Shown here: positions 1 through 64,000 of the stretch, piece after piece
How the letters are laid out: each line of letters starts with the position of its first letter
Position numbering within the stretch: the stretch's first letter is position 1
Assembly: GCF_050920415.1 (NCBI RefSeq)
Contig: NZ_CP169309.1
Reading direction: 5' to 3' (one strand)
Length of the DNA: 64,000 nt
DNA from: Escherichia coli
GTDB taxonomy: Bacteria; Pseudomonadota; Gammaproteobacteria; Enterobacterales; Enterobacteriaceae
Notes under the pieces: generated by a model
What the model saw: the letters and a program-made list of their open reading frames with translations, nothing else
The model's database searches: none
What the model was told of the DNA's origin: nothing
Translations under genes and position numbers: made by a program

Positions 1-738
1 AATCCCGTAAGCACCGGTCAGGGCGGGAATATTGAAACTTTTCGATCCCGACGTTAGCAATGCCCAGTCTCCGCGCGCCACATTACTCCAGGGAATATGC
101 GGCTGCTCGCCCCAAACCATATCCATATGGATTTCATCGGAAATAACCCGCACACCATGACGCTCGCACAGGTCAGCCATGATCTCCAGCTCATCGCACG
201 TCCACACTTTCCCGGTAGGATTCTGTGGGCTACACAGAAGCATAATTTTACATTCTGGTTTCGCCAGCACGGCTTCCAGCTTGCCCATATCGCAAAACCA
301 GCCGTCAGGCTGCTTCTCTAAAGCAACGGGCATTACTGTGCGCTGGTTACCTTCAATGGCCTTATAAAATGCGTCATAGGCGGGTGTGTGGATCACCACG
401 CCTTCACCTTTTTCAGACCACTGACGAATCAGTTCCGAGACCATGTAGATAACAGAAGGGCCATACACCACCGACTGCGTATCAATTGCGGTGTAATGCT
501 GGGTGGAAAACCAGTGGGCAATAGCCGCGAGAAACTCATCGTTTTTCCAGCGGCTGTAGCCAAACACGCCGTGCATCAGGCGATGATTCAGCGCCTCGAT
601 AATGCAGGGGGCAGTGGCAAAATCCATGTCTGAAATCGTGAACGGTAACAGGTCAGCAGTGCCGAAACGGTCAGCGACATAATCCCACTGCGTACACCAT
701 GTGCCATGACGATCCACGACCTTTGAAAAATCGAACAT
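1..738 (-). CDS. malY: MalY, PLP-dependent cystathionine beta-lyase / Mal regulon modulator (N-terminal 246 codons; 3' end lies beyond window start)
   Basis: Reverse-strand translation from ATG at 736-738 reads MFDFSKVVDRHGTWCTQWDYVADRFGTADLLPFTISDMDFATAP... Start is 9 bp downstream of the malX stop (malXY operon). Absent from the ORF track because no stop falls inside the window. Confidence 0.85.
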   Translation of the reverse strand, partial: MFDFSKVVDRHGTWCTQWDYVADRFGTADLLPFTISDMDFATAPCIIEALNHRLMHGVFGYSRWKNDEFLAAIAHWFSTQHYTAIDTQSVVYGPSVIYMVSELIRQWSEKGEGVVIHTPAYDAFYKAIEGNQRTVMPVALEKQPDGWFCDMGKLEAVLAKPECKIMLLCSPQNPTGKVWTCDELEIMADLCERHGVRVISDEIHMDMVWGEQPHIPWSNVARGDWALLTSGSKSFNIPALTGAYGI

Positions 739-747
739 ATCTTATCC

Positions 748-2422
<1,675 letters not shown>

Positions 2423-2423
2423 C

Positions 2424-3543
<1,120 letters not shown>

Positions 3544-3654
3544 TCCTCTCTTTATCTGCTATACCTGGTAGTGTCCTTTCCTCAAGGTTAATGATAAAAA
3601 ATGTGGCACACAGGCGGTGCCTTTTATTTTTACTGAAGTTCACAGGAGGTTTAT

Positions 3655-4422
3655 GTGTTTAATTCTGACAACCTGAGACTCGACGGAAAATGCGCCATCA
3701 TCACAGGTGCGGGTGCAGGTATTGGTAAAGAAATCGCCATTACATTCGCGACAGCTGGCGCATCTGTGGTGGTCAGTGATATTAACGCCGATGCAGCTAA
3801 TCATGTTGTAGATGAAATTCAACAACTGGGTGGTCAGGCATTTGCCTGGCGTTGTGATATTACTTCCGAACAGGAACTCTCTGCACTGGCAGACTTTGCC
3901 GTCAGTAAGCTGGGTAAAGTTGATATCCTGGTTAACAACGCCGGTGGCGGTGGTCCTAAACCGTTTGATATGCCAATGGCGGATTTTCGCCGTGCTTATG
4001 AACTGAATGTGTTTTCTTTTTTCCATCTGTCACAACTTGTTGCGCCAGAAATGGAAAAAAATGGCGGTGGCGTTATTCTGACCATTACTTCTATGGCGGC
4101 AGAAAATAAAAATATCAACATGACCTCCTATGCGTCATCTAAAGCTGCGGCCAGTCATCTGGTCAGAAATATGGCGTTTGACCTGGGTGAAAAAAATATT
4201 CGGGTGAATGGCATTGCGCCGGGGGCAATATTAACCGATGCCCTGAAATCCGTTATTACCCCAGAAATTGAACAGAAAATGTTGCAACACACACCAATCA
4301 GACGTCTGGGCCAACCGCAAGATATTGCTAACGCGGCGCTGTTCCTTTGCTCGCCTGCAGCCAGCTGGGTAAGCGGACAAATTCTCACCGTCTCCGGTGG
4401 TGGGGTACAGGAGCTCAATTAA
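3655..4422 (+). CDS. hdhA: 7-alpha-hydroxysteroid dehydrogenase, SDR family (255 aa)
   Basis: GTG start; Rossmann motif TGAGAGIGKE; SDR catalytic Y-x3-K (YASSK). Confidence 0.9.
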   Translation: MFNSDNLRLDGKCAIITGAGAGIGKEIAITFATAGASVVVSDINADAANHVVDEIQQLGGQAFAWRCDITSEQELSALADFAVSKLGKVDILVNNAGGGGPKPFDMPMADFRRAYELNVFSFFHLSQLVAPEMEKNGGGVILTITSMAAENKNINMTSYASSKAAASHLVRNMAFDLGEKNIRVNGIAPGAILTDALKSVITPEIEQKMLQHTPIRRLGQPQDIANAALFLCSPAASWVSGQILTVSGGGVQELN

Positions 4423-4650
4423 TACACTAACGAACCGGTAAACAGCCGTATGTGTTGTTTACCGGGATAGCGTGTGCAACTCGTCAACGTCTCTGCTAAA
4501 CAACTGGCAGCCAAATCACGGCTATTGGTTAACCAATATCTGGATAAAAAGCTTACGAATTGAGTGTGCCTTCGCACTATTCAACAGCAATGATAGGCGC
4601 TCACCTGACAAACCGGTAAACTAGTTATTCACGCTAACTATAATGGTTTA

Positions 4651-5241
4651 ATGATGGATAACATGCAGACTGAAGCACAACCGACACGGACCCGGATCCT
4701 CAATGCTGCCAGAGAGATTTTTTCAGAAAATGGATTTCACAGTGCCTCGATGAAAGCCATCTGTAAATCCTGCGCCATTAGTCCCGGGACGCTCTATCAC
4801 CATTTCATCTCCAAAGAAGCCTTGATTCAGGCGATTATCTTACAGGACCAGGAGAGGGCGCTGGCCCGTTTCCGGGAACCGATTGAAGGGATTCATTTCG
4901 TTGACTATATGGTCGAGTCTATTGTCTCTCTCACCCATGAGGCCTTTGGGCAACGGGCGCTGGTGGTCGAAATTATGGCGGAAGGGATGCGTAACCCACA
5001 GGTCGCCGCCATGCTTAAAAATAAGCATATGACGATCACGGAATTTGTTGCCCAGCGGATGCGTGATGCCCAGCAAAAAGGCGAGATAAGCCCAGACATC
5101 AACACGGCAATGACTTCACGTTTACTGCTGGATCTGACCTACGGTGTACTGGCCGATATCGAAGCGGAAGATCTGGCGCGTGAAGCGTCGTTTGCTCAGG
5201 GATTACGCGCGATGATTGGCGGTATATTAACCGCATCCTGA
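4651..5241 (+). CDS. uidR: TetR-family repressor of the uid (gus) operon (196 aa)
   Basis: N-terminal TetR HTH (RTRILNAAREIFSENGFHSASMKAICKSCAISPGTLYHHF); located directly upstream of uidA. Confidence 0.88.
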   Translation: MMDNMQTEAQPTRTRILNAAREIFSENGFHSASMKAICKSCAISPGTLYHHFISKEALIQAIILQDQERALARFREPIEGIHFVDYMVESIVSLTHEAFGQRALVVEIMAEGMRNPQVAAMLKNKHMTITEFVAQRMRDAQQKGEISPDINTAMTSRLLLDLTYGVLADIEAEDLAREASFAQGLRAMIGGILTAS

Positions 5242-5391
5242 TCCTCTCTCTTTCCGCGGGCTGGTGACAACTGAGCCCGCGTTTCATATCGTAATTTCTC
5301 TGTGCAAAAATCATCCTTCCAGGGATCGGAGAATCCCACCTAAATATTCATCGTAGCAATATATCATGAGGGTTTATCGCTCACAATATGT

Positions 5392-5407
5392 TCGAACGAA
5401 CGTTCGA
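5392..5407. promoter_or_regulatory. Perfect inverted repeat TCGAACG-AA-CGTTCGA in the uidR-uidA intergenic region; candidate operator
   Basis: 7-bp arms with 2-bp spacer read directly. A second palindrome CTGTGT-GCA-ACACAG sits at about 5553-5567, closer to the uidA start. Confidence 0.4.
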
Positions 5408-5577
5408 TTGCTTATTTTGTGGCTTCTGTCAACGCTGTTTTAAAGATTAATGCGATCAATATCACGCTGTGGGTATTGCAGTTTTTGGTTTTTTGATCGC
5501 GGTGTCAGTTCTTTTTATTTCCATTTCTCTTCCATGGGTTTCTCACAGATAACTGTGTGCAACACAGAATTGGTTAA

Positions 5578-8810
<3,233 letters not shown>

Positions 8811-8848
8811 TATTCAATAAAAATAATCAGAACATCAAAGGTGCAACT

Positions 8849-10114
8849 ATGAGAAAAATAGTGGCCATGGCCGTTATTTGCCTGACGGCTGCCTCTGGCC
8901 TTACCTCTGCTTACGCGGCGCAACTGGCTGACGATGAAGCGGGACTACGCATCAGACTGAAAAACGAATTGCGCAGGGCGGATAAGCCCAGTGCTGGCGC
9001 GGGAAGAGATATTTACGCATGGGTACAGGGAGGATTGCTCGATTTCAATAGTGGTTATTATTCCAATATTATTGGCGTTGAAGGCGGGGCGTATTATGTT
9101 TATAAATTAGGTGCTCGTGCTGATATGAGTACCCGGTGGTATCTTGATGGTGATAAAAGTTTTGGCTTTGCCCTGGGTGCAGTAAAAATAAAACCCAGTG
9201 AAAATAGCCTGCTTAAATTAGGTCGCTTCGGGACGGATTATAGTTATGGTAGCTTACCTTATCGTATTCCGTTAATGGCTGGCAGTTCGCAACGTACATT
9301 ACCGACAGTTTCTGAAGGAGCATTAGGTTACTGGGCTTTAACGCCAAATATTGATCTGTGGGGAATGTGGCGGTCACGAGTATTTTTATGGACCGATTCA
9401 ACAACCGGTATTCGTGATGAAGGGGTTTATAACAGCCAGACGGGAAAATACGATAAACATCGCGCACGTTCTTTTTTAGCCGCCAGTTGGCATGATGATA
9501 CCAGTCGCTATTCTCTGGGGGCATCGGTACAGAAAGATGTTTCCAATCAGATACAAAGTATTCTCGAGAAAAGCATACCGCTCGACCCGAATTATACGTT
9601 GAAAGGGGAGTTGCTCGGCTTTTACGCGCAACTCGAAGGTTTAAGTCGTAATACCAGCCAGCCCAATGAAACGGCGTTGGTTAGTGGACAATTGACCTGG
9701 AATGCGCCGTGGGGAAGCGTATTTGGCAGTGGTGGTTATTTGCGCCATGCAATGAATGGTGCCGTGGTGGACACCGACATTGGCTATCCCTTTTCATTAA
9801 GTCTTGATCGTAACCGTGAAGGAATGCAGTCCTGGCAATTGGGCGTCAATTATCGTTTAACTCCGCAATTTACGCTGACATTTGCACCGATTGTGACTCG
9901 CGGCTATGAATCCAGTAAACGAGATGTGCGGATTGAAGGCGCGGGTATCTTAGGTGGTATGAACTATCGGGTCAGCGAAGGGCCGTTACAAGGGATGAAT
10001 TTCTTTCTTGCTGCCGATAAAGGGCGGGAAAAGCGCGATGGCAGTACACTGGGCGATCACCTGAATTACTGGGATGTGAAAATGAGTATTCAGTATGACT
10101 TTATGCTGAAGTAA
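8849..10114 (+). CDS. uidC: Outer-membrane glucuronide porin UidC (421 aa)
   Basis: Signal peptide MRKIVAMAVICLTAASGLTSAYA and C-terminal beta-barrel signature ending in F; third gene after uidB. Confidence 0.9.
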   Translation: MRKIVAMAVICLTAASGLTSAYAAQLADDEAGLRIRLKNELRRADKPSAGAGRDIYAWVQGGLLDFNSGYYSNIIGVEGGAYYVYKLGARADMSTRWYLDGDKSFGFALGAVKIKPSENSLLKLGRFGTDYSYGSLPYRIPLMAGSSQRTLPTVSEGALGYWALTPNIDLWGMWRSRVFLWTDSTTGIRDEGVYNSQTGKYDKHRARSFLAASWHDDTSRYSLGASVQKDVSNQIQSILEKSIPLDPNYTLKGELLGFYAQLEGLSRNTSQPNETALVSGQLTWNAPWGSVFGSGGYLRHAMNGAVVDTDIGYPFSLSLDRNREGMQSWQLGVNYRLTPQFTLTFAPIVTRGYESSKRDVRIEGAGILGGMNYRVSEGPLQGMNFFLAADKGREKRDGSTLGDHLNYWDVKMSIQYDFMLK

Positions 10115-10123
10115 GAAAAAACG

Positions 10124-10151
10124 CCGGAGAGAAAAATCTCCGGCATTTTGG
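10124..10151 (+). terminator. Rho-independent terminator downstream of uidC (CCGGAGA-loop-TCTCCGG + T-run)
   Basis: Perfect 7-bp stem with 6-nt loop followed by CATTTTGG; lies between convergent uidC and ydgA. Confidence 0.6.
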
Positions 10152-10158
10152 CTGTGAA

Positions 10159-11667
10159 TTACTGCTGCGGAATAGCGGGTACAGCTGGAACGTTTAATGC
10201 CGGCATCGCAAACATCCCAACAAAATCTTCCAGTGGCATTTTCTGCCCGTTTAACGTGATCTGACCGTTAGCATATTGCAGGCTGGTGGTGATGGTATTG
10301 TCCTGCAAGGTGGTCAGACGGAACATCTGCCCCATTGCTGATGCACCTTCAACTTGCTGTTTCGCCAGTTTTTTCGCTTGATCTTCCTGATAACCTTCCA
10401 GCTTCGCTACCTGAGTCATCAACTCAGTTGCCATATCCACCGGAATGGTCAGTTTCGCATCCAGAGATTTAACCGAGCGGTCTACTTCCTGTGCCAGCGT
10501 TTGCGGCGCTTCTTTTGTCGTTGCCGGATCTTTCAGGAACAGCGACAGATTCAACGCACTTTCACCCTGACTGTTTTTCCAGCTTAACGGCGCGATAGTA
10601 ATCACCGGATCGCCTTTCAACATCAGCGGCAGGGCGCTAAAGAAGGCTTCCGTCACTTTCTCCTGATAAAGTTCGGGATTGTTGGCAATCTCTGGCTGTG
10701 CCAGAAGCGCCTGAGTTTGCGCGTTATATTGCTGACTAAACTGATGCCAGGCTTCGCCATCAATCTGGCCGACTTTTAAAGTCAGCTTGCCGCTGCCCAG
10801 ATCCTGATTCTGTACCTTAAGGCTATTTAGCGAGTAATCCAGTTGGCTATTGATCGTTTTACCGTCATTGACCAGATCCGATTTACCGCTGATCTCTATG
10901 CCTTCCAGCAGTGCCAGTTCTTTGCCTTCCACTGAAATGGTCATTTTCTCCAGCGACAGTTTTTGGTTTCCTACGCGCTCACCAAAACTTGCCAGCGTGC
11001 TGGAACCGTCGGTTTTCAGATTATTAAAGGTTAACTGCACTTTCTGGTTGTATTCGTTAACCGCGTCTACCCGACCACTTTGCGCCTCTCCGGAAAGGGA
11101 GATAGCTTTGCCGTCTTTGTCAGCATTTAACTGGAACTCGCCGCCGCTAAAGGCGACTTTTTCATCCTTTTGTTCGTAATTCAGTGGCTTGAGCGAAATA
11201 TCGGAACTGGAATCTCCGCTGTAACCAATGCGGGAGTTAATCTCAAAAGGCGTTTCACCCTTTGCCATATCAAACAGTGGCTTGCTTACTTCGTTATTGA
11301 CCAGCGTAGTTTGAATTGATGCCATAGACGGGATCAGGTTCAGTTTTTTAAGCTGGGCAAAGGGGAAGGGGCCATGATCAACTGATTCGTTGAAGATGAC
11401 GCTCTGACCACTTTTAATCCACGGATTTTCTTTTCCGGCAACGGGTTTCACCAACAGCTGCAACTGGCTGCTGAATACGCCGCGATGATAGTTTTGATAA
11501 CTTACTTCCAGATTGGATTCAGGAGCTGTCAGTTTGAGTTGCGCGTTCGCCTGCGCGACCATGTCTTCGAGATGGGTTTCTATCTTCTTGCCTGTATACC
11601 ATGCGCCGCCTGTCCAGACTACGCCTAGCGCAACAATGACGCCTACCGCTACCAGCGATTTATTCAT
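10159..11667 (-). CDS. ydgA: DUF945-family periplasmic protein YdgA (502 aa)
   Basis: N-terminal signal/anchor MNKSLVAVGVIVALGVVWTGGAWY; length and neighbourhood match ydgA. Confidence 0.85.
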   Translation of the reverse strand: MNKSLVAVGVIVALGVVWTGGAWYTGKKIETHLEDMVAQANAQLKLTAPESNLEVSYQNYHRGVFSSQLQLLVKPVAGKENPWIKSGQSVIFNESVDHGPFPFAQLKKLNLIPSMASIQTTLVNNEVSKPLFDMAKGETPFEINSRIGYSGDSSSDISLKPLNYEQKDEKVAFSGGEFQLNADKDGKAISLSGEAQSGRVDAVNEYNQKVQLTFNNLKTDGSSTLASFGERVGNQKLSLEKMTISVEGKELALLEGIEISGKSDLVNDGKTINSQLDYSLNSLKVQNQDLGSGKLTLKVGQIDGEAWHQFSQQYNAQTQALLAQPEIANNPELYQEKVTEAFFSALPLMLKGDPVITIAPLSWKNSQGESALNLSLFLKDPATTKEAPQTLAQEVDRSVKSLDAKLTIPVDMATELMTQVAKLEGYQEDQAKKLAKQQVEGASAMGQMFRLTTLQDNTITTSLQYANGQITLNGQKMPLEDFVGMFAMPALNVPAVPAIPQQ

Positions 11668-11767
11668 AATGATTATCCATAAAATGAAATCAGGCGGACT
11701 GGCCGCCTGAAGGTGTTATAAGCCTTTAATAAGCTTAGCAAGAGATGTTAATTTTTTCAGTAAGCTC

Positions 11768-12943
11768 TTACAGCTTGTTGTAAACACGCGCTAAACGGCC
11801 GTGGCCTTTGACAGTCACCGGTGATTCGTTGGCGGCAATAAACGCTGATTCACCCGGTTTAAGCTGTAACTGCTGAGAACCTTTACACAGCGTTGCATCG
11901 CCTTCGACGCAGAACAAAATGGCGGCACTCTGCTGGCTGATGGTGGTTTCTTCTTCGCTAAGGTCATGCAGCGAGAAGGCAAAATCATCCACCGGAATCG
12001 GGAAGTCCAGTTCTGCACCTTGTTTCACTGGCTGGGTCAACAACTGGTTAGCCGGTTTGGCTTCGAACTTCACATTGGCAACCAGTTCCGGAATATCAAT
12101 GTATTTAGGCGTCAGACCCGCACGCAGCACGTTATCGGAGTTCGCCATCACTTCCAGCGCCACGCCTTGCAGGTAAGCGTGCGGTGTTTCAGCGAACAGG
12201 AACATCGCTTCGCCAGGATTCAATTTCACCACATTCAGCAACAGCGGGGAGAACAGACCGCTGTCTTCCGGGTAAAATTCAGAAATTAAACGAATCGTTT
12301 GCCATGGTTCACCCTGCTGGCTGTCGAGGGCCGATTTTAAAATCGCCAGCGCGCGGGATTTTTCTTCACCCTGCATATTCAACAGGCTGGCGAACAGTTC
12401 GCTTAAACGTTCGGCATCAGGCTGTTGTAAAAAGTGAGCAATCGCCGGATGTGCACCTGCGACTGGCTGGAGTAGGGAGACAATCTCGGAAAACTCACGA
12501 AACGCGTTCATCGCAAGGAAAGGCGTCAGCGCAAAAACCAGCTCCGGCTTGTGGTTAGGATCTTTATAGTTACGCTCAGCGGCATCCATCGGAATACCTG
12601 CAGCATTTTCTTTGGCAAAACCGATTTCAGAATTGCGTTTGTTTGGATGAACCTGAATGGAGAGCGGCTGTGCTGCGCATAATACTTTGAACAGGAAAGG
12701 CAGTTCGCCAAAGCGTTTGGCAACGGCCTCTCCGAGCAGAGTCGATTTATCACTCTCAATCACATCACGCAGTGAAACGATATCTCCGGCGGCATTCTGC
12801 ACCTGTGAACTGCTTTTCGGATGTGCGCCCATCCACAGCTCGGCCATCGGCTGGCTGGACGGATTTTCCATACCATAAAGTTCAGTCAACGCCGTTTTGC
12901 TGCCCCAGGCATAGTTTTGCACTGAGTTAATGAGTTTTTGCAT
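11768..12943 (-). CDS. manA: Mannose-6-phosphate isomerase, class I (391 aa)
   Basis: Recognised N-terminus MQKLINSVQNYAWGSKTALTELYGMENPSSQPMAELWMGAHPKSSS begins at internal ATG 12941-12943; the track ORF extends 26 codons further upstream. Confidence 0.92.
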   Translation of the reverse strand: MQKLINSVQNYAWGSKTALTELYGMENPSSQPMAELWMGAHPKSSSQVQNAAGDIVSLRDVIESDKSTLLGEAVAKRFGELPFLFKVLCAAQPLSIQVHPNKRNSEIGFAKENAAGIPMDAAERNYKDPNHKPELVFALTPFLAMNAFREFSEIVSLLQPVAGAHPAIAHFLQQPDAERLSELFASLLNMQGEEKSRALAILKSALDSQQGEPWQTIRLISEFYPEDSGLFSPLLLNVVKLNPGEAMFLFAETPHAYLQGVALEVMANSDNVLRAGLTPKYIDIPELVANVKFEAKPANQLLTQPVKQGAELDFPIPVDDFAFSLHDLSEEETTISQQSAAILFCVEGDATLCKGSQQLQLKPGESAFIAANESPVTVKGHGRLARVYNKL

Positions 12944-13141
12944 GATCAATCCCTGTTTTAATGTGGAAATTAATCCCGCTATTAAAGCAAGAATCCTACG
13001 GGAAGTAACCTGGAGCCGCAAAAAGTCGTACTAGTCTCAGTTTTTGTTAAAAAACTGTGTAGGATATTGTTACTCGCTTTTAACAGGGCAACGGAACACC
13101 CGCCCAGAGCATAACCAAACCAGGCAGTAAGTGAGAGAACA

Positions 13142-14788
13142 ATGTCAAACAAACCCTTTCATTATCAGGCTCCTTTTCCACTCAAAAAAGATGATACTGA
13201 GTATTACCTGCTAACCAGCGAACACGTTAGCGTATCTGAATTTGAAGGGCAGGAGATTTTGAAAGTCGCACCCGAAGCGTTAACTCTGTTGGCGCGTCAG
13301 GCGTTTCATGATGCGTCATTTATGCTGCGTCCGGCTCACCAACAACAGGTGGCCGATATTCTGCGTGACCCGGAGGCCAGCGAAAATGATAAATATGTGG
13401 CGCTGCAATTCCTGCGTAACTCCGACATCGCGGCAAAAGGCGTTCTGCCAACCTGTCAGGATACCGGCACCGCGATTATTGTTGGTAAAAAAGGGCAGCG
13501 TGTATGGACCGGTGGCGGTGATGAAGCAGCGCTGGCGCGCGGTGTCTATAACACTTATATCGAGGATAATCTGCGCTACTCGCAAAACGCGCCGCTGGAT
13601 ATGTATAAAGAGGTGAATACCGGCACTAACTTACCAGCGCAGATCGATCTTTATGCCGTTGATGGTGACGAGTACAAATTCCTCTGTATCGCCAAAGGTG
13701 GCGGTTCGGCAAACAAGACGTATCTCTATCAGGAAACCAAAGCGTTACTGACGCCGGGAAAACTGAAAAATTACCTGGTTGAGAAGATGCGCACGCTGGG
13801 TACGGCGGCCTGTCCTCCGTATCATATTGCGTTCGTTATTGGTGGAACTTCTGCAGAAACGAATCTTAAAACGGTGAAACTGGCTTCCGCTAAATACTAT
13901 GATGAACTGCCAACGGAAGGGAATGAGCACGGTCAGGCGTTCCGCGATGTGGAACTTGAAAAAGAATTGCTGATCGAAGCGCAAAATCTTGGTCTGGGTG
14001 CGCAGTTTGGTGGTAAATACTTCGCTCACGACATCCGCGTGATTCGCCTGCCACGTCACGGCGCATCCTGCCCGGTCGGTATGGGTGTCTCCTGTTCTGC
14101 TGACCGTAATATCAAAGCGAAGATCAACCGTCAGGGGATCTGGATCGAAAAACTGGAACATAATCCAGGCAAATATATCCCGGAAGAGCTGCGCAAAGCG
14201 GGAGAAGGCGAAGCGGTGCGCGTTGACCTTAACCGTCCGATGAAAGAGATCCTCGCACAGTTGTCGCAGTATCCCGTTTCTACACGCTTATCGCTGAATG
14301 GCACGATTATCGTCGGTCGTGATATTGCTCACGCCAAACTGAAAGAGCGGATGGATAACGGTGAAGGGCTGCCGCAGTACATCAAAGATCATCCGATTTA
14401 CTATGCGGGTCCGGCCAAAACGCCGGAAGGTTATGCCTCCGGTTCTCTTGGCCCAACGACCGCCGGACGGATGGATTCTTATGTCGATCAACTGCAAGCG
14501 CAGGGCGGCAGTATGATCATGCTGGCGAAAGGCAACCGCAGCCAGCAGGTGACGGATGCCTGTAAAAAACACGGCGGTTTCTACCTCGGTAGTATCGGTG
14601 GTCCGGCAGCAGTATTGGCGCAGGGAAGTATTAAGAGCCTGGAATGTGTTGAATATCCGGAACTGGGAATGGAAGCCATCTGGAAAATTGAAGTAGAAGA
14701 TTTCCCGGCGTTTATCCTTGTGGATGATAAAGGAAATGACTTCTTCCAGCAGATACAACTCACACAGTGCACCCGCTGTGTGAAATAA
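13142..14788 (+). CDS. fumA: Fumarate hydratase class I (Fe-S), 548 aa
   Basis: [42 protein letters not shown]...; class I fumarase length. Confidence 0.93.
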
Positions 14789-14793
14789 ACAGA

Positions 14794-14817
14794 GCCGCCC
14801 TTCGGGGCGGTTTTTTT
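14794..14817 (+). terminator. Rho-independent terminator after fumA (GCCGCCC-TTCG-GGGCGG + T7)
   Basis: GC-rich hairpin with tetraloop and a 7-T run, starting 6 bp after the fumA stop. Confidence 0.75.
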
Positions 14818-14930
14818 ACATGGCACGAAAGACCAAACACTTGTTATCAAATAGTAAATAATGAGTGAGCTAAAAGTTGCTTAACGAAAGCAAAACAGAA
14901 AGAAAAAATTAATCAGGTGAGGAGCAGGCC

Positions 14931-18638
<3,708 letters not shown>

Positions 18639-18641
18639 CGC

Positions 18642-19361
18642 TTATTCCCATGCATGAGGCGCAAAAAGATAGCCTTTGTTACGCACAGTTTTAATGCGAT
18701 AAGGTTCTGCGGCGTTATCGAGCAGTTTTTTTCTTAATCGCGAAATAGCCACATCCACGCTACGATCCAGACCATCATAACTGACGCCACGTAAGTTCTT
18801 CAGCAATGCATCGCGGTCCATGATTTGCCCGGCATGAGTGGCTAATTCCCACAATAATTCGAAATCAGCCGTCGAGAGCGAGATTTCAGCATTAGCCAGA
18901 GTGACTACGCGGTTGATGGGATCGATAGTCAACGTGCCGAAATGCAGGGCTTTGTAGGGAGTCAGCGTCGTTTCCTGAAGACCTTTGCTCAGTGTGGCTT
19001 GCTCATTCTGACGCAAATGCAAACGTAAACGCGCTAACAAAACAGCAGGGGGCGTCGTTTTGAGAATATAGTCGCAGGCACCCATTTCTAGTGCCAGGAT
19101 GTGGTTCATATCGCTATCGAGAGAGGTTAGAAGAACAATCGGTCCGGACCACTTTGCGCGTAAATCACGACAAATGGTCATGCCGTCCTTGCCTGGTAGC
19201 ATGATATCGAGTAACACCAAATCCGGATTTTCTCGCAGAATAGTTTCTTCGGCCTGGTCGCCGCGCGGCTCTACGGTAACCTGCATATCATGTTTTGCCA
19301 GGTACGCGGCAATCAGTGAACCGACTTCCGCATCATCTTCCACAAATACGATAGTGTTCAT
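18642..19361 (-). CDS. rstA: OmpR-family response regulator RstA (239 aa)
   Basis: Receiver domain starting MNTIVFVEDDAEV with winged-helix C-terminus; start taken at internal ATG 19359-19361. Confidence 0.9.
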   Translation of the reverse strand: MNTIVFVEDDAEVGSLIAAYLAKHDMQVTVEPRGDQAEETILRENPDLVLLDIMLPGKDGMTICRDLRAKWSGPIVLLTSLDSDMNHILALEMGACDYILKTTPPAVLLARLRLHLRQNEQATLSKGLQETTLTPYKALHFGTLTIDPINRVVTLANAEISLSTADFELLWELATHAGQIMDRDALLKNLRGVSYDGLDRSVDVAISRLRKKLLDNAAEPYRIKTVRNKGYLFAPHAWE

Positions 19362-19489
19362 ATTATTCACGGTAGATATAAAAACGTCACAATACACCGC
19401 GCTGTTTTTACTTACTATCAATCGTTTCTAAACAAGTTTTCATCAGGTATTCTACTGGTGACTTGTTATGGAAGTGTTAAGGTAAAAAG

Positions 19490-19825
19490 ATGGGGCTGGT
19501 AATCAAAGCCGCGCTCGGTGCGCTGGTAGTGCTGTTGATTGGTGTTTTAGCAAAAACGAAAAATTATTATATCGCCGGGCTGATTCCACTTTTCCCGACC
19601 TTTGCGCTCATCGCGCATTATATTGTTGCCAGCGAACGCGGCATTGAAGCCTTACGCGCAACCATCATTTTTAGCATGTGGTCGATTATTCCCTATTTTG
19701 TTTACCTGGCGTCGCTGTGGTATTTCACCGGAATGATGCGCTTGCCCGCCGCTTTTGTTGGTTCTGTTGCATGCTGGGGGATAAGCGCATGGGTGTTGAT
19801 TATATGCTGGATTAAGCTGCATTAA
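19490..19825 (+). CDS. ydgC: GlpM-family inner membrane protein YdgC (111 aa)
   Basis: Small four-helix hydrophobic protein; position between rstA and folM. Confidence 0.8.
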   Translation: MGLVIKAALGALVVLLIGVLAKTKNYYIAGLIPLFPTFALIAHYIVASERGIEALRATIIFSMWSIIPYFVYLASLWYFTGMMRLPAAFVGSVACWGISAWVLIICWIKLH

Positions 19826-20544
19826 CGCAGATGACGACCGCCATCAAGAGGGAAACTGCGTCCGGTGACAAAGCAGCTGGTAAGTAAGTAATCGACCAGG
19901 TCGATCACTTCTTTCTCGCCAGGCGCGGTTTTCATCAGTGATTTATTCAGCGCCTGTTGTCGATATTCGGCATCATCATGCTCATTAAACAGGATCAGCG
20001 ATGGCGCAATAGAATTCACTTTCACTTCCGGTGCCAGCTTGCGGGCAAACGAGCGGGTCATATTATCCAGTGCTGCTTTGCTTGCAGCATAGGCAATATG
20101 TTTGTCGCTACCGCGCTCCACCACATAATCGGTAAAGTGAATAATATCGCTGGCGGCGTGTCCGTGCCCGCGCAGTAATCTTTCCAGCGCGTGGTTAAGT
20201 AGGTATGGGGCATTAACGTGGATCTGCATCATGCAGGCCAGTACGTCGGTGAGTGGCATACCTGGTTTTTCTGCCATCCACGCACTGGCATTGTGCAACA
20301 CCGCACGCAGGCCGTGGGTGCTTTTTAGCACTTCATCGGCAAACGCCATCACACCGTCGTTGGTCGAAAAATCAGCCTGAATACACAGCGCACCCGCATT
20401 CATCAGCCCATCAATGGCAGGATAGTGTGTCCGATAGCTGACTATCACCGGTTGCTTTTGATTAATGAAATGCCAAGCGAGGGCGAGGCCGATGCGACGG
20501 CCGCCTCCAGTAATTAATATTGGCAAGGGCTGGGTTTTACCCAT
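19822..20544 (-). CDS. folM: Dihydromonapterin/dihydrofolate reductase FolM, SDR family (240 aa)
   Basis: Rossmann motif ITGGGRRIG; SDR Y-x3-K (YAASK). Confidence 0.9.
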   Translation of the reverse strand: MGKTQPLPILITGGGRRIGLALAWHFINQKQPVIVSYRTHYPAIDGLMNAGALCIQADFSTNDGVMAFADEVLKSTHGLRAVLHNASAWMAEKPGMPLTDVLACMMQIHVNAPYLLNHALERLLRGHGHAASDIIHFTDYVVERGSDKHIAYAASKAALDNMTRSFARKLAPEVKVNSIAPSLILFNEHDDAEYRQQALNKSLMKTAPGEKEVIDLVDYLLTSCFVTGRSFPLDGGRHLR

Positions 20545-20580
20545 CGTTATCTCCTTTGCTATCCAACGATGGGATGAACG

Positions 20581-21963
20581 TTATCCCACCAGCATCCAGG
20601 TCGCCGGAACTGAGGCAATTAACAGCATGCCAATCAGCACCATTTCCTGACGATTCAGTACATTATCATGTGTATGCGTTTTACGCGCGTACAGGAAGAC
20701 CAGTAGCCCTGGCGCATACAGAACGACGGACAACAGCAGATGCATTGGACCAGAGGCGTACAATAACCATAAGCCATAAATGCAGGCACCGACACCTACC
20801 GCCTTATGCAGTGGACGGGTTGCGATTTTCAGTAAGAACGCGCCGACCAGGAAATAGGGCACCAGAATCATTTCTGAGGCGATGGTCAGCAATGTGTTGT
20901 AATCGGAACCGGTCAGCCAGATGAGCACCAGACAAATTTGCACGCAGATGTTGGTCAGCCACAGTGAGGCGGATGGCGCGGCTTGTGCGTTCTGGCGCGC
21001 AAAAATGCGCGGGAATGCTTTATGGGTGGCTGCCAGGAACGGAACTTCTGCCGCCATGATGGTCCAGCTTAAGTACGCACCGCAAACGGAAACGATCAAA
21101 CCGGCAGCGATGATGATTTCGCCCCACGGTCCCATCATTTCCACCATCAGACCGGCCATTGACGGGTTACGAATTTCAGCCAGTTCAGGACGTGCTACCA
21201 CGCCCAGCGAAAGCAGCGTTACCAGCAAGTAAACGCCCAGAGCGGAGAGAACCGCCAGCAGTGTTGCTTTACCTACATCACGTTTATTACGCGCACGCGC
21301 CGAAACGACCACAGCACCTTCCACACCAATGAAAACCCACAGGGTGATCAGCATGGTGTTTTTCACCTGTTCCCATACCGGTACGCCAAGTGCAAGGCCA
21401 GTAAAGTCGAGCTTGAAGGTGTCCAGTTTGAACATCATCATCGCCAGCACAATAAACAGGCCCAGCGGCAACAATTTTGCCAGTGTCGCCACCAGGTTAA
21501 TGCTGGCAGCGGTTTGTACCCCGCGCAGGATCAAAAAGTGAACAATCCACAATAAAGCCGAGGCACCGACGATCGATTGCCAGGTATTGCCATCGCCAAA
21601 CAGACGCAATTCCGGCGTGTCCGTAAAAAAGCTTAACGCGGAAAAAACGATCACCAGATAGGAGACGTTGGCGATAACCGCGCACAGCCAGTACCCCCAT
21701 GCGGAACAAAAGCCGATTAACTCACCAAACCCTTCGCGGGCATAGGTAAAGATGCCGCCGTCAAGCTCGGGGCGAATGCGTGTGAGGATCAGCATGGCAA
21801 AGGCCAGCAATAAAATGCCAGCACCAGTAATGCTCCAGCCGATGAGCAGTGCTGCCGGGCTGGCAACTGCCGCCATATTTTGCGGCAGACTGAAAACACC
21901 CGCGCCCAGCATTGAGCTTAATACCAGCGCGGTGAGTGCGCTCAGTCCCAGTTTCTTTTCCAT
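20581..21963 (-). CDS. ydgI: APC-family putative arginine/ornithine antiporter YdgI (460 aa)
   Basis: 12-TM amino-acid transporter-like sequence; length and neighbourhood match ydgI. Confidence 0.85.
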   Translation of the reverse strand: MEKKLGLSALTALVLSSMLGAGVFSLPQNMAAVASPAALLIGWSITGAGILLLAFAMLILTRIRPELDGGIFTYAREGFGELIGFCSAWGYWLCAVIANVSYLVIVFSALSFFTDTPELRLFGDGNTWQSIVGASALLWIVHFLILRGVQTAASINLVATLAKLLPLGLFIVLAMMMFKLDTFKLDFTGLALGVPVWEQVKNTMLITLWVFIGVEGAVVVSARARNKRDVGKATLLAVLSALGVYLLVTLLSLGVVARPELAEIRNPSMAGLMVEMMGPWGEIIIAAGLIVSVCGAYLSWTIMAAEVPFLAATHKAFPRIFARQNAQAAPSASLWLTNICVQICLVLIWLTGSDYNTLLTIASEMILVPYFLVGAFLLKIATRPLHKAVGVGACIYGLWLLYASGPMHLLLSVVLYAPGLLVFLYARKTHTHDNVLNRQEMVLIGMLLIASVPATWMLVG

Positions 21964-22094
21964 CGATATCCAGTGGTTAAAACGTGATTAGAAGAATAAA
22001 TATTAGGGCAAAACGCATAAAAATGGAGTTTGCCACTGAAGCGCGGGATTTTACGAAGAGATGTGTCTGCATGCAATGGTCGTGGGGAAATTTG

Positions 22095-22130
22095 TGACTA
22101 AAAATGCTAAAGGCGGCATTAAGCCGCCTT
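22095..22130 (-). terminator. Rho-independent terminator downstream of ydgH (AAGGCGGC-loop-GCCGCCTT)
   Basis: Perfect 8-bp stem; on the minus strand it is followed by a U-rich tract (AGCAUUUUUAG). Confidence 0.6.
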
Positions 22131-22148
22131 ATAGTGGTAACTGAATAG

Positions 22149-23093
22149 TTATTTATACAGATCTGCGCTAACGGTGAGGTTATTACCACGTTCCTGCCAC
22201 TGGCGGGTGATGTGGTAATACTTAGCGCCTTTCTTCGCGGCACGTTTTGCAACCTGATAGGAGACTTCGGTCATGTTGCCATAGTTGCCAGAGAATTTGA
22301 TGCTGTCGAATGGAACCATCATCGCTGCTGTTGCTTTGTTCAGTTCTTCGACTTTAGTACCATCAGGAAGCGTGACAGTGTAACGCCCGCCTTTTGATGA
22401 CTGGGTTTCAAAGAAGCGACCAACTTCAGAACTTGGTGATGCGGTTGTCGCAACCCCTGGGATCTCTACTTTCTTCGCTGCTTCGCCACCCGCAGCGAGA
22501 GCTGCACGTCCCGCTTCGGAATCTGCCGGGATCACATCCGGGCTTTGTACGACGCGTTTCTTAGCATCTTTTTTATAGATGAACGCTGTAATGCGCTGGT
22601 TACCGCCCCGGTTAGCATCGATTTGACGAACAATGTAGAAAGCGTAAGCGCCTTTCGCTTTTGCCGCTTTGGTGATGGCGTCATTGACTTCAGGCTGGCT
22701 ACGATAGAAGCCCTGAACGGTAACCGTATCAAACGGTTCAATCAGAACGGCCTGATCTTTTGGCAGTTCGACAACACCGTTGATAACGCGATTACTTGTT
22801 TCTTCGGCTTTTTCAGCATCGGCTTTATAGAGGTCAGCGACCACACGCCAGTTACCGCTGTTACCAAAATCAGAAGTGTCGACAACATAAAAAGAGGCGG
22901 CACCTTCTTTATCAGCGCGACGAGAAACGGCTTTCACCGCTTCGCCAATAGCATTAAAACGACCGGTAACCACTACACGGTCAAAAGGTTTAACCGCTGC
23001 CGCTTGCTCCGGTGTCAGTTCTGTTGCTGCGTTAACGGAAAAGGCCGTAGCAGAAAGCAGTGCCGACGCCAGGAGGGTGTTCTTAAGCTTCAT
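22149..23093 (-). CDS. ydgH: DUF1471-family periplasmic protein YdgH (314 aa)
   Basis: Signal peptide MKLKNTLLASALLSATAFSVNA; three internal repeat modules typical of YdgH. Confidence 0.85.
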   Translation of the reverse strand: MKLKNTLLASALLSATAFSVNAATELTPEQAAAVKPFDRVVVTGRFNAIGEAVKAVSRRADKEGAASFYVVDTSDFGNSGNWRVVADLYKADAEKAEETSNRVINGVVELPKDQAVLIEPFDTVTVQGFYRSQPEVNDAITKAAKAKGAYAFYIVRQIDANRGGNQRITAFIYKKDAKKRVVQSPDVIPADSEAGRAALAAGGEAAKKVEIPGVATTASPSSEVGRFFETQSSKGGRYTVTLPDGTKVEELNKATAAMMVPFDSIKFSGNYGNMTEVSYQVAKRAAKKGAKYYHITRQWQERGNNLTVSADLYK

Positions 23094-23553
23094 AAAAATA
23101 ATCCTTCGCCTTGCGCAAACCAGGTACTGGTATTGTTATTAACGAGAAACGTGGCTGATTATTGCATTTAAACGGTGTAACTGTCTGCGTCATTTTTCAT
23201 ATCACATTCCTTAAGCCAATTTTAATCCTGTTCAAATGACGGTCTATGCTTAAAAAACAGCCGTATCAGCATCAATACTACTGAAGCAACTGAATTGTAT
23301 AAGTTAATTTAATGTTAAGTAATGATTCGTGCCGGGGCGATATCACGTTTTACCTGTCCACCGAAGATAATTATCAGTCTTTATCTAGCGTTCTAAGGTG
23401 TTTATCCCACTATCACGGCTGAATCGTTAATATTTTGCGAGTTCACGCCGAAATACTGATTTTTGGCGCTAGATCACAGGCATAATTTTCAGTACGTTAT
23501 AGGGCGTTTGTTACTAATTTATTTTAACGGAGTAACATTTAGCTCGTACATGA

Positions 23554-25149
<1,596 letters not shown>

Positions 25150-25156
25150 GGGGTAA

Positions 25157-26548
<1,392 letters not shown>

Positions 26549-26552
26549 ACTT

Positions 26553-26574
26553 GACGGCCTCTGCGGAGGCCGTC
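26553..26574. terminator. Hairpin GACGGCCTC-TGCG-GAGGCCGTC between convergent pntB and tqsA; probable bidirectional terminator
   Basis: Perfect 9-bp stem with tetraloop; its 3' flank overlaps the tqsA stop. Confidence 0.55.
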
Positions 26575-27607
26575 ACTCTTTATTGAGATCGCTTAACAGA
26601 ACGGCGATGCTTTGACCTCCCGCTGTTTGTTCAAGCGCAATTTTGACAATAATTGTCAACGGCACGGAAAGCAGCATACCCACCGGTCCTAACAACCATC
26701 CCCAAAAAATCAACGACAGAAATACCACCAATGTGGAAAGCCCCAGCCCACGCCCCATGATCCGCGGCTCCAGAATATTGCCGAAGACCAGATTAATCAG
26801 CAGATATCCCGCCAGCACCAGCAACGCTTCGTAGAAGCCATTAAACACCAGTACCTGAGCGATAGGGGGGATTGCCGCGAGGACTGAACCAATATTCGGG
26901 ATGTAATTAAGCGCAAAGGCCAGCAATCCCCAGACAAAAGCGAAGCGAACATCGAGTGCGGCGAGCATCGCCCAGGCGACCAGGCCGGTGATGATGCTGA
27001 TGGCTGTTTTCAGCACCAGATAATGAGACACACTGTCAATCGCACGCTGAATCGCCGCCATCCCTTCAACCGGACGCGCCATCATTTGCTGAAATTTTCC
27101 GGGCAATTGTGGCACTTCGAGCAGCATAAACAGCACCGTCAGCAGCAATAAAAATATTGATGACATGGCATTAGATAACTGCGTCAATAAGTTGGTGAGC
27201 AACGTCATCGCCGCGTTCGGATCAATGTAATGCGCCAGTTGGTCAACTGAGACGTCAATCCCTACGCGTTGCAACAACGGTTCAAGAGCTTGCAGCGGCG
27301 TCATAATAGAGTTGCGATATTGCGGTAACGTCCGCGTCAACTCGTTGAGCGCGGAACCCAGATAAGCTAACAGCAACACCATCGCCATCACGATGATGGT
27401 CATCAAAATCGACACCGCCAGTACACGCGGCACTCGCCAGCGGACCATGTGTTGCACCAGCGGGTTAAGAATAACAGCAATAAATAATGCGAGAATAAAC
27501 GGCACGAGGATCTCGGCGGCAAAACGGATACCGCAGAGAATAATGACCAGCATTCCCAACATAATGACGATTTTTAGACCATTGAGCGTGATGATCGGCT
27601 TTGCCAT
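26573..27607 (-). CDS. tqsA: AI-2 exporter TqsA (344 aa), AI-2E/PerM family
   Basis: Polytopic membrane protein of the right length and position. Confidence 0.88.
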
Positions 27608-28018
27608 GCTTGTCCCCGTTTTTTCTTTCTTTGCTAATAATAATGTCTTTTTCGTTCCGTCATCATAACGAAAATCAATCCGCTCGGGTAAAGAAGTGAA
27701 AATATTTTGAGTTAATTCTTAAGCTATGATACAAATCAGGCGTGTTCAACTACCGAGGACAATTATCATCCGCGATGATGAGAAGCAACACTGCGGATAA
27801 TTGTAATATTATGGACAATTTGTTCAGGACGTTATTTTCTACATTTACCCATCTTCGTACCTCATCCACTATCTTGCTCGTAGGTGAGCAGCACTGGCGC
27901 AACGCGCTTTAGTCCTTTCTTCTGCCTAACCTTGCGCTATGCGCGGGGCTTGATCACTTTGCTCTGGTTTCGCTGAATTGAGCGAAAGATAAAATAATTC
28001 TCTTGCAGGAGAAGGACG

Positions 28019-28384
28019 ATGTATATTTATTGGATTTTATTAGGTCTGGCTATTGCTACGGAAATTACCGGCACGCTGTCAATGAAATGGGCGAGCGTCA
28101 GTGAGGGTAATGGCGGTTTTATTTTAATGCTGGTGATGATTTCTCTGTCGTATATATTTCTCTCCTTCGCCGTTAAAAAAATCGCCTTAGGCGTAGCTTA
28201 TGCGCTGTGGGAAGGTATCGGTATTTTATTGATTACCTTGTTTAGCGTTTTGTTATTCGATGAAAGTTTATCGCTGATGAAAATTGCCGGGTTAACCACC
28301 CTGGTGGCCGGGATTGTGTTAATCAAATCAGGTACCCGTAAAGCGTGTAAACCTGAGCCGGAGGTGAACCATGGCGCAGTTTGA
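28019..28384 (+). CDS. mdtJ: SMR-family spermidine export protein MdtJ (121 aa)
   Basis: [26 protein letters not shown]...; four TM helices; overlaps the mdtI start. Confidence 0.9.
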
Positions 28385-28700
28385 ATGGGTTCACGCCGCC
28401 TGGCTGGCATTGGCAATCGTGCTGGAAATCGTTGCTAACGTTTTTTTGAAATTTTCTGACGGCTTTCGTCGCAAAATATTTGGCGTGCTCTCTCTGGCGG
28501 CGGTGCTGGCTGCCTTTAGTGCGCTTTCTCAGGCCGTTAAAGGGATCGACTTGTCTGTCGCTTATGCATTGTGGGGCGGATTTGGTATTGCCGCCACGTT
28601 AGCCGCAGGTTGGATCTTGTTTGGTCAACGGTTAAATCGTAAAGGCTGGATTGGTCTGGTCTTGCTGTTGGCTGGAATGATTATGGTGAAGTTTGCCTGA
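28371..28700 (+). CDS. mdtI: SMR-family spermidine export protein MdtI (109 aa)
   Basis: [32 protein letters not shown]...; overlaps mdtJ by 14 bp. Confidence 0.9.
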
Positions 28701-28738
28701 TGAACACGCTGCCCGTGCTGTCGGGCAGCGTTTGAATG

Positions 28739-29560
28739 CTATTTTTGCAAAAGTTGGTCTAGCTTGTCGCGAAAACCAGTGACAGAAATGGCCCGGTTAT
28801 CGGCACGCCAGCGATCTTTCGCGGCAGGAGCCGAACTTTGCACGCCAATTAACTGCCAGCCGTCATCGGTATGCAACATCAGAGGCGAACCGCTATCACC
28901 CGGCAAAGTATCGCACTGATGCGACATCACCGACGTTTGCGCCCAGCCAGTTACTTCGCAATTTTGATGACTGTATAGCGTATCGAGGTGATCTTCAGGA
29001 TATCCCGCTTGAGTCACTTTTCGACCTGCCGCTTTTAATGCGGCGGTAAGTGCGGCTTTATCTCCCGCAAATAACGGCAACGGTGTAATGCCAGAAGGGG
29101 GATTACGTAGCACAATCAAACCGAAGTCCCACGGCGCAGCTGCGGGAGGAACAATCCAACCATCCCCATCTGCTTTTAACCGCTTTCCCAGTGTCGGGTC
29201 AACGCGGCCTTCTATGTCGTGGATCTCATAGCGCCAAAGACCTTTACTTGACACAAAACGCAGCGCCACCGCTTTATCGGCTTTACCCTTTGGCGGCGTC
29301 AATAAACAGTGTCCTGCCGTTAATGCCAGATTGGGTGCAATCAGCGTCGCCGTACATAAATTGCCGCTGGCCGTTTCCAGTTGCCCAACCGCATCCCACG
29401 GTGATTGGGTCGTGTCATTCACGGGCACACGATCATCATGACCAAAAAACAGGGTGCTGACCTCATCGTTTGCCGATTTGGCAACGTCTGGTTTATCTGC
29501 AAACACAAAAGCAGACGTCAAACTAATTGCACCCAACACTACAGCAATGGTTGTACGCAT
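28739..29560 (-). CDS. ydgD: Putative secreted trypsin-like serine peptidase YdgD (273 aa)
   Basis: Signal peptide; trypsin-like motifs TAGHC (His) and GDSGSPL (Ser). Confidence 0.85.
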
Positions 29561-29659
29561 ATCACACTCTGGTGGGTAATTATGATTATTAAAAGCAAAC
29601 CCTCATAAATACTATAGACGGGACGGGATGAAAGTGGGAGTAAAATCAGATAACTACGA

Positions 29660-29743
29660 TCAGGAAAGATAAAAACGGGTGGCAATCAGTGCGCATAAAA
29701 TAAGGATGATAAGAATGAACTCAAAGCGATAACGGCCCACCAT
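29660..29743 (-). CDS. ydgU: Small hydrophobic protein YdgU (27 aa)
   Basis: Minus-strand ORF MVGRYRFEFILIILILCALIATRFYLS between ydgD and asr; too short for the ORF track, found by hand translation. Confidence 0.55.
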   Translation of the reverse strand: MVGRYRFEFILIILILCALIATRFYLS

Positions 29744-29835
29744 ACTACCCTCCGCTAAAGGCGGTGCTAAACGTTACCCGCTTAGCACCGTAATTTTCAG
29801 GCGCGAGGGGGCGCGCCAGCATTACTGTTGAAAAC

Positions 29836-30144
29836 TTACGCTGCGGGTTGTGCAGCAGGTTTTGCCGGTTGCTGATGGCTGTGTTTCTTGGCGTGTTTCT
29901 TCGCTGCCTGCGCTTTTTGTTCAGGGGCTTTCTGTTCAGCTTTCGCATTTTTATGATGCTTTTTAGCCGCCTGCGCTTTCTGGGCAGGTGCTGCTTTATG
30001 CTGTTTTTTATGATGTGTAGTTTTCGCCGGCGCTGCTTTGGTGGTCGTCGCAGTCGGAGCAGGTGTGGTCGCAGTCTCTGCAGCAAAGGCGGCAGAAGAC
30101 AGACCCATAGCAGCGGCAACAACCAGAGCTAATACTTTTTTCAT
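29836..30144 (-). CDS. asr: Acid shock protein Asr (102 aa)
   Basis: Signal peptide [21 protein letters not shown] followed by Lys/Ala/His/Gln-rich low-complexity repeats; start taken at internal ATG 30142-30144. Confidence 0.88.
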
Positions 30145-30524
30145 TGTCATACCCTCAATTTGTTTTTTCATTTAACCCCACTGCGGGGCCGTTGAAATAA
30201 CTATATCCCTGGGAATGGCAGACTTCCGTGAGTGGTTGGTTTCAGCGTGTAACGATATGTACAAACGTTAAATAAATTACAGCGTTGATAATAACGTATT
30301 GTGACTTAAGGGAAATTTAGCTACCAATAATAGTAGTCTTGATCGGGTTAACTATTTTACTACTTACAAAGCGGTAGAATAACTGCGCATCAGTAATAAA
30401 TGACACACAGCAAAATGAATCCGTTTATTTGGGTACTTATAATCCTGATGACACTAGATGCGCTGCGGGAATTGGCTGGCGCTTCGTCTATTTTAGGATG
30501 GCTATTAACGTTGGTTTGAGCAGG

Positions 30525-30564
30525 CAATAAGTCCGGATGGGTATTTACCGCAGTCCGGACTTAT
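30525..30564. repeat. Perfect 12-bp inverted repeat (AATAAGTCCGGA ... TCCGGACTTATT) with 16-nt loop, just downstream of ynfM
   Basis: Read directly; followed by TTT on the plus strand. Coordinates may be off by 1 (a line-count inconsistency was noticed here). Confidence 0.5.
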
Positions 30565-30566
30565 TT

Positions 30567-31820
30567 TTAGGCGTGCAGACGACGATGCAAACGCGTCCCG
30601 ACCAGCAGAGCAATGACCAGCATCAGAGCAATAAATGCGCCGACGCCGTTCCAGCCATAGTTATGCCAGAAAACACCACCCAGCGTCCCGGCAATACTCG
30701 ACCCCAAATAGTAACTGAACAGATACAGCGAGGAGGCCTGGCCTTTAGCGCGTTTTGCGCGGGGGCCGATCCAGCTGCTGGCAACGGAGTGGGCTGCGAA
30801 GAATCCGGCTGAGAAGAGTAACATTCCGGCAAAGATTAGCCACAGCGAGCTGAATAAGGTCATCAGTAAACCAAACAGCATAACCCCCGTCGAAAACAAC
30901 ATCACCGGACCGCGCCCATAACGGGTGGTCATGGTTCCGGCTTTGGGTGAGCTCCATGTACCGGTCAAATAAGCCAGCGATAATAAGCCAACCACGGCCT
31001 GACTGACATGCCAGGGGGAAAGCATCAACCTATAGCCGATGTAATTAAACAGCGTGACGAACGACCCCATCAGCAAAAAGCCTTCTGCGAACAATAACGG
31101 CAATCCCCGGTCACGCCAGTGCAGACGAAAGTTGATAAATAACGTCTTTGGTCGCAGGGAAGTCGGGCGAAAATGGCGTGATTCCGGGAGGATTTTCCAG
31201 AACATCAACGCCGAGGCCAGCGCGAAACAGCCGATAGCCGCCAGAGCAATTCGCCAGTTGAAAAAGTCCGTGAAGACACCGCTAATTAAGCGTCCGCTCA
31301 TGCCGCCAATTGAGTTGCCGCTGATATACAACCCCATCGAAAAGGCCACGAAACTGGGGTGGATTTCCTCGCTAAGATAAGTCATGCCAACAGCTGCCAC
31401 GCCACTTAACGAAAGCCCAATCAAGGCGCGCATAATCAAAATGCCGTGCCAGCTGGTCATCATTGTCGAAAGTAACGTACAAATGGAGGCCAACAGTAGC
31501 GCCGTGACCATCACTGGTTTGCGACCAATGGCATCGGATAGCGGGCCAGTAAACAGCAAACCGATAGCCAACATCGCCGTTGAAATGGACAGTGAAATAC
31601 TACTGTTCGCAGGCGTTAAGCCAAACTCCTGCGAAAGCACCGGAAGGATAGGTTGCACACAATAGAGAAGTGCGAAGGTTGCCAGTCCGGCAGAGAAAAG
31701 CGCCAGGGTGACGCGCATAAATTGCGGCGTACCGCGTTTAATAAATTGATTTGGCTGAGAAATGCTTTGCTTGTCAGTGACGCTTGCCGGAGCGCCATCA
31801 ACAGTTGTAGTACGGCTCAC
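30567..31820 (-). CDS. ynfM: MFS transporter YnfM (417 aa)
   Basis: GTG start; 12-TM MFS topology; position between asr and ynfL. Confidence 0.88.
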   Translation of the reverse strand: MSRTTTVDGAPASVTDKQSISQPNQFIKRGTPQFMRVTLALFSAGLATFALLYCVQPILPVLSQEFGLTPANSSISLSISTAMLAIGLLFTGPLSDAIGRKPVMVTALLLASICTLLSTMMTSWHGILIMRALIGLSLSGVAAVGMTYLSEEIHPSFVAFSMGLYISGNSIGGMSGRLISGVFTDFFNWRIALAAIGCFALASALMFWKILPESRHFRPTSLRPKTLFINFRLHWRDRGLPLLFAEGFLLMGSFVTLFNYIGYRLMLSPWHVSQAVVGLLSLAYLTGTWSSPKAGTMTTRYGRGPVMLFSTGVMLFGLLMTLFSSLWLIFAGMLLFSAGFFAAHSVASSWIGPRAKRAKGQASSLYLFSYYLGSSIAGTLGGVFWHNYGWNGVGAFIALMLVIALLVGTRLHRRLHA

Positions 31821-31926
31821 TTGAAATCCTTGCTAAATATGCCTGTGGATCAGGCTTATGAATAGATTAGGAAAATCGAATTGTTCTGTCTAATATATTA
31901 ATAATCTCAAATAAGATGTTTTAAAT

Positions 31927-32820
31927 ATGAATATTGAACTTCGTCATCTGCGTTACTTTGTTGCTGTTGCGGAAGAGCTGCATTTCGGGCGCGCCGCTGC
32001 CCGTCTGAATATTTCGCAACCACCGCTAAGTCAGCAGATTCAGGCGCTGGAGCAACAAATTGGTGCCCGACTGCTGGCAAGGACCAATCGCAGTGTATTG
32101 CTGACGGAAGCAGGAAAACAGTTTCTTGCAGATAGTCGGCAAATCCTGTCTATGGTGGATGACGCTGCCGCTCGCGCTGAAAGGCTGCATCAGGGCGAAG
32201 CGGGGGAGTTGCGCATTGGTTTTACTTCGTCCGCTCCTTTTATTCGGGCGGTGTCCGATACGTTATCGCTGTTTCGTCGTGATTATCCCGATGTCCATTT
32301 ACAAACCCGCGAAATGAACACTCGCGAGCAAATCGCTCCGCTCATTGAAGGAACGCTGGATATGGGATTGCTGCGTAACACAGCGTTACCGGAGACGCTT
32401 GAACACGCAGTCATCGTCCATGAACCGCTTATGGCGATGATCCCGCACGATCATCCCCTGGCAAATAACCCGAGTGTAACGCTGGCTGAACTGGCGAAAG
32501 AACCCTTTGTCTTTTTTGATCCGCACGTAGGGACAGGGCTGTATGACGATATTCTCGGGCTGATGAGACGTTACAATTTGACGCCCGTCATCACTCAGGA
32601 GGTGGGTGAGGCAATGACCATCATCGGTCTGGTTTCCGCTGGTCTGGGTGTTTCAATTTTGCCTGCGTCATTTAAACGTGTTCAGCTCAACGAAATGCGC
32701 TGGGTGCCGATTGCTGAAGAGGATGCGGTTTCTGAAATGTGGTTGGTCTGGCCGAAACACCATGAACAAAGTCCGGCTGCGCGTAACTTTCGTATTCATC
32801 TGCTGAATGCTCTCAGGTGA
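31927..32820 (+). CDS. ynfL: LysR-family transcriptional regulator YnfL (297 aa)
   Basis: N-terminal LysR HTH (MNIELRHLRYFVAVAEELHFGRAAARLNISQPPLSQQIQALE); divergent from ynfM. Confidence 0.88.
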   Translation: MNIELRHLRYFVAVAEELHFGRAAARLNISQPPLSQQIQALEQQIGARLLARTNRSVLLTEAGKQFLADSRQILSMVDDAAARAERLHQGEAGELRIGFTSSAPFIRAVSDTLSLFRRDYPDVHLQTREMNTREQIAPLIEGTLDMGLLRNTALPETLEHAVIVHEPLMAMIPHDHPLANNPSVTLAELAKEPFVFFDPHVGTGLYDDILGLMRRYNLTPVITQEVGEAMTIIGLVSAGLGVSILPASFKRVQLNEMRWVPIAEEDAVSEMWLVWPKHHEQSPAARNFRIHLLNALR

Positions 32821-32954
32821 GGGAAATTTCAGCGAAAAAGCCCGAAAAATGTGCTGTTAATCACATGCCTAAGTAAAAATTTGACGACACGTATTGAAGT
32901 GCTTCACCATAGCCTACAGATTATTTCGGAGCGCGAAAATATAGGGAGTATGCG

Positions 32955-34175
32955 GTGGTTGCTGAAAACCAGCCTGGGCACATTGATCAAATAAAGCAGA
33001 CCAACGCGGGCGCGGTTTATCGCCTGATTGATCAGCTTGGTCCAGTCTCGCGTATCGATCTTTCCCGTCTGGCGCAACTGGCTCCTGCCAGTATCACCAA
33101 AATTGTCCGTGAGATGCTCGAAGCACACCTGGTGCAAGAGCTGGAAATCAAAGAAGCGGGGAACCGTGGCCGTCCGGCGGTGGGGCTGGTGGTTGAAACT
33201 GAAGCCTGGCACTATCTTTCTCTGCGCATTAGTCGCGGGGAGATTTTCCTTGCTTTGCGCGATCTGAGCAGCAAACTAGTGGTGGAGGAGTCGCAGGAAC
33301 TGGCGTTAAAAGATGACTCGCCATTGTTGGATCGTATCATTTCCCATATCGATCAGTTTTTTATCCGCCATCAGAAAAAACTTGAGCGTCTGACTTCTAT
33401 TGCCATTACCTTGCCGGGAATTATTGATACGGAAAATGGTATTGTACATCGCATGCCGTTCTACGAGGATGTAAAAGAGATGCCGCTCGGCGAGGCGCTG
33501 GAGCAGCATACCGGCGTACCGGTTTATATTCAGCATGATATCAGCGCATGGACGATGGCTGAGGCTTTGTTTGGTGCCTCACGCGGGGCGCGCGATGTGA
33601 TTCAGGTGGTTATCGATCACAACGTGGGGGCGGGCGTCATTACCGATGGTCATCTGCTACACGCAGGCAGCAGTAGCCTCGTGGAAATAGGTCACACGCA
33701 GGTCGACCCGTATGGGAAACGCTGTTATTGCGGGAATCACGGCTGCCTCGAAACCATCGCCAGTGTGGACAGTATTCTTGAGCTGGCACAGCTGCGTCTC
33801 AATCAATCCATGAGCTCGATGTTACATGGACAGCCGTTAACCGTTGACTCATTGTGTCAGGCGGCATTGCGCGGCGATCTGCTGGCAAAAGACATCATTA
33901 CCGGGGTGGGCGCGCATGTCGGGCGCATTCTTGCCATCATGGTGAATTTATTTAACCCACAAAAAATACTGATTGGCTCACCGTTAAGTAAAGCGGCAGA
34001 TATCCTCTTCCCGGTCATCTCGGACAGCATCCGTCAGCAGGCCCTTCCTGCGTATAGTCAGCACATTAGCGTTGAGAGTACTCAGTTTTCTAACCAGGGT
34101 ACTATGGCAGGGGCTGCGCTGGTAAAAGACGCGATGTATAACGGTTCTTTGTTGATTCGTCTGTTGCAGGGTTAA
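32955..34175 (+). CDS. mlc: ROK-family global regulator Mlc/DgsA (406 aa)
   Basis: GTG start; N-terminal HTH plus ROK sugar-kinase-like domain with zinc motif CYCGNHGCLE. Confidence 0.92.
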   Translation: MVAENQPGHIDQIKQTNAGAVYRLIDQLGPVSRIDLSRLAQLAPASITKIVREMLEAHLVQELEIKEAGNRGRPAVGLVVETEAWHYLSLRISRGEIFLALRDLSSKLVVEESQELALKDDSPLLDRIISHIDQFFIRHQKKLERLTSIAITLPGIIDTENGIVHRMPFYEDVKEMPLGEALEQHTGVPVYIQHDISAWTMAEALFGASRGARDVIQVVIDHNVGAGVITDGHLLHAGSSSLVEIGHTQVDPYGKRCYCGNHGCLETIASVDSILELAQLRLNQSMSSMLHGQPLTVDSLCQAALRGDLLAKDIITGVGAHVGRILAIMVNLFNPQKILIGSPLSKAADILFPVISDSIRQQALPAYSQHISVESTQFSNQGTMAGAALVKDAMYNGSLLIRLLQG

Positions 34176-34299
34176 CATTTTTTAACTGTTCTACCAAAAT
34201 TTGCGCTATCTCAATTTGGGCCAGGAAAGCATAACTTAGACTTTCAAGGTTAATTATTTTCCTGGTTTATATTTGTGAAGCATAACGGTGGAGTTAGTG

Positions 34300-34995
34300 A
34301 TGCTGAAGCGTTTCTTTATTACCGGTACAGACACTTCTGTAGGGAAAACGGTGGTTTCCCGCGCATTGCTACAAGCGTTAGCCTCCCAGGGAAAAACGGT
34401 TGCGGGATATAAACCCGTAGCGAAGGGGAGCAAAGAGACACCCGAAGGGCTGCGTAATAAAGATGCCCTGGTGTTGCAGAGTGTTTCAACCATCGAACTG
34501 CCTTATGAAGCAGTTAATCCTATCGCGTTAAGCGAAGAAGAAAGTAGCGTGGCGCACAGTTGCCCAATCAATTACACCCTCATTTCAAACGGCCTGGCAA
34601 ACCTGACCGATAAAGTCGATCATGTCGTGGTAGAAGGGACTGGCGGCTGGCGCAGTCTGATGAATGATTTACGTCCGCTCTCTGAATGGGTGGTGCAGGA
34701 ACAACTGCCGGTGTTGATGGTTGTCGGTATTCAGGAAGGTTGCATTAACCATGCACTGCTGACAGCTCAGGCGATTGCCAACGACGGGCTGCCGCTCATT
34801 GGCTGGGTGGCTAACCGAATCAACCCAGGACTGGCGCATTATGCGGAAATCATTGATGTGCTGGGTAAAAAACTTCCAGCACCGCTCATTGGTGAACTGC
34901 CTTATTTACCGCGCGCCGAACAGCGTGAACTGGGGCAATACATCCGCTTAGCTATGCTGCGCAGTGTGCTGGCGGTAGATAGAGTCACGGTGTAA
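34300..34995 (+). CDS. ynfK: Dethiobiotin synthetase paralogue YnfK/BioD2 (231 aa)
   Basis: Recognised start [26 protein letters not shown] at internal ATG 34300; P-loop GTDTSVGKT. Confidence 0.85.
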
Positions 34996-36204
34996 CGTCC
35001 GCGAAATTACCGACGCAATTACGCAGGCAATCAATAAACCGGGGAGTAGCTGATACTCGCCGGTCATTTCACATATCATCAACGTCGACATAATCGGCGC
35101 GTGCGTGGTTGCCGCCAACAGTGTCGCCATCCCGGTTAATCCGAGTAAGAGTGTAATTTCTTCGCCGTCAGGAAACCATAACCCCAGGCTACGTCCATAC
35201 AACATGCCAATGGCAAGACCGATAAAGAGTGTCGGTGTAAACACACCACCAGGCGCGCCGGAACCGCTACTTGCCAGAACGGCAAACAGTTTGCAAAGGA
35301 AGATCCCGCCAATGATCATAAACAGTGGCGGGGCGGTTAAAAAGGATTGTACGGTGCTATAGCCGTTGCCCCACACGGCGGGGGTGAACAGGGAAAGCAG
35401 ACCCACGATCAACCCGCCGAGTGCCAGTTGCCAGGGGGGCGCAAGTTTGAGAATAACAAATCCTCGATGACTGGCGTTCATTAACGTTAACAACACTGGT
35501 CCGCATAGACCTGCCAGCACACCTGTACTGATAATCAGCGCATAGTCACGAGCCTGAACCGTCACTGAGAGTTGTACGCTGTAGAGTAACGCGTCGCTAT
35601 GATTAATCAGATTGCTAACCAGCAACGCCACGACGGCGGAAATAATCACCGGGCCGAGAGAGGCCAACATCATAGTGCCAAACAGCACTTCGGCTATAAA
35701 TAAACTGTCAGCAAGCGGGGCGCGGTAAGCCGCAGCCATTCCCGCCGCAGCTCCACAGGCAATCCATAATTTCCACTCCTGGCGTGGCGTAAAACGCTGA
35801 GCAAAACAGGAGGCGGCAAGGGCAGCTAAAAGAATCATCGCACCTTCGCGACCAATTGCGCTGCCGCTAGTTACTACCAGCAGAGAGGCAAGCGATTTAA
35901 CCAGGCTTGCTGCGTAATCGAATTTACCATCGGTTTGCAACGCTTCCATGTAATCGGTCGGCGCATGAGGGCGTTGCTGGGTAAATTTCTGCCAGCCCAT
36001 CAACAACAAACCCGCCGCCAGTCCGCCGAGCGCCGGAGTTAGCAGCCGTCGCCACGGAGAAAGATTCGTCGCTGCATTGACCAGACTGCCGGAGTCATTA
36101 TTGAGGAACAGCCATTCCAGTAGCAGCATCGCGTGACGAAACGCGGCAACGGCAAAGGCCGCAAGAATACCGACTATTGTTGCGATAAGCAGACGGCGAA
36201 ACAT
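34948..36204 (-). CDS. clcB: ClC-type voltage-gated chloride channel ClcB (418 aa)
   Basis: ClC motifs GSGAPGG and GREGA; start taken at internal ATG 36202-36204 ([17 protein letters not shown]); 3' end overlaps ynfK by 48 bp (convergent). Confidence 0.88.
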
Positions 36205-36397
36205 AGTACGCAGATCCGGATAGCTGTGTAGATGGTGCATGAGCAGAAATGGACAATGAAACACGAGCGACTATTTTGCGGCAAAACAGGTTATCGGCAA
36301 AAGCAGTGCGTGCTTAAAGCGATAAAATACGTGACGTTGTAACGTATTATTGCCGAATGACGCGTGATTGTCGCCATTCGGCAATATTGCGGCAACT

Positions 36398-37012
36398 TTA
36401 TCGAAACAGTGGTTTAACCGCGACAGGAATCAACAGTTGTGATTGCCATTGCGCCAGCGTTAAGCGAGCCAGTTCACCCAGCGCACGGTAGAAAGGGTGT
36501 TCTGCTTTTTCGATAAAAACGTCGAGAAAACGTGTTGACCACGGAAAAAGATGCCATGCCAGCAATTCTTCACATTCTGTTTGGCGACCATTCTCCGCCA
36601 ACCACGCAGCCATCAACAGCAGTGAACCAAAATGATCTTCCGGTTCGTTTTGCTTCATTTCGAACTGAATGCCTTTCTCGCGCATCCATTGACGAAGTGC
36701 CAATGTTGAATCGCCAAACAGCACAGATTCGCGATCCAGCCAGACCGACCCCCACGGCGGAGACGGCAGTGCCCACGGGCCGACAAACAAACGCTGCCAG
36801 GCCTGGGCGCGAGTCTCTTCACTCTGTGCCTGAAAAGCCGTCACCAGCGGCGCTAATGACGCTTCTGGTAGAGGCCACTGAGTTTCCCAGCCGTCACTGG
36901 TGAGTACCGCAACCAGAGGTGCGGCTTCCGCACTCTCTGGAGCGTAATAAAACAGCGCGCCCAACACGCGCGCCGCGACAGAAAAATTATCTTGCTGTGA
37001 AAAATGGGTCAT
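36398..37012 (-). CDS. dmsD: Tat proofreading chaperone DmsD (204 aa)
   Basis: MTHFSQQDNFSVAARVLGALFYYAPESAEAAPLVAVL...; last gene of the ynfEFGH-dmsD operon. Confidence 0.88.
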   Translation of the reverse strand: MTHFSQQDNFSVAARVLGALFYYAPESAEAAPLVAVLTSDGWETQWPLPEASLAPLVTAFQAQSEETRAQAWQRLFVGPWALPSPPWGSVWLDRESVLFGDSTLALRQWMREKGIQFEMKQNEPEDHFGSLLLMAAWLAENGRQTECEELLAWHLFPWSTRFLDVFIEKAEHPFYRALGELARLTLAQWQSQLLIPVAVKPLFR

Positions 37013-37054
37013 TCCTAACATCCTGAAATGTGCGGGTTGCCCCGCACCAATTTG

Positions 37055-37909
37055 TTAACCTGCAATAGCCATTCCTACTGTCATGTGCAGGCCATAAAAG
37101 AGCACACGCCCGATCATCTCACCGCCAAGTATGAGGATTAGCCCCAGAATAAGTCCGGCAACGTGAGGTTCGCGGCGACGAATGAGCGGGCAAAGCCAGC
37201 ATCCAAGACCTGCGCATAACAATACCACACGCCAGACCTGTAAGGAGGCGTAATCTGGTACCAGTGCGCTGGCTTGTTGCACGGATGAGTGAATAGACGC
37301 CAGAGACAAACCTTGCAGCACAATCACCCCGGCACAAGCGATCAGCGCCAGAACGCTAATGATGGCAAATGGTGTGGTATTAAATGTAACGCGAGCTGCC
37401 CGCAGAATTGCGGCAGCAAGTATTGGACCGCTCAACAATACCGTCAGGAAGAAAGCTAGCGTAGTGTAACCGTTATGCCAGGTTGGCACGGTGTCGATTT
37501 GATACACGCAGGTCATCATCCAGACGAAAATGACGCCGAGCGCCATGCTGACAAGTAACCAGAGTTTCCCCAACGCTTGCGGCATTTTACCGATGACCGC
37601 CACCAGCCACCATAGTCCGCCAACGGCAAAAAATATGGAACCGGCAGCAATCTCGTTACTCAGACCAGAAGCTCCGATTCGATTCAGCGAGTTAAACGCT
37701 CGCAGTGGCGATCCCAGGTGCATGACAGAGGCAATAAACCCGATGCCCATCAACAGCCAGAGGAAAAACATGCCACGGACAATACGCTGACGGTCTGCGT
37801 CATTTTTGGCGGCGAACCAGCCAATTCCGCTAACAATCAGCGCGCCTACTACGCATTGACCCAATACGGTAAAGATAACCAGTGGCCATTCATGCCATCC
37901 ATTTCCCAT
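37055..37909 (-). CDS. ynfH: DMSO-reductase-family membrane anchor subunit YnfH (284 aa)
   Basis: Hydrophobic DmsC-like protein starting MGNGWHEWPLVIFTVLGQCVVGALIV at ATG 37907-37909; in this window it is the 3' part of a single 489-codon ORF that begins as ynfG. Confidence 0.85.
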   Translation of the reverse strand: MGNGWHEWPLVIFTVLGQCVVGALIVSGIGWFAAKNDADRQRIVRGMFFLWLLMGIGFIASVMHLGSPLRAFNSLNRIGASGLSNEIAAGSIFFAVGGLWWLVAVIGKMPQALGKLWLLVSMALGVIFVWMMTCVYQIDTVPTWHNGYTTLAFFLTVLLSGPILAAAILRAARVTFNTTPFAIISVLALIACAGVIVLQGLSLASIHSSVQQASALVPDYASLQVWRVVLLCAGLGCWLCPLIRRREPHVAGLILGLILILGGEMIGRVLFYGLHMTVGMAIAG

Positions 37910-38524
37910 TTTACACTTCCTCCGGATTAGCCAGATAACCAGTGGTATCGCCGGTCGGCTGTTGGCGTTAGGTTTGATAACGATATTGGGTTTTGTGAAA
38001 TGCGCGCGCGGCAGTGGCGCGACGGCAGCCAGAGTGCCGTGCTTCTGGCGCAGCTCTTCAATTGGACCGAACTCAAGTGCACGCAGCGGGCAGGATTCGA
38101 CGCATATGGGTTGTTTCCCCTCGGCGACGCGCGAATAACAACCATCGCACTTCGTCATGTGCCCTTTTTCAGCATTGTACTGTGGTGCGCCGTACGGACA
38201 AGCCATGTGGCAGTAGCGGCAGCCGATACAAACATCTTCATCAACCACCACAAAGCCATCTTCACGCTTATGCATTGCGCCGCTGGGGCAGACTTTTGTA
38301 CATGCGGGGTCATCGCAATGGTTACAGGAGATGGAGAGATAATAAGCGAACACGTTCTGGTGCCAGACGCCATTATCTTCCTGCCAGTCGCCGCCAGCGT
38401 ATTCATAAATACGGCGGAAACTGACTTCCGGGCCAAGATCTTTAAAATCTTTGCACGCCAGTTCGCAGGTTTTACAGCCTGTACAGCGGCTGGAATCGAT
38501 AAAAAATCCATATTGTGTGGTCAT
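37910..38524 (-). CDS. ynfG: DMSO-reductase-family Fe-S subunit YnfG; codons 1-191 intact, C-terminus frame-altered, no stop codon, reads in-frame into ynfH
   Basis: Four-cluster ferredoxin motifs (CTGCKTCELAC, CNHCDDPACTKVCP, CIGCRYCHMACP, CDGCYSRV...C). After ...KPNANSRP the frame gives AIPLVIWLIRRKCK and then the ynfH Met, where a DmsB-like ...PTGDTTGYLANPEEV-stop is expected. Confidence 0.8.
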
Positions 38525-38534
38525 GGGCTACTCC

Positions 38535-40958
38535 TTAAACCTTTTCGATCTGGACGAGATTGCTGTGCGACGGGTTTCCCTTTGCCAGCGGTGAAGGGCG
38601 GTGAGAGGTCAGAATATTGATACTGCCGCCGTGATCGACCCGGTCACCAAACATATCCGCTTTAAGCCACGCACCTTGCCCGATGGCGGTAACGCCAGGC
38701 AGAATACGCGGAGTCACTTTTGCGGCAATCAGCATTTCTCCATTATTGTTAAATACCCGCACGGTATCGCCATGACGGATACCGCGTGCCTGAGCATCAA
38801 TGGGGTTGATCCACACCTCTTGTGGGCAGGCCTGCTGTAACACATCAATATTGCCGTAGCTGGAGTGGGTACGCGCTTTGTAGTGGAAGCCCGTTAACTG
38901 CAGTGGATAGGTTTTCCGCAGGGGATCGTCCCAGCCATCAAAACCTGGGGTATACGCAGGAAGGGGATGAATAATTTCATCTTTTTTCAATTCCCAGGTA
39001 TCTGCAATCTTCGCCAGTCGTTCAGAATAAATTTCGATTTTCCCCGAAGGTGTTTTCAATGGGTTTGCCTGTGGATCTTCACGGAATGCGCGGAAAGCGA
39101 CGTAATGTTCTTCCGGGCATTTTTTCTTAAAGATCCCGGTCGTTTTCATCTCCTCGTAGTCCGGCATCTCAGGGTTACGTTCCTTCGTTTTCGCATGGAG
39201 ATATTTGATCCATTCATGCTGACTGCGACCTTCAGTAAAGGTTTGATAAACGTCTGGTCCTAAGCGTTTCGCGACTTCACTCAGCATCCAGTAGATGGGT
39301 TTGCGTTCAAATTTTGCTGAGGTTGCGGGTTGGGCGAGGATCACATAGCCCATATTCCCTGCAGATTCATGAGAGATAAGGTCTTCTTGCTCTGTTGGCA
39401 TCAGGTCGGGCAACAGGATATCGCAATACTTAGCCGAGGCCGTCATGAAGTGGTCAATGCCAACAATCATCTCGCACTTGCTGTCATCCTGAAGCACCTC
39501 ATGGGTGTGATTGATGTCGCCATGTTGATTGATCAATGTGTTACTGGCGTAGCACCATAAAAACTTGATGGGGACATCCAGTTTTTCTTTTCCACGAATA
39601 CCATCACGGGTCGCGGTCATTTCCGTACCGTGGTCGATGGCATCTGTCCATGTAAAGACGGAAATCTGCGTTTTAACAGGATTATCAAGCATCGGGAACC
39701 ATTCGACCCCCAGATCCCAGCTACCTTCGCGTACACCTGAGTTGCCGCCGTTTATGCCGACGTTACCGGTGAGAACGGAAAGCATGGCAATAGCGCGGGA
39801 CGTTTGCTCGCCGTTGGAGTGTCGTTGTGGCCCCCAACCCTGACAAATATAAGCAGGTTTTGCTGAACCGATCTCTCGTGCCAACTGGATAATTTTTTCT
39901 GCCGGGATGCTGGTGATTTTTGCTGCCCATTCCGGCGTTTTAGCTATGCCGTCAGGCCCTTCGCCCAGAATATAGGCTTTATAATGCGCGTTACGTGGTG
40001 CGTTGGCGGGCAGCGTTTTTTCATCGTAACCAACACAATATTTGTCGAGAAATGGCTGATCGACCATGTTTTCCGTAATCAGTACCCAGGCAATCGCACA
40101 GGCCAGTGCGCCATCGGTGCCAGGGCGAATGGGCAGCCATTCATCTTCACGCCCGGCAGCTGTGTCGTTATAACGTGGATCAATGACGATCATGCGTGCG
40201 TTTGAACGTTCGCGGGCTTGCTCGACGTAGTAAGTGACACCACCGCCGCTCATCCGGGTTTCTGCCGGGTTATTTCCGAACATAACGACCAGCTTCGTAT
40301 TGGCGATATCATCCGGGCTGTTGCCATCATTGGCACCGAACATATAACTCATTGCGGCACTGATCTGTGCGGTACTGTAGCTGCCATAGCGACTGAGAAA
40401 ACCACCACAAGAGTTCATCAGACGGTACGGGACGTTTGAGTTGGTGATGTTTCCGCCATCTACGCCTGTTCCATAGAGAACATGTACAGCCTCATTGCCG
40501 TAATCTTTTAGGATCCGCCGAAGATTATCACTGATGGTCTCCAGGGCTTCGTCCCAACTTATCCGTTCAAATTTACCTTCACCGCGCTTGCCGACGCGCT
40601 TCATGGGATATTTCAACCTATCAGGATGATTCATCCGTCGGCGGATAGAGCGCCCGCGTAAACAGGCGCGAACCTGATGATTACCGTAGACGTCGTCACC
40701 TGTCGTATCAGACTCCACCCAGTACACAGTGTCATCTTTCACATGCAAACGTAACAGACAGCGGCTCCCGCAGTTAACGGTGCAGGAACTCCAGACCGCT
40801 TTCTCTTCTACCGGAGCCTCTGCCGCTCGGACCATTTGGGAAAATGGCAGAGTGAAAGCACTGCTTGCCAGCGCGAGACTGCCAAGTGCGGAGGTTTTCA
40901 TCAGACTTCTACGGCTGATTTCAGCCTTCATGAGCGCCTCTGTGGTATGGATTTTCAT
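38535..40958 (-). CDS. ynfF: Molybdopterin oxidoreductase catalytic subunit YnfF (DmsA paralogue, 807 aa)
   Basis: Tat signal (SRRSLMKTSALGSLALA), N-terminal Cys cluster (CTVNCGSRC), MopB domains; intact. Confidence 0.9.
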   Translation of the reverse strand: MKIHTTEALMKAEISRRSLMKTSALGSLALASSAFTLPFSQMVRAAEAPVEEKAVWSSCTVNCGSRCLLRLHVKDDTVYWVESDTTGDDVYGNHQVRACLRGRSIRRRMNHPDRLKYPMKRVGKRGEGKFERISWDEALETISDNLRRILKDYGNEAVHVLYGTGVDGGNITNSNVPYRLMNSCGGFLSRYGSYSTAQISAAMSYMFGANDGNSPDDIANTKLVVMFGNNPAETRMSGGGVTYYVEQARERSNARMIVIDPRYNDTAAGREDEWLPIRPGTDGALACAIAWVLITENMVDQPFLDKYCVGYDEKTLPANAPRNAHYKAYILGEGPDGIAKTPEWAAKITSIPAEKIIQLAREIGSAKPAYICQGWGPQRHSNGEQTSRAIAMLSVLTGNVGINGGNSGVREGSWDLGVEWFPMLDNPVKTQISVFTWTDAIDHGTEMTATRDGIRGKEKLDVPIKFLWCYASNTLINQHGDINHTHEVLQDDSKCEMIVGIDHFMTASAKYCDILLPDLMPTEQEDLISHESAGNMGYVILAQPATSAKFERKPIYWMLSEVAKRLGPDVYQTFTEGRSQHEWIKYLHAKTKERNPEMPDYEEMKTTGIFKKKCPEEHYVAFRAFREDPQANPLKTPSGKIEIYSERLAKIADTWELKKDEIIHPLPAYTPGFDGWDDPLRKTYPLQLTGFHYKARTHSSYGNIDVLQQACPQEVWINPIDAQARGIRHGDTVRVFNNNGEMLIAAKVTPRILPGVTAIGQGAWLKADMFGDRVDHGGSINILTSHRPSPLAKGNPSHSNLVQIEKV

Positions 40959-41018
40959 CATTACTCACTTATTGCTTTTCAAACAAAATGTCATGCCAGA
41001 ATTTATGGTTGTAGTGGG

Positions 41019-43206
41019 TTATATTTTTTCGATCTCGACCAGATTAGTGTGCTGCGGGTTTCCCTTCGCCAGTGGTGAAGGGCGCAGAGTGGTTAGCGTA
41101 TTCACACAGCCGCCGTGGTCGATTTTATCGCCAGACATATTGGCCTCGTGCCAGGCTCCCTGGCCCATAGCGCTAACTCCAGGGAGAATGCGTGGTGTCA
41201 CTTTGGCTGGTAGCCGAACTTCGCCACGATGGTTAAACACCCGCACCATATCGCCGTTGGCAATCCCACGTTTCTGTGCATCTATAGGGTTGATCCACAC
41301 TTCCTGACGGCAGGCTGCCTTCAGGACATCAATGTTGCCGTAGGTCGAGTGAGTACGAGATTTGTAATGGAAACCAAACAGTTGTAGCGGGAAGGTACTA
41401 CGTTCAGGGGCGTCCCAGCCTTCGAAGGTTGAGGCATAAACCGGCAGTGGGCTTATTACTTCATCTTTTTCGAGTTCCCAGGTACGGGCAATTTCCGCCA
41501 GTTTGCTGGAATAAATTTCGATCTTACCGGAAGGCGTTTTAAGTGGATTTGTCTCGGGGTCGTCACGAAATGCTTTGTAGGCGATAAAATGACCATTAGG
41601 ATCCTTACGCTTATAGATACCCATTTTTTTCAGTTCGTCGTAAGACGGTAATGCCGGATCTTTGGCAAGCATTTTGGCGTACAGATGTTGTAACCATTGT
41701 TCCTGAGTGCGGCCTTCAGTGAATTTTTGATAGACGTCAGGGCCAAGACGTTTCGCGACTTCACTTAGGATCCAGTAAATCGGTTTGCGTTCGAATTTTT
41801 CGCTGGTGACTGGCTGGAGGAAAATGAGATATCCCATGTTACCGGCGTAATCGTTAGGAATAATATCTTCCTGCTCAACGGTCATCAGGTCTGGCAGCAG
41901 AATGTCGGCATATTTTGCCGATGAGGTCATAAAGTTTTCGATGACCACAATCATTTCGCATTTCGATTCGTCCTGCAGAATTTCATGCGTTTTGTTAATG
42001 TCAGAATGCTGATTAACCAGGGTATTTCCCGCGTAGTTCCAGATGAACTTAATGGGCACATCCAGTTTATCTTTGCCGCGGACGCCGTCGCGGATTGCCG
42101 TCATTTGCGGGCCATGATCGATAGCATCCGTCCAGCTGAAGCAGGAGATTGATGTTTTGACCGGATTATCCAGCACCGGCAGGCGTTCTATGGTAATGGT
42201 ATAGGTGGATTCACGCGCGCCACTATTTCCGCCGCTGATGCCGACATTGCCCGTCAGAATAGGCAACATCGCAATAGCGCGTGCGGTCAGCTCACCGTTT
42301 GCCTGGCGTTGCGGTCCCCAACCCTGGCAGATATAAGCGGGTTTTGCTGTGCCGATTTCACGCGCCAGTTTGATGATACGGTCCACCGGGATACCGGTAA
42401 TTTGCGAAGCCCACTGCGGCGTTTTCGCTGTGTTATCATCACCTTCACCAAGAATATAGGCTTTATAGTGGCCATTTTTTGGTGCATCTGCGGGTAAGGT
42501 TTTTTCGTCATAACCGACGCAGTATTTATCGAGAAAAGGTTGATCAACGAGATTTTCGTTAATCAATGCCATCATTACTGCCGTAGGTGTAGGGCATGGC
42601 ACAGGAAATTTGCGCGGTGCTGTAGGAGCCATACTGGTTGAGTGAACCGCCGTAGCAGTTCATCAGGCGTTTGACCGCCGAGGCTGATGGCGAAGAGCGG
42701 GTCATATTGCCGCCAACGATCCCCGAAGAGTACTGAATATATACAGCCTCATTGCCATATTGTTCGACGGTTTTTTTCAGACTACTGGCGATAGTATCCA
42801 GGGCTTCATCCCAGCTAATCCGTTCGAATTTGCCTTCGCCGCGTTTGCCCACGCGTTTCATTGGGTAATTCAAGCGATCGGGATGATTAATACGCCGACG
42901 GATGGACCGACCGCGCAAACAGGCGCGTACTTGATGATTGCCATACTCGTCGCTGCCGGTGTTGTCAGTTTCCACCCAGGTGACTTCATTATCTTTAACA
43001 TGTAGACGAAGTGCACAGCGGCTACCACAGTTGACGGAACAGGCACCCCAGACCACTTTTTCGCTGGCCTGTTGTACCGCTGCCGCTGCACTGCGCAGGG
43101 TGAACGGTAAAGAAAAACCGCCTGCAGCCAGCGCCAGAGAACCTATCGCGGTAGATTTAACGAGTGTTCTGCGGCTGATGCCCACCATTTGTTCATTTTT
43201 GGACAT
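41019..43206 (-). pseudogene. ynfE: ynfE (DmsA paralogue) disrupted: N-terminal 215-codon ORF (42559..43206) and C-terminal 537-codon ORF (41019..42632) lie in different frames; about 80 codons are missing at the junction
   Basis: N-terminal ORF has Tat signal and Cys cluster and ends ...YGSNDGID-stop. C-terminal ORF resumes at ...LINENLVDQPFLDKYCVGYDEK. The intact paralogue ynfF in this same window has 80 residues between the equivalent NDG and LITENMVDQ. Confidence 0.75.
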
Positions 43207-43404
43207 AACTCACTCCCTGTTCTTTATCGTTATATAAAAGTTTATATATTGAATATTTAGCGCGCTAACAATAGAGGGAGTCTACCCATTTTGGGTTAAG
43301 AATTATTAATCCATATCAATAGAAGGGTATGAGTAATAAGGCGGGATTATGTTGTATGTTCATATCGCCGGACCTGTTGAATCCGGCGTTTAGTCAATAA
43401 TGTG

Positions 43405-43710
43405 TTACTGCGGTTCGGCAGGCGCGCCATCCTGAGTAGACTGCGCGGGGGCAGAGACGTTACCGCTGGTGGTGCGGGTGTAAAGAATTTTATGCGTATC
43501 ATTGGCGCAATGCCCGACGACCTGGGAATCAGGCTGATCAACCTGGTCATTGGGTACAATACTTAACGTGAAGCTGCTTTCGGGTACGCCATTATTGATA
43601 ATACGCTGTGATATATCGCTCTTTATGCGCTCACAGGATCCCGGCGCGGCGAGTACCGCGGGTGAGGTGAGTGCGAGCAGAAGCGCGGCACAGCAAGTTG
43701 AGAGTTTCAT
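43405..43710 (-). CDS. ynfD: DUF1161-family periplasmic protein YnfD (101 aa)
   Basis: Signal peptide MKLSTCCAALLLALTSPAVLA; start at internal ATG 43708-43710. Confidence 0.8.
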   Translation of the reverse strand: MKLSTCCAALLLALTSPAVLAAPGSCERIKSDISQRIINNGVPESSFTLSIVPNDQVDQPDSQVVGHCANDTHKILYTRTTSGNVSAPAQSTQDGAPAEPQ

Positions 43711-43817
43711 CATAAGCTCCTTTCGCGAATATAACTTCTTTAAGCATAGCATTTAACGTGTAAAGTACTGTATTTGCTACTATGATTGAGAATCATCTCT
43801 ACTGTCTGGTGACTGTT

Positions 43818-44528
43818 GTGAAATACAAATTACTACCATGCTTACTCGCGATATTACTCACAGGATGTGACCGCACAGAGGTAACACTTTCATTTACCCC
43901 TGAGATGGCTAGTTTCTCTAATGAATTCGATTTTGATCCGCTGCGTGGTCCGGTAAAAGATTTCACTCAGACATTAATGGATGAGCAAGGGGAAGTAACG
44001 AAGCGTGTTTCGGGGACTTTGTCGGAAGAAGGCTGTTTTGATTCACTCGAATTATTGGATCTGGAAAATAATACCGTGGTTGCCCTGGTATTGGACGCCA
44101 ATTATTACCGTGATGCCCAGACGCTGGAGAAAAGAGTACGTTTACAGGGAAAATGCCAGCTAGCAGAATTACCTTCTGCCGGGGTGAGTTGGGAAACCGA
44201 TGATAATGGCTTCGTGATTAAAGCCAGCAGCCAACAAATGCAGATGGAATATCGCTATGATGATCAGGGTTATCCGCTGGGTAAAACCACGAAAAGTAAC
44301 GACAAAACATTATCTGTTAGCGCTACGCCATCAACGGATCCGATCAAAAAATTAGATTACACAGCGGTTACTTTACTGAATAATCAACGGGTTGGTAATG
44401 TAAAACAGAGCTGTGAATATGACAGTCACGCCAATCCGGTAGACTGTCAGCTAATCATTGTTGATGAAGGAGTAAAACCCGCCGTCGAACGGGTTTATAC
44501 CATCAAAAATACTATCGATTATTATTAA
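43818..44528 (+). CDS. ynfC: UPF0257 lipoprotein YnfC (236 aa)
   Basis: GTG start at 43818; lipobox LLTGC in (M)KYKLLPCLLAILLTGCDRTEV. Confidence 0.82.
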   Translation: MKYKLLPCLLAILLTGCDRTEVTLSFTPEMASFSNEFDFDPLRGPVKDFTQTLMDEQGEVTKRVSGTLSEEGCFDSLELLDLENNTVVALVLDANYYRDAQTLEKRVRLQGKCQLAELPSAGVSWETDDNGFVIKASSQQMQMEYRYDDQGYPLGKTTKSNDKTLSVSATPSTDPIKKLDYTAVTLLNNQRVGNVKQSCEYDSHANPVDCQLIIVDEGVKPAVERVYTIKNTIDYY

Positions 44529-44530
44529 TG

Positions 44531-45091
44531 CTATTGTGCGGTCGGCTTCAGGAGAGTCTGACCCGGTGTTTTGTGCTCTGCCAGATACTGATGCTGGAAT
44601 ATGCACATGCGAATGGCATTCCGATATTGACCATTAATAAAGAACTCATGCATCAATTCACCTTCAACCGTAAAGCCAAGCTTGCGGTAAATGTGAATCG
44701 CTTTTTCATTCTCTTTATCGACGATCAGATACAGCTTATAGAGATTGAGAACGGTGAAGCCATAGTCCATTGCTAATTTTGCAGCACGCGTTGCCAGACC
44801 TTTCCCCTGATATTCCGGGGAGATAATTATCTGAAATTCTGCGCGGCGATGAACATGGTTAATTTCCACCAGCTCCACCAGACCGGCTTTTTCGCCGTCA
44901 CATTCCACCACAAAGCGCCGTTCGCTCTGATCGTGAATATGCTTATCGTACAGATCAGAGAGTTCAACAAAGGCTTCGTAGGGTTCCTCAAACCAGTAAC
45001 GCATCACACTGGCGTTATTGTCGAGTTGATGTACATAGCGTAAATCTTCACGCTCCAGCGGGCGTAGCTTAACACTGTGGGCGCTTGGCAT
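44531..45091 (-). CDS. speG: Spermidine N1-acetyltransferase SpeG (GNAT), 186 aa
   Basis: [41 protein letters not shown]...; GNAT fold; convergent with ynfC. Confidence 0.95.
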
Positions 45092-45125
45092 AACGTGTCC
45101 TTACATTCCTTAAATCAATAACAGG

Positions 45126-45467
45126 TTAGGGGGTAATAACGCGGCCAGTTCGACGGTCCAGGCAGCGCAAAGTATTTGGCTCCCAGTAGGCATTGATATT
45201 GGCGCTTTGCTCACATTTATCGCGGTTATCAAAAGCGGCGTCGGCTTTATCCCACTCTTTTTCAGTGCGTTTATTCACTTTCTGGCGCAGATTGCGCGTG
45301 TCATTCCATTGCTCTTTTTCCATAGCGGCGTGCTGGCGGCTTTGTGCACTGTCGCCAGACTCAATCACCAGTTTGTTAGTTTCGGCATGAACAGTTGTGC
45401 TCAATGCCAGTGCGCAAGGCAGCAGAAAAGCGAGCAGGCCAATTCGTTTGCTGAGAGTAATTTTCAT
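45126..45467 (-). CDS. ynfB: UPF0482 secreted protein YnfB (113 aa)
   Basis: Signal peptide plus small soluble domain; position next to speG. Confidence 0.82.
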
Positions 45468-45601
45468 AATTCATTCCCTGTATGAATGATTAAAGGTGAT
45501 TCTACACCATCCACTGCGAACGCAAAACGTACCAGGAGGATGTTTATATTGATGATATTATGTCGTCCTATAACTATACATGATGTCAATAAGTGACAAA
45601 G

Positions 45602-45928
45602 ATGATTAAAACAACGTTACTATTTTTTGCTACTGCGCTGTGTGAAATTATTGGATGCTTTCTGCCCTGGTTGTGGTTGAAACGAAACGCCAGTATCTGG
45701 CTGTTGCTTCCGGCGGGGATTTCTCTGGCACTGTTTGTCTGGTTGTTAACGTTGCATCCTGCGGCGAGTGGGCGTGTTTACGCGGCTTATGGTGGCGTTT
45801 ATGTCTGCACGGCGTTGATTTGGCTGCGCGTTGTGGATGGCGTGAAACTGAGTCTTTATGACTGGACGGGGGCGTTGATTGCGCTTTGCGGCATGTTGAT
45901 CATTGTTGCGGGCTGGGGGCGCGCGTAA
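45602..45928 (+). CDS. ynfA: UPF0060 small membrane protein YnfA (108 aa)
   Basis: [33 protein letters not shown]... from internal ATG 45602. Confidence 0.85.
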
Positions 45929-46133
45929 GGACATAAATCCATTTTATCAATAAGATACAAGGAAGTGTCAGCTGACAAAAGGTATTCTATTTCATCTTTT
46001 GTCAACCATTCACGGCGCAAATATACGCCTTTTTTTGTGATCACTCCGGCTTTTTTCGATCTTCATACTTGTATGGTAGTAGCTCAGTTGCGTAGATTTC
46101 ATGCATCACGACAAGCGATGCAAGGAATCGAAC

Positions 46134-47348
46134 ATGAAGATCGTAAAGGCTGAAGTTTTTGTTACCTGTCCGGGGCGTAATTTCGTCACATTAAAAATCA
46201 CCACTGAGGACGGTATTACGGGCCTTGGGGATGCCACCCTCAATGGACGTGAGCTTTCCGTGGCCTCTTATTTGCAGGATCACCTTTGTCCGCAGCTTAT
46301 TGGTCGCGATGCACAGCGTATCGAAGATATCTGGCAGTTTTTCTATAAAGGTGCTTACTGGCGTCGCGGTCCGGTGACGATGTCGGCCATTTCAGCGGTT
46401 GATATGGCGTTGTGGGATATTAAAGCCAAAGCTGCCAACATGCCGCTTTACCAGTTACTCGGCGGCGCGTCTCGTGAAGGGGTGATGGTTTATTGCCATA
46501 CCACCGGTCACAGTATTGATGAAGCTCTGGATGATTATGCCCGTCATCAGGAGCTGGGATTCAAAGCCATCCGCGTGCAGTGCGGAATCCCTGGTATGAA
46601 AACCACCTACGGCATGTCGAAAGGCAAAGGTCTGGCTTATGAACCCGCAACCAAAGGACAGTGGCCGGAAGAGCAGCTGTGGTCGACGGAGAAATACCTC
46701 GATTTCATGCCGAAATTGTTTGACGCGGTACGTAACAAGTTTGGTTTTAATGAACATTTGCTGCATGACATGCACCATCGCTTAACGCCTATTGAAGCGG
46801 CGCGCTTTGGTAAAAGCATTGAAGATTATCGCATGTTCTGGATGGAAGACCCGACGCCTGCGGAAAACCAGGAATGCTTCCGTCTCATTCGCCAACATAC
46901 CGTCACACCCATCGCGGTGGGTGAAGTCTTCAACAGCATCTGGGACTGCAAACAGCTGATTGAAGAACAACTTATCGACTATATCCGCACCACGCTGACT
47001 CACGCGGGGGGGATTACCGGTATGCGCCGGATTGCCGATTTTGCTTCGTTGTATCAGGTACGTACTGGCTCACACGGTCCTTCCGATTTGTCACCAGTCT
47101 GCATGGCTGCGGCGCTGCACTTTGATCTGTGGGTCCCCAATTTCGGTGTCCAGGAATACATGGGCTATTCCGAACAAATGCTCGAAGTCTTCCCGCACAA
47201 CTGGACTTTCGATAACGGCTATATGCATCCGGGAGACAAACCGGGTCTTGGCATCGAATTCGATGAAAAGCTGGCGGCGAAATATCCCTATGAACCTGCT
47301 TATCTGCCAGTCGCACGTCTGGAAGATGGCACGCTGTGGAACTGGTAA
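46134..47348 (+). CDS. rspA: Starvation-sensing protein RspA, enolase-superfamily mannonate dehydratase-like (404 aa)
   Basis: [42 protein letters not shown] from internal ATG 46134. Confidence 0.9.
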
Positions 47349-47359
47349 GGAGTAAGATA

Positions 47360-48379
47360 ATGAAAAGCATTTTAATTGAAAAACCGAATCAACTGGCAAT
47401 TATCGAACGCGAAATACCCACCCCGTCAGCGGGTGAAGTTCGAGTAAAAGTGAAACTTGCCGGAATTTGTGGTTCAGATAGCCATATTTATCGTGGGCAT
47501 AATCCTTTTGCGAAATATCCGCGCGTCATTGGACATGAATTCTTTGGCGTCATTGATGCAGTGGGTGAAGGCGTGGAAAGCGACAGAGTCGGTGAACGCG
47601 TTGCTGTCGATCCGGTGGTCAGCTGTGGGCATTGCTATCCGTGCTCTATAGGTAAGCCGAACGTTTGTACGACACTGGCTGTATTAGGTGTGCACGCTGA
47701 CGGTGGTTTCAGTGAATATGCCGTGGTGCCGGCAAAAAATGCGTGGAAAATTCCTGAAGCAGTGGCCGATCAATATGCGGTGATGATCGAACCTTTTACC
47801 ATTGCGGCTAACGTTACCGGTCATGGTCAACCGACTGAAAATGATACCGTTCTGGTTTACGGTGCAGGTCCAATCGGCCTGACGATCGTTCAGGTATTAA
47901 AAGGCGTCTATAACGTTAAGAATGTGATTGTTGCCGATCGCATTGATGAACGACTGGAAAAAGCGAAAGAGAGCGGGGCAGACTGGGCGATTAATAACAG
48001 CCAGACACCGCTTGGCGAGATTTTCGCTGAAAAAGGCATAAAGCCGACATTAATTATCGATGCGGCTTGTCATCCTTCAATCCTGAAAGAAGCCGTAACG
48101 CTGGCTTCTCCAGCGGCACGTATTGTATTGATGGGCTTCTCCAGTGAACCGTCTGCAGTGATTCAGCAAGGAATTACCGGAAAAGAACTCTCTATTTTCT
48201 CTTCACGCTTAAATGCAAATAAATTCCCGGTCGTTATCGACTGGTTAAGTAAAGGGTTAATTAAACCAGAAAAACTAATTACCCATACGTTTGATTTCCA
48301 GCATGTTGCTGATGCCATTAGTTTATTTGAACAGGATCAAAAGCATTGCTGCAAAGTCTTACTCACTTTTTCTGAATAA
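47360..48379 (+). CDS. rspB: Zn-dependent medium-chain dehydrogenase RspB (339 aa)
   Basis: MDR motifs GICGSDSH and GHEFFG; start at internal ATG 47360. Confidence 0.9.
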   Translation: MKSILIEKPNQLAIIEREIPTPSAGEVRVKVKLAGICGSDSHIYRGHNPFAKYPRVIGHEFFGVIDAVGEGVESDRVGERVAVDPVVSCGHCYPCSIGKPNVCTTLAVLGVHADGGFSEYAVVPAKNAWKIPEAVADQYAVMIEPFTIAANVTGHGQPTENDTVLVYGAGPIGLTIVQVLKGVYNVKNVIVADRIDERLEKAKESGADWAINNSQTPLGEIFAEKGIKPTLIIDAACHPSILKEAVTLASPAARIVLMGFSSEPSAVIQQGITGKELSIFSSRLNANKFPVVIDWLSKGLIKPEKLITHTFDFQHVADAISLFEQDQKHCCKVLLTFSE

Positions 48380-48436
48380 TACCAATAACGGCGAGTAAGT
48401 AGTACGCATCTTACCTCTTTTTTAGAGATAACCATT

Positions 48437-48544
48437 ATGACAATAGAAAAACACGAAAGAAGCACTAAGGATTTGGTGAAAGCAGCAGTATCGGGATGGC
48501 TGGGCACTGCGCTTGAATTCATGGATTTCAAGAGTCATGAATAG
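48437..48544 (+). pseudogene. ydfJ: 5' remnant (35 codons) of MFS transporter gene ydfJ, truncated by prophage integration
   Basis: Short ORF MTIEKHERSTKDLVKAAVSGWLGTALEFMDFKSHE-stop lying directly before the phage integrase gene. In K-12 the Qin prophage interrupts ydfJ at this locus. Confidence 0.5.
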
Positions 48545-48566
48545 TAACCATTTGATAATTAATAAA

Positions 48567-49862
48567 TTAATTTTTCACCACCTCGTTTTGGGGCATGGTT
48601 GGGGCAAACTCGCTTAGCTGTGTATTTAACAGGGCTACCTGTGCATTATTGTTTTCAGACATCCATTTCCCGTATACCTGAAACACCATTTGCGCATCTG
48701 CATGTCCCATCTGGTTTGCTATGAATGCCGGGTTGGCACCGGCTGTCAACGACCAGCAGGCATAAGTATGTCTCGACTGATATGATTTGCGGTGGCGGAG
48801 GCCAGCGCGCTTTATCGCTGCGTCCCACATCTGCCTTATTGAGTCAACGGTAAAATGGTCACCATAATTTTTTACTCTCGCTGACACTTCAGGTTGAAAA
48901 ACAAAGGTGCATTTTTGTTTTTCTGTTCTGCCGAACTCTCTGAGGTGAACGTCAATAATATGTTCTTTGCTCAGCCTCGTTAGTGTCATCTGACTCCTGA
49001 GAGCGTCGATTGCAGGCTTGATAAGGTGAATTACCCGATTGGTACCAGCCTGTGTTTTCGGTACCGTAAAACGATCTTTTGCTAAATTTCTCCTGATCAT
49101 CATTGTTCCATTTTTCAGATCTATGTCCTCCCACCCAAGCGCACACAGTTCACCAGGGCGAATGCCTGTATAAACAGAAACACACCATAAATTTTTGGCC
49201 TGCTGATTTCTGCAGGCGTCGATAAGACGGATAAATTCCTCCCGTGAAAGAGGATCAGGAATGGTTCTTGATTCCTTTAATGGCGAGATCCCCTTAAACG
49301 GATTATCTGCCAGGTAACCGTTATCAACACCAAACTGGAACACGGCGTTAAGATTTGTCATGTAATTATTTACAGTTACAGCCGATCTCCCTGGTTGTGT
49401 AACAATATAGTTACTTTTGGGGATCTGGTATCCAGTCAGTAGCTCTTTACGAACCTCCAGTAATTTTTCTTTATTAATCGATGAGGCAAGATTTTTTTCA
49501 CCGATTATGCTCAGGATATTTTTGATGACGGCACGGTATGTGTTGAGTGATGCTTTGGCGACTTCAGTTTCTTTCAGTGCCAGAAATTTTTCAGCCAGTT
49601 CTTTTATGGTTAAATCTTGTCGGGCCTCACCAAATTTTTCCAGATTGCGTGAGGAGGGAAACTGTTTTGCATAGTCGAAAACACCAGTTTTTATTGCGTA
49701 ACAAACAGAGGAGCGTAGTTCACCTGCAACGCGCCTGTTTTTTGCTGTGTCAGGAACCCCCAGATTTTCCCTGACTCTTACGCCTTTATAAACAAACCAG
49801 ATACGTAATTTCCCTCCATGGTTTTCCACGCCTGTCGGATATTTCATTTCAACTTCTCTCAT
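48567..49862 (-). CDS. Prophage tyrosine integrase (site-specific recombinase)
   Basis: C-terminal catalytic region with RHTYACW (His-x-x-Arg), GHADAQM and VYGKW (Tyr nucleophile); phage Int N-terminal arm-binding-type domain. True start may be the internal ATG giving MKYPTGVENHGG. Confidence 0.85.
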   Translation of the reverse strand: MREVEMKYPTGVENHGGKLRIWFVYKGVRVRENLGVPDTAKNRRVAGELRSSVCYAIKTGVFDYAKQFPSSRNLEKFGEARQDLTIKELAEKFLALKETEVAKASLNTYRAVIKNILSIIGEKNLASSINKEKLLEVRKELLTGYQIPKSNYIVTQPGRSAVTVNNYMTNLNAVFQFGVDNGYLADNPFKGISPLKESRTIPDPLSREEFIRLIDACRNQQAKNLWCVSVYTGIRPGELCALGWEDIDLKNGTMMIRRNLAKDRFTVPKTQAGTNRVIHLIKPAIDALRSQMTLTRLSKEHIIDVHLREFGRTEKQKCTFVFQPEVSARVKNYGDHFTVDSIRQMWDAAIKRAGLRHRKSYQSRHTYACWSLTAGANPAFIANQMGHADAQMVFQVYGKWMSENNNAQVALLNTQLSEFAPTMPQNEVVKN

Positions 49863-49881
49863 TAGTTAGTGTGGCTTTTAG

Positions 49882-50133
49882 TCAAGTAAGATGACGTCTT
49901 GGTCTCGCTGATGCCTGGCGCTCAATCCAGCGATCAATTTCTTCCAGGTTGTAAAAGCATGGACTGTTATCCCATGGCATACCGTCATGAGCGACATGCT
50001 TATATTCCCTTCCTTCCATAAACGATTTTTCCCGGGCCTTTTTTAACGTACCTTTTTTTATTCCTTTCAGCGCAATTAACTGCTCTTCGGATACCCATTT
50101 GCCGGGAGAGACAATCATGATTACTTCGCTCAT
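49882..50133 (-). CDS. Excisionase-like small protein (putative Xis)
   Basis: 83-codon ORF immediately upstream of int on the same strand; small basic protein. Function inferred from position and size. Confidence 0.55.
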   Translation of the reverse strand: MSEVIMIVSPGKWVSEEQLIALKGIKKGTLKKAREKSFMEGREYKHVAHDGMPWDNSPCFYNLEEIDRWIERQASARPRRHLT

Positions 50134-50205
50134 CGATTTCTTTATCTCTTACATCAGACGAGCGCCGGTTGCAGAATACCAGTCACAACCGGCGACAGTT
50201 GAACA

Positions 50206-52677
50206 TTAAGAATCAGCCTGACTCGGGATCAGTTTTTGCCAGATAACTGAAACGTATTTTGCCTGGTAACGGGCGTCATCAAGTGCATTATGGCGCTCAC
50301 CTTCGAATGGAATAGCCGTTCTGGCATCGAAGTCTATGGCTTTCCCCAGCTCAACGATTGTGCGTACATCGCGATCGTTGTAGTAACGCCACGGGCAGGG
50401 GATCCCCTGCCGTTCGTATGAACGGCGCAAAATCGTGTTGTCGAAGTTGGCTCCATTTCCCCAGACCTGAACAAAAAATTCACCGGAGTTTTCGTCGATA
50501 AATTCCCGCAATTGTAACAGTGCATCATCTAACGGGATTTCATCGGTCATAATGGCAGATTGCGCTTCGCGTGATTGCTTAAGCCACCATTTAATGGTGT
50601 CCCGATCAATGACTCCGCCAGCAGTTTCCAGATCGATAGTCTTACTAAATTCCGGTCCCATATCTCCGGTTTGCGGATCGAAAAATATTGCACCTATTGA
50701 GATAATCGGGGCATCAGGATTTTTTCCCATGGTTTCAAGGTCGATCATTAGATGGTCACACGTCCTGCTGGTGGATGTGATAACGTGATGACCGTTCACC
50801 GCAATTAAGGGATCTGCCGTCTCGCCAGTTTCATTATTGCTGGCGTGGTCCTGAGCGCTGCCAGCATTCTCCTTGTGTGGATGTTCAGCGCCTTCCATTT
50901 CCTCCGGATCATTTTCCTGAACTTCAACCTGATTCTCTTCATCGAATGTTTCTTGGTATGTTGCGTCGCCCATCACCGCACCACAATCAGGGCAGTTGCC
51001 GCCGCCGGTCTGACCGCATGCGGTGCAGACTTTTTCCGCTTCCTGTTGCGCTACTGGCTCAGGTTGTTTCGTTTCTGGCTCGTTTTGTAACGCATTTGGG
51101 CTGTTTTGTTCTGCTTTCTGGTCGTTCTGTTCCGTTTCTTGCTGGTTCTGATTCACTGAATCGCGGGTTTCAATCCCCTTCACCCATTTCGGATCATTCG
51201 GGTCGCTAATCCCTGCAACAAATTCACCACGTGATACAGCAAGCAACTTATCGGCGTCAGGCTGGCTGATATTGGCTGCCTGCATAATTTTGTTTACTTC
51301 GTCAGCGGTAACTTTTACCGGCTCTGGTTGTGCGGTCGTGTCAGATGCACCAGTATTTTGTTGTGAACCTGAGTATGTACCGTTTTTACGGGCAAAATAT
51401 TCTTCTTTCGTGATTTCAGTAGCCCCTGCAGTCAGCGCCTTATTCAGACCAGAAAGTTTGTTTGCGCGACCATATTTTTCGCCATCCTTGTCGGTGAAGA
51501 GGAAGTAGAACGGCCCCTCACGCTCTACAGATGGTTCGACTTCCACTTTGCATTCGGTTTTTTCGTTGTCCGGAATTGCCGTTTCCACTGCATCAGTTTC
51601 TGGTACTGGCGACGAGAGAGTATCAGTTGCGCTCTGATTTCTTCCTTCATCTTCAAACACGCCCTTTGTAGTCAGGTATTCAGTAATGTATTTGTTCAGT
51701 GTCACAGGGTCTTTGTGAATGTCGATCGGACGTTCACGGACAAGGCCAAAAATAGTCTGGCGGTCGTAGCGAAGGGCATCAGGCTGTTTGCGCATTGATG
51801 CCGAGATACGCTTCCAGTCTTCGCGGTCGTTGTCGATAACTTCATTTTTTGCCCAGCGATGGATGCTGCCGTCAATGTTTCCGGCATCCACATCACCAGG
51901 CCAGAGAGCGTAGGCCAGTTCGTCATCCAGTGTTTTCCATGTCTGCTTGTATTCGCGATGAGTGGCAGCAATGACCGGGCTGATTTTTCCTGTTGAATTG
52001 TCAGTGTACTGTTGATTGGCTCTGGCGCGGGCGAGATCAACAACAGACGTGTATTTTCCGGTTTCCTTGCGTTCACCTTCGCGACGTTTTTTCCAGATGC
52101 GCATCTCTGCCTGAATTTCGGGCCATTTAGCACCAGGAATACATTTATGCTTAACCCACCCAATGGCGTGCAACTTAAGCTCCGGATACATGGCGTTAAC
52201 TTCTGGCATTTTCATCAACGCTTCAACGATATGTCCGTCGAATGTTGCCATGTCTTCCTGCAACAATTCCTGTGCGCTAATAACCATATCAACGGTGATG
52301 TTTTCACATGTGTCGAACTTAACCAGGACCGCGTTCTGTACTTCAGGGGACAGCTTGTCAAAATTGACGTTCATCGGATCGGATTCTGGTTCGACCGGGA
52401 CAAAGGAAGCGCCTTCCTCATCCCAGCGGTTTTCCAGCATATATTCGGTATCCCAGGAGTCGATGGCAGGGCGGGGCATGCCGGGTTTATCCTCGCAGAC
52501 AAGAAATTTATAAGCGCAGTCCTGAGCAGCCGGATATTGCTCCAGGAATTGCCAGGTAAATTTGGCTCGGGCGCGACGTTCGTCGCCGGCTTCAATGGCA
52601 GTGGCTACAGCGACTGCACCTTCTTCCTTTATTGCCTGTTCGTCCGGAATGGCGGCGCAAATAAAGACTTTACTCAT
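50206..52677 (-). CDS. Prophage RecE-like protein (823 aa): acidic/Gln-rich linker with CxxC...CxxC zinc ribbon and C-terminal DEDDh-type 3'-5' exonuclease motifs
   Basis: Linker ...DPNDPKWVKGIETRD...CTACGQTGGGNCPDCGAVMGDATYQETFDEE... resembles the RecE linker as I recall it. C-terminus has Exo I motif MIDLETMG, Exo II-like FVQVWGNGANFD and Exo III HNALDDARY. Confidence 0.6.
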   Translation of the reverse strand: MSKVFICAAIPDEQAIKEEGAVAVATAIEAGDERRARAKFTWQFLEQYPAAQDCAYKFLVCEDKPGMPRPAIDSWDTEYMLENRWDEEGASFVPVEPESDPMNVNFDKLSPEVQNAVLVKFDTCENITVDMVISAQELLQEDMATFDGHIVEALMKMPEVNAMYPELKLHAIGWVKHKCIPGAKWPEIQAEMRIWKKRREGERKETGKYTSVVDLARARANQQYTDNSTGKISPVIAATHREYKQTWKTLDDELAYALWPGDVDAGNIDGSIHRWAKNEVIDNDREDWKRISASMRKQPDALRYDRQTIFGLVRERPIDIHKDPVTLNKYITEYLTTKGVFEDEGRNQSATDTLSSPVPETDAVETAIPDNEKTECKVEVEPSVEREGPFYFLFTDKDGEKYGRANKLSGLNKALTAGATEITKEEYFARKNGTYSGSQQNTGASDTTAQPEPVKVTADEVNKIMQAANISQPDADKLLAVSRGEFVAGISDPNDPKWVKGIETRDSVNQNQQETEQNDQKAEQNSPNALQNEPETKQPEPVAQQEAEKVCTACGQTGGGNCPDCGAVMGDATYQETFDEENQVEVQENDPEEMEGAEHPHKENAGSAQDHASNNETGETADPLIAVNGHHVITSTSRTCDHLMIDLETMGKNPDAPIISIGAIFFDPQTGDMGPEFSKTIDLETAGGVIDRDTIKWWLKQSREAQSAIMTDEIPLDDALLQLREFIDENSGEFFVQVWGNGANFDNTILRRSYERQGIPCPWRYYNDRDVRTIVELGKAIDFDARTAIPFEGERHNALDDARYQAKYVSVIWQKLIPSQADS

Positions 52678-52757
52678 TTTGTTTTAACCTCATTACAGAT
52701 TTAAGGGTGAACAAATCCCTGCCATTGCTGGCATATAAAAATGAAACCGGATATTAA

Positions 52758-52961
52758 TTACGGTGCTGTTTTAAGTCCTGCCGGGATTTCGTTATTGTCC
52801 ATGCGAATAACTTTCTCAACCGGATAACAGTTGCCGGGAATTTTCTGTTCCGCTGCGGCAGCCATGCATTCTTTCATTGAGTCATGTATACCAATAACAA
52901 GATCAACTGGCTCGCCCGTATTAAGAAAAACCGTCAGAACGAGTGCAAATGCTGTATTCAT
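52758..52961 (-). CDS. Hypothetical small secreted/membrane prophage protein (about 67 aa)
   Basis: ORF with signal-like N-terminus MNTAFALVLTVFLNTGE... immediately upstream of the recE-like gene; the track ORF extends to 53015. Confidence 0.35.
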   Translation of the reverse strand: MNTAFALVLTVFLNTGEPVDLVIGIHDSMKECMAAAAEQKIPGNCYPVEKVIRMDNNEIPAGLKTAP

Positions 52962-53898
52962 TGCCAGTATCCTTTTTGCATCAGACGTAAACGGGCCAGC
53001 ATTGATACAATGCATATTTGATTTAATAGCTCCCGTTCGTGTTTTCTCTTATTAATGGCATCTTCAGTAAATACAGGGTTACTGATTCTGACACCAATTT
53101 CAAAACAACCTTCAGACGTATTAACGTTTGGTAATAACGTTTCCATTATCGCGTCCTCAACAATGAATTTTGTGATACGGTGCCTGGTGCCTCCAGGTGA
53201 CGTTAACCAGTTAACAATTAACGCCGGATACAGAGAACCCACCCATAAGAACCAATACGGAAGTCAACTGGCCTTTTTAACTGTTCCGCGTGCGCTTAGC
53301 CGCATTCACCGCATCACAAAATTCACTTTAAAAAGGGCGGCAGAGCAGTCACGGAGTAAAACTGATACCGCCAAACGTCACCAGAAAATTGATAACAGAG
53401 GGCGTTGCAGCGGGGTTGCCACTTAAGCGTATGGTCAACCTGACAACCCGGTGTCCTCAACGGGGAAGGAATAACCCCGCCATACTTACCGCCGCGCCAT
53501 TTCGCGGATTGCCACAACCGGAAGCGCACAGACGAAGATGTCAGTGGTACACAACAAAGGGAGGAATGACTTCGCCGTGCGCTTTCGCGTTATGCCCTGA
53601 CTTTTCAGGGATATATCCTTTCAGTAAACTGTTTGTGCCGGATTCTTATCCGTGTCCGGCGCACGACCACGCGCTGTCACGTGTGGTCTCCATTCTCAAC
53701 CAGTAACCTCAATGGAGGATAAAATTAAAATGGTCAGCAAACTAAATTAGACTCGCTGGAAGATTCATTATTAAACAGCGCGTTTAAATTATATTCTTGA
53801 ATGTTTTGGGGATAACCTTGCTGCTGAGGAAGGCTATCCAAACCATGTCGATGGTTTCGAAGCGATATATCTTTATCTATCCCGTAAACATGGATGGA

Positions 53899-54300
53899 CT
53901 ATTTCACAGTGTCGTTTAATGCCACTGGATGATATTCGCCTTGCTCTTTCGTTAGAGCTATCAGGGTGGCGACTCCCTGATGATGCAAAGATTGACGACC
54001 ATCATTCTCACGATGATATAAGTTGTTAAGTTCCAGTAGTTTGGCTTTTGCAATGGCCTCTACAGATTTCCAGAATTTGTGGGGGTCTGTACTCTCTTCC
54101 TGTTCGTCAGGAATGTTATTGTCCTCAACAGAAACAGAATACAGTCCGGTAAACGCATCGCGCACATTACGAGCCATATTATCAATGTCTTTTTTCGTTT
54201 CAGCTTCTAATGCAACTTCGTTCAGACGTTGACGAAGTGTATGTGCTGCAATTTCTTGGATTTCTTTTGGTAACTCTTTAAATTCCATAGTCAACCTCAT
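53899..54300 (-). CDS. Hypothetical prophage early-left protein (about 130 aa)
   Basis: ORF translationally coupled to the upstream 76-codon ORF (the two share position 54300); acidic helical protein; no family recognised. Confidence 0.45.
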   Translation of the reverse strand: MRLTMEFKELPKEIQEIAAHTLRQRLNEVALEAETKKDIDNMARNVRDAFTGLYSVSVEDNNIPDEQEESTDPHKFWKSVEAIAKAKLLELNNLYHRENDGRQSLHHQGVATLIALTKEQGEYHPVALNDTVK

Positions 54301-54530
54301 CAGTCAGTGTTTCTGGCTAACCAGCGATGCGCGCCAGTTTCGGTTTTAAACGTTTTGCTTTTGGTATATGTCATCGCGGTGAACGTACCGTCCTGGTTGG
54401 GGAACACGCCACATACCAGAGATTCGCTGTTGCCAAGATCGATAGTATCCATGCTGACCTCATTTCCCCTTAACGCCGGGGTGGCGGAACAAAAACCTGC
54501 TGCATAGTTAAAGTTGAACCCTGCCGTCAT
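54300..54530 (-). CDS. Hypothetical small prophage protein (50-76 aa)
   Basis: First ORF after the putative early-left operator; possible internal start MDTIDLGNSESLVCGVFPNQDGTF. Confidence 0.4.
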   Translation of the reverse strand: MTAGFNFNYAAGFCSATPALRGNEVSMDTIDLGNSESLVCGVFPNQDGTFTAMTYTKSKTFKTETGAHRWLARNTD

Positions 54531-54620
54531 GTTCTTACGCCTCGGGCTGGCTACTTAACCCCTGACCACTGCCTGGTAACTCGAAGTATTGCCCTGCGTT
54601 CTGTGGGGCGGGGTGGTATA

Positions 54621-54650
54621 CTATAAAACTAAATCTATTTAGTTTTATAG
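54621..54650. promoter_or_regulatory. Perfect 14-bp-arm palindrome CTATAAAACTAAAT-CT-ATTTAGTTTTATAG; candidate OL-type operator for the CI-like repressor
   Basis: Exact 30-bp inverted repeat between the repressor gene and the early-left ORFs; a related half-site (CTAAAA...TTTTAG) recurs in the cI-cro intergenic region. Confidence 0.55.
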
Positions 54651-54671
54651 TCAAGCGCGATCTAGATATAT

Positions 54672-54698
54672 TTAAAAAAAGGTCGACAAAGCCGACCT
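54672..54698 (-). terminator. Candidate rho-independent terminator downstream of the repressor gene
   Basis: Minus-strand hairpin AGGUCG-loop-CGACCU followed by U7, about 25 nt after the repressor stop. Confidence 0.5.
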
Positions 54699-54721
54699 CT
54701 GATTGAAAAACAAAGTGGAAG

Positions 54722-55372
54722 CTATAGGCTGAACTGCACACCTTTTGCTACAGCAACAATTTTACATTCAGGTGTCAGTAAGGACGATTGATAGCGAGGA
54801 TTGAGGGGGCTTAAATACACGAGTTTTCCGTCGATGACTAATTTTTTTATAGTCATAGATGGTTCGTTTGTAAGCGGATCTGGGACTATTACAGCGACGA
54901 TACTACCATTTTTATATTTTTCTCTAGGCCTCATGATCACTGTGGCACCAACCGGAATGCTTGGCGACCCTGATGGGTTGTGCATAGTGTCATCAGGCAT
55001 TGAAACGGCAAAATCCCCCTCCTTGACGTCAAAGAATGTGGTGATTCTGTCGGCATTTCCCATAGTTTTCTCTCCTTCTAAAATTAGGAAAGAAATTGCT
55101 TCCCCCCATGAAAGATAGGGGATTTGGGTGCCTGAATTGTTCTGCACAAGGGTAGGTTCAGTAGACGATACTCCATATAGGAGATAGGACTCAGTAGTTC
55201 CTAGTGCTTGGGCTAATTTACTAAGAGCTTTGCTACCGGGTTCGTTTAGGTCTTTCTCCCAGTACCCTATAGTTACCCCTGTTACGCCAGAAAGCTTGCC
55301 CAGTTCGACTTGGGTCAGTCCCTTGTCTTTTCTGAGTCTCTTAAGCCTAATGCCAAGGCTTTCCATCATCAT
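54722..55372 (-). CDS. Prophage CI-like repressor: XRE-type HTH plus S24 (LexA-like) autopeptidase domain
   Basis: N-terminal HTH (LKRLRKDKGLTQVELGKLSGVTGVTIGYWE) and C-terminal S24-like region (...GSIVAVIV...KKLVIDGKLVYLSPLN); divergent from a cro-like gene. Confidence 0.85.
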   Translation of the reverse strand: MMMESLGIRLKRLRKDKGLTQVELGKLSGVTGVTIGYWEKDLNEPGSKALSKLAQALGTTESYLLYGVSSTEPTLVQNNSGTQIPYLSWGEAISFLILEGEKTMGNADRITTFFDVKEGDFAVSMPDDTMHNPSGSPSIPVGATVIMRPREKYKNGSIVAVIVPDPLTNEPSMTIKKLVIDGKLVYLSPLNPRYQSSLLTPECKIVAVAKGVQFSL

Positions 55373-55464
55373 CTCCCGTGAATTGAATATAAATTATTTT
55401 AGATTGCATTGACCTAAAAAAAATTATCCTTTAATCTAAAAATACTTAGTTTTAGGAGGGTGAA
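55373..55464. promoter_or_regulatory. Divergent promoter/operator region between the cI-like and cro-like genes
   Basis: AT-rich 92-bp spacer with partially palindromic sites TTTAGATTGCATTGACCTAAA (55398-55418) and CTAAAAATACTTAGTTTTAG (55436-55455); AGGAGG RBS precedes the cro-like start. Confidence 0.5.
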
Positions 55465-55692
55465 ATGCGAGTTGATGAACTTGTCCAGTTTTTTGGCTCT
55501 GTTCAGAGAGTTGCCGATTTTTATGGGATAACCCGTGAAGCTATATACATGTGGCGCAAACGTCCTGGTGAAATAGTTCCCAAGGGGAGGGCCGCGGAAG
55601 CTGCCGCATACTCCAAGGGAAAATTATCTTTGAACCCAGAACTTTACAAAAAGAAGGATAACACCTTGAACGAAGGAAAGAATGATTCATGA
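55465..55692 (+). CDS. Cro/YdaS-like small HTH regulator (75 aa)
   Basis: Small protein with HTH-like segment VQRVADFYGITREAIYMWRKR; first gene of the rightward operon opposite the repressor. Confidence 0.7.
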   Translation: MRVDELVQFFGSVQRVADFYGITREAIYMWRKRPGEIVPKGRAAEAAAYSKGKLSLNPELYKKKDNTLNEGKNDS

Positions 55693-56114
55693 AAATCAAG
55701 CATGAACACATCCGCATGGCTATGAATGCCTGGGCGCGTCCGGATGGTGAAAAAGTTCCGGCGGCCAAGATAACCAGGGCTTATTTCGAACTGGGAATGA
55801 CGTCCCCGGAACTGTACGACGACAGCCATCCAGAAGCCCTGGTTCGTAATACTCAGAAAATTTTCCGCTGGGTGGAGAAAGACACCACTGATGCGGTTGA
55901 AAAAATTCAGGCGTTGTTACCAGCAATCGAAAAAGCAATGCCACCTCTGCTGGTGGCCCGGATGCGCAGCCACAGTTCAGCCTATTTTCGGGAGTTGGTG
56001 GAGACGCGGGAACGACTGGTGAGAGACGCTGATGATTTTGTCGCAGTGGCAATCGCCGGTTTCAATCAGATGAATCGTGGTGGCCCGGCAGGAAATGCTG
56101 TGGTGATGCACTAA
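55689..56114 (+). CDS. YdaT/CII-like prophage regulatory protein (141 aa)
   Basis: Begins MKIKHEHI... like Rac YdaT as I recall it; overlaps the cro-like stop; sits where lambdoid cII lies. Confidence 0.55.
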   Translation: MKIKHEHIRMAMNAWARPDGEKVPAAKITRAYFELGMTSPELYDDSHPEALVRNTQKIFRWVEKDTTDAVEKIQALLPAIEKAMPPLLVARMRSHSSAYFRELVETRERLVRDADDFVAVAIAGFNQMNRGGPAGNAVVMH

Positions 56115-56137
56115 AAGCACGGTGTTCGGGGTTTTTT

Positions 56138-56962
56138 ATGAGCAGCAAGCTTCATGGTCTTGTCTGGGAAGGGTGCGCCTTCACCGGCATGATCTTATCC
56201 AGGGTGGCAGTAATGGCTCGCCTTGCAGACTACAGCAATGACGAAGGTGTGTCATGGCCTGCAGTGGAGACCATTCGTCGTCAGATTGGGGCAAAGAGTG
56301 AATCAACGGTTAAAGCGGCGATAGCGGAACTGGAAAAGAACGGCTGGCTGACGAAGGAGGAGCGTAAGGTCGGTGGGCGTAATGAAAGCAATATCTACCG
56401 CCTTAATGTGGAAAAACTCGAAGCAGCAGCTGAGGCGGCGCGTGAGGCATATAAACCGAAAAGAAAAATTAGCCCGGCAAAAAATGACCCGTTAACAGTT
56501 GACCAGTCAAATATTGCCCCCTCAACGGTTGACCCGTCAAATTTTGATGGATCAACCGTTGGTAAAAAACAGCCGGTTAGGGGGGCGATGGTTGGCCCCG
56601 ATCCGTCAGTATTAAAACCTGATCCGTCAGATAAAAGATCTTTTCGTCCGGAAGCTTCGCAACCGGACCCGCAGACGGCTGAACAGGATTTTTTAACCCG
56701 ACATCCTGATGCGGTTGTGTTTAGTGCAAAAAAACGTCAGTGGGGAACTCAGGAGGATTTGGCATGCGCACAGTGGATCTGGGGGCGAATCGTGAGTCTT
56801 TACGAACAGGCCGCCAGCGATGATGGCGAGATCACCCGACCGAAAGAACCCAACTGGACAGCATGGGCCAATGACGTGCGCATAATGCGGATGCTGGATG
56901 GCAGAACTCACAGACAAATCTGTGAACCGCCCCGGGTTTCCTGGAGAGTGTTTTATCTGTGA
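56138..56962 (+). pseudogene. Phage replication-initiator (O-like, N-terminal winged-HTH) gene, 5' part; interrupted by an IS element after codon 261
   Basis: N-terminus ...AVMARLADYSNDEGVSWPAVETIRRQIGAKSESTVKAAIAELEKNGWL is typical of phage replisome-organiser proteins. The frame ends inside the IS inverted repeat; the original frame resumes at 58235 and stops at 58414. Confidence 0.65.
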
Positions 56963-56964
56963 AC

Positions 56965-57831
56965 TCAGGCTGCCAGATCATTGTTTCCGATGGAAGCATA
57001 ATAAGCTTTTTCTGCTTCTGCCGGAGGAGTATGGCCCAGCCTTCCCAGCAATCGTCGATTGTTATACCAGTCCACCCACGTGAGTGTGGCCAGTTCCACT
57101 TCTGCACGGTTTTTCCAGCTCTTACGGTGTATTACCTCCGCTTTGTAAAGACCATTGATGCTCTCAGCCATCGCGTTGTCATACGAGTCGCCTGTACTCC
57201 CTGTTGATGCCAGCAGTTTTGCTTCTTTTAGTCGCTCCGTATAGGCCAGTGACACATACTGAGAGCCTTTATCGCTGTGATGGATGGTGCCAGACGGACG
57301 ACGGGCCCACAACGCCTGCTCCAGCGCATCCAGCACGAATGTCGTTTCCATAGACGATGAGACCCGCCACCCCACGATGTATCCGGCAAACACATCAATG
57401 ATGAACGCCACATAGACGAAGCCCTGCCATGTGCTGACGTAAGTAAAATCAGCCACCCACAGCTGGTCAGGACGTTCTGCCACGAACTGACGGTTTACGC
57501 GGTCACCTGTGGCAACGGTTTTCCGGCTGACGGTAGTGCGGACCTTTTTACCCCGGAGAACACCGGCAAGTCCCATAACCGCCATGAGGCGCGCCACTGT
57601 ACATCTGGCCACCCTGATTCCTTCCCGTAACAACTGACGCCAGACTTTACGCACACCGTACACCTGATGATTTTCATCGTATACGCGCTGTATCTCTCTC
57701 TTCAGCCAGTCATCGCGCTGCGCACGGGCACTGCGTTTATCAGGATGATGCCGCTGCTGCTGACAATGGTAATACGTTGACGGGGCAATATGCAGTTCAC
57801 TGCATACCGGTCCGACCCCCGTACTGCTCAC
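56965..57831 (-). CDS. IS3-family transposase OrfB (DDE integrase core)
   Basis: DDE core ...LWVADFTYVSTWQGFVYVAFIIDVFAGYIVGW...HHSDKGSQY...DSYDNAMAESINGLYKAE. In this copy the body is in the same frame as orfA rather than the -1 frame. Confidence 0.85.
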   Translation of the reverse strand: MSSTGVGPVCSELHIAPSTYYHCQQQRHHPDKRSARAQRDDWLKREIQRVYDENHQVYGVRKVWRQLLREGIRVARCTVARLMAVMGLAGVLRGKKVRTTVSRKTVATGDRVNRQFVAERPDQLWVADFTYVSTWQGFVYVAFIIDVFAGYIVGWRVSSSMETTFVLDALEQALWARRPSGTIHHSDKGSQYVSLAYTERLKEAKLLASTGSTGDSYDNAMAESINGLYKAEVIHRKSWKNRAEVELATLTWVDWYNNRRLLGRLGHTPPAEAEKAYYASIGNNDLAA

Positions 57832-57852
57832 GCAGCTTATCCAGCAGTGGCA

Positions 57853-58179
57853 TTATTTTTTCCAGAGGCGGTCGAACTCCGCCTTCGCAAAATAAGCGGA
57901 AGCCTGGCGAAGGATATCGTTACTGCGGCGCAGTTCACGATTTTCACGTTCCAGCTCTTTCAGACGCTGACGTTCAGCGGTGGTGAGCCCACCATCACCG
58001 CTCCCGGTATCCCTCTCATGCTGGCGAACCCAGACACGCAGAGTCTCTGGCGTACAGCCAATCTTTGGAGCAATGGAACAAATTGCCGCCCATTGTGAGT
58101 CATATTCGCCCTGACTTTCCAGAACCATACGAACTGCGCGTTGACGGACTTCGGGGGAAAAACGAGTATTTTTAGTCAT
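57853..58179 (-). CDS. IS3-family transposase OrfA (HTH plus leucine zipper), 108 aa
   Basis: [57 protein letters not shown]...; ends WKK-stop at an A-rich run. Confidence 0.85.
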
Positions 58180-58234
58180 CCTGTTTACCTCTTTCTCAGG
58201 AAGTTTAGTCTCCAGGATTTCCGGGGCGGTTCAC

Positions 58235-58414
58235 TGCGAAATGTTTGGTCGGGTACAGCGGGATCCATTCTGGGTAAAAAACATCATGAGCCCGTCAAAA
58301 CTTCGCGATAAATGGGATGAGCTGGTTATCCGTCTGGGGCGTTCGCCTGTACAGCGTTGTGTGAATCATATTTCTGAACCTGACACCGAAATTCCACCAG
58401 GGTTCAGGGGGTAG
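58235..58414 (+). other. 3' remnant (59 codons) of the IS-interrupted phage replication gene
   Basis: Joining 56138..56922 to 58237.. (removing the IS and one CTG copy) restores a continuous frame ...RQICEMFGRVQRDPFWVKNIMSPSKLRDKWDELVIRLG... ending at TAG 58412-58414. Confidence 0.6.
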
Positions 58415-58454
58415 GTATTGATTTCAGATCATGAGGTAATTTTCAGGAGGACTT

Positions 58455-58877
58455 GTGGCAAAAGTTTTTACACAAGAAGAGCGGGAAAAAATTAAGGGAC
58501 AGGTTGTTGCACTCGTACGCCAGAGTGGGCGCGAGACGTTACGACAGCTGGAAGCTAAAACAGGTGCGACAAGATATCTGATTAGCGTTCTTGCCTGGGA
58601 GCTGGTTGCCAGTGGCGATGTATACAACTCTGGCTATGGGTTATTCCCGTCAGAACAGGCTCGTAAGGACTGGCAAAACGCCCGCAAAAAACTATCGAGG
58701 GCAAAGGGGAAGAAACCGTCTATGGTTGATCCGGACCTTATCTGGTCATTACCTGACGGAGAAATTCGTCGCTACGATAGTCGCCATAACATGGTTTGTC
58801 GCGAGTGTCTGGAAAGTGAAGTAATGCAGCGAGTGTTGGCATTTTATCAGGGAAATGTTCGCTATTTATTGAAGTGA
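58455..58877 (+). CDS. Hypothetical prophage protein (140 aa)
   Basis: GTG-start ORF after the replication gene; no recognisable family. Confidence 0.4.
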   Translation: MAKVFTQEEREKIKGQVVALVRQSGRETLRQLEAKTGATRYLISVLAWELVASGDVYNSGYGLFPSEQARKDWQNARKKLSRAKGKKPSMVDPDLIWSLPDGEIRRYDSRHNMVCRECLESEVMQRVLAFYQGNVRYLLK

Positions 58878-59341
58878 CGAGATTAAAGAGCATTAATACA
58901 TATGTGAATTGACATTTCTGTGGCACAGGGCTAGAACTATTCTCATTGTCAGCGTTGTGCCAGAGTCTGATGTTTGTTGTACATTTGGACGAATAGACGG
59001 CGTTGTTAACTTTAAAAATAACACAGGAACACTTTGAGAAAGTGAACAGGCGTATTTATTTTTTGCTGATGAAGGAGAGTAACTTTAATTTGGGTAATTA
59101 GATTGATAATAGGCCAGACGAAAATAACATTCTGGCACACTTTTGGTCGCTACAGTCATTAGTTAATTTTAAGTGATAAATTTTTATCCATAAGTTAACA
59201 CTAGTGTGTCATCTAGCGAAACCGAATCGCTTTAATCCATAACTTAAAGTTGAATCAGTGGGGTAGCAGTAGGTATGCCGGAACTGATAAACTGTGCAGA
59301 AGGCTAAACATTCATTCACTCGTGAGATAGTAGCATAAATT

Positions 59342-59686
59342 ATGCAAAGAATTATTCCTGATAAAAATTGGTGGGAAAAAGAGCGTATTAATCGTAAAGC
59401 ATCATCAAAATGCCCATATGCTAGTTCATACAGATGTCCTCGGTACTATCAGAGTGTAGTTTTGCTCTCAAGCATCAATATGATAGCTGGTATGGCAACT
59501 AGGAAAGAAAAAGAGTTGGGCGAATTTGGGGAAAGAACTAGTTTCTCATATTTATGTGATGAAGAAGTCCCAACAGTTACTACAAAAGAATATGGCGGCC
59601 TTGCATCAGTTAGTAATTTTTGCCCAGAAATATCATTTAGATATTTACACTATTACGCCGATTATATGTGTAAATATGTTGATTAG
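59342..59686 (+). CDS. Hypothetical Cys-rich small protein (114 aa) in the AT-rich cargo island
   Basis: ORF in AT-rich DNA, 70 bp upstream of the HEPN-like gene on the same strand; several Cys in CP/CD contexts; weak RBS. Confidence 0.35.
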   Translation: MQRIIPDKNWWEKERINRKASSKCPYASSYRCPRYYQSVVLLSSINMIAGMATRKEKELGEFGERTSFSYLCDEEVPTVTTKEYGGLASVSNFCPEISFRYLHYYADYMCKYVD

Positions 59687-59755
59687 ATAGATCAGGATAC
59701 TGGCAGGCGTAGTGCGGAAAAAGATAATTTAGAAAATGATTGGAAATATACATGG

Positions 59756-60208
59756 ATGTCAGTCAATCCTAAATTTTATTTAGATTGCGATGTTTTTGAA
59801 AGTGTCAAAAACTTCAATGAAGAATTGGCTAGTGATTACTTAAAGAGATTGCATCCAAATATCATTCAGCAAATAGATAGAATGAATAATTGCTTGGATA
59901 ATAATGACCCTGCGGGTGCACTGCACGCAGCCTCTAATATTCTAGAAACTATGGCGAAGGAAATCACTCAAAACCCGAATGTGGCAAATGAGTCATTGGG
60001 TGGTTTTTTTAAACAGTTCGAAAAAATGTCAAAATTACCTAAGAATCTTATTGATATTGTTAAAGATATTTATGATTTACGCAACAAACTACCTACTGCT
60101 GGACACGGAAGCTTGAACAGGCCTGAATTAACTATGGTAGAAGCTATAACTATTGCGGCAATGACAAAGGCGATTTTAGAAATTGAATATCGAAGCAAAG
60201 CCATCTAA
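59756..60208 (+). CDS. Abi_C / HEPN-like abortive-infection-type protein (150 aa)
   Basis: C-terminal motif DLRNKLPTAGHGSLNRPE fits the R-N-x(n)-H-G signature of Abi_C/HEPN domains; AT-rich codon usage. Confidence 0.4.
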   Translation: MSVNPKFYLDCDVFESVKNFNEELASDYLKRLHPNIIQQIDRMNNCLDNNDPAGALHAASNILETMAKEITQNPNVANESLGGFFKQFEKMSKLPKNLIDIVKDIYDLRNKLPTAGHGSLNRPELTMVEAITIAAMTKAILEIEYRSKAI

Positions 60209-60702
60209 CAAACATAAATTATGTGGTTCAAATTCCCGCTATACTTCTGTGTTATTGCCGCCAGCGTCTACTTATCGCTGTGAGTTCAACGGGGCGATGA
60301 TGCGTTAGAGATCTCTGAATCGATTGAAGTCTAAGGTTGTCAGGGCTGTAACAGTAGCCCTGTGTCATGAAAGGATTGCATATTAATTAACGAAGAACAG
60401 ACCAATAGCATTGATAGTTGTTTTCAAAAATAGACCAATAACAAACACGACTGGCCATCTCATCGATTTTCGACAGTATGCAGAAATGGGCGGGATCCAC
60501 ACGCAGTACCAGCTTGCTAAGATAAACGAAAAGGAGACTTTAACCAGTCAGTGGCTGCATGCTGATGGTGATCCGCTATGGGCCGTAGATGTTGTTTGAT
60601 GTACGCAGAAAGAGACGACGAAGGGCACTATGCCGAAAACTAAATCGGTTTTAGAGATTAACCGCGCTGGTGAGCTGGAGTGATTGACTTTTAGAACGCC
60701 AG

Positions 60703-60732
60703 AAAGCAAAAACCTCACAATCGAGTGAGGTT
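60703..60732 (-). terminator. Candidate terminator after the kinase-partner operon (AACCTCAC-loop-GTGAGGTT)
   Basis: Perfect 8-bp stem; U-rich flank on the minus strand; lies 15 bp downstream of the 208-aa gene stop. Confidence 0.45.
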
Positions 60733-60746
60733 TTGTTAAGGGCTTA

Positions 60747-61373
60747 CTATTTTTTGGCAATTAGTGCATGCATCGCCATTTCATGACCTTTTCTGCGAAG
60801 TTTTTTCACACGGGGCTTGAGCCTAGTGAAAGAACTTGGGCTAATTGTCGACTCAGCTTCAACTATATCATTGCGGGGAGCACCCGTTTTAGCATCTTCA
60901 TAGCGGATAAGTATTTTAAACGTGCCCTCATCAACTCCGACACCTTGCAAGTGATGAAGTTTAGATGAAACAGCACCGATTAAATAATCATGAATTCCTT
61001 GCAGGCCCGTTTTACCGATTGGTGAATAGGTATGCAACATATTTGCACCTACAGGAAGGAACTGGCGAAAGTCAGGAACATGCATCTTGTTAACTTCAAC
61101 AGAAGTGTATGCTTTCATGTCAAAAGAAACTCCAGGTTTCCGTGCATTGACTTCTAGCCATTGAGGCAAATCGAGAATATATTTGCTCTCAGCAGTTACT
61201 TCCAGTTTCTTCCTAGACGATAATGTCACGTCCATTACCTGAGCCATATCAGCCATAGAAAGCTCAGCGGCCTTCCGGTTGATGGCTTGTACCCGCTCGC
61301 TCACGTTAGGTCCGAATGCATCGAACAACGAAATTTCAGCAGCTGGTTTAATGGCTTCAGTTTTAACAGACAT
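60747..61373 (-). CDS. Hypothetical protein (208 aa), translationally coupled partner of the P-loop kinase
   Basis: AAGGAG Shine-Dalgarno 5-6 nt upstream of ATG 61371-61373, directly after the kinase stop; no family recognised (track ORF starts at GTG 61379). Confidence 0.5.
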   Translation of the reverse strand: MSVKTEAIKPAAEISLFDAFGPNVSERVQAINRKAAELSMADMAQVMDVTLSSRKKLEVTAESKYILDLPQWLEVNARKPGVSFDMKAYTSVEVNKMHVPDFRQFLPVGANMLHTYSPIGKTGLQGIHDYLIGAVSSKLHHLQGVGVDEGTFKILIRYEDAKTGAPRNDIVEAESTISPSSFTRLKPRVKKLRRKGHEMAMHALIAKK

Positions 61374-61398
61374 ATACACTCCTTAGATAGGACACTTA

Positions 61399-62097
61399 TT
61401 ATACACCTAAATGCGCTAGATCGCTAACGTCTGAATATGGGCAGCTATGGGAGGTAGTCCAGTTTTCAAGGGTCACGTTAGGAGTATAGTCGACCACGAA
61501 CTGACCATCATTTTCAGGATCTTCCCGTCGATGATAAACATTGAGTGTAAATAGGCCTGCATATTTCGCGAGCATATGTTCAATGGTCTCTCTGCTCTTG
61601 AAAAAGTTCGCTTTAAGAACCTCTAACGGAACCTTACGAGAGCGGGCTTGGGCAAAAACCCACGCGTAAGCCGGATCAAAATAGACGTAATTCAGTGCTA
61701 CCTGATAACCAGCCTTCAGGGCCAGATCAAAGTTTCTCTCCGCAATACCTATACTGGAGAAAGTAGAGTCCATAACAATGGGATAGCCTTCAGATAGCGC
61801 TTTTTTGTAGATAAAATCGACCATTCTGGAGGCAGGTCTCTGATAGTCCACAGAGTTCTCTTCATTGTAGTAGGGGAACCACCAGCGAAAATCATCAGCA
61901 TCAATTCGAACAATGTTTGTGATGCCATGTTGTTCTAAAAGACGATTTAAGAGCTCGGTTTTACCTGCAGCAGGCGAACCAGCCATAAACAGGACGTGCT
62001 TGGCATTGGCATTTTTGTTTGCTGTTACGTAACTATAAACGTAAGGGCGAATTGCCTCACCAAACTCAGGCAGTATGGTTTCAAGTTCTTTTTTCAT
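61399..62097 (-). CDS. P-loop kinase of the zeta-toxin / polynucleotide-kinase superfamily (232 aa)
   Basis: Walker A MAGSPAAGKTEL followed by IVRIDADDFR (compare zeta toxin GGQPGSGKTS...VIVIDNDTFK and T4 Pnk GCPGSGKST...NRDDYR), then IVMDSTFSS and ALKAGYQVALNYVYFDP. Confidence 0.55.
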   Translation of the reverse strand: MKKELETILPEFGEAIRPYVYSYVTANKNANAKHVLFMAGSPAAGKTELLNRLLEQHGITNIVRIDADDFRWWFPYYNEENSVDYQRPASRMVDFIYKKALSEGYPIVMDSTFSSIGIAERNFDLALKAGYQVALNYVYFDPAYAWVFAQARSRKVPLEVLKANFFKSRETIEHMLAKYAGLFTLNVYHRREDPENDGQFVVDYTPNVTLENWTTSHSCPYSDVSDLAHLGV

Positions 62098-62261
62098 CGG
62101 TAAATCATGCCGTGGTAGTTTTAGTTTTATTTAACAATATCATAAACGTTTAAAGATGGTTACAAATTAGCTAGATTTGTGAGCGCTTTAACCTCTAAAA
62201 CCCTCTGGAACCCAATACCGCTTTTCTGGCTGTCTTTTCAATACGGCATCCAGCGCATCAC

Positions 62262-62600
62262 TTACTCGGTCTGTATGCGGTTCATTGCTGAAGTCGCCAG
62301 TTGCGGGTAAATCTGCATCTCTGCGCCGTTTAAGATTCGCGTATTTACGCGCAAGCGCTCGATGGCTTCATTTTGCTGGTGGCTTTCCTTCCTCGCGGCT
62401 ATTCTAGCTATCTGATTGGCTGCTATGGCCTTTGCCGCTGTCATGGAATGCGCCAGAGTCTTATCCGTCATCATTACACGCTGCGTTTCCAGCATGCTGG
62501 AATGATCTCTTTTTGTTGTTCTTGAAGAAGAACTCTTATTCTTCGGTATATCATTTTGACAGGGGGCAGTGTAAGTATCCCTGCAAAACGAACCATTCAC
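62262..62600 (-). CDS. Hypothetical small protein (77-112 aa), upstream of the kinase operon
   Basis: ORF with possible internal start MLETQRVMMTDKTLAHSMTAAKAIAANQIARIAARKE...; helical and basic; 164 bp upstream of the kinase gene. Confidence 0.3.
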   Translation of the reverse strand: MNGSFCRDTYTAPCQNDIPKNKSSSSRTTKRDHSSMLETQRVMMTDKTLAHSMTAAKAIAANQIARIAARKESHQQNEAIERLRVNTRILNGAEMQIYPQLATSAMNRIQTE

Positions 62601-62821
62601 TTTAACAGATATGTCAATTTCCGCTCATCGTTCAAAGCGGACTAGAAGGTTAGCTTGCGTCGGACTTGGCGTTTTTAAAGAAGTGCTGGTGGTGACTGGT
62701 TGTTGTGTTCCATTTCTACAGAACAAAATCACAGAAACTATTCCCAATAGTTTTATTGAATCAATGATGAGACAGCCTCATATTTATCAGGACTGGTGTA
62801 CGTCCAATACAGGAGGTTGTC

Positions 62822-62911
62822 GTGCTGGTTCTCAAATGTGCGCTCGCTATTGCGGCTGTAATGGCAATTTATTGTCTTGCTGTTGTTCTTATGGATCGCC
62901 TTTCTGATTGA
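62822..62911 (+). CDS. 29-aa hydrophobic peptide (MLVLKCALAIAAVMAIYCLAVVLMDRLSD) with perfect Shine-Dalgarno; candidate small membrane/type-I-toxin-like peptide
   Basis: AGGAGG at 62811-62816, 5-nt spacer, GTG start at 62822; single predicted TM helix with polar tail; 210 bp upstream of hok. Confidence 0.4.
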   Translation: MLVLKCALAIAAVMAIYCLAVVLMDRLSD

Positions 62912-63122
62912 TTTTATATTGGCGAGGTGACGGGAGTTAAGTAGGATTGCTGCGGGTGCTTGAGGCTATCTGTCTCAGGCATGAATACCAACGGCAGATA
63001 GAGAAAAGCCCCAGTTAACATTACGCGTCCTGCAAGACGCCTAACATTAATCTGAGGCCATATCTATGACTTGCACACGTAGGTTAGCCTCTTACGTGCC
63101 GAAAGGCAAGGAGAAGCAGGCT

Positions 63123-63353
63123 ATGAAGCAGCATAAGGCGATGTTAATCGCCCTGATTGTCATCTGTTTAACTGTCATTGTGACGGCACTGGTAACGAGG
63201 AAAGATCTCTGTGAGGTACGAATCCGAACCAGCCAAACGGAGGTCGCTGTCTTCACAGCTTACGAACCTGAGGAGTTAGAGACCAGGCGAGGGAGAAATC
63301 CCTCGCCACCTCTGATGAGTCAGGCATCCTCAATGCACCCACACTTAACTTGA
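63123..63353 (+). CDS. Hok/Gef-family type I toxin homologue with a 25-codon C-terminal extension (76 codons to the first stop)
   Basis: MKQHKAMLIALIVICLTVIVTALVTRKDLCEVRIRTSQTEVAVFTAYEPEE aligns with Hok (...[24 protein letters not shown]...). After ...EPEE the next codon is TTA (Leu) and the frame runs to 63353. Confidence 0.75.
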   Translation: MKQHKAMLIALIVICLTVIVTALVTRKDLCEVRIRTSQTEVAVFTAYEPEELETRRGRNPSPPLMSQASSMHPHLT

Positions 63354-63737
63354 TTCGGCGGGTTTATTTTATCTGTAAATATTTTTATAAAAATAATGCC
63401 CACACACAGCATAAAACAAAAAGTATCACAGATAAAAAAGGAGCGTAATGTGCAGATTTGTTGTTTTCCATATTTACTCGCTTTAACATAATCAATATTG
63501 ATATGGTTGTTATTTCGGTGGTTTCAAACGAGATATTATGGTGATCTGGCAAATTTGCATAACATTAAAATTTAATTTATCTAATCGCTTTTAATAATAA
63601 GCGTTGTGTTTTATCCCAGCAATCTGTTGTTTGATTTTTATTTCATTAATGTAGGGGCTTTACACTGGAACCAGTTTATTTATACTTTATACGCCAGCCT
63701 GAACAACTGGCACCTGCTGCGCCAGCAGAGACAACCG

Positions 63738-64000
63738 ATGGCGCACGATACCAAATTACACAATTCTGATGATTCTGCCGTCTTTGCCAGCAGGTGCGGA
63801 CGGCGTTTTCACGCATTCAAATCGGACTGGTTCCAGCATTCTCCATGCACTGAAGAACAGGCTGAATGGTTAATTCATTGCTACCGCAGACGCGGATACG
63901 AGATTAAGAAAGCCCTCAGCCCCGATTATCGTCACTGGATAATCTACGTCAGGCTTCCTTATTCCGAACGCCCACCGCGTCAGTCCCGCACATTCCAGCA
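63738..64000 (+). CDS. Partial ORF (at least 87 codons, runs off the window end), hypothetical
   Basis: ATG at 63738 opens MAHDTKLHNSDDSAVFASRCGRRFHAFKSDWFQHSPCTEEQAEWLIHCYRRRGYEIKK... with no stop before the window end; not in the ORF track. Confidence 0.3.
   Translation, partial: MAHDTKLHNSDDSAVFASRCGRRFHAFKSDWFQHSPCTEEQAEWLIHCYRRRGYEIKKALSPDYRHWIIYVRLPYSERPPRQSRTFQ

Follow-up and report, generated by a model that had tools for sequence, protein, structure and literature searches.

The stretch of DNA analysed here (the window, 64,000 nt of the Escherichia coli chromosome) carries malI, hdhA, uidR, uidA, uidB, and uidC, in that order. The plus-strand ORF at 4651-5241 is uidR (gusR), annotated under this name in identical E. 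coli records, which encodes the TetR-family repressor of the uid operon; uidA (gusA), on the plus strand at 5629-7440 and assigned by its identity to annotated E. coli records, encodes beta-glucuronidase and is the first gene of uidABC. The structure of UidR has been solved (PDB match 6ayi, 'HTH-type transcriptional regulator UidR', E = 3.6e-125), and its recognition-helix region S44-F52 together with K55 is invariant in the alignment of orthologues. The GUS reporter derives from the uid (gus) operon, which also serves as the model for how gut bacteria reactivate glucuronidated drugs; its operator therefore has practical value, for instance in expression systems induced by glucuronides. The uidR-uidA spacer of 387 nt is 100% identical in two sequenced E. 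coli strains and only 90-95% identical in the majority of the 5,418 genomes in which it occurs. A first-pass annotation of the window had pointed out two perfect inverted repeats in this spacer as plausible operator sites. Both are present with exactly the sequence and position claimed: P1 (TCGAACGAACGTTCGA, read as TCGAACG-AA-CGTTCGA, 7+2+7) occupies 5392-5407, that is -237..-222 from the uidA ATG, and P2 (CTGTGTGCAACACAG, read as CTGTGT-GCA-ACACAG, 6+3+6) occupies 5553-5567, that is -76..-62. The gene context it had given, a TetR-family uidR upstream of uidA with co-regulation by UxuR, was right as well.

We asked how often such repeats are expected by chance, using dinucleotide-preserving shuffles of the 387-nt spacer and counting perfect arms separated by 0-4 nt. 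A shuffled spacer contained on average 0.53 such repeats when the arms were 6 nt long and 0.14 when they were 7 nt long, and the probability of at least one seven-arm palindrome such as P1 was 0.11. In the single sequence alone P1 and P2 are thus at most marginally unusual and neither is clearly beyond chance; with about 0.5 six-arm palindromes expected per spacer and P about 0.04-0.1 for those observed, both could be read as chance features without function. Since these statistics were marginal, the question needed comparative data. A query made from the UidR alignment and run against one genome per species found UidR relatives of 49-97% identity at 14 loci, and in 12 of them uidA(BC) adjoins uidR. 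The two genes lie side by side in tandem in Escherichia, Erwinia, Pantoea, Yersinia, and Winslowiella, and divergently in Cedecea, Salmonella diarizonae, Enterobacter, Klebsiella sp., Mixta, and one MAG.

In an unbiased scan each 14-mer from the 460 nt upstream of uidA in the window was compared with 11 regions outside Escherichia, and the best match per region was recorded. At the top were the k-mers of P1, with a mean best match of 13.3/14 against a background of 9.5 +/- 0.7, and the two boxes of UxuR type that are described below ranked next. P1 is present as one copy in 13/13 regions at -264..-234 with identity of at least 13/16, while the 30 nt upstream of it cannot be aligned across these 13 regions. 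The conserved unit is 20 bp long (TCGAACGAACGTTCGATTGA, 5392-5411, corresponding to K-12 1696293-1696312), with the cross-genus consensus T[CA]GA[AG][CT]GAAC[GA]TTCG[AG]TTG[A/C/G], the core GAACGTTC, and a nearly invariant right-hand part, GAACGTTCGATTG. It is a pseudo-palindrome with 8/10 symmetric pairs centred between 5401 and 5402, two bases to the right of the centre given in the first-pass annotation. Tandem and divergent loci conserve it equally, and two of them, Klebsiella sp. and the MAG, carry the complete 20-mer, TTGA flank included, in inverted orientation. A position weight matrix (PWM) for P1 scored 31-36 bits at one place per locus, and elsewhere in the loci, over 180 kb, no score exceeded 12 bits; the matrix was built from the same instances that it then finds, a circularity which is mitigated by the unbiased k-mer scan. 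In the 64-kb window P1 scored 32.4 bits and the next best site 11.8 bits. The PWM search of the spacer and the window found no second P1-like site that could serve as an O2 candidate, nor did it find a P1-like autoregulatory site upstream of E. coli uidR or any P1 in the loci of distant TetR homologues (L017-L024). A full-text literature search with the palindrome sequences gave no relevant match.

Three further elements keep their place relative to P1. A GTCAA(C/T) block (GTCAAC at 5428-5433 in the window) is conserved in all 13 uidA upstream regions (L003, L006-L016, and the window); its distance from the start of P1 is always 36 nt, and 17 nt further on comes a CRP-like site. The latter (TGCGATCAATATCACG, 5451-5466), which was matched to the consensus by eye, begins 59 nt after the start of P1 and has half-sites conserved in other genera as TGTGA-N6-ACACA/TCACG. 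The third is a plus-strand hexamer resembling a -10 element (TTTGAT at 5492-5497; TATGAT in other genera), 100 nt after the start of P1 and assigned to the putative uidA promoter. These distances of 36, 59, and 100 nt hold within 1-3 nt across genera, and the sequences between the elements cannot be aligned. The best sigma-70-like promoter of Klebsiella sp., the MAG, and Erwinia includes the TATGAT hexamer and is predicted to start transcription about -125..-131 from the ATG; in the window itself the promoter scan gave no good sigma-70 match near uidA. In published CRISPRi tiling, non-template guides at -105 and -94 repressed 27-fold and 10-fold, respectively, and template-strand guides worked best at -158 to -129 and were ineffective at -11, which is consistent with a uidA start upstream of -105. 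From the orthologous TATGAT promoters and this tiling we infer that uidA transcription starts near 5504, about -125 from the ATG. The centre of P1 would then lie about 100 bp upstream of the start, and P2 and both UxuR-type boxes downstream of P1 would lie in the leader. Other promoter assignments were tried and rejected: neither GTCAAC nor the TTGNNN after P1, read as a -35 on either strand, has an acceptable -10 at 16-18 nt in any species, and P1 read as a sigma-E promoter would have a spacer of 24 nt. On the minus strand GTCAA(C/T) reads TTGAC(A/T), the consensus -35, and the TTGA flanking P1 forms TTGA-N17-TCAA with the GTCAAC block.

Within Escherichia, P1 marks the upstream edge of a constrained control region. 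Distal to P1 the spacer varies greatly, with 80-90% identity in 2,807 genomes, whereas the proximal 200 nt have 13 variable columns among 11 alleles; between E. coli alleles 5242-5391 differs by 10-20% and 5392-5628 is near-invariant. P1 itself changes in the 11 Escherichia alleles only at position 6 (C/T, in strain EcPF7) and position 16 (A/G, in K-12 and its relatives), which are also the two that differ from genus to genus. K-12 thus has ...CGTTCGG (6+2+6) and EcPF7 has TCGAATG..., so the perfect 7-2-7 repeat is a trait of some alleles and not of the operator. In Escherichia sp. MOD1-EC7003, in which uidABC is deleted and uidR retained, the right half of P1 is gone and substitutions have accumulated (TAGAGCGAAC followed by TTGTGG...), as would be expected if P1 were constrained only through uidA. 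In this strain (L004, 3837-3876 and 4700-4800) the GTCAAC equivalent is followed directly by the 3' end of uidC, and hdhA is missing too. Loss of uidABC with retention of uidR occurred independently in E. coli SCPM-O-B-8794 (L005, 4621-4925), where about 300 nt of unrelated sequence stand in place of window positions 5278-10117. E. coli RMDEC332 (L032, 1-300) carries an IS4-like ISEc60 which replaces uidR and the distal spacer and ends about 70 nt upstream of P1; operator and uidA are therefore kept in a locus from which the repressor gene is absent. Right after the uidR stop codon and upstream of the operator, long tandem arrays of a 7-nt unit were seen in Erwinia sp. (CACCCTT; L012, about 4590-4690) and Pantoea coffeiphila (CAGCACT; L013, about 4600-4700). 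A chance origin cannot explain the conservation of P1 across genera, its uniqueness, its fixed spacing, or its decay after loss of uidABC. As judged from these comparative data it is refuted for P1, and that both repeats are functionless accidents is hardly credible.

We then set P1 against what has been published on GusR binding sites. Pellegrino et al. 2023 (PMC9881133) draw two GusR sites, O1 and O2, both placed upstream of the promoter, and call O1 'high affinity'; for the two sites they cite Little et al. 2018 (PNAS 115:E152) and Blanco et al. 1985 (MGG 199:101), and for direct, specific binding of the purified repressor, relieved by glucuronide, that paper points to Little et al. 2018. 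In their experiment, a reporter carrying a 158-bp 'O1' deletion no longer responded to repressing or inducing conditions, GusR control having been lost. The primers DE6279 and DE6280 of that paper define the deletion junction as GAGCCCGCGTTTCATACTTTA joined to GCGATCTATATCACG, the left part of which fits the BL21-type allele of strains CH427 and CP66-6. Mapped onto the window, the deletion spans about 5294-5451; being larger than P1 it takes out the GTCAAC block as well, and it leaves in place the CRP-like site, the -10-like element, P2, and the UxuR boxes. Since the deleted reporter was unresponsive, the P1-containing segment appears to be necessary for regulation, and P2 would not be sufficient. 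P1 lies beside the repressor gene in the window and in 12 other loci, has the size of an operator dyad (about 15-20 bp), occurs as one copy in every locus with uidR and uidA and nowhere else in the window, and is decayed where uidABC is gone. The suggestion that P1 is a UidR operator is thus borne out by its footprint across 10 genera, its uniqueness, its decay after loss of uidABC, and its position inside the published O1 deletion. P1 is almost certainly the O1 of the literature, an identification for which the mapped deletion is a strong argument. The comparison of sequences would therefore confirm, by independent means, an operator that is already described, and it leaves the accepted picture unchanged; what is new is the cross-genus consensus, the fixed position relative to the CRP-like site and the -10-like element, and the negative result for P2.

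The evidence on P2 points the other way. In the scan of the 11 non-Escherichia regions its k-mers reached 9.0-9.6/14, which is background, and P2 is absent from all other genera, which still keep P1 and the same spacing. It lies inside the invariant part of the spacer, so its invariance within Escherichia lends it no support; of the 13 columns that vary in the proximal 200 nt (11 alleles), two fall in P2, and it is broken without compensation in E. whittamii (ACACAG>TCACAG) and in E. coli EcPF7 (ACACAG>ACACGG). A second small palindrome, CACAG-ATAA-CTGTG (5544-5557), overlaps P2, and the CACAG/CTGTG motif therefore occurs three times in 24 nt (5544-5567); GATAACT is the only piece of this segment conserved in other genera. 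It may still be argued that P1 and P2 are both UidR operators, a high-affinity O1 and a low-affinity O2, and that UidR bound at both would loop out the promoter. As the literature has O1 and O2 and the sequence offers no second P1-like site, O2 could be P2, as a weak and dissimilar site; two sites are indeed drawn, with O1 as the 'high affinity' one, in PMC9881133, P1 alone is far from the promoter, and P1 and P2 flank the putative promoter at about 160 bp centre to centre. Yet P2 shares no half-site with P1 and gives no PWM signal at 5553-5567, the best other scores in the spacer (9 bits or less) overlapping P1 itself. P2 is also missing from other genera in spite of their conserved P1 and spacing, and two Escherichia alleles break it uncompensated. 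Furthermore, PMC9881133 places both sites upstream of the promoter, whereas P2 lies downstream of the putative one, and the construct that kept P2 and lacked the O1 region had lost regulation. A two-operator arrangement of this kind therefore seems unlikely to us. With about 0.5 P2-like palindromes expected per spacer by chance, chance is the leading view for P2 taken alone. The proposal that P2 is an operator found no support, for want of conservation, because of the uncompensated breaks in two alleles and its dissimilarity to both P1 and the UxuR box, and because it was retained in the published construct that lost GusR regulation. Judging from sequence, P2 is most likely a fortuitous, Escherichia-specific palindrome in the putative uidA leader and not a UidR operator.

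We also considered whether UxuR or another regulator might account for either repeat. The boxes at the verified UxuR target gntP-uxuA and at uxuR in K-12, and at uidR, are TTGGTNNACCA, of the type TTGGT(T/C)(A/G)ACCA. Three boxes of this UxuR/ExuR type were found in the window. The one at 4525-4536, upstream of uidR (TTGGTTAACCAA, inside the 14-nt perfect palindrome ATTGGTTAACCAAT at 4524-4537), matches exactly the type found in K-12 at gntP-uxuA and upstream of uxuR, and is identical in K-12. Box 1 (5570-5581; TTGGTTAAC, also given as TTGGTTAACTAA) differs from TTGGTTAACCAA by one mismatch and is the second-best conserved block across genera; box 2 (5590-5601; GGTTGACC, also given as AAGGTTGACCAG) is likewise conserved across genera and resembles TTGGTTGACCAG from upstream of K-12 uxuR. 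A pattern search for the TTGGTNNACCAA-type box with up to 3 mismatches matched at 4525 and 5570 and found none in P1 or P2. P2 could nevertheless be part of a UxuR/ExuR operator, or a site for CRP, CytR, or another regulator confined to E. coli: it directly abuts box 1, fits the GntR-type GT-N-AC pattern loosely, and contains TGTG/CACA motifs. But it does not resemble the boxes of verified UxuR targets and is not conserved while the adjoining boxes are, and we consider such a role distinctly improbable. As a CRP site, P2 was rejected, since it agrees with only about 12/22 of the consensus by eye and has a poor right half-site, the better CRP-like site being that at 5451-5466. The idea that one of the palindromes might be a UxuR site thus gave way to the three boxes, the motif of which neither P1 nor P2 fits. 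The uidR promoter of K-12 is TTAACC-17-TATACG (PMC3946193), and the upstream box within ATTGGTTAACCAAT overlaps its -35 (TTAACC). The uidR -10 of the window (4551-4556) reads CTTACG where K-12 has TATACG, which might weaken uidR expression in this allele. Cedecea, Enterobacter, Klebsiella sp., and the MAG, where the two genes diverge, carry a box of this kind (TTGGTCAACCAAT) on that side of P1 which faces uidR.

Inverted repeats may also act as RNA, P1 as the terminator of uidR and P2 as a leader structure, and a pattern scan does list both as terminator-like stem-loops with T-rich tails. The predicted hairpins, however, are weak and unremarkable (P1, -6.5 kcal/mol, z = -1.1; P2, -5.9 kcal/mol, z = -0.4), and P1 was rejected as an intrinsic terminator, a stable G+C-rich hairpin with a U-run at the end of the transcription unit being lacking. 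A stronger G+C-rich hairpin stands directly after the uidR stop codon on the plus strand, upstream of P1 (5255-5284; CGCGGGCT ... AGCCCGCG and then TTT; partial fold -12.5 kcal/mol), and is the likely uidR terminator, tentatively so because the terminator scan did not flag it. Moreover, loci with a divergent uidR, in which no upstream gene reads into P1, conserve it just as well, it is inverted in two loci, and the changes in P2 are not compensatory. We therefore regard a role of either repeat as an RNA hairpin as very improbable.

Taken together, we hold with good confidence, on the strength of the sequence comparisons, that P1 (5392-5411) is the UidR/GusR operator, almost certainly O1, that P2 is most likely a chance palindrome of Escherichia, and that repression in a fixed geometry is likely. 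A UidR dimer would bind the dyad of about 20 bp through its conserved helix-turn-helix and thereby switch uidABC off. Glucuronides bind UidR and release it from the operator. The one -10-like hexamer that is conserved lies about 100 bp downstream of P1, and the distance from P1 to the CRP-like site and the putative promoter is rigid; with such a separation, repression is probably not a simple occlusion of the -10 and -35 elements. A site so far upstream is atypical for a TetR-type operator, with the start site itself placed from orthologous promoters and CRISPRi tiling. Genetic reports describe cooperative repression by UidR and UxuR, and in view of these and of the rigid spacing the repressors would most likely act in a complex that is looped or depends on contact. 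UidR at P1 and UxuR at the two leader boxes may thus repress cooperatively, in a loop of fixed nucleoprotein geometry. Relative to the putative start, the layout would have UidR about 100 bp upstream at an asymmetric 20-bp operator, GTCAAY 36 nt further on, CRP at about -45, and two UxuR boxes in the leader, with a spacing fixed across more than 10 genera, and UidR would repress only through a loop or through direct contact with UxuR or CRP. That the uid control region is in this sense a rigid multi-protein repression module, in which a TetR-type repressor does not occlude the promoter and to which P2 may add a weak O2, is a possibility that we put forward tentatively and with some doubt.

Classical operators of the TetR family (tetO for TetR, and those of AcrR and QacR) overlap the promoter or the start of transcription. 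P1 is like the TetR, AcrR, and QacR operators in being a short dyad (15-20 bp) for a homodimeric helix-turn-helix repressor which is encoded beside its operon and released by a ligand. It differs from them in its location, about 100 bp upstream of the putative uidA promoter and at a fixed distance, and the uid system differs further in using a second, unrelated repressor, UxuR, and CRP too. The operators of the hexuronate regulon, which bind the GntR-family regulators UxuR and ExuR, are matched by the three boxes of the window, and both P1 and P2 are unlike them. The closest known counterpart is the O1 of the E. coli gus (uid) operon itself, with the same locus, repressor, and species, and with P1 inside the deleted interval; the window allele of P1 is a perfect 7-2-7 repeat whereas that of K-12 is 6-2-6, and the two would be one and the same operator.

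What the first reader, a model, noticed from the sequence alone, without database searches (positions are those of the whole stretch)
37880..37960. ynfG has no stop codon and is fused in-frame to ynfH (489-codon ORF)
YnfG codons 1-191 are intact, but the last 14 codons read AIPLVIWLIRRKCK and run into the ynfH Met instead of the expected DmsB-like PTGDTTGYLANPEEV-stop. The expected peptide is still encoded in an adjacent frame (ccg acc ggc gat acc act ggt tat ctg gct aat ccg gag gaa gtg taa). This pattern is what a 4-bp deletion at a tandem ACCG repeat (CGACCGACCGGC to CGACCGGC) would produce. The result would be a fused Fe-S subunit and membrane anchor.
Basis: partly seen in the sequence, partly recalled or inferred. 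Interest (0 to 1): 0.5.

Follow-up and report, generated by a model that had tools for sequence, protein, structure and literature searches.

The report
Frameshift fuses ynfG to ynfH
A real 4-base deletion, inherited by one rare E. coli lineage, knocks the end of the iron-sulfur subunit gene ynfG out of frame so that it reads straight into the membrane-anchor gene ynfH; it is best read as ordinary gene decay in a dispensable selenate/DMSO-type reductase operon, not as a new fusion enzyme.

Summary
On the minus strand, 37055..38524 is one 489-codon ORF: YnfG residues 1-191 (identical to K-12), then 14 out-of-frame codons (AIPLVIWLIRRKCK), then all of YnfH. The cause is a 4-bp deletion, present in 1 of 5,315 complete E. 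coli genomes.

It is not a sequencing error. The exact 489-aa protein is on 61 contigs from independent projects. PGAP calls the identical ynfG sequence in strain MFDS1022581 a "frameshifted" pseudogene.

The fusion is a by-product. The ynfH frame is open for 83 codons inside ynfG (chance, P=0.19). At least 15 other sporadic ynfG-ynfH fusion ORFs exist.

Three things point to loss of function:
- Every carrier contig read also has a 239-bp frameshifting deletion in ynfE.
- The deletion removes a tail motif (GxLxNxxE) conserved across the DmsB family.
- It places four basic residues (RRKCK, net +4) on the periplasmic side of YnfH's first helix.

Natural single-chain DmsB-DmsC proteins do exist. 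In the sample examined they pair with a DmsA that has no signal peptide, and their charge bias places them facing the cytoplasm. YnfF here keeps its Tat signal.

Verdict: an ordinary, already-annotated frameshift allele. Low interest.

The parts
37055..38524 (-). Fused ynfG'-ynfH open reading frame, 489 codons, predicted 53.5 kDa
   Evidence: the ORF listing. Translation compared with K-12. The exact protein, P0001, is in public collections.
37952..38524 (-). YnfG codons 1-191 in the native frame, with all 16 cluster cysteines present
   Evidence: No differences from K-12 YnfG in residues 1-191. TIGR02951 DMSO_dmsB scores 261.9 bits against a cut-off of 214.1. The cysteine columns are invariant in alignment A2.
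37955..37959 (-). Junction of the 4-bp deletion. The reference AGCCGCCCGACC has become AGCCGACC. The exact position is ambiguous within the CCG microhomology.
   Evidence: Alignment A1; coordinates.
37910..37951 (-). 14 out-of-frame codons, AIPLVIWLIRRKCK, replacing the native tail TGDTTGYLANPEEV
   Evidence: Translation. The conserved tail motif is seen.
37911..37913 (-). Native ynfG stop codon TAA, now out of frame and read through
   Evidence: PGAP ends the ynfG pseudogene at this base.
37919..37923 (-). GGAGG Shine-Dalgarno sequence of ynfH, intact. Independent initiation of YnfH remains possible.
   Evidence: read directly from the sequence.
37055..37909 (-). ynfH (DmsC-type 8-helix anchor) with its own ATG at 37907-37909
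   Evidence: PGAP annotation of the identical sequence. PF04976 hit. 8 predicted TM helices.
38535..40958 (-). ynfF, intact catalytic paralogue that retains its twin-arginine signal (SRRSLMK)
41019..43206 (-). ynfE pseudogene. A 239-bp deletion (junction 42566/42567) is followed by a stop two codons later, leaving a 215-aa stub.
   Evidence: BLAST against K-12. Junction sequences. The 50-nt junction query hits 1 of 5,426 genomes. ynfE is split on every carrier contig shown.
36398..37012 (-). dmsD, the Tat proofreading chaperone and last gene of the operon, intact

Best explanation
**What happened.** A 4-bp deletion removed one unit of the imperfect repeat CCGC-CCGA at ynfG codons 190-191. It most likely arose by replication slippage. 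It is now fixed in one rare clonal Escherichia lineage.

**How the fusion arises.** In the reference arrangement, ynfH starts one base after the ynfG stop (GTG TAA A ATG). Its reading frame is, by chance, open for 83 codons upstream inside ynfG. The net -1 shift therefore sends ribosomes past the old stop and into ynfH, giving a 489-codon ORF.

**What it does (inferred).** The allele is most likely a loss of function in an operon that is being lost.
- The main catalytic gene ynfE is truncated in the same lineage.
- The YnfG moiety has lost the family-conserved tail (G-x-L-x-N-x-x-E).
- It has gained a hydrophobic and polybasic stretch (IPLVIWLIRRKCK) next to YnfH helix 1, on the face that should be periplasmic.
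- A cofactor-loaded Fe-S domain that must leave the cytoplasm folded, riding on Tat-targeted YnfF, is now tethered to an 8-helix anchor, which I take to be inserted co-translationally.

**Shown and inferred.** Shown: the deletion, its rarity, its inheritance, the co-occurring ynfE lesion, the lost motif, and the charge and topology contrasts. Inferred: the slippage mechanism, and that the polypeptide is non-functional or unstable.
For: - **Deletion and ORF:**
- **Rarity:** 1 of 5,315 complete genomes.
- **Independent occurrence:**
  - The exact protein is on 61 contigs under four GenBank accessions, including strains M863 and 1.2741. It is listed in 75 blocks of assemblies, including Logan assemblies of separate read sets.
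  - The window differs from the one complete-genome carrier by 5 SNPs and an IS insertion, so it is a separate genome.
- **Existing annotation:** PGAP marks ynfG and ynfE as 'frameshifted'. They are the only two frameshift-flagged genes among about 66 annotated in the 64 kb.
- **ynfE lesion:** a 239-bp deletion is present in all carrier contigs shown. YnfE is described as the predicted catalytic subunit in Salmonella, with YnfF contributing little (PMC5203670).
- **The fusion is a by-product:** the open-frame length is not unusual (P=0.19 under synonymous randomisation). At least 15 other independent fusion ORFs exist.
- **Lost motif:** the tail is conserved in 15 of 17 stand-alone DmsB-type proteins and in most of the natural fusions aligned.
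- **Topology:**
  - Native YnfH has 2 K/R on the N-terminal face against 11 on the other; the new linker adds 4.
  - YnfF keeps its Tat signal.
  - Natural fusions show the opposite bias, 19.6 against 2.4 in 16 of 16. Their DmsA lacks a signal peptide in 4 of 4 cases.
- **Dispensability:**
  - ynfG is a published prophage integration site (PMC10562709, PMC4193171).
  - A sub-lineage carries such a prophage in the fused gene.
Against: - No expression or activity data were available.
- ynfF, ynfH and dmsD remain intact in all carriers. This is uninformative, because carriers differ by only 0-1 SNP per 13.4 kb.
- The final topology of a fusion would be self-consistent, because the YnfG C-terminus and the YnfH N-terminus are both periplasmic.
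- Natural fusions have the same linker length. Geometry alone therefore does not forbid function.
- All 16 cluster cysteines are retained.
- The allele has persisted in isolates from several countries.
Confidence: 0.8

Rival explanations
1. Sequencing or assembly artefact: the 4 bp are present in the real genome.
For: Only 1 of 5,315 complete genomes shows the deletion. Many of the other fusion ORFs in the databases are singletons that could be errors.
Against: - The identical allele appears in independent assemblies: two NCBI draft genomes, a complete RefSeq chromosome, and Logan assemblies of separate runs. It is on 61 contigs and in 75 blocks.
- The window is a genome distinct from the RefSeq carrier.
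- No other frameshift-flagged gene lies in the 64 kb outside this operon.
- A 4-bp loss in a sequence that is not a homopolymer is not a typical error.
Confidence: 0.02
2. Functional single-chain YnfGH: the fusion is made, inserted and works as a combined electron-transfer subunit and quinol-oxidising anchor for YnfF.
For: - All Fe-S cysteines and the whole of YnfH are intact.
- Natural DmsB-DmsC fusions with the same linker length exist in 42 of the best 150 representative clusters.
- The allele persists in a geographically spread lineage.
Against: - Natural fusions pair with a DmsA that has no signal peptide, and their charge bias puts the Fe-S domain in the cytoplasm. YnfF is Tat-targeted, and YnfH has the opposite charge bias.
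- The conserved NxxE tail that natural fusions mostly keep is replaced by RRKCK.
- ynfE is dead in the same lineage.
- I know of no precedent for an N-terminal Tat-hitchhiking domain followed by eight Sec/YidC-inserted helices (own knowledge).
Confidence: 0.08
3. Functionally near-neutral allele. YnfH is still made from its own SD and ATG. The paralogous DmsB (or residual activity of the fused YnfG moiety) serves YnfF, so the pathway is only weakened.
For: - The ynfH SD (GGAGG) and ATG are intact.
- YnfG and DmsB are interchangeable in plasmid complementation (Lubitz & Weiner 2003, recalled from memory and not checked here).
Against: - Elongating ribosomes coming from ynfG now run across the ynfH start, which should hinder internal initiation (inference).
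- ynfE, the predicted catalytic subunit in Salmonella, is truncated.
- dmsABC lies outside the window and was not examined.
Confidence: 0.1
4. Programmed recoding: a ribosomal frameshift restores the native YnfG tail and stop.
For: Tandem rare arginine codons CGG-AGG occur in the new frame just before the old stop.
Against: - Returning to the native frame needs a -1 shift. No X XXY YYZ slippery heptamer or stimulatory structure is evident by eye in 37910-37960.
- The allele is a recent deletion, not a conserved arrangement.
Confidence: 0.01

Closest known systems
E. coli YnfG / DmsB (TIGR02951, DMSO/selenate-family reductase B subunit) followed by YnfH / DmsC (PF04976 anchor), as separate genes
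   Same: - Residues 1-191 are identical to K-12 YnfG.
- The YnfH part is 282/284 identical to K-12.
- Operon order is the same: ynfE-F-G-H-dmsD.
   Different: - There is no in-frame stop after ynfG.
- The 14-residue native tail is replaced.
- The two reading frames are joined.
Natural single-chain DmsB-DmsC proteins (about 470-520 aa) from MAGs and metagenomes, for example MCC6495787.1 from a Propionibacteriaceae MAG
   Same: - One polypeptide with a Fer4_11 four-cluster domain followed by a DmsC domain.
- The same spacing between the domains.
- 30-40% identity across both halves.
- The gene lies directly downstream of a dmsA-type gene.
   Different: - Most of those aligned keep the N-x-E-E tail motif.
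- Their DmsA has no Tat signal in 4 of 4 cases.
- Their K/R bias puts the Fe-S domain in the cytoplasm, 16 of 16 with 8 predicted helices.
- The window allele meets none of these three.
Other sporadic ynfG-ynfH (and dmsB-dmsC) frame-fusion ORFs in Enterobacteriaceae. Examples: Shigella sonnei ...NPEEVK-MGNG (P0012) and E. coli ...NPEECK-MGNG (P0009-P0011).
   Same: They arise from small indels in the last 82 codons of the B-subunit gene or in its stop codon, and they exploit the same open frame.
   Different: - They arise at different positions.
- Most are singletons.
- P0012 and P0009-P0011 retain the native tail in whole or almost in whole. The window allele loses it, but it is by far the most widely sampled (61 contigs).
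PsrABC polysulfide reductase of Thermus thermophilus (PDB 2VPW-2VPZ)
   Same: It is the nearest solved membrane-bound complex found here with a homologous four-cluster B subunit (E=3e-27 over YnfG residues 4-160). It also has an 8-helix anchor (own knowledge).
   Different: - Its subunits are separate.
- The alignment stops at residue 160, so it says nothing about the tail. No DmsABC or YnfFGH structure was found by sequence search.

Membership tests
DmsB/YnfG iron-sulfur subunit (TIGR02951) | HMM score above the curated cut-off | tested here: met
   261.9 bits against a cut-off of 214.1, covering residues 4-163.
DmsB/YnfG iron-sulfur subunit (TIGR02951) | Four cysteine groups (16 Cys) for four [4Fe-4S] clusters | tested here: met
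   C14, 17, 20, 24, 67, 70, 75, 79, 99, 102, 105, 109, 126, 129, 141 and 145 are all present and invariant in A2. Residues 1-191 are identical to K-12.
DmsB/YnfG iron-sulfur subunit (TIGR02951) | Conserved C-terminal tail G-x-[LIV]-x-N-x-x-E, and a stop of its own (protein of about 205 aa) | tested here: not met
   The tail is replaced by AIPLVIWLIRRKCK and there is no stop. The motif is present in 15 of 17 stand-alone homologues.
DmsC/YnfH membrane anchor (PF04976) | Pfam DmsC domain and eight transmembrane helices | tested here: met
   PF04976 is on record for the product. A hydropathy scan predicts 8 helices.
DmsC/YnfH membrane anchor (PF04976) | N-terminus on the periplasmic (K/R-poor) face | tested here: inconclusive
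   The native count is 2 against 11 K/R. The frameshift linker raises the N-terminal face to 6 by adding RRKCK directly before helix 1. Actual topology cannot be tested here.
Natural single-chain DmsB-DmsC proteins | One ORF with Fer4_11 and DmsC domains, next to dmsA | tested here: met
   ynfF lies immediately upstream.
Natural single-chain DmsB-DmsC proteins | Partner catalytic subunit without a Tat signal (cytoplasm-facing enzyme) | tested here: not met
   YnfF in the window has SRRSLMK followed by a hydrophobic stretch. 4 of 4 natural partners lack any signal.
Natural single-chain DmsB-DmsC proteins | Positive-inside bias that places the Fe-S domain in the cytoplasm | tested here: not met
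   Natural fusions: mean 19.6 against 2.4 K/R, 16 of 16. Window protein: 6 against 11.
Natural single-chain DmsB-DmsC proteins | N-x-E-E motif retained in the inter-domain linker | tested here: not met
   Alignment A2, columns 215-226.
Frameshifted pseudogene (annotation class) | Reading frame disrupted relative to the family model by an indel that is not a multiple of 3 | tested here: met
   A 4-bp deletion relative to 5,314 genomes. PGAP flags the identical sequence as 'frameshifted'.

The most novel reading that the evidence does not exclude
The 489-aa polypeptide is made and assembles as a working single-chain YnfGH with Tat-exported YnfF. That would be a natural case of a folded, cofactor-bearing Tat hitchhiker covalently joined to a polytopic anchor that I take to be inserted by Sec/YidC. 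It would also be a snapshot of how the single-chain DmsBC architecture seen in other phyla can arise from a 1-nt intergenic gap.
Probability: 0.06. Interest if true: 0.55.

Novelty: already known. Interest (0 to 1): 0.13.

Why it matters
For most purposes it matters little. It is a lineage marker and an example of decay in a dispensable anaerobic respiration operon.

It has three practical uses.
- **Annotation.** The 489-aa "protein" sits in GenBank under names such as "dimethylsulfoxide reductase, chain B" and "DMSO reductase anchor subunit protein". It should be treated as a pseudogene product.
- **Typing.** The paired ynfE (239-bp) and ynfG (4-bp) lesions are a clean diagnostic for this rare clone. 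At least one carrier, M863, is described as Escherichia clade I.
- **Phenotype.** Carriers are predicted to lack YnfEFGH-dependent selenate or tellurate reduction.

If the fusion did turn out to work, it would be an informative natural experiment on combined Tat and Sec biogenesis.

Tried and rejected
- **An 80-nt query across the ynfE junction was useless.** The tool joins split pieces, so thousands of intact genomes scored 100%. A 50-nt query, in which neither half can seed a match, solved this: 1 of 5,426 genomes.
- **The 83-codon open ynfH frame inside ynfG is not unusual.** I tested whether it might hint at an overlapping gene or a long YnfH isoform. Synonymous-codon randomisation gives P(>=83)=0.19, so it is chance.
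- **No solved DmsABC or YnfFGH structure was found by sequence.** I wanted one to place the tail. The best membrane complex, PsrABC, aligns only to residue 160.
- **No paper on DmsB-DmsC fusions turned up in the held library**.
- **No Tat signal on the longer natural fusions.** I checked the N-terminal extensions of these proteins for twin-arginine signals and found none.
- **The hydropathy-based helix caller is crude.** It gives 6, 7 or 9 helices for many natural fusions, which scrambles loop parity. Only the 16 with 8 predicted helices were used for the charge-bias claim.
- The tool returns confidence values but no coordinates, so tail-to-anchor contacts could not be read. A model would also not address biogenesis.
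- **Programmed frameshifting was considered and dismissed** from reading the sequence.

Full report
**1.

The ynf genes lie on the minus strand. The ORF listing returns a single 489-aa ORF at 37055..38524.
- Its first 191 residues are identical to K-12 YnfG.
- Residues 192-205 read AIPLVIWLIRRKCK.
- Residues 206-489 are YnfH, with two conservative differences from K-12 (V56I, F120V).
- The predicted mass is 53.5 kDa.

The native tail PTGDTTGYLANPEEV-stop is still encoded in the neighbouring frame at 37911..37958. The ynfH ATG (37907-37909) and its GGAGG Shine-Dalgarno sequence (37919-37923) are untouched.

**2.

I aligned the window with K-12 and with a relative that is identical over this stretch apart from the gap.
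- The reference reads CAACAGCCGCCCGACCGGC.
- The window reads CAACAGCCGACCGGC.

The lost unit is one of CCGC, CGCC, GCCC or CCCG within CCGC|CCGA. That is a 3-nt CCG microhomology at a 4-nt period, which fits slipped-strand deletion (inference). There is no ACCG tandem in the ancestral sequence. The junction is at window 37955-37959.

**3. It is rare, real and inherited**

*Rarity.* A 71-nt query across the junction matches 5,315 complete RefSeq E. coli genomes. 5,314 match at 94.7% (the 4 bp are present). One, strain MFDS1022581, matches at 100%.

*The window is a separate genome.* It is not the MFDS1022581 record. It differs by 5 SNPs in 56.9 kb and by a 1.3-kb IS1203/IS629-like insertion at 56927-58233.

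*Independent sampling.*
- The exact 489-aa protein is in GenBank under at least four accessions: BDI36444.1, BDI46260.1, EGB64063.1 and EGE64357.1. The source names include E. coli M863 and 1.2741.
- It is on 61 contigs and is indexed in 75 blocks of assemblies.
- These include NCBI drafts (GCA_000194575.2, GCA_002965625.1) and Logan assemblies of independent read sets.

*Clonality.* Carriers are nearly clonal, with 0-1 SNP over 13.4 kb. M863 is described as Escherichia clade I (PMC4182557). The nearest non-carriers among complete genomes are about 1% divergent over 4.6 kb. A sequencing artefact is therefore excluded.

**4. It is already flagged as a pseudogene, and it is not alone**

In the RefSeq record with the identical sequence, PGAP annotates ynfG (window 37911..38524) as "frameshifted". 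It annotates ynfH as a normal gene.

ynfE is the only other frameshift-flagged gene among about 66 annotated in the 64 kb.
- It carries a 239-bp deletion with its junction at 42566/42567.
- A stop follows two codons later, leaving a 215-aa stub.
- A 50-nt junction query finds this lesion in 1 of 5,426 genomes, the same one.
- Every carrier contig shown has ynfE split in the same way, into 215-aa and about 518-aa pieces.

YnfE is described as the predicted catalytic subunit of the Salmonella selenate reductase, with YnfF contributing little (PMC5203670). Two independent frame-destroying lesions in one four-gene operon, and none elsewhere in 64 kb, point to operon decay.

**5. The fusion is a predictable by-product**

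In reference genomes ynfH begins one base after the ynfG stop (GTG TAA A ATG). The ynfH frame is open for 83 codons upstream, back to about ynfG codon 124. Any net -1 shift in the last 82 codons therefore yields a fused ORF.

The open stretch is not unusual given the protein sequence: P(>=83)=0.19 in 20,000 synonymous randomisations.

The databases accordingly hold at least 15 other ynfG-ynfH or dmsB-dmsC fusion ORFs with different junctions. They come from E. coli, Shigella sonnei, Klebsiella and Salmonella, and most are singletons.

**6. What the frameshift destroys**

Fifteen of 17 stand-alone DmsB-type proteins at 43-54% identity end in G-x-[LIV]-x-N-x-x-E. This is the YnfG tail GYLANPEEV, and it lies outside the TIGR02951 model.

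The window allele replaces it with WLIRRKCK. That swaps an acidic motif for four basic residues (net +4) immediately before YnfH helix 1. Natively, the N-terminal face of YnfH has 2 K/R against 11 on the other face, consistent with a periplasmic N-terminus. The new linker raises this to 6.

**7. Natural single-chain DmsBC proteins exist, but in a different setting**

A search of 1.84 billion representatives found 42 clusters among the best 150 that cover both halves of the query in one chain. They are 30-40% identical and mostly 470-520 aa (up to 644 aa). One example is MCC6495787.1 from a Propionibacteriaceae MAG. In all six loci examined the gene lies directly downstream of a dmsA-type gene.

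They share three features:
- Most of those aligned keep the N-x-E-E motif, and the domain spacing is the same.
- All four complete partner DmsA proteins lack any twin-arginine signal. No fused protein examined has one either.
- All 16 with eight predicted helices carry a strong K/R excess on the Fe-S-domain face, mean 19.6 against 2.4.

In this sample, then, the single-chain architecture belongs to cytoplasm-facing, Tat-independent enzymes.

Here, YnfF keeps its SRRSLMK Tat signal, and E. coli DmsAB face the periplasm (PMC8417374). The Fe-S domain would have to be exported folded while joined to an eight-helix anchor. I know of no precedent for that (own knowledge). This is an inference about biogenesis, not a demonstration.

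**8. Dispensability**

ynfG is a published integration site for Stx1a lambdoid phages (PMC10562709 and PMC4193171).

A sub-lineage of the carriers (P0002, 468 aa, 13 contigs) has such a prophage in the 5' end of the fused gene. The insertion removes the first cysteine group.

**9. Verdict**

The repeat context is wrong. The suggestion of a noteworthy Fe-S/anchor fusion protein is not supported.

The most likely account is an ordinary, lineage-fixed, loss-of-function frameshift in a decaying and dispensable operon. My confidence in that account is about 0.8.
- That the mutation is real and inherited is near certain.
- That the product is non-functional is likely but untested.

The allele is already recorded in public annotation. 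Interest is low. The residual novel reading, a working Tat-exported single-chain YnfGH, has a probability of about 0.06.

Noticed in passing
window 41019-43206 (-), junction 42566/42567: ynfE carries a 239-bp frameshifting deletion that leaves a 215-aa stub. Among 5,426 complete E. coli genomes it is found only in the same single genome that has the ynfG deletion, and it is present on every carrier contig shown.
   Followed up: yes
window 56927-58233: An IS3-family (IS1203/IS629-like) element of about 1.31 kb is inserted in a prophage helix-turn-helix-domain gene. It is absent from the otherwise near-identical MFDS1022581 chromosome, which shows that the window comes from a separate genome of the same clone.
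   Followed up: partly
L009 4800-7407; L010-L012: A sub-lineage of carriers has a lambdoid prophage (integrase, Exo VIII, Gam, RecT) integrated in the 5' end of the fused ynfG-ynfH gene. This gives a 468-aa ORF that lacks the first cysteine group. ynfG is a published Stx1a-phage attachment site.
   Followed up: partly
L013 3127-7467; L015 3611-7473; L016 1175-4860; L019 89-4017: Natural two-gene dmsA-dmsBC loci in MAGs and metagenomes have a single-chain Fe-S-plus-anchor subunit, a DmsA without a signal peptide, and a charge bias that puts the Fe-S domain in the cytoplasm. This implies a cytoplasm-facing DMSO-reductase-family enzyme with inverted anchor topology. No paper on them was found in the held library.
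   Followed up: partly
window 37911-37940 (-), native frame; alignments A2 and A3: The C-terminal tail motif G-x-[LIV]-x-N-x-x-E of DmsB/YnfG is conserved across distant stand-alone and fused homologues. It lies outside the TIGR02951 model, and I found no described role for it.
   Followed up: partly
proteins P0003-P0023 (E. coli, Shigella sonnei, Klebsiella, Salmonella): At least 15 other independent B-subunit/anchor frame-fusion ORFs with different junctions exist. They include 'clean' stop-loss fusions that keep all or nearly all of the native tail (...NPEEVK-MGNG in S. sonnei, on 11 contigs). Most are singletons and may include assembly errors.
   Followed up: partly
window 48567-64000: A lambdoid prophage lies next to rspB. 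It carries an integrase, an excisionase, an exonuclease, dicB, cI/cro-like regulators, a zeta toxin, a truncated hok/gef gene and rusA.
   Followed up: no

Follow-up and report, generated by a model that had tools for sequence, protein, structure and literature searches.

Is the broken ynfE of this Escherichia coli genome a gene that has truly been lost, or does it reflect an error of assembly? The gene belongs to the ynfEFGH-dmsD operon, which encodes a Tat-exported, DmsABC-like selenate/tellurate reductase and in which ynfE and ynfF are paralogous genes for the Mo-bisPGD catalytic subunit. In the stretch of 64,000 nt that we analysed (the window, from contig NZ_CP169309.1), ynfE had been described as two out-of-frame ORFs, and the initial annotation left a choice between a pseudogene in this strain and an assembly artefact. 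Our results support the first of these options and lead us to reject the second, and they place the lesion in a lineage rather than in a single strain. We consider it very likely (probability of about 0.95) that ynfE is a true, inherited pseudogene, resulting from a single internal deletion of 239 bp and the accompanying frameshift, in a tightly clonal Escherichia lineage.

The split of the gene (41019-43206, minus strand) was confirmed in both the ORF list and the minus-strand sequence. The ORF list gives a 5' ORF (42559..43206, minus strand) of 215 aa, which starts with MSKNEQMVGISRRTLVK and ends with YGSNDGID*, and a 3' ORF in a different frame (41019..42632, minus strand), which has 537 aa when counted from its first ATG and whose YnfE-like part begins at ALINENLVDQPFLDKYC (ALINENLVDQ onwards). 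The two overlap at 42559-42632, which is the 74 bp originally described. The part of the gene located after the break is an open frame of 515 codons, with no additional stops or indels. The size of the missing segment had been estimated from the intact paralogue, and we also counted 80 residues between GANDG and LITENMVDQ in the 808-aa translation of ynfF. The coordinates of these features are given in Table 1.

Table 1. Features of ynfE and of the neighboring operon genes, in window coordinates.
Feature	Coordinates	Strand	Basis
5' part of ynfE, codons 1-213	42568..43206	-	ORFs, alignment to intact ynfE
Junction, two out-of-frame codons (ATT GAT) and premature stop TAA	42559..42567	-	Sequence, alignment
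3' part of ynfE, reference nt 879-2427, codons 294-808	41019..42567	-	ORFs, alignment
ynfF, intact paralogue, 808 aa from first ATG (annotated 807 aa)	38535..40961	-	ORF list
ynfG'-ynfH in-frame fusion ORF, 489 aa	37055..38524	-	ORF list, comparison with intact ynfG
dmsD, last operon gene, intact	36398..37012	-	Annotation of near-identical genome

The checks proposed for this locus included an alignment to a reference ynfE and a comparison with other isolates, and we did both of these. For the former, the 2188-nt window region was aligned with ynfE of E. coli 2020CK-00188 (L002:6195-8621, 2427 nt), which is intact and is the closest such allele among the matches listed, with 99.0% identity. 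The alignment contains 22 substitutions and a single gap at ynfE nt 640-878, which is the sole length difference between the two alleles. The loss suspected to be of about 240 bp, and not a multiple of three, is thus of exactly 239 bp. Outside the gap the nucleotide identity is 98.99%, and this value and the synteny of the operon are those expected of a ynfE orthologue. On the minus strand, the junction reads AATGATGGC^ATTGATTAAC, between window positions 42568 and 42567, and the frame past it (ATT GAT TAA) reaches a stop two codons later. The deleted residues, 214-293, are NSTTDIENSKLVVMFGNNPAETRMSGGGITYLLEKAREKSNAKMIVIDPRYTDTAAGREDEWLPIRPGTDAALVAGIAWV. The deletion took codons 214-293 and shifted the frame, and translation from the native start ends two codons past the junction.

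At the ends of the deletion, the microhomology is of about 1 bp, with one base (A) common to both endpoints that leaves a 1-base ambiguity in their placement. Inspection of the intact allele revealed no direct repeat longer than this shared base at the endpoints, and no IS remnant or scar was found at the junction. Because the ends have almost no repeat, illegitimate recombination, rather than slippage, probably removed the 239 bp from ynfE. A slipped-strand deletion was considered and is unsupported: there is an imperfect 8-mer (GTAATGAT / GTATTGAT) near both ends, but its register does not match that of the junction.

The comparison with other isolates bears on whether the lesion is real. 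Among the 5,426 complete RefSeq E. coli genomes, one, that of the food isolate MFDS1022581 from Korea (NZ_CP169399.1), matched the junction as one piece, with 100% identity. The other RefSeq records among the matches listed align in two pieces and span 239 bp more. The presence of the junction in only one complete RefSeq genome might suggest that an intact, 808-codon ynfE lost 239 bp in the assembly, and the second frameshift nearby, in ynfG, might by itself point to an assembly of poor quality. However, a clean loss of 239 bp in unique, non-repetitive coding sequence is atypical of assembler error, and the annotation of the near-identical MFDS1022581 includes just three pseudogenes across the 64-kb region (ynfE, the 'frameshifted' ynfG and a partial hok/gef gene). 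Moreover, the same junction and the same 215-aa product were found in at least five other independent assemblies. The identical junction is present in assemblies of different projects, GCA_000190955.1 (M863), GCA_000194575.2 (AEXD01, which we take to be strain STEC_7v), GCA_001650555.1, GCA_002965625.1 and NZ_CP169399.1, as well as in Logan contigs built from raw runs. The window itself, not being identical to NZ_CP169399.1, probably represents a further assembly with this junction. A sequencing or assembly artefact is thus extremely improbable.

A real deletion might still be a private and recent mutation of one isolate, caused for example by laboratory passage, as its rarity among complete genomes (1/5,426) could suggest. 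Several observations argue against this explanation. The exact 215-aa product occurs on 74 contigs and in 94 blocks of the protein collection. The split ynfE was found in contigs GL872041.1 (M863), AEXD01000014.1, JZDN01000048.1 and PTRQ01000001.1, and in Logan contigs from raw public reads (e.g., SRR31942419). In the records of M863, the 215-aa product and the 537-aa 3' ORF are present as EGB64060.1 and EGB64061.1, respectively. These carriers have varied sources: food in Korea, deposits of 2011 (M863 and AEXD01) and SRA runs. They also differ in prophage content beside rspB, where one of the loci that we compared (L007) has a MFS transporter gene in place of the prophage integrase, which indicates that the carriers are distinct isolates. 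We thus give hardly any credit to a mutation confined to one isolate. The gene carries a disabling lesion relative to its intact orthologues, and the same lesion is found in independent isolates and assemblies. Together, the independent assemblies and the distinct isolates imply that the deletion is real and inherited.

The carriers are closely related. The 39-nt junction string is present in all four loci that we compared (L005-L008), and over 11.8 kb each of them shows 0-2 substitutions relative to the window, so that they form one tight clone. Over the whole 64 kb, the window differs from NZ_CP169399.1 by four SNPs (at 21462, 22609, 48343 and 55843) and a 1.3-kb insertion, so its isolate is distinct from MFDS1022581 and very closely related to it. 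M863 is a strain of Escherichia clade I (PMC4182557), and the window very probably belongs to its clonal group. In our reading, the deletion arose once and is inherited by a clonal lineage that includes M863.

A lambdoid prophage integrated beside rspB occupies 48567-64000 and encodes an integrase, an excisionase, an exonuclease, dicB, cI/cro-like regulators, a zeta-toxin family protein and a truncated hok/gef. One of the prophage genes (ORF 56138-56962) is interrupted by a 1.3-kb IS3-family element (56927-58233) with 26-nt terminal inverted repeats (GTGAACCGCCCCGGGTTTCCTGGAGA) and two reading frames, orfA (108 aa) and orfB (288 aa). This element presumably resembles IS629, and its site is empty in MFDS1022581. 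In 2020CK-00188, the position of rspB is taken by a gene for a 'Zn-dependent oxidoreductase' (L002:1023-2042), with about 57% nucleotide identity to the rspB of the window (47336-48379), and the gene that follows it encodes a TRAP transporter. The low identity and the presence of the transporter gene suggest that a segment may have been replaced at the edge of the region.

What would the deletion mean for the protein? As sequenced, ynfE is unable to encode the 808-aa protein. The deleted residues lie within the Molybdopterin oxidoreductase domain (PF00384, residues 111-566 of the intact orthologue) and align to conserved segments of the R. sphaeroides DMSO reductase 1eu1. A Mo-bisPGD catalytic subunit of the YnfE/DmsA type requires a complete PF00384, from which residues 214-293 are gone, and one continuous frame of about 808 codons, which the frameshift interrupts. 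Since the 80 lost residues are inside the molybdopterin-binding domain, even an in-frame product would miss part of the cofactor-binding fold. The YnfE product would thus be disabled twice over, by the frameshift and by the incomplete fold, and its function was probably lost.

The fragments are nevertheless open, and one might argue that they remain functional. They could be translated independently, through internal restart or programmed frameshifting in the overlap, and together provide an active enzyme. The 5' fragment has the native start, the twin-arginine signal SRRTLVK and the Cys motif of the FS0 [4Fe-4S] cluster, CSVNCGSRC (PF04879 spans residues 49-108 in the intact orthologue). It also keeps Ser196, which aligns with Ser147 of the R. 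sphaeroides DMSO reductase (1eu1), a residue that we take to be the Mo ligand. Alternatively, the 215-aa fragment, with its Tat signal and FeS motif, could have acquired a new role such as the titration of DmsD, a protein that binds the YnfE signal peptide (PMC5203670). Yet, both fragments lack the 80 residues that were deleted from the conserved cofactor-binding domain, and we noticed neither a slippery site nor an RBS for the 3' part when reading the 74-bp overlap by eye. The companion lesion in ynfG suggests decay, and the lineage is too clonal for purifying selection to show. A functional split gene is accordingly a very unlikely explanation, and we retain that of an inherited pseudogene.

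In ynfG, 4 bp are missing after nt 566 (at about window 37958/37959), which changes CAGCCGCCCGAC into CAGCCGAC. This loss fits slippage between two CCG triplets as a possible origin. It exchanges the final 14 residues of YnfG for AIPLVIWLIRRKCK, and the frame continues into the start of ynfH, itself intact as a reading frame. The four Cys clusters of YnfG are all upstream of the frameshift, as read on the translation. The two lesions go together: MFDS1022581 was the one complete RefSeq E. coli genome that matched the ynfG region without the 4-bp gap, all contigs of the lineage that we examined have the ynfG deletion, and ynfE is split in every contig that we read for the YnfG-YnfH fusion. In MFDS1022581, PGAP annotated ynfG just as a 'frameshifted' pseudogene.

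Given the loss of ynfE and the slippage-type deletion in ynfG, the entire ynf operon seems to be in decay; dmsD stays intact. We infer that selection on the operon is relaxed. Some activity may be retained if the YnfG-YnfH fusion still works, since ynfF is intact. The operon might have been remodelled instead of decayed, with YnfF as the sole catalytic subunit and a covalently fused YnfG-YnfH protein for electron transfer and membrane anchoring. Such a fusion is topologically conceivable if the N-terminus of YnfH, like that of DmsC, is periplasmic. If true, the remodelled operon would be a naturally occurring case of an iron-sulfur subunit fused to the membrane anchor in an enzyme of the DmsABC type. 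We regard this scenario as unlikely.

The loss of ynfE as an inherited pseudogene is in line with what is known of these genes. YnfE is the main catalytic subunit in Salmonella (PMC5203670). In E. coli, the two catalytic subunits YnfE and YnfF have been described as paralogous isoenzymes, and the double deletion of ynfEF abolishes selenate reduction (PMC12724226). The maturation of DmsABC also needs DmsD (PMC12096835). Among metabolic genes, those with the highest frequency of pseudogenes in 2,377 E. coli genomes include ynfE and ynfF (PMC13322260). Many other short fragments of YnfE, from E. coli and Shigella, fall into the same 90% cluster as the 215-aa product, and several of these are labelled 'partial' at their source. 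The window allele resembles the ynfE of K-12-type E. coli in chromosomal position and in the gene order ynfD-ynfE-ynfF-ynfG-ynfH-dmsD-clcB, but nt 640-878 are missing from it and its frame is shifted. Outside the deletion, its nucleotide identity with the closest intact allele is about 99%, and with the alleles of the other listed E. coli about 97.6-98.8%. As with other pseudogenised ynfE and ynfF of E. coli and Shigella, one of the redundant Ynf catalytic subunits is lost. The window allele differs from them by its own 239-bp deletion, its restriction to one clonal lineage and its coupling with the ynfG-ynfH fusion.

This pseudogene is already known from the public records, where PGAP annotated the ynfE of MFDS1022581 as 'frameshifted'. 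For one clonal Escherichia lineage related to M863, the split ynfE provides a genuine marker deletion, which makes resequencing unnecessary, and the junction k-mer CTACGGCAGTAATGATGGCATTGATTAACGAAAATCTCG could serve as a lineage-specific marker by PCR or k-mer search. Because ynfE is redundant and weakly selected, its loss in one lineage is the expected kind of erosion. Its significance beyond annotation is small: it adds one more case of E. coli losing one of the redundant YnfE/YnfF subunits.

Follow-up and report, generated by a model that had tools for sequence, protein, structure and literature searches.

Gene organisation at the locus

The window analysed here is a 64,000-nucleotide stretch of the Escherichia coli sequence NZ_CP169309.1 (GCF_050920415.1), and all positions are counted from its first letter. 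The gene order across the region of interest is rspA, rspB, the 5′ end of ydfJ, int, xis, an exonuclease gene and dicB, followed by cI/cro-like genes (Table 1). The original prediction described a 35-codon ydfJ fragment directly abutting an integrase gene. Both the ORF and its adjacency to int were found, with 22 bp separating the stop codon of the ORF from that of int, but only 31 of the 35 codons belong to ydfJ, because the match to the uninterrupted ydfJ of an ST131 genome (455 codons, directly after rspB) diverges past 48529; codons 32-35 (KSHE) and the TAG stop are contributed by the P′ arm of the phage. Base-by-base alignment to the ST131 gene placed the native 5′ end of ydfJ at 48437-48529, with a synonymous T/C difference at 48520 as the sole mismatch. 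The homology proposed for 48437-48544 was therefore found to hold through 48529, or to 48532 if one mismatch is tolerated. A Pfam search with the product of the 35-codon ORF gave no match, as expected at 35 aa.

The insertion adjoins rspB and leaves a 427-codon 3′ part of ydfJ, which is the arrangement of Qin-type (PPydfJ) prophages. We regard the region as very probably the attL junction of such a lambdoid prophage, inserted in ydfJ.

Table 1. Features of the rspB-ydfJ junction and of the adjoining prophage in the window
Feature	Position	Strand	Description
ynfG	37911-38524	-	selenate/DMSO-reductase-like subunit
ynfE	41019-43206	-	selenate/DMSO-reductase-like subunit
rspA	46101-47348	+	
rspB	47336-48379	+	
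ydfJ-phage ORF	48437-48544	+	chimeric, 35 codons
Extended att	48514-48532		19 bp, imperfect, TGAATTCATGGATTTCAAG
attL common core	48519-48529		11 bp, TCATGGATTTC, single occurrence in the window
P′ arm	48530-48606		starts next to the core, overlaps the 3′ end of int
Candidate accessory-protein or Int site	48546-48555	+	AACCATTTGA
Candidate arm-type Int sites	48588-48595 and 48599-48606	-	two copies of TTGGGGCA, 11 bp apart
int	48567-49847	-	tyrosine integrase, 426 aa
xis	49882-50133	-	excisionase, 83 aa, DUF1233 family
Exonuclease ORF	50206-52677	-	823 aa, Rv2179c-like exonuclease domain (Pfam)
DicF sRNA	53335-53386	-	Rfam, 76.7 bits
IS element	56924-58233		IS3 family (IS629/IS1203 type), complete, 1310 bp
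IS orfB	56965-57831		
ALIL frameshift pseudoknot	57781-57898		
IS orfA	57853-58179		
Zeta-toxin-family gene	~61399-62097	-	mapped from 15146-15844 of the closest relative
sok antitoxin RNA	62954-63128	+	Rfam, 108 bits

Attachment sites and the distal end of the prophage

The attL core had been predicted to lie around 48520-48560, and it was located at the left edge of this interval. It reads T(C/T)ATGGATTTC and falls within ydfJ codons 28-31. The distal end lies beyond the window, as had been anticipated, and all facts on attR were taken from the closest complete genome, E. coli MFDS1022581 (NZ_CP169399.1), which is five SNPs and one IS away and matches 48000-50200 at 100.0%. The direct repeat sought at the other end of the prophage was present there: an identical 11 bp, TCATGGATTTC, at 2546697-2546707 of the record, 48,118 bp from attL. 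No additional copy of the core was found between attL and attR of NZ_CP169399.1, and this relative therefore carries a single prophage and no cluster. The 427-codon 3′ part of ydfJ, flagged in the relative as "missing N-terminus" and followed by ydfI, is located about 48 kb away from the junction and outside the window. When the two ydfJ halves of the relative were joined in silico at the core, an ORF of 455 aa was obtained, 452 residues of which are identical to ST131 YdfJ. With att sequences and ydfJ halves at both ends, the distal one read in the relative, the prediction of a prophage junction within ydfJ was upheld.

Compared with TTATGGATTTC, which occupies the same place in intact ydfJ (attB) and in the attP of phages mEp460_ev081 and HannyBb, the core is identical at 10 of 11 bases, the differing base being 48520. 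The four sites read GAAT-TCATGGATTTC-AAGAG for attL in the window, TGAA-TCATGGATTTC-CAGTT for attR in NZ_CP169399.1, GAAT-TTATGGATTTC-CAGTT for attB in ST131, and GTGAA-TTATGGATTTC-AAGAG for attP in both phages. As sequences, they are consistent with a conservative exchange within the core, and on this comparison the strand-exchange (overlap) region must lie inside the 11 bp. Around the core, attP and attB can be aligned over an extended imperfect att of 19 bp with one indel and one mismatch; its length is in line with that of the att sequence defined for ydfJ prophages, 18 or 19 bp (PMC8112680, S7 Fig legend). When the flanks of the core were inspected by eye for core-type sites forming an inverted repeat, just a 4-bp AATC/GATT palindrome came to light, which is too weak to count as a feature.

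In this lineage, both attL and attR have C as the second base of the core, at 48520, where the attL of K-12, the attB of ST131 and the attP of the free phages have T. The polymorphism is synonymous in ydfJ (TTC/TTT, Phe), and the C was either phage-borne or already present in the attB of the host.

Prevalence of the junction

Among 5426 complete E. coli genomes, the 161-bp attL junction was found at a coverage of at least 80% in 2712 (50%), and an uninterrupted attB in 2010 (37%). At least 80% of the 2.2-kb segment comprising rspB, the ydfJ 5′ end, int and xis was present in 2299 genomes (42%), a threshold that the truncated version of K-12 would narrowly miss. Identity of 99% or more over the 161-bp junction was seen in only 8 genomes.

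These data leave practically no room for the proposal that there is no real att junction here, and that the 35-codon ORF came to lie beside its neighbour by chance or through faulty assembly. The junction recurs in 2712 independent complete genomes and matches the attP × attB product predicted from free phages and empty sites, and nothing was found in favour of an artefact. The ydfJ junction is real but ordinary, since half of the complete genomes carry it and both the site and its att have been published (PMC8112680). Earlier publications already cover the ydfJ hotspot, the att sequence, the truncation in K-12, the integrase family and functional phages that carry this module. The minor refinements added here are the family-wide Tyr-for-His substitution in the integrase, the candidate arm sites in the 3′ end of int and the retention of ydfJ as the target in Shimwellia and Enterobacter, each of which is described below.

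Integrase and excisionase

The 426-aa numbering of the integrase was adopted because all 14 aligned relatives begin at the second ATG (MKYPTG...); an upstream in-frame ATG at 49862 would give a protein of 431 aa (ORF 48567-49862). The RefSeq annotation of the closest genome also starts int at 49847. Pfam searches identified an N-terminal arm-binding domain (Arm-DNA-bind_2, PF12167; 82.8 bits against a cut-off of 22, full profile 1-65) and a Phage_integrase domain (PF00589; 66.9 bits against a cut-off of 27.1, residues 206-397 of the 431-aa form), and the protein matched the PHROG_1 integrases with E = 2.4e-75. Its domains are arm-binding, core-binding region and catalytic. The prediction that the gene is full length and free of internal truncations was confirmed by alignment with the integrases of isolated phages: all 426 residues aligned without gaps, at 98-99% identity, to those of HannyBb (6 differences) and mEp460_ev081 (9 differences), and tblastn found the integrases of PhiR42_1 and Tritos to be about 98% identical. 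Exact copies of the 426-aa protein occur on 417 contigs, and 5989 sequences belong to its 90%-identity cluster. Three of the 6-9 differences from the isolated-phage proteins fall within the last seven residues, where the tail, together with the P′ arm, represents a minority allele (QNEVVKN versus HNEAMKN).

The catalytic residues were placed by HMMER alignment to Tn1549 Int structures and by a 15-member family alignment reaching down to 60% identity. They are R230, K264, Y356 (the His position), R359, H382 and Y392, and all are invariant in the 15 relatives. Five of the six residues of the canonical Arg-Lys-His-Arg-His/Trp-Tyr signature are therefore present, the first His being substituted by Tyr356 throughout the family. 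Accordingly, the His-x-x-Arg motif that had been reported for this protein was not borne out: in both alignments the position reads Tyr356-Gln-Ser-Arg359, opposite H-A-M-R of Tn1549 Int. As it is invariant across the family, including isolated phages, Tyr356 characterises the lineage and is no sign of damage. The Tyr nucleophile noted at the same time is present as Y392; it lies one position past the Tyr mutated in structure 6emy, yet it is the sole Tyr of that segment. The search against solved structures returned distant matches only (Tn1549 Int and XerA), with no significant match to lambda Int; these served to position the catalytic residues but gave no basis for assigning the family.

The xis gene is situated directly upstream of int in the same leftward operon, with 20-35 bp between the end of xis and the start of int. 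Its product matched the excisionase profile PF06806 with 108.1 bits against a cut-off of 22 (profile positions 1-69 of 70) and was also matched as a PHROG excisionase. Xis is identical at 83 of 83 residues to that of mEp460_ev081 and HannyBb, and the exact protein was found on at least 1000 contigs. In 48300-50400, a simple consensus scan found no promoter-like site on the minus strand for int/xis, and the consensus promoter and terminator scan of this interval gave fewer matches than shuffled sequences.

Candidate Int sites in the attachment arms

The P′ arm is colinear with the DNA 3′ of int in the attP of mEp460 and HannyBb. The stop codon of int is only 38 bp from the core, and the P′ arm therefore extends into the int coding sequence. 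The element AACCATTTGA in this arm is directly repeated in the P arm, 63 bp to the left of the core in the attR of the relative; at the same positions, mEp460 and HannyBb have AACTATTTGA and AACTATCTGA. The two candidate arm-type sites in the P′ arm read TGCCCCAA on the int strand and overlap the int codons A-P-T-M-P-Q. A second tandem pair of the TTGGGGCA type is found about 130 bp away on the opposite side of the core, in the P arm, both in the attR of the relative and in the free-phage attP of mEp460; its orientation and its 11-bp spacing are those of the first pair. In the free phages, the motifs of both arms keep their positions. We take the tandem TTGGGGCA motifs to be probable arm-type sites for the PF12167 domain.

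The excess of repeats within one attP is modest, the observed count being reached in 19 of 500 shuffles, and conservation across species is the stronger argument for the arm motifs. The TGCCCCA motif is kept in ydfJ-site relatives of Shimwellia and Enterobacter (Int identity 66-75%) and in a yecE-site relative (61%), and it is retained despite a residue change from M to V (ATG to GTG still gives TGCCCCA). Since the motifs overlap the int coding sequence, their conservation could be partly protein-driven. It is conceivable, if unlikely, that the invariant C-terminal A-P-x-M-P tail of the integrase family is constrained by the arm-type sites embedded in its own gene.

An Int homologue of 75% identity in Shimwellia blattae (locus L008, 2781-2967) and one of 66% in Enterobacter hormaechei (locus L009, 2787-2989) each adjoin an rspB homologue, a ydfJ 5′ end and a AAATCCAT core. 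Because they share the rspB-proximal site, targeting of ydfJ is conserved across genera. The 61%-identical relative (locus L010) is inserted at yecE instead.

Comparison with K-12 Qin and related phages

In K-12 MG1655, intQ is 1164 nt long, is annotated as 'missing N-terminus' and abuts an IS2 remnant; xis is absent and the exonuclease gene is truncated. The intQ translation aligns from about residue 42, the first ~41 codons, which encode part of the arm-binding domain, being missing. The original prediction, which gave Qin a truncated intQ at this same site, is thus correct in both annotation and alignment. Qin shares with the prophage described here its insertion point in ydfJ, the attL sequence to 10 bp beyond the core, the dicB/DicF module and the integrase lineage (about 98% identity over the ~385 residues retained by K-12). 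It differs in its length of about 20 kb and in the losses just listed, int, xis and the exonuclease gene all being whole in the window. The ydfJ prophage of this strain thus keeps the full integration/excision module lost from K-12 Qin, a finding of little import beyond annotation.

The ydfJ prophages of STEC and EPEC are likewise lambda-like and inserted in ydfJ (Nakamura et al. 2021, PMC8112680). The ydfJ prophage of the O26:H11 strain 11368 yielded an attP amplicon (PMC8112680), and one O26 protein belongs to the same 90%-identity cluster as the integrase described here. PPydfJ prophages harbour T3SS effector loci and are frequently clustered in groups of two to four (PMC8112680), the latter in contrast to the one prophage between one attL and one attR in the relative of the window.

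Phage mEp460_ev081 is a functional temperate phage from the infant gut virome, according to the literature. Together with HannyBb it shares with the window an identical Xis, the order exo-xis-int-attP and the arm motifs, its attP core being TTATGGATTTC. The genomes of mEp460_ev081, HannyBb, Tritos and PhiR42_1 are those of free phages, whereas the element in the window is an integrated one whose replication gene carries an IS; it further differs in the C at the second base of the core, where free phages have T, and in the variant allele of its P′ arm and Int C-terminal tail.

Several features follow the lambda paradigm. In lambda, the leftward operon ends with xis followed directly by int, attP is located beside int, and tandem repeated motifs in both arms flank a short core; the same geometry is seen here. 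The integrase, with its N-terminal arm-binding domain, would likewise be heterobivalent. Unlike in lambda, the arm-binding domain belongs to family PF12167, the first catalytic His is a Tyr, the candidate P′ arm sites overlap the int coding region, and the target is a protein-coding gene that is inactivated by integration.

The remainder of the prophage and its present state

In the relative, the prophage is about 48 kb long; in the genome of the window it is enlarged by an IS of 1.3 kb. Past the junction, the gene order in the relative is int, xis, exonuclease, dicB, a cI/LexA-like repressor, cro, an O-like replication gene and Q, followed by lysis, terminase, head, tail and tail-fibre genes, and then the 427-codon part of ydfJ and ydfI. 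The IS629-type element is flanked by a 3-bp CTG target duplication and cuts the O-like replication-initiation gene (PHROG_391, E = 2.7e-113) at about codon 263 of 320. The same IS junction was found in none of the complete E. coli genomes of the collection, including NZ_CP169399.1. Complete identity of the window with that genome was ruled out when an Rfam match to ALIL exposed the extra IS; the two differ by five SNPs and the 1310-bp IS. With the IS629-type element in its O-like replication gene, the prophage is otherwise decaying.

DicF lies downstream of dicB in the leftward operon, and the two together constitute a Qin-type dicBF cell-division-inhibition module, here combined with intact int and xis.

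It could be argued that only the int-attL module is an old resident at this site and that homologous recombination among lambdoid prophages brought in or remodelled the remainder of the 48 kb, in which case the present element would not stem from one integration. Lambdoid prophages at ydfJ do take part in inter-prophage recombination and inversions (PMC8112680), only a handful of the 2712 genomes with the junction closely match this window across it, and the modules are mosaic: dicB/DicF as in Qin, lambda-like late genes, hok/sok and a zeta-toxin gene. Such a history is compatible with an Int-mediated origin of the junction itself, and the expected core is found at both ends; we consider it doubtful, though a serious alternative to a single integration.

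A different objection is that the int ORF is whole while the element is grounded, with Int, Xis or the att arms impaired or unexpressed and the prophage a fixed scar like Qin of K-12. The IS in the O-like gene agrees with this, as do the IS21 copy, the frameshifted portal gene and the truncated tail-fibre gene annotated in the prophage of the relative. So do the 6-9 substitutions in Int relative to isolated phages, with their C-terminal cluster, and the rare P′ arm allele. Excision of Qin was undetectable in K-12, as its authors had expected with intQ inactive (PMC3105296). However, the failure in K-12 is explained by the 5′ truncation of its intQ and the loss of xis, and neither applies to the prophage in the window; the catalytic and family-invariant residues of Int are all free of substitutions, the Xis sequence is the one found in isolated phages, and the same core stands at both ends. 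We therefore think it unlikely that the element is grounded, and retain the reading of a ydfJ prophage with a whole integration/excision module.

Predicted integration and excision

The arrangement can be accounted for by the following model. The attP of a phage encoding this integrase would have recombined with the identical 11-bp core in ydfJ codons 28-31, splitting the gene into the 31-codon stub by rspB and the 427-codon remainder about 48 kb away. Int would act as a lambda-type heterobivalent tyrosine recombinase, its N-terminal domain binding the tandem TTGGGGCA arm sites of the P and P′ arms and its catalytic domain cutting and rejoining within the core. Int and Xis, presumably with host bending proteins, would then recombine attL with attR to release a circle and regenerate an intact 455-aa ydfJ, the predicted products being an attB of ...GAATTCATGGATTTCCAG... 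and an attP of ...ATGAATCATGGATTTCAAGAG.... In the genome of the window itself, the distal end should read TCATGGATTTC and then CAGTTATATTCGCTC, about 49.4 kb downstream. Expression of int and xis would come from the leftward early operon upon inactivation of the cI/LexA-like repressor, and the prophage is predicted to be still capable of excision.

On the sequence evidence, ydfJ is in principle restorable by excision in this strain. Because the IS629-type element interrupts the O-like replication gene, excision would probably lead to curing and restoration of ydfJ and not to phage. A replication-dead but excision-competent element might even act as a reversible or one-way switch of ydfJ, in the style of 'active lysogeny', and excision would then restore a transporter beside the rspAB/ydfI sugar-acid genes without phage production. 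We rate this very unlikely, its sole support being that int, xis and the att sites are intact.

Other features of the window

In the closest genome, the hok/gef counterpart of the sok antitoxin RNA is listed as a pseudogene truncated at its C-terminus. The zeta-toxin-family gene, identified from the annotation of the relative, lies in the early-right region of the prophage, and it is possible that this gene and two neighbouring hypothetical genes constitute toxin-antitoxin or defence cargo. ynfG and ynfE are frameshifted pseudogenes according to the annotation of the closest genome, and these frameshifts may be either real or assembly indels.

Follow-up and report, generated by a model that had tools for sequence, protein, structure and literature searches.

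The window analyzed here is a 64,000-nucleotide stretch of Escherichia coli DNA. On its minus strand, the reading frame at 50206..52677 (ATG start) encodes a protein of 823 aa, exactly the frame named in a preliminary description of this DNA. The protein is identical to RefSeq WP_000048570.1, which is named 'exonuclease', and a 100% DNA match to the gene in NZ_CP169399.1 carries the same annotation. PHROG 2082 matches the protein over positions 1–822 with 1853 bits. The gene lies 72 nt upstream of the excisionase gene xis (49882..50133, minus strand; PHROG 539, E 1.4e-35) and is followed past xis by the integrase gene int (48567..49862, minus strand; PHROG 1, E 1.9e-75), so its reported place directly upstream of xis-int is correct. 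The attachment site of int, on the rspB side, is the same as that of K-12 Qin, and the flanking rspB, rspA and ynfA genes follow the K-12 layout.

Upstream of the exonuclease gene are small YdfD-like (DUF1482) and DicB-like genes (52758..53242, minus strand; PHROG 1092 and PHROG 1251). Their identification also agrees with the RefSeq annotation of the matching genes in locus L001, their order is that of K-12 Qin, and they are probably part of the same leftward operon as the exonuclease gene. The DicF sRNA gene is found further upstream in this operon (53335..53386, minus strand; Rfam RF00039, 76.7 bits, E 9e-16). A cI-like repressor gene of the LexA family (54722..55372, minus strand; PHROG 4, E 2.2e-32) forms the right-hand limit of the early-left region in which an annealase was sought. 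Besides DicF, the interval between the exonuclease gene and this repressor contains small proteins listed by PHROG as 'unknown function', including the DicB-like and DUF1482 proteins.

The gene at 50206..52677 is the standard, catalogued exonuclease gene of E. coli Qin/Tritos-type lambdoid prophages. Orthologues in Tritos, mEp460, HannyBb, PhiR42_1 and PPompW prophages are 91–97% identical in DNA over their full length (92.5% for the Tritos copy), and in the Tritos group the neighbors are the same as here: dicF, dicB, ydfD, the exonuclease gene, xis and int. There is essentially no difference between these copies and ours, which is one allele among them. In K-12 Qin, ydfE corresponds to residues 1–256 (93% identity by tblastn) and is the IS2-truncated N-terminus of this gene. 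K-12 DLP12 exoD was considered as another relic, but tblastn gave no match at E < 1e-5, and ydfE of Qin was the only match.

The C-terminal domain is a DnaQ-type nuclease

A Pfam search of the 823-aa protein placed PF16473 (Rv2179c-like 3'-5' exoribonuclease) at residues 642–813 (E 5.2e-67, model positions 2–177 of 177) and returned no PD-(D/E)XK family. The motifs MIDLETMG (residues 644–651) and HNALDDARY (residues 796–804), from which the C-terminus had been proposed to be DnaQ-like rather than PD-(D/E)XK, are both present, and the proposal holds. From Pfam, AF2 and Foldseek we delimit the DEDDh (DnaQ-like) 3'-5' exonuclease domain as residues 634–823, encoded together with the stop codon by 50206..50778 (minus strand). 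The 3'-5' polarity is predicted from family and fold.

An AF2 model of this domain reached a pLDDT of 89.6 and a pTM of 0.86. Foldseek matched the model best to T4 DexA (E 5e-12, TM 0.75), followed by RNase T, Orn and REXO2, each with a probability of 1.00, and the PDB sequence match of the domain is also T4 DexA (8kel). The catalytic residues D646, E648, D746, H796 and D801 are invariant across 39 homologues and align with DexA D7, E9, the Asp of SFD, H186 and D191 (MAFFT; DexA numbering from PMC12153337). The DEDD residues fit a DnaQ fold in the model, as a check proposed at the outset required them to do if the assignment was right. DexA (8KEL) and the PF16473 family share the fold and all five catalytic residues with our domain. 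However, identity to DexA is about 26%, and DexA, which contains additional loops, is a protein of 227 aa in its own right, whereas the domain described here is the C-terminus of an 823-aa protein.

Closer in sequence are free-standing prophage 3'-5' exonucleases of about 183–190 aa from Escherichia, Salmonella, Klebsiella and Enterobacter, which belong to the same Pfam family and are 58–87% identical to residues 634–823. These proteins lack the whole RecE/YdfE scaffold.

The scaffold is RecE-like from its central part onward

The preliminary description called the protein RecE-like, and this is true of residues from about 238 to 626. It does not apply to residues 1–235 (51973..52677, minus strand), a YdfE_N-type module that has no counterpart in K-12 RecE and is modeled as an alpha/beta domain (residues 1–95) followed by a helical domain (105–205). 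All close homologues of residues 1–345 carry PF27430 (YdfE_N) and PF27432 (YdfE_C), while a Pfam profile search of the 823-aa protein itself gave no match to PF27430 or PF27432.

BLASTP against K-12 RecE aligned residues 262–625 with RecE 278–591 (E 1e-63, 40% identity overall), and no alignment extends past RecE 591, where the RecE nuclease domain begins. NCBIfam NF007259 (ExoVIII) matched residues 238–626 at profile positions 261–603 of 877, and its 285.7 bits do not reach the equivalog cut-off of 1269 bits. A phmmer search with RecE 600–866 recovered PD-(D/E)XK relatives and did not recover P0241, a close representative of our protein (94% identity over the N-terminal 345 aa). The canonical RecE nuclease domain is missing, and the C-terminal nuclease is a DnaQ/DEDDh domain that replaces it. 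The domain swap proposed earlier is borne out, with its junction at a RecE domain boundary; the accompanying idea of a recombination exonuclease with opposite polarity of resection is not supported.

Several units can be distinguished in the scaffold, and these fold confidently in the AF2 model. Residues 236–345 (51643..51972, minus strand) form a helical module common to RecE, the YdfE_C or central Exonuc_VIII part, as indicated by BLASTP, NF007259 and PF27432 in relatives; the helices of residues 247–345 have a pLDDT above 90. A small beta-hairpin and helix domain follows at residues 388–432 (51382..51516, minus strand; AF2 and phmmer), with strands at 390–396 and 399–405, helices at 408–416 and 424–431, and a pLDDT of about 95. 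Its signature, GPFYF...GRANK...EITKEEY.ARKNGT, is kept across several types of C-terminal effector.

Residues 466–633 (50779..51282, minus strand) are an acidic, Gln-rich linker of RecE type that includes the motif RGEFVxGISDPNDPKW. The linker had been said to resemble that of RecE, and by BLASTP it is in fact near-identical, from about residue 470 of our protein and from about RecE 455 to RecE 591. Inside it lies a putative zinc ribbon read from the sequence, CxxC-x7-CxxC (residues 551–565; 50983..51027, minus strand), whose cysteines C551, C554, C562 and C565 are identical in K-12 RecE. Pfam DZR matches this segment weakly (E 0.3), and some DEDDh relatives, including P0244, are without the motif.

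The protein is a non-catalytic RecE scaffold joined to a DnaQ-like exonuclease of predicted 3'-5' polarity, and in none of the DEDDh contexts examined is it paired with an annealing protein. RecE (exonuclease VIII) of the K-12 Rac prophage is encoded at the same map position, in the early leftward operon immediately before xis and int, and the two proteins have in common the central region, the near-identical acidic linker and the CxxC...CxxC motif. In contrast to RecE, our protein has a DEDDh domain in place of PD-(D/E)XK, its first 235 residues are unrelated (YdfE_N), and no recT gene follows.

No annealase was found in the prophage part of the window

We searched 48.5–64 kb with PHROG for annealases of the RecT, Bet, Erf and Sak types, taking ORFs down to 50 aa between int and cI and down to 70 aa from there to 64 kb. 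No annealase was found, in keeping with the earlier statement that no RecT/Bet-like protein is adjacent. Neither a RecBCD inhibitor nor an SSB was found in the prophage part of the window. The orthologues in Tritos, PhiR42_1 and HannyBb likewise have no annealase beside them, nor do two DEDDh lineages that are more distant (L009 and L014).

This gene content agrees with a phage type already described. In Zheng et al. 2025 (Genome Res, PMC12315714), the 'Tritos' type has a nuclease, is without annealase, RecBCD inhibitor and SSB, and is Chi-rich, and DnaQ-type nucleases of lambdoid phages are encoded near int. In gene content, the window prophage agrees with the Tritos Rec-module type as given in Table 1 of that paper (a nuclease and no annealase, SSB or RecBCD inhibitor). 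Chi sites number 4 on the plus strand and 1 on the minus strand in the 15.5 kb of prophage inside the window, which is part of the prophage only; the complete HannyBb genome has 5 versus 2. The enrichment is only modest.

A scan of the minus strand upstream of the exonuclease gene, which is a weak test, revealed no promoter-like site. The O replication gene of the window prophage is interrupted by IS3, and with O cut in this way this copy of the exonuclease may never have the chance to work during productive lytic growth.

The DEDDh form is widespread in E. coli

Of 5426 complete E. coli genomes, 4047 contain DNA of the DEDDh domain and 1730 contain the K-12 RecE nuclease domain; the gene is intact (at least 80% coverage) in 3532. 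The E. coli copies of the DEDDh domain number 8109 in all. Of the two forms, canonical RecE is the less widespread in this species. The rarity implied by the preliminary description is contradicted by these counts, and the gene was already annotated and included in Pfam and PHROG. It also occurs in records of complete phage genomes, e.g. HannyBb and Tritos.

The gene is under purifying selection, with a dN/dS of 0.26–0.29 versus three phage orthologues, and its catalytic domain is identical in protein sequence to those three copies. Divergence among copies differs by module, with dS ranging from 0.02 to 0.52, indicating recombination among copies.

RefSeq names across copies are 'exonuclease' or '3'-5' exoribonuclease domain-containing protein'. 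Many records bear the label 'exodeoxyribonuclease VIII', which implies a RecE-like 5'-3' activity. This label is almost certainly an annotation error, as the 5'-3' activity of RecE would be lacking here.

Relatives join the scaffold to different C-terminal domains

We collected 60 long relatives in which the scaffold is joined to a DEDDh, a PD-(D/E)XK, a possible annealase-like or a function-unassigned domain. By phmmer, both types of N-terminus (YdfE_N and the RecE N-terminus) are found with both types of nuclease, so that module exchange is directly visible in these combinations. A seed of residues 388–432 matched DEDDh, PD-(D/E)XK, type 3 and type 4 relatives (phmmer), and a linker seed was also found in several relatives with other effector domains.

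For one PD-(D/E)XK relative that was checked, a RecT-like gene follows (E 3.5e-101). The type 3 C-terminal domain, of which residues 505–778 of P0250 are an example, matches Pfam Rad52_Rad22 at an E of only 0.078, and neither PDB sequences, searched by profile, nor NCBIfam gave a significant match. Gam-like genes flank the relatives with this domain; it is possibly annealase-like, and these neighbors keep the idea alive. The type 4 C-terminal domain has no Pfam match.

Discussion

We think it somewhat probable that the gene encodes a modular, Mg2+-dependent DEDDh 3'-5' exonuclease of the early left operon of a Qin/Tritos-type prophage and that it does not work in the manner of RecET. In the scaffold, the YdfE_N module is followed by the RecE-type central module, then by the small beta/alpha domain and lastly by the acidic linker, which contains the putative zinc ribbon, and the C-terminal domain is predicted to strip nucleotides from 3' ends in a Mg2+-dependent reaction. 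Most likely, the exonuclease is made only upon derepression of the leftward operon, because it has no detectable promoter of its own and its gene follows dicF, dicB and ydfD and precedes xis and int. The enzyme would probably trim 3' ends or tails in phage DNA metabolism, and phages of this type probably depend for their recombination-dependent growth on the RecBCD and RecA of the host. Judged from sequence and model, the gene is not one half of a two-component recombinase such as RecET or lambda Red: the fold is wrong, the predicted polarity is wrong, and no annealase or RecBCD inhibitor was found with it. The absence of these partners beside DEDDh forms, set against the recT gene beside the one PD-(D/E)XK form checked, argues against a RecET-like pathway.

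Other roles deserve consideration. In place of the 5' nuclease, a 3'-5' enzyme at the position of recE might resect double-strand ends to leave 5' tails, which would anneal spontaneously or with a host factor and let ends of phage DNA join or recombine independently of an annealase. In E. coli, in vivo assembly that is independent of RecA can be supported by the 3'-5' resection of ExoIII. The RecE central module and linker are kept, and the scaffold family is tied to recombination through its 5'-3' nucleases, one of them with RecT, and through the possible annealase-like domain flanked by Gam-type genes. Nevertheless, no annealase was found in any DEDDh context examined, single-stranded 3' ends are the main substrate of DexA and RNase T, the nearest relatives that have been characterized, and according to Zheng et al. 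(PMC12315714) DnaQ-type 3'-5' exonucleases usually inhibit homologous recombination and do not promote it. We consider such a resection pathway rather unlikely. RNA could be the substrate, as the Pfam family is named after an exoribonuclease, and the enzyme might resemble M. tuberculosis Rv2179c in trimming RNA 3' ends, for example when transcripts of phage or host are processed or turned over following induction. The best Pfam family, the RefSeq name on many copies, the structural neighbors RNase T, Orn and REXO2 and the sRNA gene dicF in the same operon are consistent with this. However, the Pfam name is not very informative, since DEDDh enzymes commonly accept RNA as well as DNA; the closest solved structure, T4 DexA, is a DNase, and the domain stands in for a DNA exonuclease on the RecE scaffold. 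No paper linking Rv2179c to prophages was found, and a dedicated exoribonuclease seems to us quite improbable.

The kinship with DexA also raises a role in defense, in which an 'HREX'-like prophage nuclease would spare unmodified host DNA, degrade the hydroxymethylcytosine DNA of superinfecting T-even phages and thereby protect the lysogen. DexA is the closest solved structure, and Kang et al. 2025 (PMC12153337) describe an E. coli DexA homologue, EcD, as a defense nuclease, a role different from the one we favor: carried on a plasmid, EcD degrades the DNA of T4 and gives protection from this phage. According to PMC12153337, DexA homologues occur most often in Escherichia, and the high prevalence of our gene in E. 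coli would fit a benefit to the host. On the other hand, EcD begins with MIDTET (from the cloning primer) and is not among the best 120 homologues of our domain, making it a more distant relative; EcD (HAK9828821.1) was not among the homologue cluster members listed, and its reverse-primer site matched one unrelated viral contig. An HREX nuclease such as EcD is without the tetramer-forming Asp (DexA D90, Ala in EcD) but keeps the residues through which 5hmC is recognized (DexA W152 and D169; PMC12153337). In the MAFFT alignment (26% identity), D90 is kept here as D718, whereas W152 and D169 are not, being aligned with Y766 and A779. The gene furthermore lies within a leftward operon under repressor control, our weak scan detected no separate promoter for it, its scaffold is otherwise fused to recombination nucleases, and PADLOC gave only a generic Cas-associated DEDDh match (E 1.9e-5). 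We regard defense as unlikely. A decaying relic without present function is suggested by the probably defective window prophage, with O cut by IS3, and by K-12, which keeps only the truncated fragment ydfE. The conservation data make this reading very improbable: the reading frame is uninterrupted both in this copy and in thousands of genomes, dN/dS is about 0.27, the catalytic residues are invariant, the catalytic domain is protein-identical to that of three phage copies, and the gene persists in the complete phage records HannyBb and Tritos.

A broader and speculative idea, which we would bet against, is that the YdfE/RecE scaffold serves as a general delivery or targeting module that places interchangeable DNA-end effectors at one site or partner, the DEDDh version being a distinct, annealase-free way of handling ends. 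We know of no description of a scaffold-targeted, annealase-free DNA-end mechanism of this kind. If it were true, the DEDDh version might condition ends for host RecBCD-Chi recombination or destroy superinfecting DNA.

As a discovery, the gene itself carries little weight: it is among the commonest E. coli prophage genes, RefSeq names it, Pfam and PHROG have families for it, and the lack of an annealase in the Tritos phage type has already been published. The point of interest is a predicted 3'-5' exonuclease on a RecE scaffold in phages that encode neither an annealase nor a RecBCD inhibitor. To our knowledge, the role of the large N-terminal region of RecE has long been unclear, and a combinatorial family in which one scaffold carries at least four alternative C-terminal domains provides a concrete route to studying it.

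The C-terminal domain of the exonuclease protein

The exonuclease gene occupies 50206..52677 on the minus strand, exactly as in the preliminary description, and encodes 823 amino acids from an ATG start. Its C-terminus, with the motifs MIDLETMG (residues 644–651) and HNALDDARY (residues 796–804), had been read as DnaQ-like rather than PD-(D/E)XK, and domain search, structure prediction and conservation all upheld that reading. In Pfam, residues 642–813 match PF16473, the Rv2179c-like 3'-5' exoribonuclease domain (E = 5.2e-67), with RNase_T as a weak second match, and the sole relative of solved structure that a sequence search turned up was T4 DexA (PDB 8KEL). An AlphaFold2 model of residues 634–823, built on 39 homologues, reached a mean pLDDT of 89.6 and a pTM of 0.86. 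When this model was compared with the PDB using Foldseek, DexA was the best match (E = 5e-12, TM 0.75), with RNase T, oligoribonuclease, REXO2 and a Cas-associated DnaQ domain ranking behind it. Residues D646, E648, D746, H796 and D801 are invariant among the 39 homologues. When the domain and DexA are aligned by MAFFT, they coincide with the catalytic residues given for DexA in PMC12153337; the DEDD residues do fit a DnaQ fold. The enzyme class of the domain, a DEDDh exonuclease, is well supported.

The central linker, previously likened to that of RecE, is indeed of that kind. BLASTP aligned residues 262–625 with K-12 RecE 278–591 (E = 1e-63, 40% identity overall), with nearly complete identity over about residues 470 to 625. 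This stretch includes the zinc-ribbon motif, CxxC...CxxC (C551, C554, C562 and C565), inside an acidic, Gln-rich region. No alignment to K-12 RecE extends past RecE 591, and the C-terminal domain shares none of the likeness. Residues 1–235 lack a counterpart in K-12 RecE, and the NCBIfam exonuclease VIII equivalog is matched only at profile positions 261–603 of 877 (286 bits, with the cut-off at 1269), indicating that by this curated test the protein is not a RecE and has only the non-catalytic middle of RecE in common with it.

The N-terminal scaffold carries alternative C-termini

In an AlphaFold2 model of residues 1–440 (pLDDT 86.4), four folded units are predicted with confidence, separated by disordered linkers: an alpha/beta domain (residues 1–95), two helical domains (105–205 and 245–345) and a small beta-hairpin plus helix domain (388–432). 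Searching residues 1–345 against 1.84 billion cluster representatives returned only 176 relatives. The C-termini of 60 long relatives were sorted with phmmer seeds into DEDDh (9/60), K-12-type RecE nuclease (4/60), a longer PD-(D/E)XK nuclease (8/60), a 'type 3' domain with the motif KKSLTDAxKKALSxLGF (22/60) and a 'type 4' domain without a Pfam match (8/60); the other 9 are truncated or of none of these types. Among these relatives, YdfE_N and the RecE N-terminus are each combined with both nuclease types, which bears out the domain swap proposed earlier. Domain exchange on the scaffold is real and has occurred more than once.

The gene neighbourhood varies with the type of effector domain. 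Downstream of the one PD-(D/E)XK form examined is a RecT-like gene (PHROG 561, E = 3.5e-101), while two more DEDDh lineages have xis-int directly downstream and lack both an annealase and a RecBCD inhibitor. The type-3 domain (P0250, a cluster representative, residues 505–778, and 21 other representatives) places about 270 amino acids, with the fuller motif KKSLTDAxKKALSxLGFxAD, where the nuclease would be. One such form (locus L010, 5342–8486) lies between a lambda-Gam-like gene and a Mu-Gam-like one, which would fit the domain being an annealase; the sole direct hint is a match to Pfam Rad52_Rad22 at E = 0.078. Type 3 may be an unrecognised fused annealase. The type-4 domain (representative P0246, residues 540–702, and 7 others) has no nuclease and no Pfam match, and in the one form examined (loci L012 and L013, 5001–7109) xis-int is directly downstream, without an annealase or RecBCD inhibitor. 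These proteins are probably the 'RecE-2' proteins lacking a nuclease domain that were described by Zheng, Casjens, Davidson, Amundsen and Smith (Genome Res 2025; PMC12315714).

Gene order in the prophage

As first described, the exonuclease gene lies directly upstream of xis-int: the excisionase gene (49882..50133) is 72 nt downstream, with the integrase gene (48567..49862) beyond it. These abut rspB, rspA, ynfA, ynfB and speG, the attachment site of the cryptic prophage Qin in E. coli K-12. Between the exonuclease gene and the upstream cI-like repressor gene (54722..55372) there are only the DicF sRNA and four small ORFs of 'unknown function' in PHROG, two of which are dicB and a DUF1482 (YdfD-like) gene in RefSeq. 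The reported absence of an adjacent RecT/Bet-like annealase held both for this interval and for the remaining prophage up to 64 kb of the window. The order cI, small genes, dicF, dicB, ydfD, exonuclease, xis, int is also found in phages Tritos and PhiR42_1, and no annealase is annotated anywhere in the complete genome of phage HannyBb. A weak scan found no promoter-like site for the exonuclease gene itself, and so it would probably be transcribed as part of the leftward early operon.

Elsewhere in the prophage, the lambda-O-like replication gene (56138..56962) follows its PHROG profile of 298 positions only as far as about position 235, where an IS3-family element is inserted (orfB, 56965..57831, and orfA, 57853..58179, both on the minus strand; ALIL frameshift pseudoknot RF01497, 57781..57898; affected stretch 56138–58210). 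Because this element interrupts the gene, this prophage copy is probably replication-defective. A hok/sok-type toxin-antitoxin locus (62954–63353) comprises a sok RNA (62954..63128; RF01794, 108 bits) and a MokW-like host-killing ORF (63066..63353). A 232-amino-acid ORF (61399..62097, minus strand) equals in length, the only basis for the match, a 'zeta toxin family protein' gene of a related strain.

Distribution and annotation

Of 5426 complete E. coli genomes, 3532 have the full gene at a coverage of 80% or more, frequently more than once. The last 555 nt, encoding the DEDDh domain, occur in 4047 of the 5426 (8109 places), and DNA for the K-12 RecE nuclease domain in only 1730. RefSeq product names run from 'exonuclease' and '3'-5' exonuclease' to '3'-5' exoribonuclease domain-containing protein'. 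PHROG 2082 represents the full-length family (823 positions), and for the N-terminal part Pfam has more recently added YdfE_N (PF27430) and YdfE_C (PF27432). The K-12 pseudogene ydfE (Qin locus L003, 6079–6999) corresponds to the first 256 codons at 93% identity and lies at the same chromosomal site as the window's prophage. It is cut by IS2E, and the DEDDh domain has therefore been lost from K-12, which is why the gene is unstudied in the standard laboratory strain. Six phage records (ON470612.1, ON470619.1, ON470583.1, ON470580.1, OV696610.1 and PV340562.1) label the gene, or variants with its C-terminal half, 'exodeoxyribonuclease VIII' or 'exonuclease VIII, ds DNA exonuclease'. Their nuclease domain is DEDDh and not of the RecE type, and the name 'exodeoxyribonuclease VIII' is misleading for this gene.

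Possible roles

The protein is most likely a 3'-5' DEDDh exonuclease on a RecE/YdfE scaffold, and most likely not half of a RecET-like exonuclease-annealase pair; we infer its substrate, timing of expression and biological role. It may be a defence nuclease against modified phage DNA. The E. coli DexA homologue EcD, which begins MIDTET, is reported to degrade T4 DNA while sparing unmodified DNA, and to give cells protection against T4 (Kang et al., NAR 2025, who also solved the DexA structure; PMC12153337). However, EcD is absent from the 120 closest homologues of the DEDDh domain, and the specificity-linked residues of DexA (PMC12153337) lack clean counterparts there in a MAFFT alignment at about 26% identity. 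RNA trimming or annealase-independent recombination via 5' tails may instead be its role. The gene is unlikely to be a dead relic. Selection on it is purifying: compared with its orthologues in Tritos, PhiR42_1 and HannyBb, its overall dN/dS is 0.26–0.29. The gene is also a mosaic of segments of differing relatedness. Its DEDDh domain is protein-identical to those three copies (dS 0.024) while residues 346–465 have a dS of about 0.52, a more than 20-fold spread indicating recent recombination that carried one DEDDh allele into otherwise diverged copies.

In their analysis of 325 lambdoid genomes, Zheng et al. report DnaQ-like 3'-5' nucleases in early-left operons, some 'very near int', and define a functional type, 'Tritos', whose members have a nuclease and many Chi sites and lack an annealase, an SSB and a RecBCD inhibitor (PMC12315714). 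Phage Tritos itself carries an orthologue 92.5% identical to the window's gene. Its authors propose that a phage with no recombination system of its own makes use of Chi and the host's RecBCD, and point out that exonucleases of the DnaQ type usually inhibit recombination (PMC12315714). Chi counts are suggestive only, with 4 on the plus and 1 on the minus strand of the window's prophage part and 5 versus 2 in HannyBb. One Chi octamer, GCTGGTGG, lies within the exonuclease gene at 50767 (plus strand); HannyBb, Tritos, PhiR42_1 and the 100%-identical E. coli copy (L001) all have it at the matching place.

The preliminary description thus read the gene correctly. The gene is very common and had been catalogued before, and the description adds little that is new. 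The remaining interest of this DEDDh exonuclease lies in its function, which is as yet a predicted one.

Follow-up and report, generated by a model that had tools for sequence, protein, structure and literature searches.

A dicF–dicB locus with structured precursor and leader RNA in the early-left operon of an Escherichia coli prophage

The window, the whole 64,000-nucleotide stretch of Escherichia coli DNA analyzed here, includes prophage genes that lie between a repressor gene and an integrase gene. A first-pass annotation had flagged 883 nt among them (53016–53898) as non-coding. The flagged DNA has matches at 100% identity in E. coli chromosomes, and in every record among the matches listed the sole annotated feature beneath the match is "dicB: cell division inhibition protein DicB". 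In the NCBI annotation of these identical records, the space from dicB to the hypothetical gene upstream of it contains no gene. Of 5426 complete E. coli genomes, 4733 have a match to the locus, and the median number per genome is two. Read from right to left, an identical record gives the order repressor, DUF1391, hypothetical gene, gap, dicB, DUF1482, exonuclease, excisionase and integrase. The genes around the interval are the following.

54722–55366, LexA-family/cI-type repressor gene, 216 aa, with an S24 peptidase domain (annotation of the identical record)
54300–54452, minus strand, ydfA-like DUF1391 gene (Pfam DUF1391, 94.8 bits; annotation of the identical record)
53899–54288, minus strand, upstream hypothetical gene, 129 aa as annotated, with an ORF that reaches 54300 (annotation of the identical record)
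52958–53146, minus strand, dicB, cell-division inhibitor, 62 aa (Pfam DicB PF05358; annotated in identical E. coli records)
52758–52961, minus strand, gene at the ydfD position, DUF1482, 67 aa (Pfam DUF1482, 80.1 bits; annotation)
50206–52677, minus strand, exonuclease gene, 823 aa, intact, downstream of dicB
48567–49862, integrase and prophage end (annotation), about 4 kb from the flagged interval

A Cro-type gene diverges from the repressor gene in the annotation of the identical record. The operon begins with the DUF1391 gene, downstream of the repressor gene, and K-12 ydfA is likewise a DUF1391 gene. The 129-aa hypothetical protein has no significant Pfam family, and its gene occupies the place of ydfB/ydfC. 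The interval is almost certainly the dicF–dicB part of a dicBF-type early-left (PL-like) operon on the minus strand of a lambdoid prophage, a locus that is textbook material, already known and explained. The 823-aa exonuclease has a C-terminal Rv2179c-like 3′-5′ exoribonuclease domain (PF16473, 226 bits). To the right of the repressor gene, an IS3-family transposase ORF (56965–57831, minus strand; rve and HTH_21 domains) abuts a phage replication-initiator-like gene (region 56138–57831). Since this gene encodes 274 aa here versus 320 aa in an otherwise identical record, it was apparently truncated by the IS insertion, which may have left the prophage defective.

The interval began at 53016 because the first-pass annotation had taken a mechanically called 85-aa ORF (52758–53015) at face value. 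The annotated DUF1482 gene, which this ORF over-extends, has its start in overlap with the stop codon of dicB (ATGA). Such an overlap is a usual mark of translational coupling between small phage genes. In its first 131 nt the interval holds the 5′ part of dicB. Its product matches Pfam PF05358 over residues 1–62 of 62 with 130.8 bits (cut-off 27) and is identical to K-12 DicB at 55 of 62 positions (89%). DicB blocks division through MinC. With the 131 nt of dicB removed, the true non-coding gap is 53147–53898 (752 nt), and about 520 nt of it align with the untranslated ydfC–dicF–dicB spacers of the K-12 Qin prophage. The statement that the interval holds no convincing ORF is thus sound for the gap, where there is no annotated gene and the internal mechanical ORFs (123 and 105 aa on the plus strand, 68 aa on the minus strand) have no Pfam match, and wrong for the part taken by dicB. 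The description of the interval as GC-rich suits its core (53387–53665, 53.8%) and the DicF sequence (55.8%) but not the whole, which at 45.8% lies below the window mean of 48.9%. The first-pass annotation had disregarded the strand, missed dicB and left DicF unrecognized.

It had nonetheless listed a structured RNA among its options, and this option proved right. The gap contains the DicF small RNA together with a structured precursor and leader RNA, and the following elements are used below.

53666–53898, minus strand, lineage-specific AT-rich intergenic joint, 233 nt, 40.3% GC, between the hypothetical gene and the conserved dicF leader
53637–53689, minus strand, two predicted upstream hairpins (53689–53681/53673–53665 and 53660–53652/53645–53637) at the 5′ edge of the conserved leader
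53513–53594, minus strand, 22-bp helix predicted by RNAalifold (53594–53570 with 53537–53513) with a hypervariable loop (53569–53538)
53388–53524, minus strand, presumed 5′ part of the 190-nt DicF precursor, with a predicted multi-branch fold that includes the GC segments pointed out in the first-pass annotation (94–100% identity, 105 loci)
53335–53387, minus strand, DicF small RNA, 53 nt (Rfam RF00039; the 53-nt extent follows the K-12 annotation)
53147–53334, minus strand, structured dicF–dicB spacer, 188 nt, which is the dicB 5′ leader (MFE −78.7 kcal/mol, z = −4.87)

The Rfam scan that had been proposed as a check identified DicF (RF00039) at 53386–53335 on the minus strand with 76.7 bits (gathering threshold 48; E = 2.3e-16), covering model positions 1–52 of 52. 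It was the only strong Rfam match in the scanned region, 51500–55500. The sequence, including the 5′ target-pairing region, is identical to K-12 dicF, and the K-12 copy also scores 76.7 bits. As in the Rfam family, a single-stranded 5′ part, which pairs with targets, is followed by a 3′ part that forms a Rho-independent terminator hairpin (53372–53336) and then UUUUU; we found no difference in the small RNA itself. The terminator was absent from the output of a simple promoter/terminator scan with a loop limit of 3–8 nt, probably owing to its 9-nt loop and the internal loop in its stem. The same scan found no PL-like promoter on the minus strand. DicF lies inside the dicBF-type operon, upstream of dicB, in synteny with K-12 Qin and with phage Tritos, where a "DicF antisense sRNA" is annotated at the matching place. 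DicF is Hfq-dependent, binds Hfq and represses ftsZ, xylR, pykA and manX, and O157 strains carry several copies (PMC5069750; PMC9438474). Among the related loci described next, four (L053, L054, L084 and L096) have a DicF variant with the same 5′ seed region and another terminator hairpin (GGCGGCATCTGTTT--GCCCATGAACTGATGTCCGCC).

A comparative set was assembled with an exact 19-nt DicF pattern, which gave 120 viral-contig loci and, from these, 105 distinct 1-kb neighbourhoods. Identity to the window across the 105 loci is 94–100% over 53527–53147, save for two patches (53566–53538 and 53286–53247), and 67–91% in dicB; selection by the exact 19-mer biases the set to close relatives and inflates conservation near DicF. 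Per column, dicB carries a minor-allele load of about 17, against 1.9 for DicF, 2.5 for the spacer and 5.5 for the leader. Leader substitutions are spread evenly over the codon phases (526/503/504), with no periodicity, and of the indels in the non-coding parts, 79–93% have lengths not divisible by three. In these loci, chosen via DicF, the conservation, the lack of codon periodicity and the non-triplet indels argue against a decaying gene and for selection on RNA.

A decayed or frameshifted phage gene that has lost its reading frame had been another of the first-pass options. The three mechanical ORFs could be taken for its remnants, and K-12 and Tritos have ydfC where the window has 53666–53898, so that replacement or loss of a gene is conceivable there. 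Against this, the ORFs belong to no Pfam family, and the substitution phases and indel lengths are those given above. Conservation of the non-coding parts exceeds that of the adjacent dicB several-fold, contrary to what decay would produce. In K-12, the curated annotation shows the homologous DNA as untranslated, and NCBI marks no pseudogene among the records listed. We consider a decayed gene very improbable for the stretch as a whole, and for 53147–53665 this reading is largely refuted.

Folding of the minus strand was compared with that of shuffled sequences and gave z = −3.5 for 53320–53700 and z = −4.9 for 53130–53340. Structures were predicted module by module; when RNAalifold was run on the whole 580-nt block, the result mixed in long-range pairs in competition with the terminator of DicF. 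Of the alignment cells at all 177 predicted pairs, 95.4% are paired, versus 35–47% when the partners are slid. For the 22-bp helix and a 27-bp helix in the spacer the figure is 97.9%, and the only changes are one-sided and wobble-compatible; two-sided changes are concentrated in the upstream hairpins and the loops. Folding across homologues, another check proposed at the outset, therefore yielded well-paired helices with a core almost free of two-sided covariation. Because the core helices are nearly invariant, covariation cannot prove the fold, which is supported only by folding energy and by wobble-compatible changes.

At the 5′ edge of the leader, six of eight pairs in one upstream hairpin and six of seven in the other have changed on both sides (103 loci). 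Part of this two-sided change may represent module replacement instead of point covariation. Downstream of these hairpins, the 22-bp helix is paired in 97.9% of the cells of 100 sequences; eight of its pairs vary, always in a wobble-compatible manner. Its loop is the least conserved patch (37% identity), and the whole stem is deleted in three loci (L054, L058 and L096). A multi-branch leader is predicted by RNAalifold at 53498–53401. It is followed by a predicted hairpin (53397–53390/53383–53376) whose AU-rich loop contains the 5′ end of DicF.

The complementary GC segments quoted in the first-pass annotation do exist (GCGGGGTT at 53410–53417 and AACCCCGC at 53473–53480, with starts 63 nt apart), at about the level expected by chance: by a rough estimate, about 1.3 perfect 8-nt inverted repeats within ~100 nt would occur in ~900 nt. 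Mutual pairing of the two 8-mers is kept in 96.5% of the cells from 103 homologues, with no discriminating covariation. We rejected this pairing as a specific element, as the optimal folds use other nearby G/C partners and the alternatives fit equally. A separate observation concerns the leader segment GGCGCGGCGG (53498–53489), which can pair either with 53413–53401 or with the 3′ half of the DicF terminator (53343–53335). In the ensemble of a 198-nt precursor, pairing of GGCGCGGCGG with the terminator 3′ half has a weight of 0.70 versus 0.19 for the terminator, and the MFE structure retains the terminator. The model suggests that this could be an antiterminator-like alternative; we treat it as a thermodynamic curiosity.

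Published work on K-12 allows the predicted helices to be set beside known processing events. The K-12 dicBF operon has no internal promoter and gives rise to 190-nt and 53-nt DicF species (PMC10448788). RNase III makes the 5′ end of the 190-nt species, and the 53-nt form needs RNase E (PMC10448788). An RNase III site is numbered 813/814 in the same paper. The 3′ end of DicF is formed by the intrinsic terminator or, on full-length transcripts, by RNase III, which gives a 72-nt form (PMC5069750). We converted these lengths to window coordinates. The 5′ end of the 190-nt species would lie at ~53524, in the 3′ arm of the 22-bp helix, and the 3′ end of the 72-nt form at ~53316, in the 5′ arm of the 27-bp helix; both cut positions rest on published RNA lengths, and the first was mapped from length alone. 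On this model, the two published RNase III cuts would fall within the two long predicted helices, and the 22-bp helix is a likely RNase III substrate that would give the 190-nt species its 5′ end.

In the spacer, the predicted 27-bp long-range helix (53334–53307 with 53182–53154) encloses conserved hairpins at 53303–53288, 53225–53199 and 53197–53183 and a variable arm at about 53286–53227. The ribosome-binding sequence of dicB (GAGGA, ~53158–53154) lies at the base of this helix. The helices were reproduced by RNAalifold on 103 loci, with 97.9–99.9% of the cells paired. Their pairs are nearly invariant in these 103 close copies, and 8 of 32 pairs show compensatory changes in 14 diverse copies.

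The spacer matches all 206 positions of the Rfam model STnc100 (RF02076), a family of prophage small RNAs, with a score (35.5 bits, E = 2.9e-5) that stays below the gathering threshold of 47, and we do not count it as a member. Other copies from K-12, Rac-SA53, pPE4, P7 and Kp4865-4 score 34.4–43.8 bits, all likewise sub-threshold. What the spacer appears to share with STnc100 is a predicted multi-branch fold that a long helix closes, together with the conserved CACCUGGAGGCACCAGGCACC hairpin. It differs in its variable arm and in its setting; it is a dicB leader inside an operon and not an annotated stand-alone small RNA. Elements of the spacer type, with 72–89% identity, occur elsewhere directly 5′ of several other genes. 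They precede kil/kilR in Rac-SA53, pPE4, Shigella phage 75/02 Stx, phiSTEC1589 and 683R6 (the phiSTEC1589 gene is annotated "cell division protein FtsZ", and we read it as kil) and terB/tciA in P7 and D6. The element is also present in Shigella phage POCJ13, and a Klebsiella phage has a copy in an unannotated record. The copies located were as follows.

53147–53334 of the window, minus strand, dicF–dicB spacer
1474–1663 of L124, spacer-element copy
1474–1658 of L125, spacer-element copy
1501–1616 of L126 (phage P7), spacer-element copy
1477–1685 of L127, spacer-element copy
about 601–769 of L128–L131, spacer-element copies

Rac-type prophages provide a close parallel. There, nearly the same spacer follows a DicF-like terminator hairpin and stands directly upstream of the division inhibitor gene kil/kilR, which replaces dicB. 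In Rac-SA53 the DicF-like part has diverged to 41.1 bits, below the gathering threshold, and does not have the K-12 seed. Phage P7 also has, at 1304–1388 of L126, a near-threshold tRNA-Sec-type Rfam match (46.6 versus 47 bits) between annotated tRNA genes in the ban operon; the corresponding position in D6 is annotated as an unusual tRNA-Ser (UGA).

In a 2026 preprint, STnc100 is connected with PasD and with phage regions, and PasD is placed near Q and the lysis genes, not in the region considered here (bioRxiv 10.64898/2026.05.13.724894). DicF and dicB are not mentioned in that preprint (bioRxiv 10.64898/2026.05.13.724894), the 2023 operon paper does not discuss the structure of the dicB leader, and in the literature searched we found no description of the spacer as a cis-acting leader.

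These comparisons raise the question of whether the 188-nt spacer is, besides DicF, a structured RNA of STnc100 type in its own right, one that controls translation or stability of dicB or acts as a second small RNA. The full-length sub-threshold matches in the window, K-12 Qin, Rac-SA53, pPE4, P7 and the Klebsiella phage (34–44 bits, E from 1e-4 to 6e-7) speak for it, as do the folding z-score, the compensatory pairs among the diverse copies and the location of the dicB Shine-Dalgarno sequence within the base of the 27-bp helix. Moreover, the element also occurs apart from a typical (above-threshold) DicF, and in every gene context inspected it stands directly 5′ of a gene. On the other side, every one of the STnc100 matches is below the Rfam gathering threshold, and pairing of the ribosome-binding site is weak, consisting of U-A and U-G pairs with the terminator U tract. 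Conservation of the spacer could merely reflect an RNase III site, and our search for expression or processing data on the spacer found only the 72-nt DicF end. We therefore regard an independent role of the spacer as possible, though the balance of these points leans against it.

A broader proposal goes one step further, and we advance it with still more reserve, as rather unlikely on present evidence. The spacer may be one of a larger group of related STnc100-like leaders that stand 5′ of unrelated division-inhibiting or toxic phage genes and act as RNase III-gated switches. Such leaders would precede dicB in Qin-type, kil/kilR in Rac- and Stx-type and terB/tciA in P1-type phages. The closing helix would both set an alternative 3′ end for the upstream small RNA and mask the downstream ribosome-binding site. 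The notion of the spacer as a shared structured leader of division-inhibitor genes is a lead, not a result.

Upstream of the conserved leader the picture changes. The joint, 53666–53898, is non-homologous to K-12 and to phage Tritos, both of which have ydfC-type DNA there; the alignment of the window with both runs from ~53665 through dicB, with DicF and most of its flanks invariant. Only 27 of the 5426 E. coli genomes have the full-length joint, which is unannotated there, and searches with it returned one weak phage match and no annotation. Its folding exceeds chance expectation only slightly (z = −2.74). Within it lie a 10-bp hairpin (GGATAGCCTT...AAGGTTATCC, minus strand, ~53835–53806) and, on the plus strand, a GGAGG-spaced 6-codon ORF near 53716–53750. 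The joint looks like a mosaic joint left by an exchange of ydfB/ydfC-type genes for the 129-aa gene.

The sharp loss of homology to other prophages at ~53665 is also what would be expected if the stretch were a recombination or attachment site, or a hotspot of module exchange, and not an expressed element. The hypervariable patches at 53566–53538 and 53286–53247 resemble mosaic joints as well, and the spacer is followed by dicB, kil or terB, depending on the locus. Yet these patches map to apical loops in the predicted helices, the conserved parts are accounted for by DicF and its processing signals, and the integrase and the prophage end are ~4 kb away. Mosaic joints are ordinary in lambdoid phages and insufficient alone to indicate a dedicated recombination site. 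On these points of homology, variability and gene position, this explanation is not supported, and we give it the least credence of those considered.

The identity and position of DicF and dicB, the synteny and homology with K-12 Qin, the conservation of the non-coding DNA and the helix predictions all come from the present analysis. In Qin the gene order is dicA, ydfA, ydfB, ydfC, dicF, dicB, ydfD, ydfE. The window has the same order and strand logic: a repressor, a DUF1391 gene, a long untranslated leader, DicF, the spacer, dicB, an overlapping small gene and an exonuclease-type gene. DicF is identical, DicB is 89% identical and ~520 nt of non-coding DNA can be aligned. The differences lie around this core. 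The Qin repressor is DicA, whereas that of the window is the LexA/cI-type protein. In place of ydfB and ydfC the window has the single 129-aa hypothetical gene and the unique joint. Relative to Qin, it has a 14-nt insertion and other sequence in two variable loops. K-12 ydfE is a pseudogene interrupted by IS2, whereas the exonuclease gene of the window is intact. Because the repressor is not DicA and the genes between ydfA and dicF differ, regulation may differ from that in K-12.

Transcription and processing in the window are assumed to follow K-12, and the processing enzymes, RNA species and targets of DicF invoked here are carried over from the K-12 literature. On that analogy, the transcript would start downstream of the LexA/cI-type repressor gene and run leftwards on the minus strand through the ydfA-like gene, the hypothetical gene, ~510 nt of untranslated structured RNA, DicF, the 188-nt spacer, dicB, the gene at the ydfD position and the exonuclease gene. 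DicF would be cut from this polycistronic RNA, with no transcription of its own. RNase III would cleave the long upstream helix to give the 190-nt species, which RNase E would trim to the 53-nt small RNA. The 3′ end would be made by DicF's own terminator or, on read-through RNAs, by RNase III cutting the second long helix to leave the 72-nt form. Mature DicF would then bind Hfq and repress ftsZ and several metabolic mRNAs, and DicB would block division via MinC.

The locus illustrates two traps in reading prophage DNA: a short gene, dicB, was masked by a longer overlapping ORF call, and a small RNA precursor resembled "empty" DNA. The effects of DicF and DicB, namely a block to host division, a rewiring of sugar metabolism, protection against some phages and modulation of EHEC virulence, are all published. 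If the recurring STnc100-like leader proves functional, it would link an orphan small RNA family to a cis-regulatory role. Should the leader act as the switch outlined above, the STnc100 "sRNAs" would be fragments processed from the leaders of such genes.

Follow-up and report, generated by a model that had tools for sequence, protein, structure and literature searches.

A very recent IS629-type insertion in the O-like replication initiator gene of a lambdoid prophage of Escherichia coli

The Interrupted Locus

The stretch of Escherichia coli DNA analysed here (the window, 64,000 nucleotides) holds part of a lambdoid prophage that is integrated beside rspB. In this prophage, a gene encoding an O-like replication initiator, located directly after cro and a cII-like gene, is split at codon 262 of 320 by an insertion sequence (IS) of the IS629/IS1203/IS3411 type, which lies antisense to it (Table 1). 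A search across the window yielded no further copy of the element. The next gene after the initiator is a DUF977 (Ren-like) gene, and no gene for a partner helicase loader (P or DnaC-like) is found immediately downstream of the initiator. PADLOC had no hits among the DUF977 gene, a zeta-toxin gene, and four neighbours, six genes that lie downstream of the insertion, and a scan of the IS region for promoter and terminator consensus sequences did not exceed shuffle expectation.

Table 1. Coordinates of the split initiator gene, the inserted element, and their internal features, as positions in the window.
Feature	Position	Strand	Evidence
5' part of the O-like initiator gene (codons 1-261 and two bases of codon 262)	56138-56922	+	ORF list, excision, phrog_391, HTH_36
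Iteron-like cluster (TGAYCNGTCA) in the initiator gene, presumed prophage origin	56485-56629	+	Clustering
Left copy of the target site duplication, CTG	56920-56922	.	Sequence; single CTG at the MFDS1022581 empty site
Inserted IS629/IS1203/IS3411-type element (IS3 family), 1311 bp	56923-58233	-	Sole copy in the window
IRR (right terminal inverted repeat, downstream of orfB), TGAACCGCCCCGGGTTTCCTGGAGA	56923-56947	.	13/13 terminal and 22/25 overall matches to the other end
orfB body (HTH_21 and rve DDE catalytic core), 288-aa ORF as sequenced	56965-57831	-	ORF list, Pfam
ALIL pseudoknot, RNA stimulator of -1 frameshifting	57781-57898	-	Rfam RF01497, 114 bits (gathering score 50)
C5 run (G5 on the coding strand; four in the canonical element)	57816-57820	-	Sole difference from the 1310-bp RM9088 copy
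orfA, 108 aa, HTH_Tnp_1, intact	57853-58179	-	ORF list, Pfam; exact sequence on 851 contigs
A6 slippery run, presumed -1 slip site, directly before the orfA stop TAA (57853-57855)	57856-57861	-	Sequence
IRL (left terminal inverted repeat, upstream of orfA)	58209-58233	.	Sequence
Right copy of the target site duplication, CTG	58234-58236	.	Sequence
3' part of the initiator gene (third base of codon 262, codons 263-320, stop)	58237-58414	+	Excision, phrog_391, DnaT-tail match

Boundaries of the Insertion

The ends of the element, TGAACCGCCCCGG and CCGGGGCGGTTCA, form inverted repeats in which the terminal 13 bp are perfect and 22 of 25 positions agree, with the imperfect pairing and the 5'-TG…CA-3' termini of IS3-family elements. 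The CTG that flanks the element on both sides is a duplication of the 3-4 bp length seen in this family, and the target duplications of IS629 itself are of 3-4 bp (PMC3271280). Taken alone, a 3-bp match between the flanks has a chance of 1/64. This doubt disappears because an empty site has been found in strain MFDS1022581, where the left flank runs as far as record position 2506982 and the right flank begins already at 2506980, an overlap of exactly 3 bp that corresponds to a single CTG.

In-silico excision of the element together with one CTG restores an uninterrupted ORF, while the frame of the initiator stays broken with removal offsets of 1, 2, 4, 5, or 6 bases. An annotated intact gene that matches the excised sequence with 100% identity over 969 nt is present in six complete E. 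coli genomes. An earlier sequence-only reading of this DNA had proposed coordinates for the element and its CTG flanks which hold base for base, and the terminal repeats and the duplication that it described have been confirmed. It also anticipated that excision would restore the frame, although the gene recovered has 320 codons plus a stop and not about 322. Its length of 1311 bp is right for this copy, but the canonical element measures 1310 bp, and the difference is one extra C in a homopolymer. As for its description of a clean insertion, this suits the event but not the IS copy, since the transposase frame of the latter is broken by that extra base.

The Transposase Genes and the Extra C

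The two signals used by IS3-family elements for programmed -1 frameshifting, a slippery A-run and an RNA structure downstream of it, are both found in the sequence. Slip motifs of the class A_AAN have been described for this family (PMC4066793). The ALIL pseudoknot scores 120.9 bits in the canonical copy, and the additional G of the window copy appears in it as an insert beside a stem. The 288-aa ORF that holds the body of orfB is in the same phase as orfA, from which it is separated by the TAA stop and 14 codons, and its exact sequence is absent from a collection of 15 billion proteins.

The extra C lies about 40 nt past the slip site and ends the OrfAB (-1) frame after six aberrant codons (…EQYG-GRTGMQ*), at about 127 aa and ahead of the DDE domain. 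The copy is therefore non-autonomous as sequenced; if the base is a sequencing error, the -1 frame continues unbroken beyond the slip site and across the DDE domain, as in an autonomous copy. The same C5 is present in one copy from PNUSAE008406, which PGAP labels as 'frameshifted'. The exact 82-nt context of the C5 run was found at none of the more than 20,000 places in the E. coli collection, where the best match, that of PNUSAE008406, is one mismatch off. The defect may be explained by a mutation after landing, by mobilisation of the copy in trans, or by a sequencing artefact. The extra C did not figure in the sequence-only account.

Family and Isoform of the Element

With the extra base repaired, OrfAB scores 365 bits against the NCBIfam model NF033516 transpos_IS3 (cutoff 160) and holds the Pfam domains HTH_Tnp_1 (residues 1-87), HTH_21 (155-212), and rve (235-331, E=2.3e-25), that is, the DDE core after HTH domains that is typical of the IS3 family. 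These matches and the ALIL score of 114 bits establish the family that had been proposed from the letters of the sequence.

By the ISfinder convention, elements with more than 90% nucleotide identity over their whole length are isoforms. The present element shares 97.1% nucleotide identity with an O157:H7 copy named by PGAP 'IS3-like element IS1203 family transposase', the named copy used for this comparison, and 37 substitutions separate its isoform from the main O157 type. Apart from one base, it is identical to copies in RM9088, UTAK-1, and OkiPb strains; the alignment with the 1310-bp RM9088 copy has 0 mismatches and one 1-nt gap, corresponding to the extra C. IS1203 and IS3411 are isoforms of IS629, the sub-types of which differ by 4-5% (PMC3271280), and the IS629-like assignment of the first reading is thereby upheld.

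The absence of this IS from K-12, suggested in the same reading, agrees with the literature (PMC3271280), but the element is not a special marker of its host, as near-full copies are present in 3042 of the 5426 complete E. coli genomes. In O157 strains, 62% of the IS629 copies sit in prophages (PMC3271280). The element is a known IS, and its insertion is an ordinary, well-understood kind of event.

The Interrupted Gene and Its Product

The identification of the interrupted gene as a replication gene, also made in the sequence-only reading, stands on several lines of evidence. The PHROG family phrog_391 ('replication initiation O-like') matches residues 1-320 with E=2.7e-113, and 15 further replication families also match. 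Phages SfII and SfIV, both viable and temperate, encode full-length homologues with 58% identity, and the phage homologues are annotated as replication protein O or as primosomal protein. To these data are added the location after cro and the cII-like gene and a cluster of iteron-like sites within the gene. All three exact matches to TGAYCNGTCA in the 64-kb window, together with three sites with one mismatch, fall within 145 bp, giving six predicted sites inside the initiator gene, as expected for the iterons of an O-type initiator. Since the pattern was itself derived from this region, the evidential value lies in the clustering alone. A 19-nt near-palindrome is found inside the cluster (56523-56561), which is upstream of the IS and has been left intact by the insertion.

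A different function has to be considered, in which the gene would encode a transcriptional regulator with an HTH domain and not an initiator. PGAP names it just 'helix-turn-helix domain-containing protein', its sole Pfam match is HTH_36 (residues 25-71, E=1.1e-7), Pfam Phage_rep_O (the N-terminal family of lambda O) does not match it, and an NCBIfam profile search of the protein gave no match. However, HTH_36 supplies the N-terminal winged-helix/HTH domain that initiators of the lambda O type have, and a regulator would account neither for the full-length match to phrog_391 and the other replication families nor for the annotation of the phage homologues, the internal iteron cluster, the position in the early region, and the DnaT-like tail described below. 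A regulatory function is consequently very unlikely.

The interrupted ORF continues into the element as far as position 56962, and its predicted product of 274 aa consists of 263 native residues followed by 11 encoded by the IS (PPRVSWRVFYL). This truncated protein retains the HTH domain at its N-terminus and lacks the final 57 residues, which comprise part of a C-terminal domain common to other phage replisome organisers and a DnaT-like tail.

The C-terminal tail of the initiator, cut off by the IS, matches the C-terminus of the host protein DnaT. No function is stated for the extreme C-terminal tail of DnaT in the 2026 paper on the structure of this protein. As judged from this similarity and from the gene order, the DnaT-like tail may stand in for the loader partner.

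Age, Course, and Consequences of the Insertion

Over 62.7 kb of non-IS sequence, the window and MFDS1022581 differ by 2 SNPs and 0 indels, and this near-identity to a strain with an empty site indicates that the insertion is recent. A 400-nt query made up of flank and IS did not recover an identical junction in any of the 5426 complete E. coli genomes; the only full-coverage matches were two-piece ones in O111 strains, where IS1203 is found after the neighbouring DUF977 gene. The truncated 274-aa product is likewise absent from the collection of 15 billion proteins.

The course of events that we propose, with high confidence, is that a copy of the IS629/IS1203/IS3411 type transposed very recently into codon 262 of the O-like initiator gene and duplicated CTG. 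By analogy with IS911, IS2, and IS3, this transposition would have taken place by copy-out/paste-in through a circular intermediate. It would have needed the OrfAB transposase, presumably made by -1 ribosomal slippage at the A6 run under stimulation by the ALIL pseudoknot. Since the 274-aa product keeps its HTH domain and the internal origin is intact, binding to the origin is probably still possible. The initiator without its tail would no longer recruit the host replication machinery, so that the prophage would be unable to replicate on its own after induction. Judging from the gene structure, the insertion probably inactivates prophage replication.

Alternative explanations have been weighed for the arrival of the element and for its present state. 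Lambdoid prophages recombine often, and in the O111 strains an IS1203 copy is found in the corresponding module of a related prophage, so the IS might have been acquired by homologous recombination with an IS-carrying prophage and not by de novo transposition. Nevertheless, the O111 copy sits outside the initiator, the junction occurs in 0 of 5426 genomes, and the identity of the flanks to those of the empty-site relative reaches as far as the duplicated CTG, the hallmark of transposition; acquisition by recombination is extremely unlikely. A much more serious proposal, which falls only a little short of being probable, is that the extra C is a sequencing or assembly artefact and that the element is an intact, autonomous 1310-bp copy that inserted itself. 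With flanks essentially identical to those of the sister strain and an insertion so recent, a second mutation inside the IS is a priori unlikely. Transposases of the IS3 family work mostly in cis, as established for IS911, and an already broken copy should therefore rarely move. In addition, the chromosomal IS copy of MFDS1022581 differs at three homopolymer lengths only, without substitutions, a kind of difference typical of long-read assembly noise in repeats, and the identical C5 context is lacking from every other place among the more than 20,000 in the E. coli collection. Against an artefact, the lack of any indel over 62.7 kb between the window and an independent assembly indicates that the assembly is not generally error-prone in homopolymers, and the C5 copy of PNUSAE008406 shows that such slippage occurs, or is reported, elsewhere.

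As regards the consequences, the insertion could instead be neutral, either because the prophage was already cryptic or because it is replicated in trans by other lambdoid prophages, and this possibility is entertained tentatively. In the IS-free MFDS1022581, PGAP flags frameshifts in the portal gene and in the transposase genes of an IS21 element resident there, so that the prophage may already have been defective. The preferential gathering of IS629 copies in prophages (PMC3271280) is also what weak selection would produce. On the other hand, the remaining early region (int, xis, exo, the LexA-type repressor, cro, the cII-like gene, the ori iterons, and the Q region) is intact and does not differ from that of MFDS1022581, the exact conservation of the initiator allele on 659 contigs argues for selection somewhere, and the 'frameshifted' flags may themselves be assembly errors. 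The portal and IS21 part of the prophage lies outside the window. Both ynfE and ynfG are also labelled 'frameshifted' in the window and in MFDS1022581, and the break in ynfE is not at an obvious homopolymer. Finally, one could imagine that the C5 run is real, that the copy was mobilised in trans, and that the 274-aa product binds the origin as a dominant-negative protein against phages that share the iterons. This combination is highly unlikely; if true, the 'dead' prophage gene would be a superinfection-exclusion factor.

Comparison with Known Systems

The element resembles IS629/IS1203/IS3411 in its length (1310 bp plus one base), its TGAACCGCCCCGG… terminal repeats, and its 3-bp duplication, as well as in its 108-aa orfA, an orfB entered by -1 frameshifting, the ALIL pseudoknot, and its location in a prophage (PMC3271280). 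It departs from them in that the OrfAB frame is broken by one extra C. With IS911, IS2, and IS3 it shares the succession of an HTH, a leucine-zipper region, HTH_21, and the DDE rve domain, the -1 frameshift, and the TG…CA ends, and this layout is the reason to expect the circle-mediated copy-out/paste-in pathway established for those elements. Its frameshift stimulator is of the ALIL type, in contrast to the three-way junction of IS911.

The interrupted gene is comparable to lambda O with ori-lambda in having an N-terminal DNA-binding domain, iterons in the middle of the gene, a C-terminal part that would recruit host or loader proteins, and a position after cro and cII. Unlike lambda O, it has no Phage_rep_O match and no P- or DnaC-like loader gene; instead, a DUF977 (Ren-like) gene comes next and the protein holds a DnaT-like tail. 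As in the defective prophages of EHEC O157 riddled with IS629, a lambdoid prophage gene is here split by an IS629-type element. Strains carrying IEE can excise such IS629 insertions, and this excision depends on transposase (PMC9943667), so that, where OrfAB is broken, the enzyme would have to come from another copy.

If the frameshift is real, the IS copy would be immobile without transposase from another copy, and an IEE-type excision restoring the gene would be equally reliant on an outside source of the enzyme. The insertion adds one more case of IS629-type elements eroding lambdoid prophages, of little import beyond strain typing, for which it provides a clean and recent microevolutionary marker to tell apart two isolates that are otherwise nearly the same, with 2 SNPs over 62.7 kb. 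The DnaT-like tail is a small lead, which may reveal the way in which lambdoid replication modules without a loader bring in the host helicase machinery.

The Empty Site in a Near-Clonal Relative and the Recency of the Insertion

A near-clonal relative of the strain, MFDS1022581 (NZ_CP169399.1), carries the initiator gene of the same prophage without the IS element, and is 100% identical to the window over 12.9 kb on the left side of the element and 5.8 kb on its right side. In its record, the left-hand match runs up to 2506982 and the right-hand one begins at 2506980; their overlap is exactly 3 bp, CTG, which confirms the clean insertion with a 3-bp CTG duplication that had been proposed from the sequence alone. 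In all 62.7 kb of non-IS sequence in the window, the two genomes are separated by two substitutions and no indels. This flank overlap at the empty site and this near-identity show that the element arrived by true transposition, duplicating 3 bp, and did so very recently. The same junction was found in none of 5426 complete E. coli assemblies.

Both substitutions, with C in the window and T in MFDS1022581, lie within ydgI and ydgH. Elsewhere, ynfG and ynfE are labelled 'frameshifted' by PGAP in MFDS1022581, and the window sequence is identical; they are either real lineage pseudogenes or shared systematic assembly errors, with no obvious homopolymer at the ynfE break.

Features of the insertion, the interrupted gene and its surroundings (window positions)
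Feature	Position	Strand	Remark
ydgI and ydgH substitutions	21462 and 22609		
ynfG	37911-38524	minus	
ynfE	41019-43206	minus	
DicF sRNA	53335-53386	minus	76.7 bits
Initiator gene, left part	56138-56922	plus	
Iteron-like repeat cluster	56485-56629		
19-nt near-palindrome	56523-56561		within the repeat cluster
Left CTG	56920-56922		3-bp target duplication copy, from sequence
IS element, 1311 bp	56923-58233		start TGAACCGCCCCGG, end CCGGGGCGGTTCA, from sequence
ALIL frameshift-stimulating pseudoknot	57781-57898		Rfam, 114 bits
C run	57816-57820		C5
orfA, 108 aa	57853-58179	minus	
A6 run	57856-57861		directly before orfA stop codon
Right CTG	58234-58236		3-bp target duplication copy, from sequence
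Initiator gene, right part	58237-58414	plus	
DnaT-like tail	58355-58411	plus	last ~20 codons
Cargo block	59342-62495		
Zeta-toxin-family gene	61399-62097	minus	
sok antitoxin RNA	62954-63128	plus	108 bits

Boundaries and Identity of the Element

The sequence-only reading was exact in describing a 1311-bp element with terminal inverted repeats and CTG on either side: the repeats are perfect over 13 bp and agree at 22 of 25 positions overall. A search of the whole 64-kb window returned this single copy. Removal of the element plus one CTG joins both parts of the gene into a single ORF of 320 aa and a stop, bearing out the earlier expectation of a restored frame of about 322 codons. Among in-silico excisions offset by 0-6 bases, those of 1, 2, 4, 5 and 6 bases break the frame, while keeping both CTG copies likewise leaves it open, with one additional codon. 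Over its 969 nt, the rebuilt sequence shows 100% identity to an annotated intact gene of six complete E. coli genomes, and the exact 320-aa protein occurs on 659 contigs in a collection of 15 billion proteins, in which the 274-aa truncated product has no occurrence.

The body of orfB is also encoded on the minus strand of the element. Once one base is removed, the fused transposase OrfAB reaches 365 bits with NCBIfam transpos_IS3, for which the cutoff is 160, and shows HTH_Tnp_1, HTH_21 and rve domains. The A6 run is consistent with the A_AAN slip motifs that characterise IS3-family elements (PMC4066793). With the exception of one base, the copy equals the 1310-bp copies of RM9088 and several bovine isolates, and it shares 97.1% identity with an O157:H7 copy named 'IS1203 family' by PGAP. 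IS1203 and IS3411 are isoforms of IS629, whose sub-types diverge by 4-5% and whose target duplications are of 3-4 bp; 62% of the IS629 copies of O157 are prophage-borne, and K-12 lacks IS629 (PMC3271280). Both the IS629-like assignment and the remark that set this type apart from K-12 were right. Near-full copies occur in 3042 of the 5426 complete E. coli genomes, so the element is common and not diagnostic of any pathotype.

The insertion is real, was correctly interpreted and is ordinary, involving a known IS in the usual kind of site. What has been added is the empty-site proof, its recency, a one-base defect in the IS and the DnaT-like tail of the interrupted protein.

A One-Base Defect in the IS Copy as Sequenced

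The C run contains five residues instead of the usual four, a detail overlooked in the sequence-only reading, which makes the copy 1311 bp rather than 1310 bp long. It lies ~40 nt downstream of the slip site, adjoining a pseudoknot stem, and the ALIL score falls from 120.9 bits in the canonical form to 114 bits. With C5, the -1 frame product reads …EQYG-GRTGMQ-stop, so that OrfAB would stop at ~127 aa without reaching HTH_21 or the DDE core, while the body of orfB is placed in the phase of orfA, behind its TAA stop. An equivalent C5 copy in strain PNUSAE008406 is labelled 'frameshifted' by PGAP. As sequenced, the window copy is unable to produce a transposase of its own.

The chances that the extra C is an artefact and not a real base are close to even. 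The copy in the MFDS1022581 chromosome differs from the window copy only at three homopolymer lengths, with no substitution, and the element is unlikely to have mutated again so shortly after inserting, both of which favour an artefact; against it, an independent assembly and the window show zero indels between them over 62.7 kb.

That chromosomal copy (L006:1501-2808) interrupts an L,D-transpeptidase gene, with the 5-bp direct repeat CGAGT on both sides. Another copy, in the katP plasmid of MFDS1022581 (L007:1501-2810), has an intact transposase frame and differs by 3 substitutions plus the additional C of the window. The lineage of the chromosomal copy is the likelier source of the window copy.

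IS911, IS2 and IS3 move by a copy-out/paste-in pathway through a circle, using OrfAB, and by analogy the element would move in the same manner. Excision of IS629 in EHEC is promoted by the IEE protein and depends on transposase (PMC9943667), and reversal of the insertion would require IEE plus the transposase of another copy.

The Interrupted Gene and Its Prophage

The lambdoid prophage is integrated beside rspB, and the target gene lies in its early-right operon. Around it are int, xis, exo, dicB and DicF, a LexA-type repressor, cro and a cII-like (YdaT-family) gene, and it is followed by a DUF977 (Ren-like) gene. The family phrog_391 ('replication initiation O-like') matches residues 1-320 (E=2.7e-113), and 15 other replication families also match. 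Full-length homologues (58% identity) of the temperate phages SfII and SfIV are annotated as replication, O or primosomal protein. Pfam detects only HTH_36 (residues 25-71), and the NCBIfam search of the protein gave no match. Six TGAYCNGTCA-like repeats, among them all three exact matches of the window, cluster inside the gene and are likely to be the prophage origin, resembling the lambda origin within O. When translated, they give a recurring peptide (TVDQSN / TVDPSN / DPSV / DPSD). The gene would work like lambda O; however, unlike lambda O, its protein falls outside Pfam Phage_rep_O and, unlike in lambda, no loader gene follows.

DicF adjoins dicB, and sok adjoins a hok/gef gene (partial in the relative according to PGAP); both are typical Qin-type prophage cargo. 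Between the replication module and hok, the cargo block comprises two small ORFs on the plus strand, followed on the minus strand by a gene for a 208-aa hypothetical protein, the zeta-toxin-family gene and a 77-aa ORF; none of its genes matched PADLOC defence models. In E. coli 2013C-3250 (L008:3333-4642) and other O111 strains, an IS1203 copy directly follows DUF977 in the replication module of a related prophage, taking the place of the cargo region up to hok; this IS629-type insertion in the same region is an independent one.

Consequences for the Initiator

The IS enters codon 262, between its second and third base, and its end by chance provides T and then GAA, so that residues 262 and 263 are kept. 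The interrupted product consists of 263 native residues followed by PPRVSWRVFYL; the origin repeats of the gene and the HTH domain are left in place. The insertion removes the last 57 residues, which form part of a domain (residues 188-308) common to DnaD-like and replisome-organiser PHROGs and include a tail matching the extreme C-terminus of E. coli DnaT; owing to these losses, the initiator has likely lost its function. Even before the insertion, the prophage may have lost the ability to form particles; in MFDS1022581, PGAP flags as 'frameshifted' the portal gene, as well as the transposase genes of a resident IS21 element.

The tail aligns with DnaT (primosomal protein 1; PDB 2ru8, 6aep and 9zbt_D, residues 160-179) with E of about 0.001-0.004, as well as with three other PHROG replication families, at their C-terminal ends. 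At the DNA level, the tail is 88-91% identical in phages with otherwise unrelated initiator genes, and it looks like a portable motif that would recruit a host factor, in a replication module without a loader gene.
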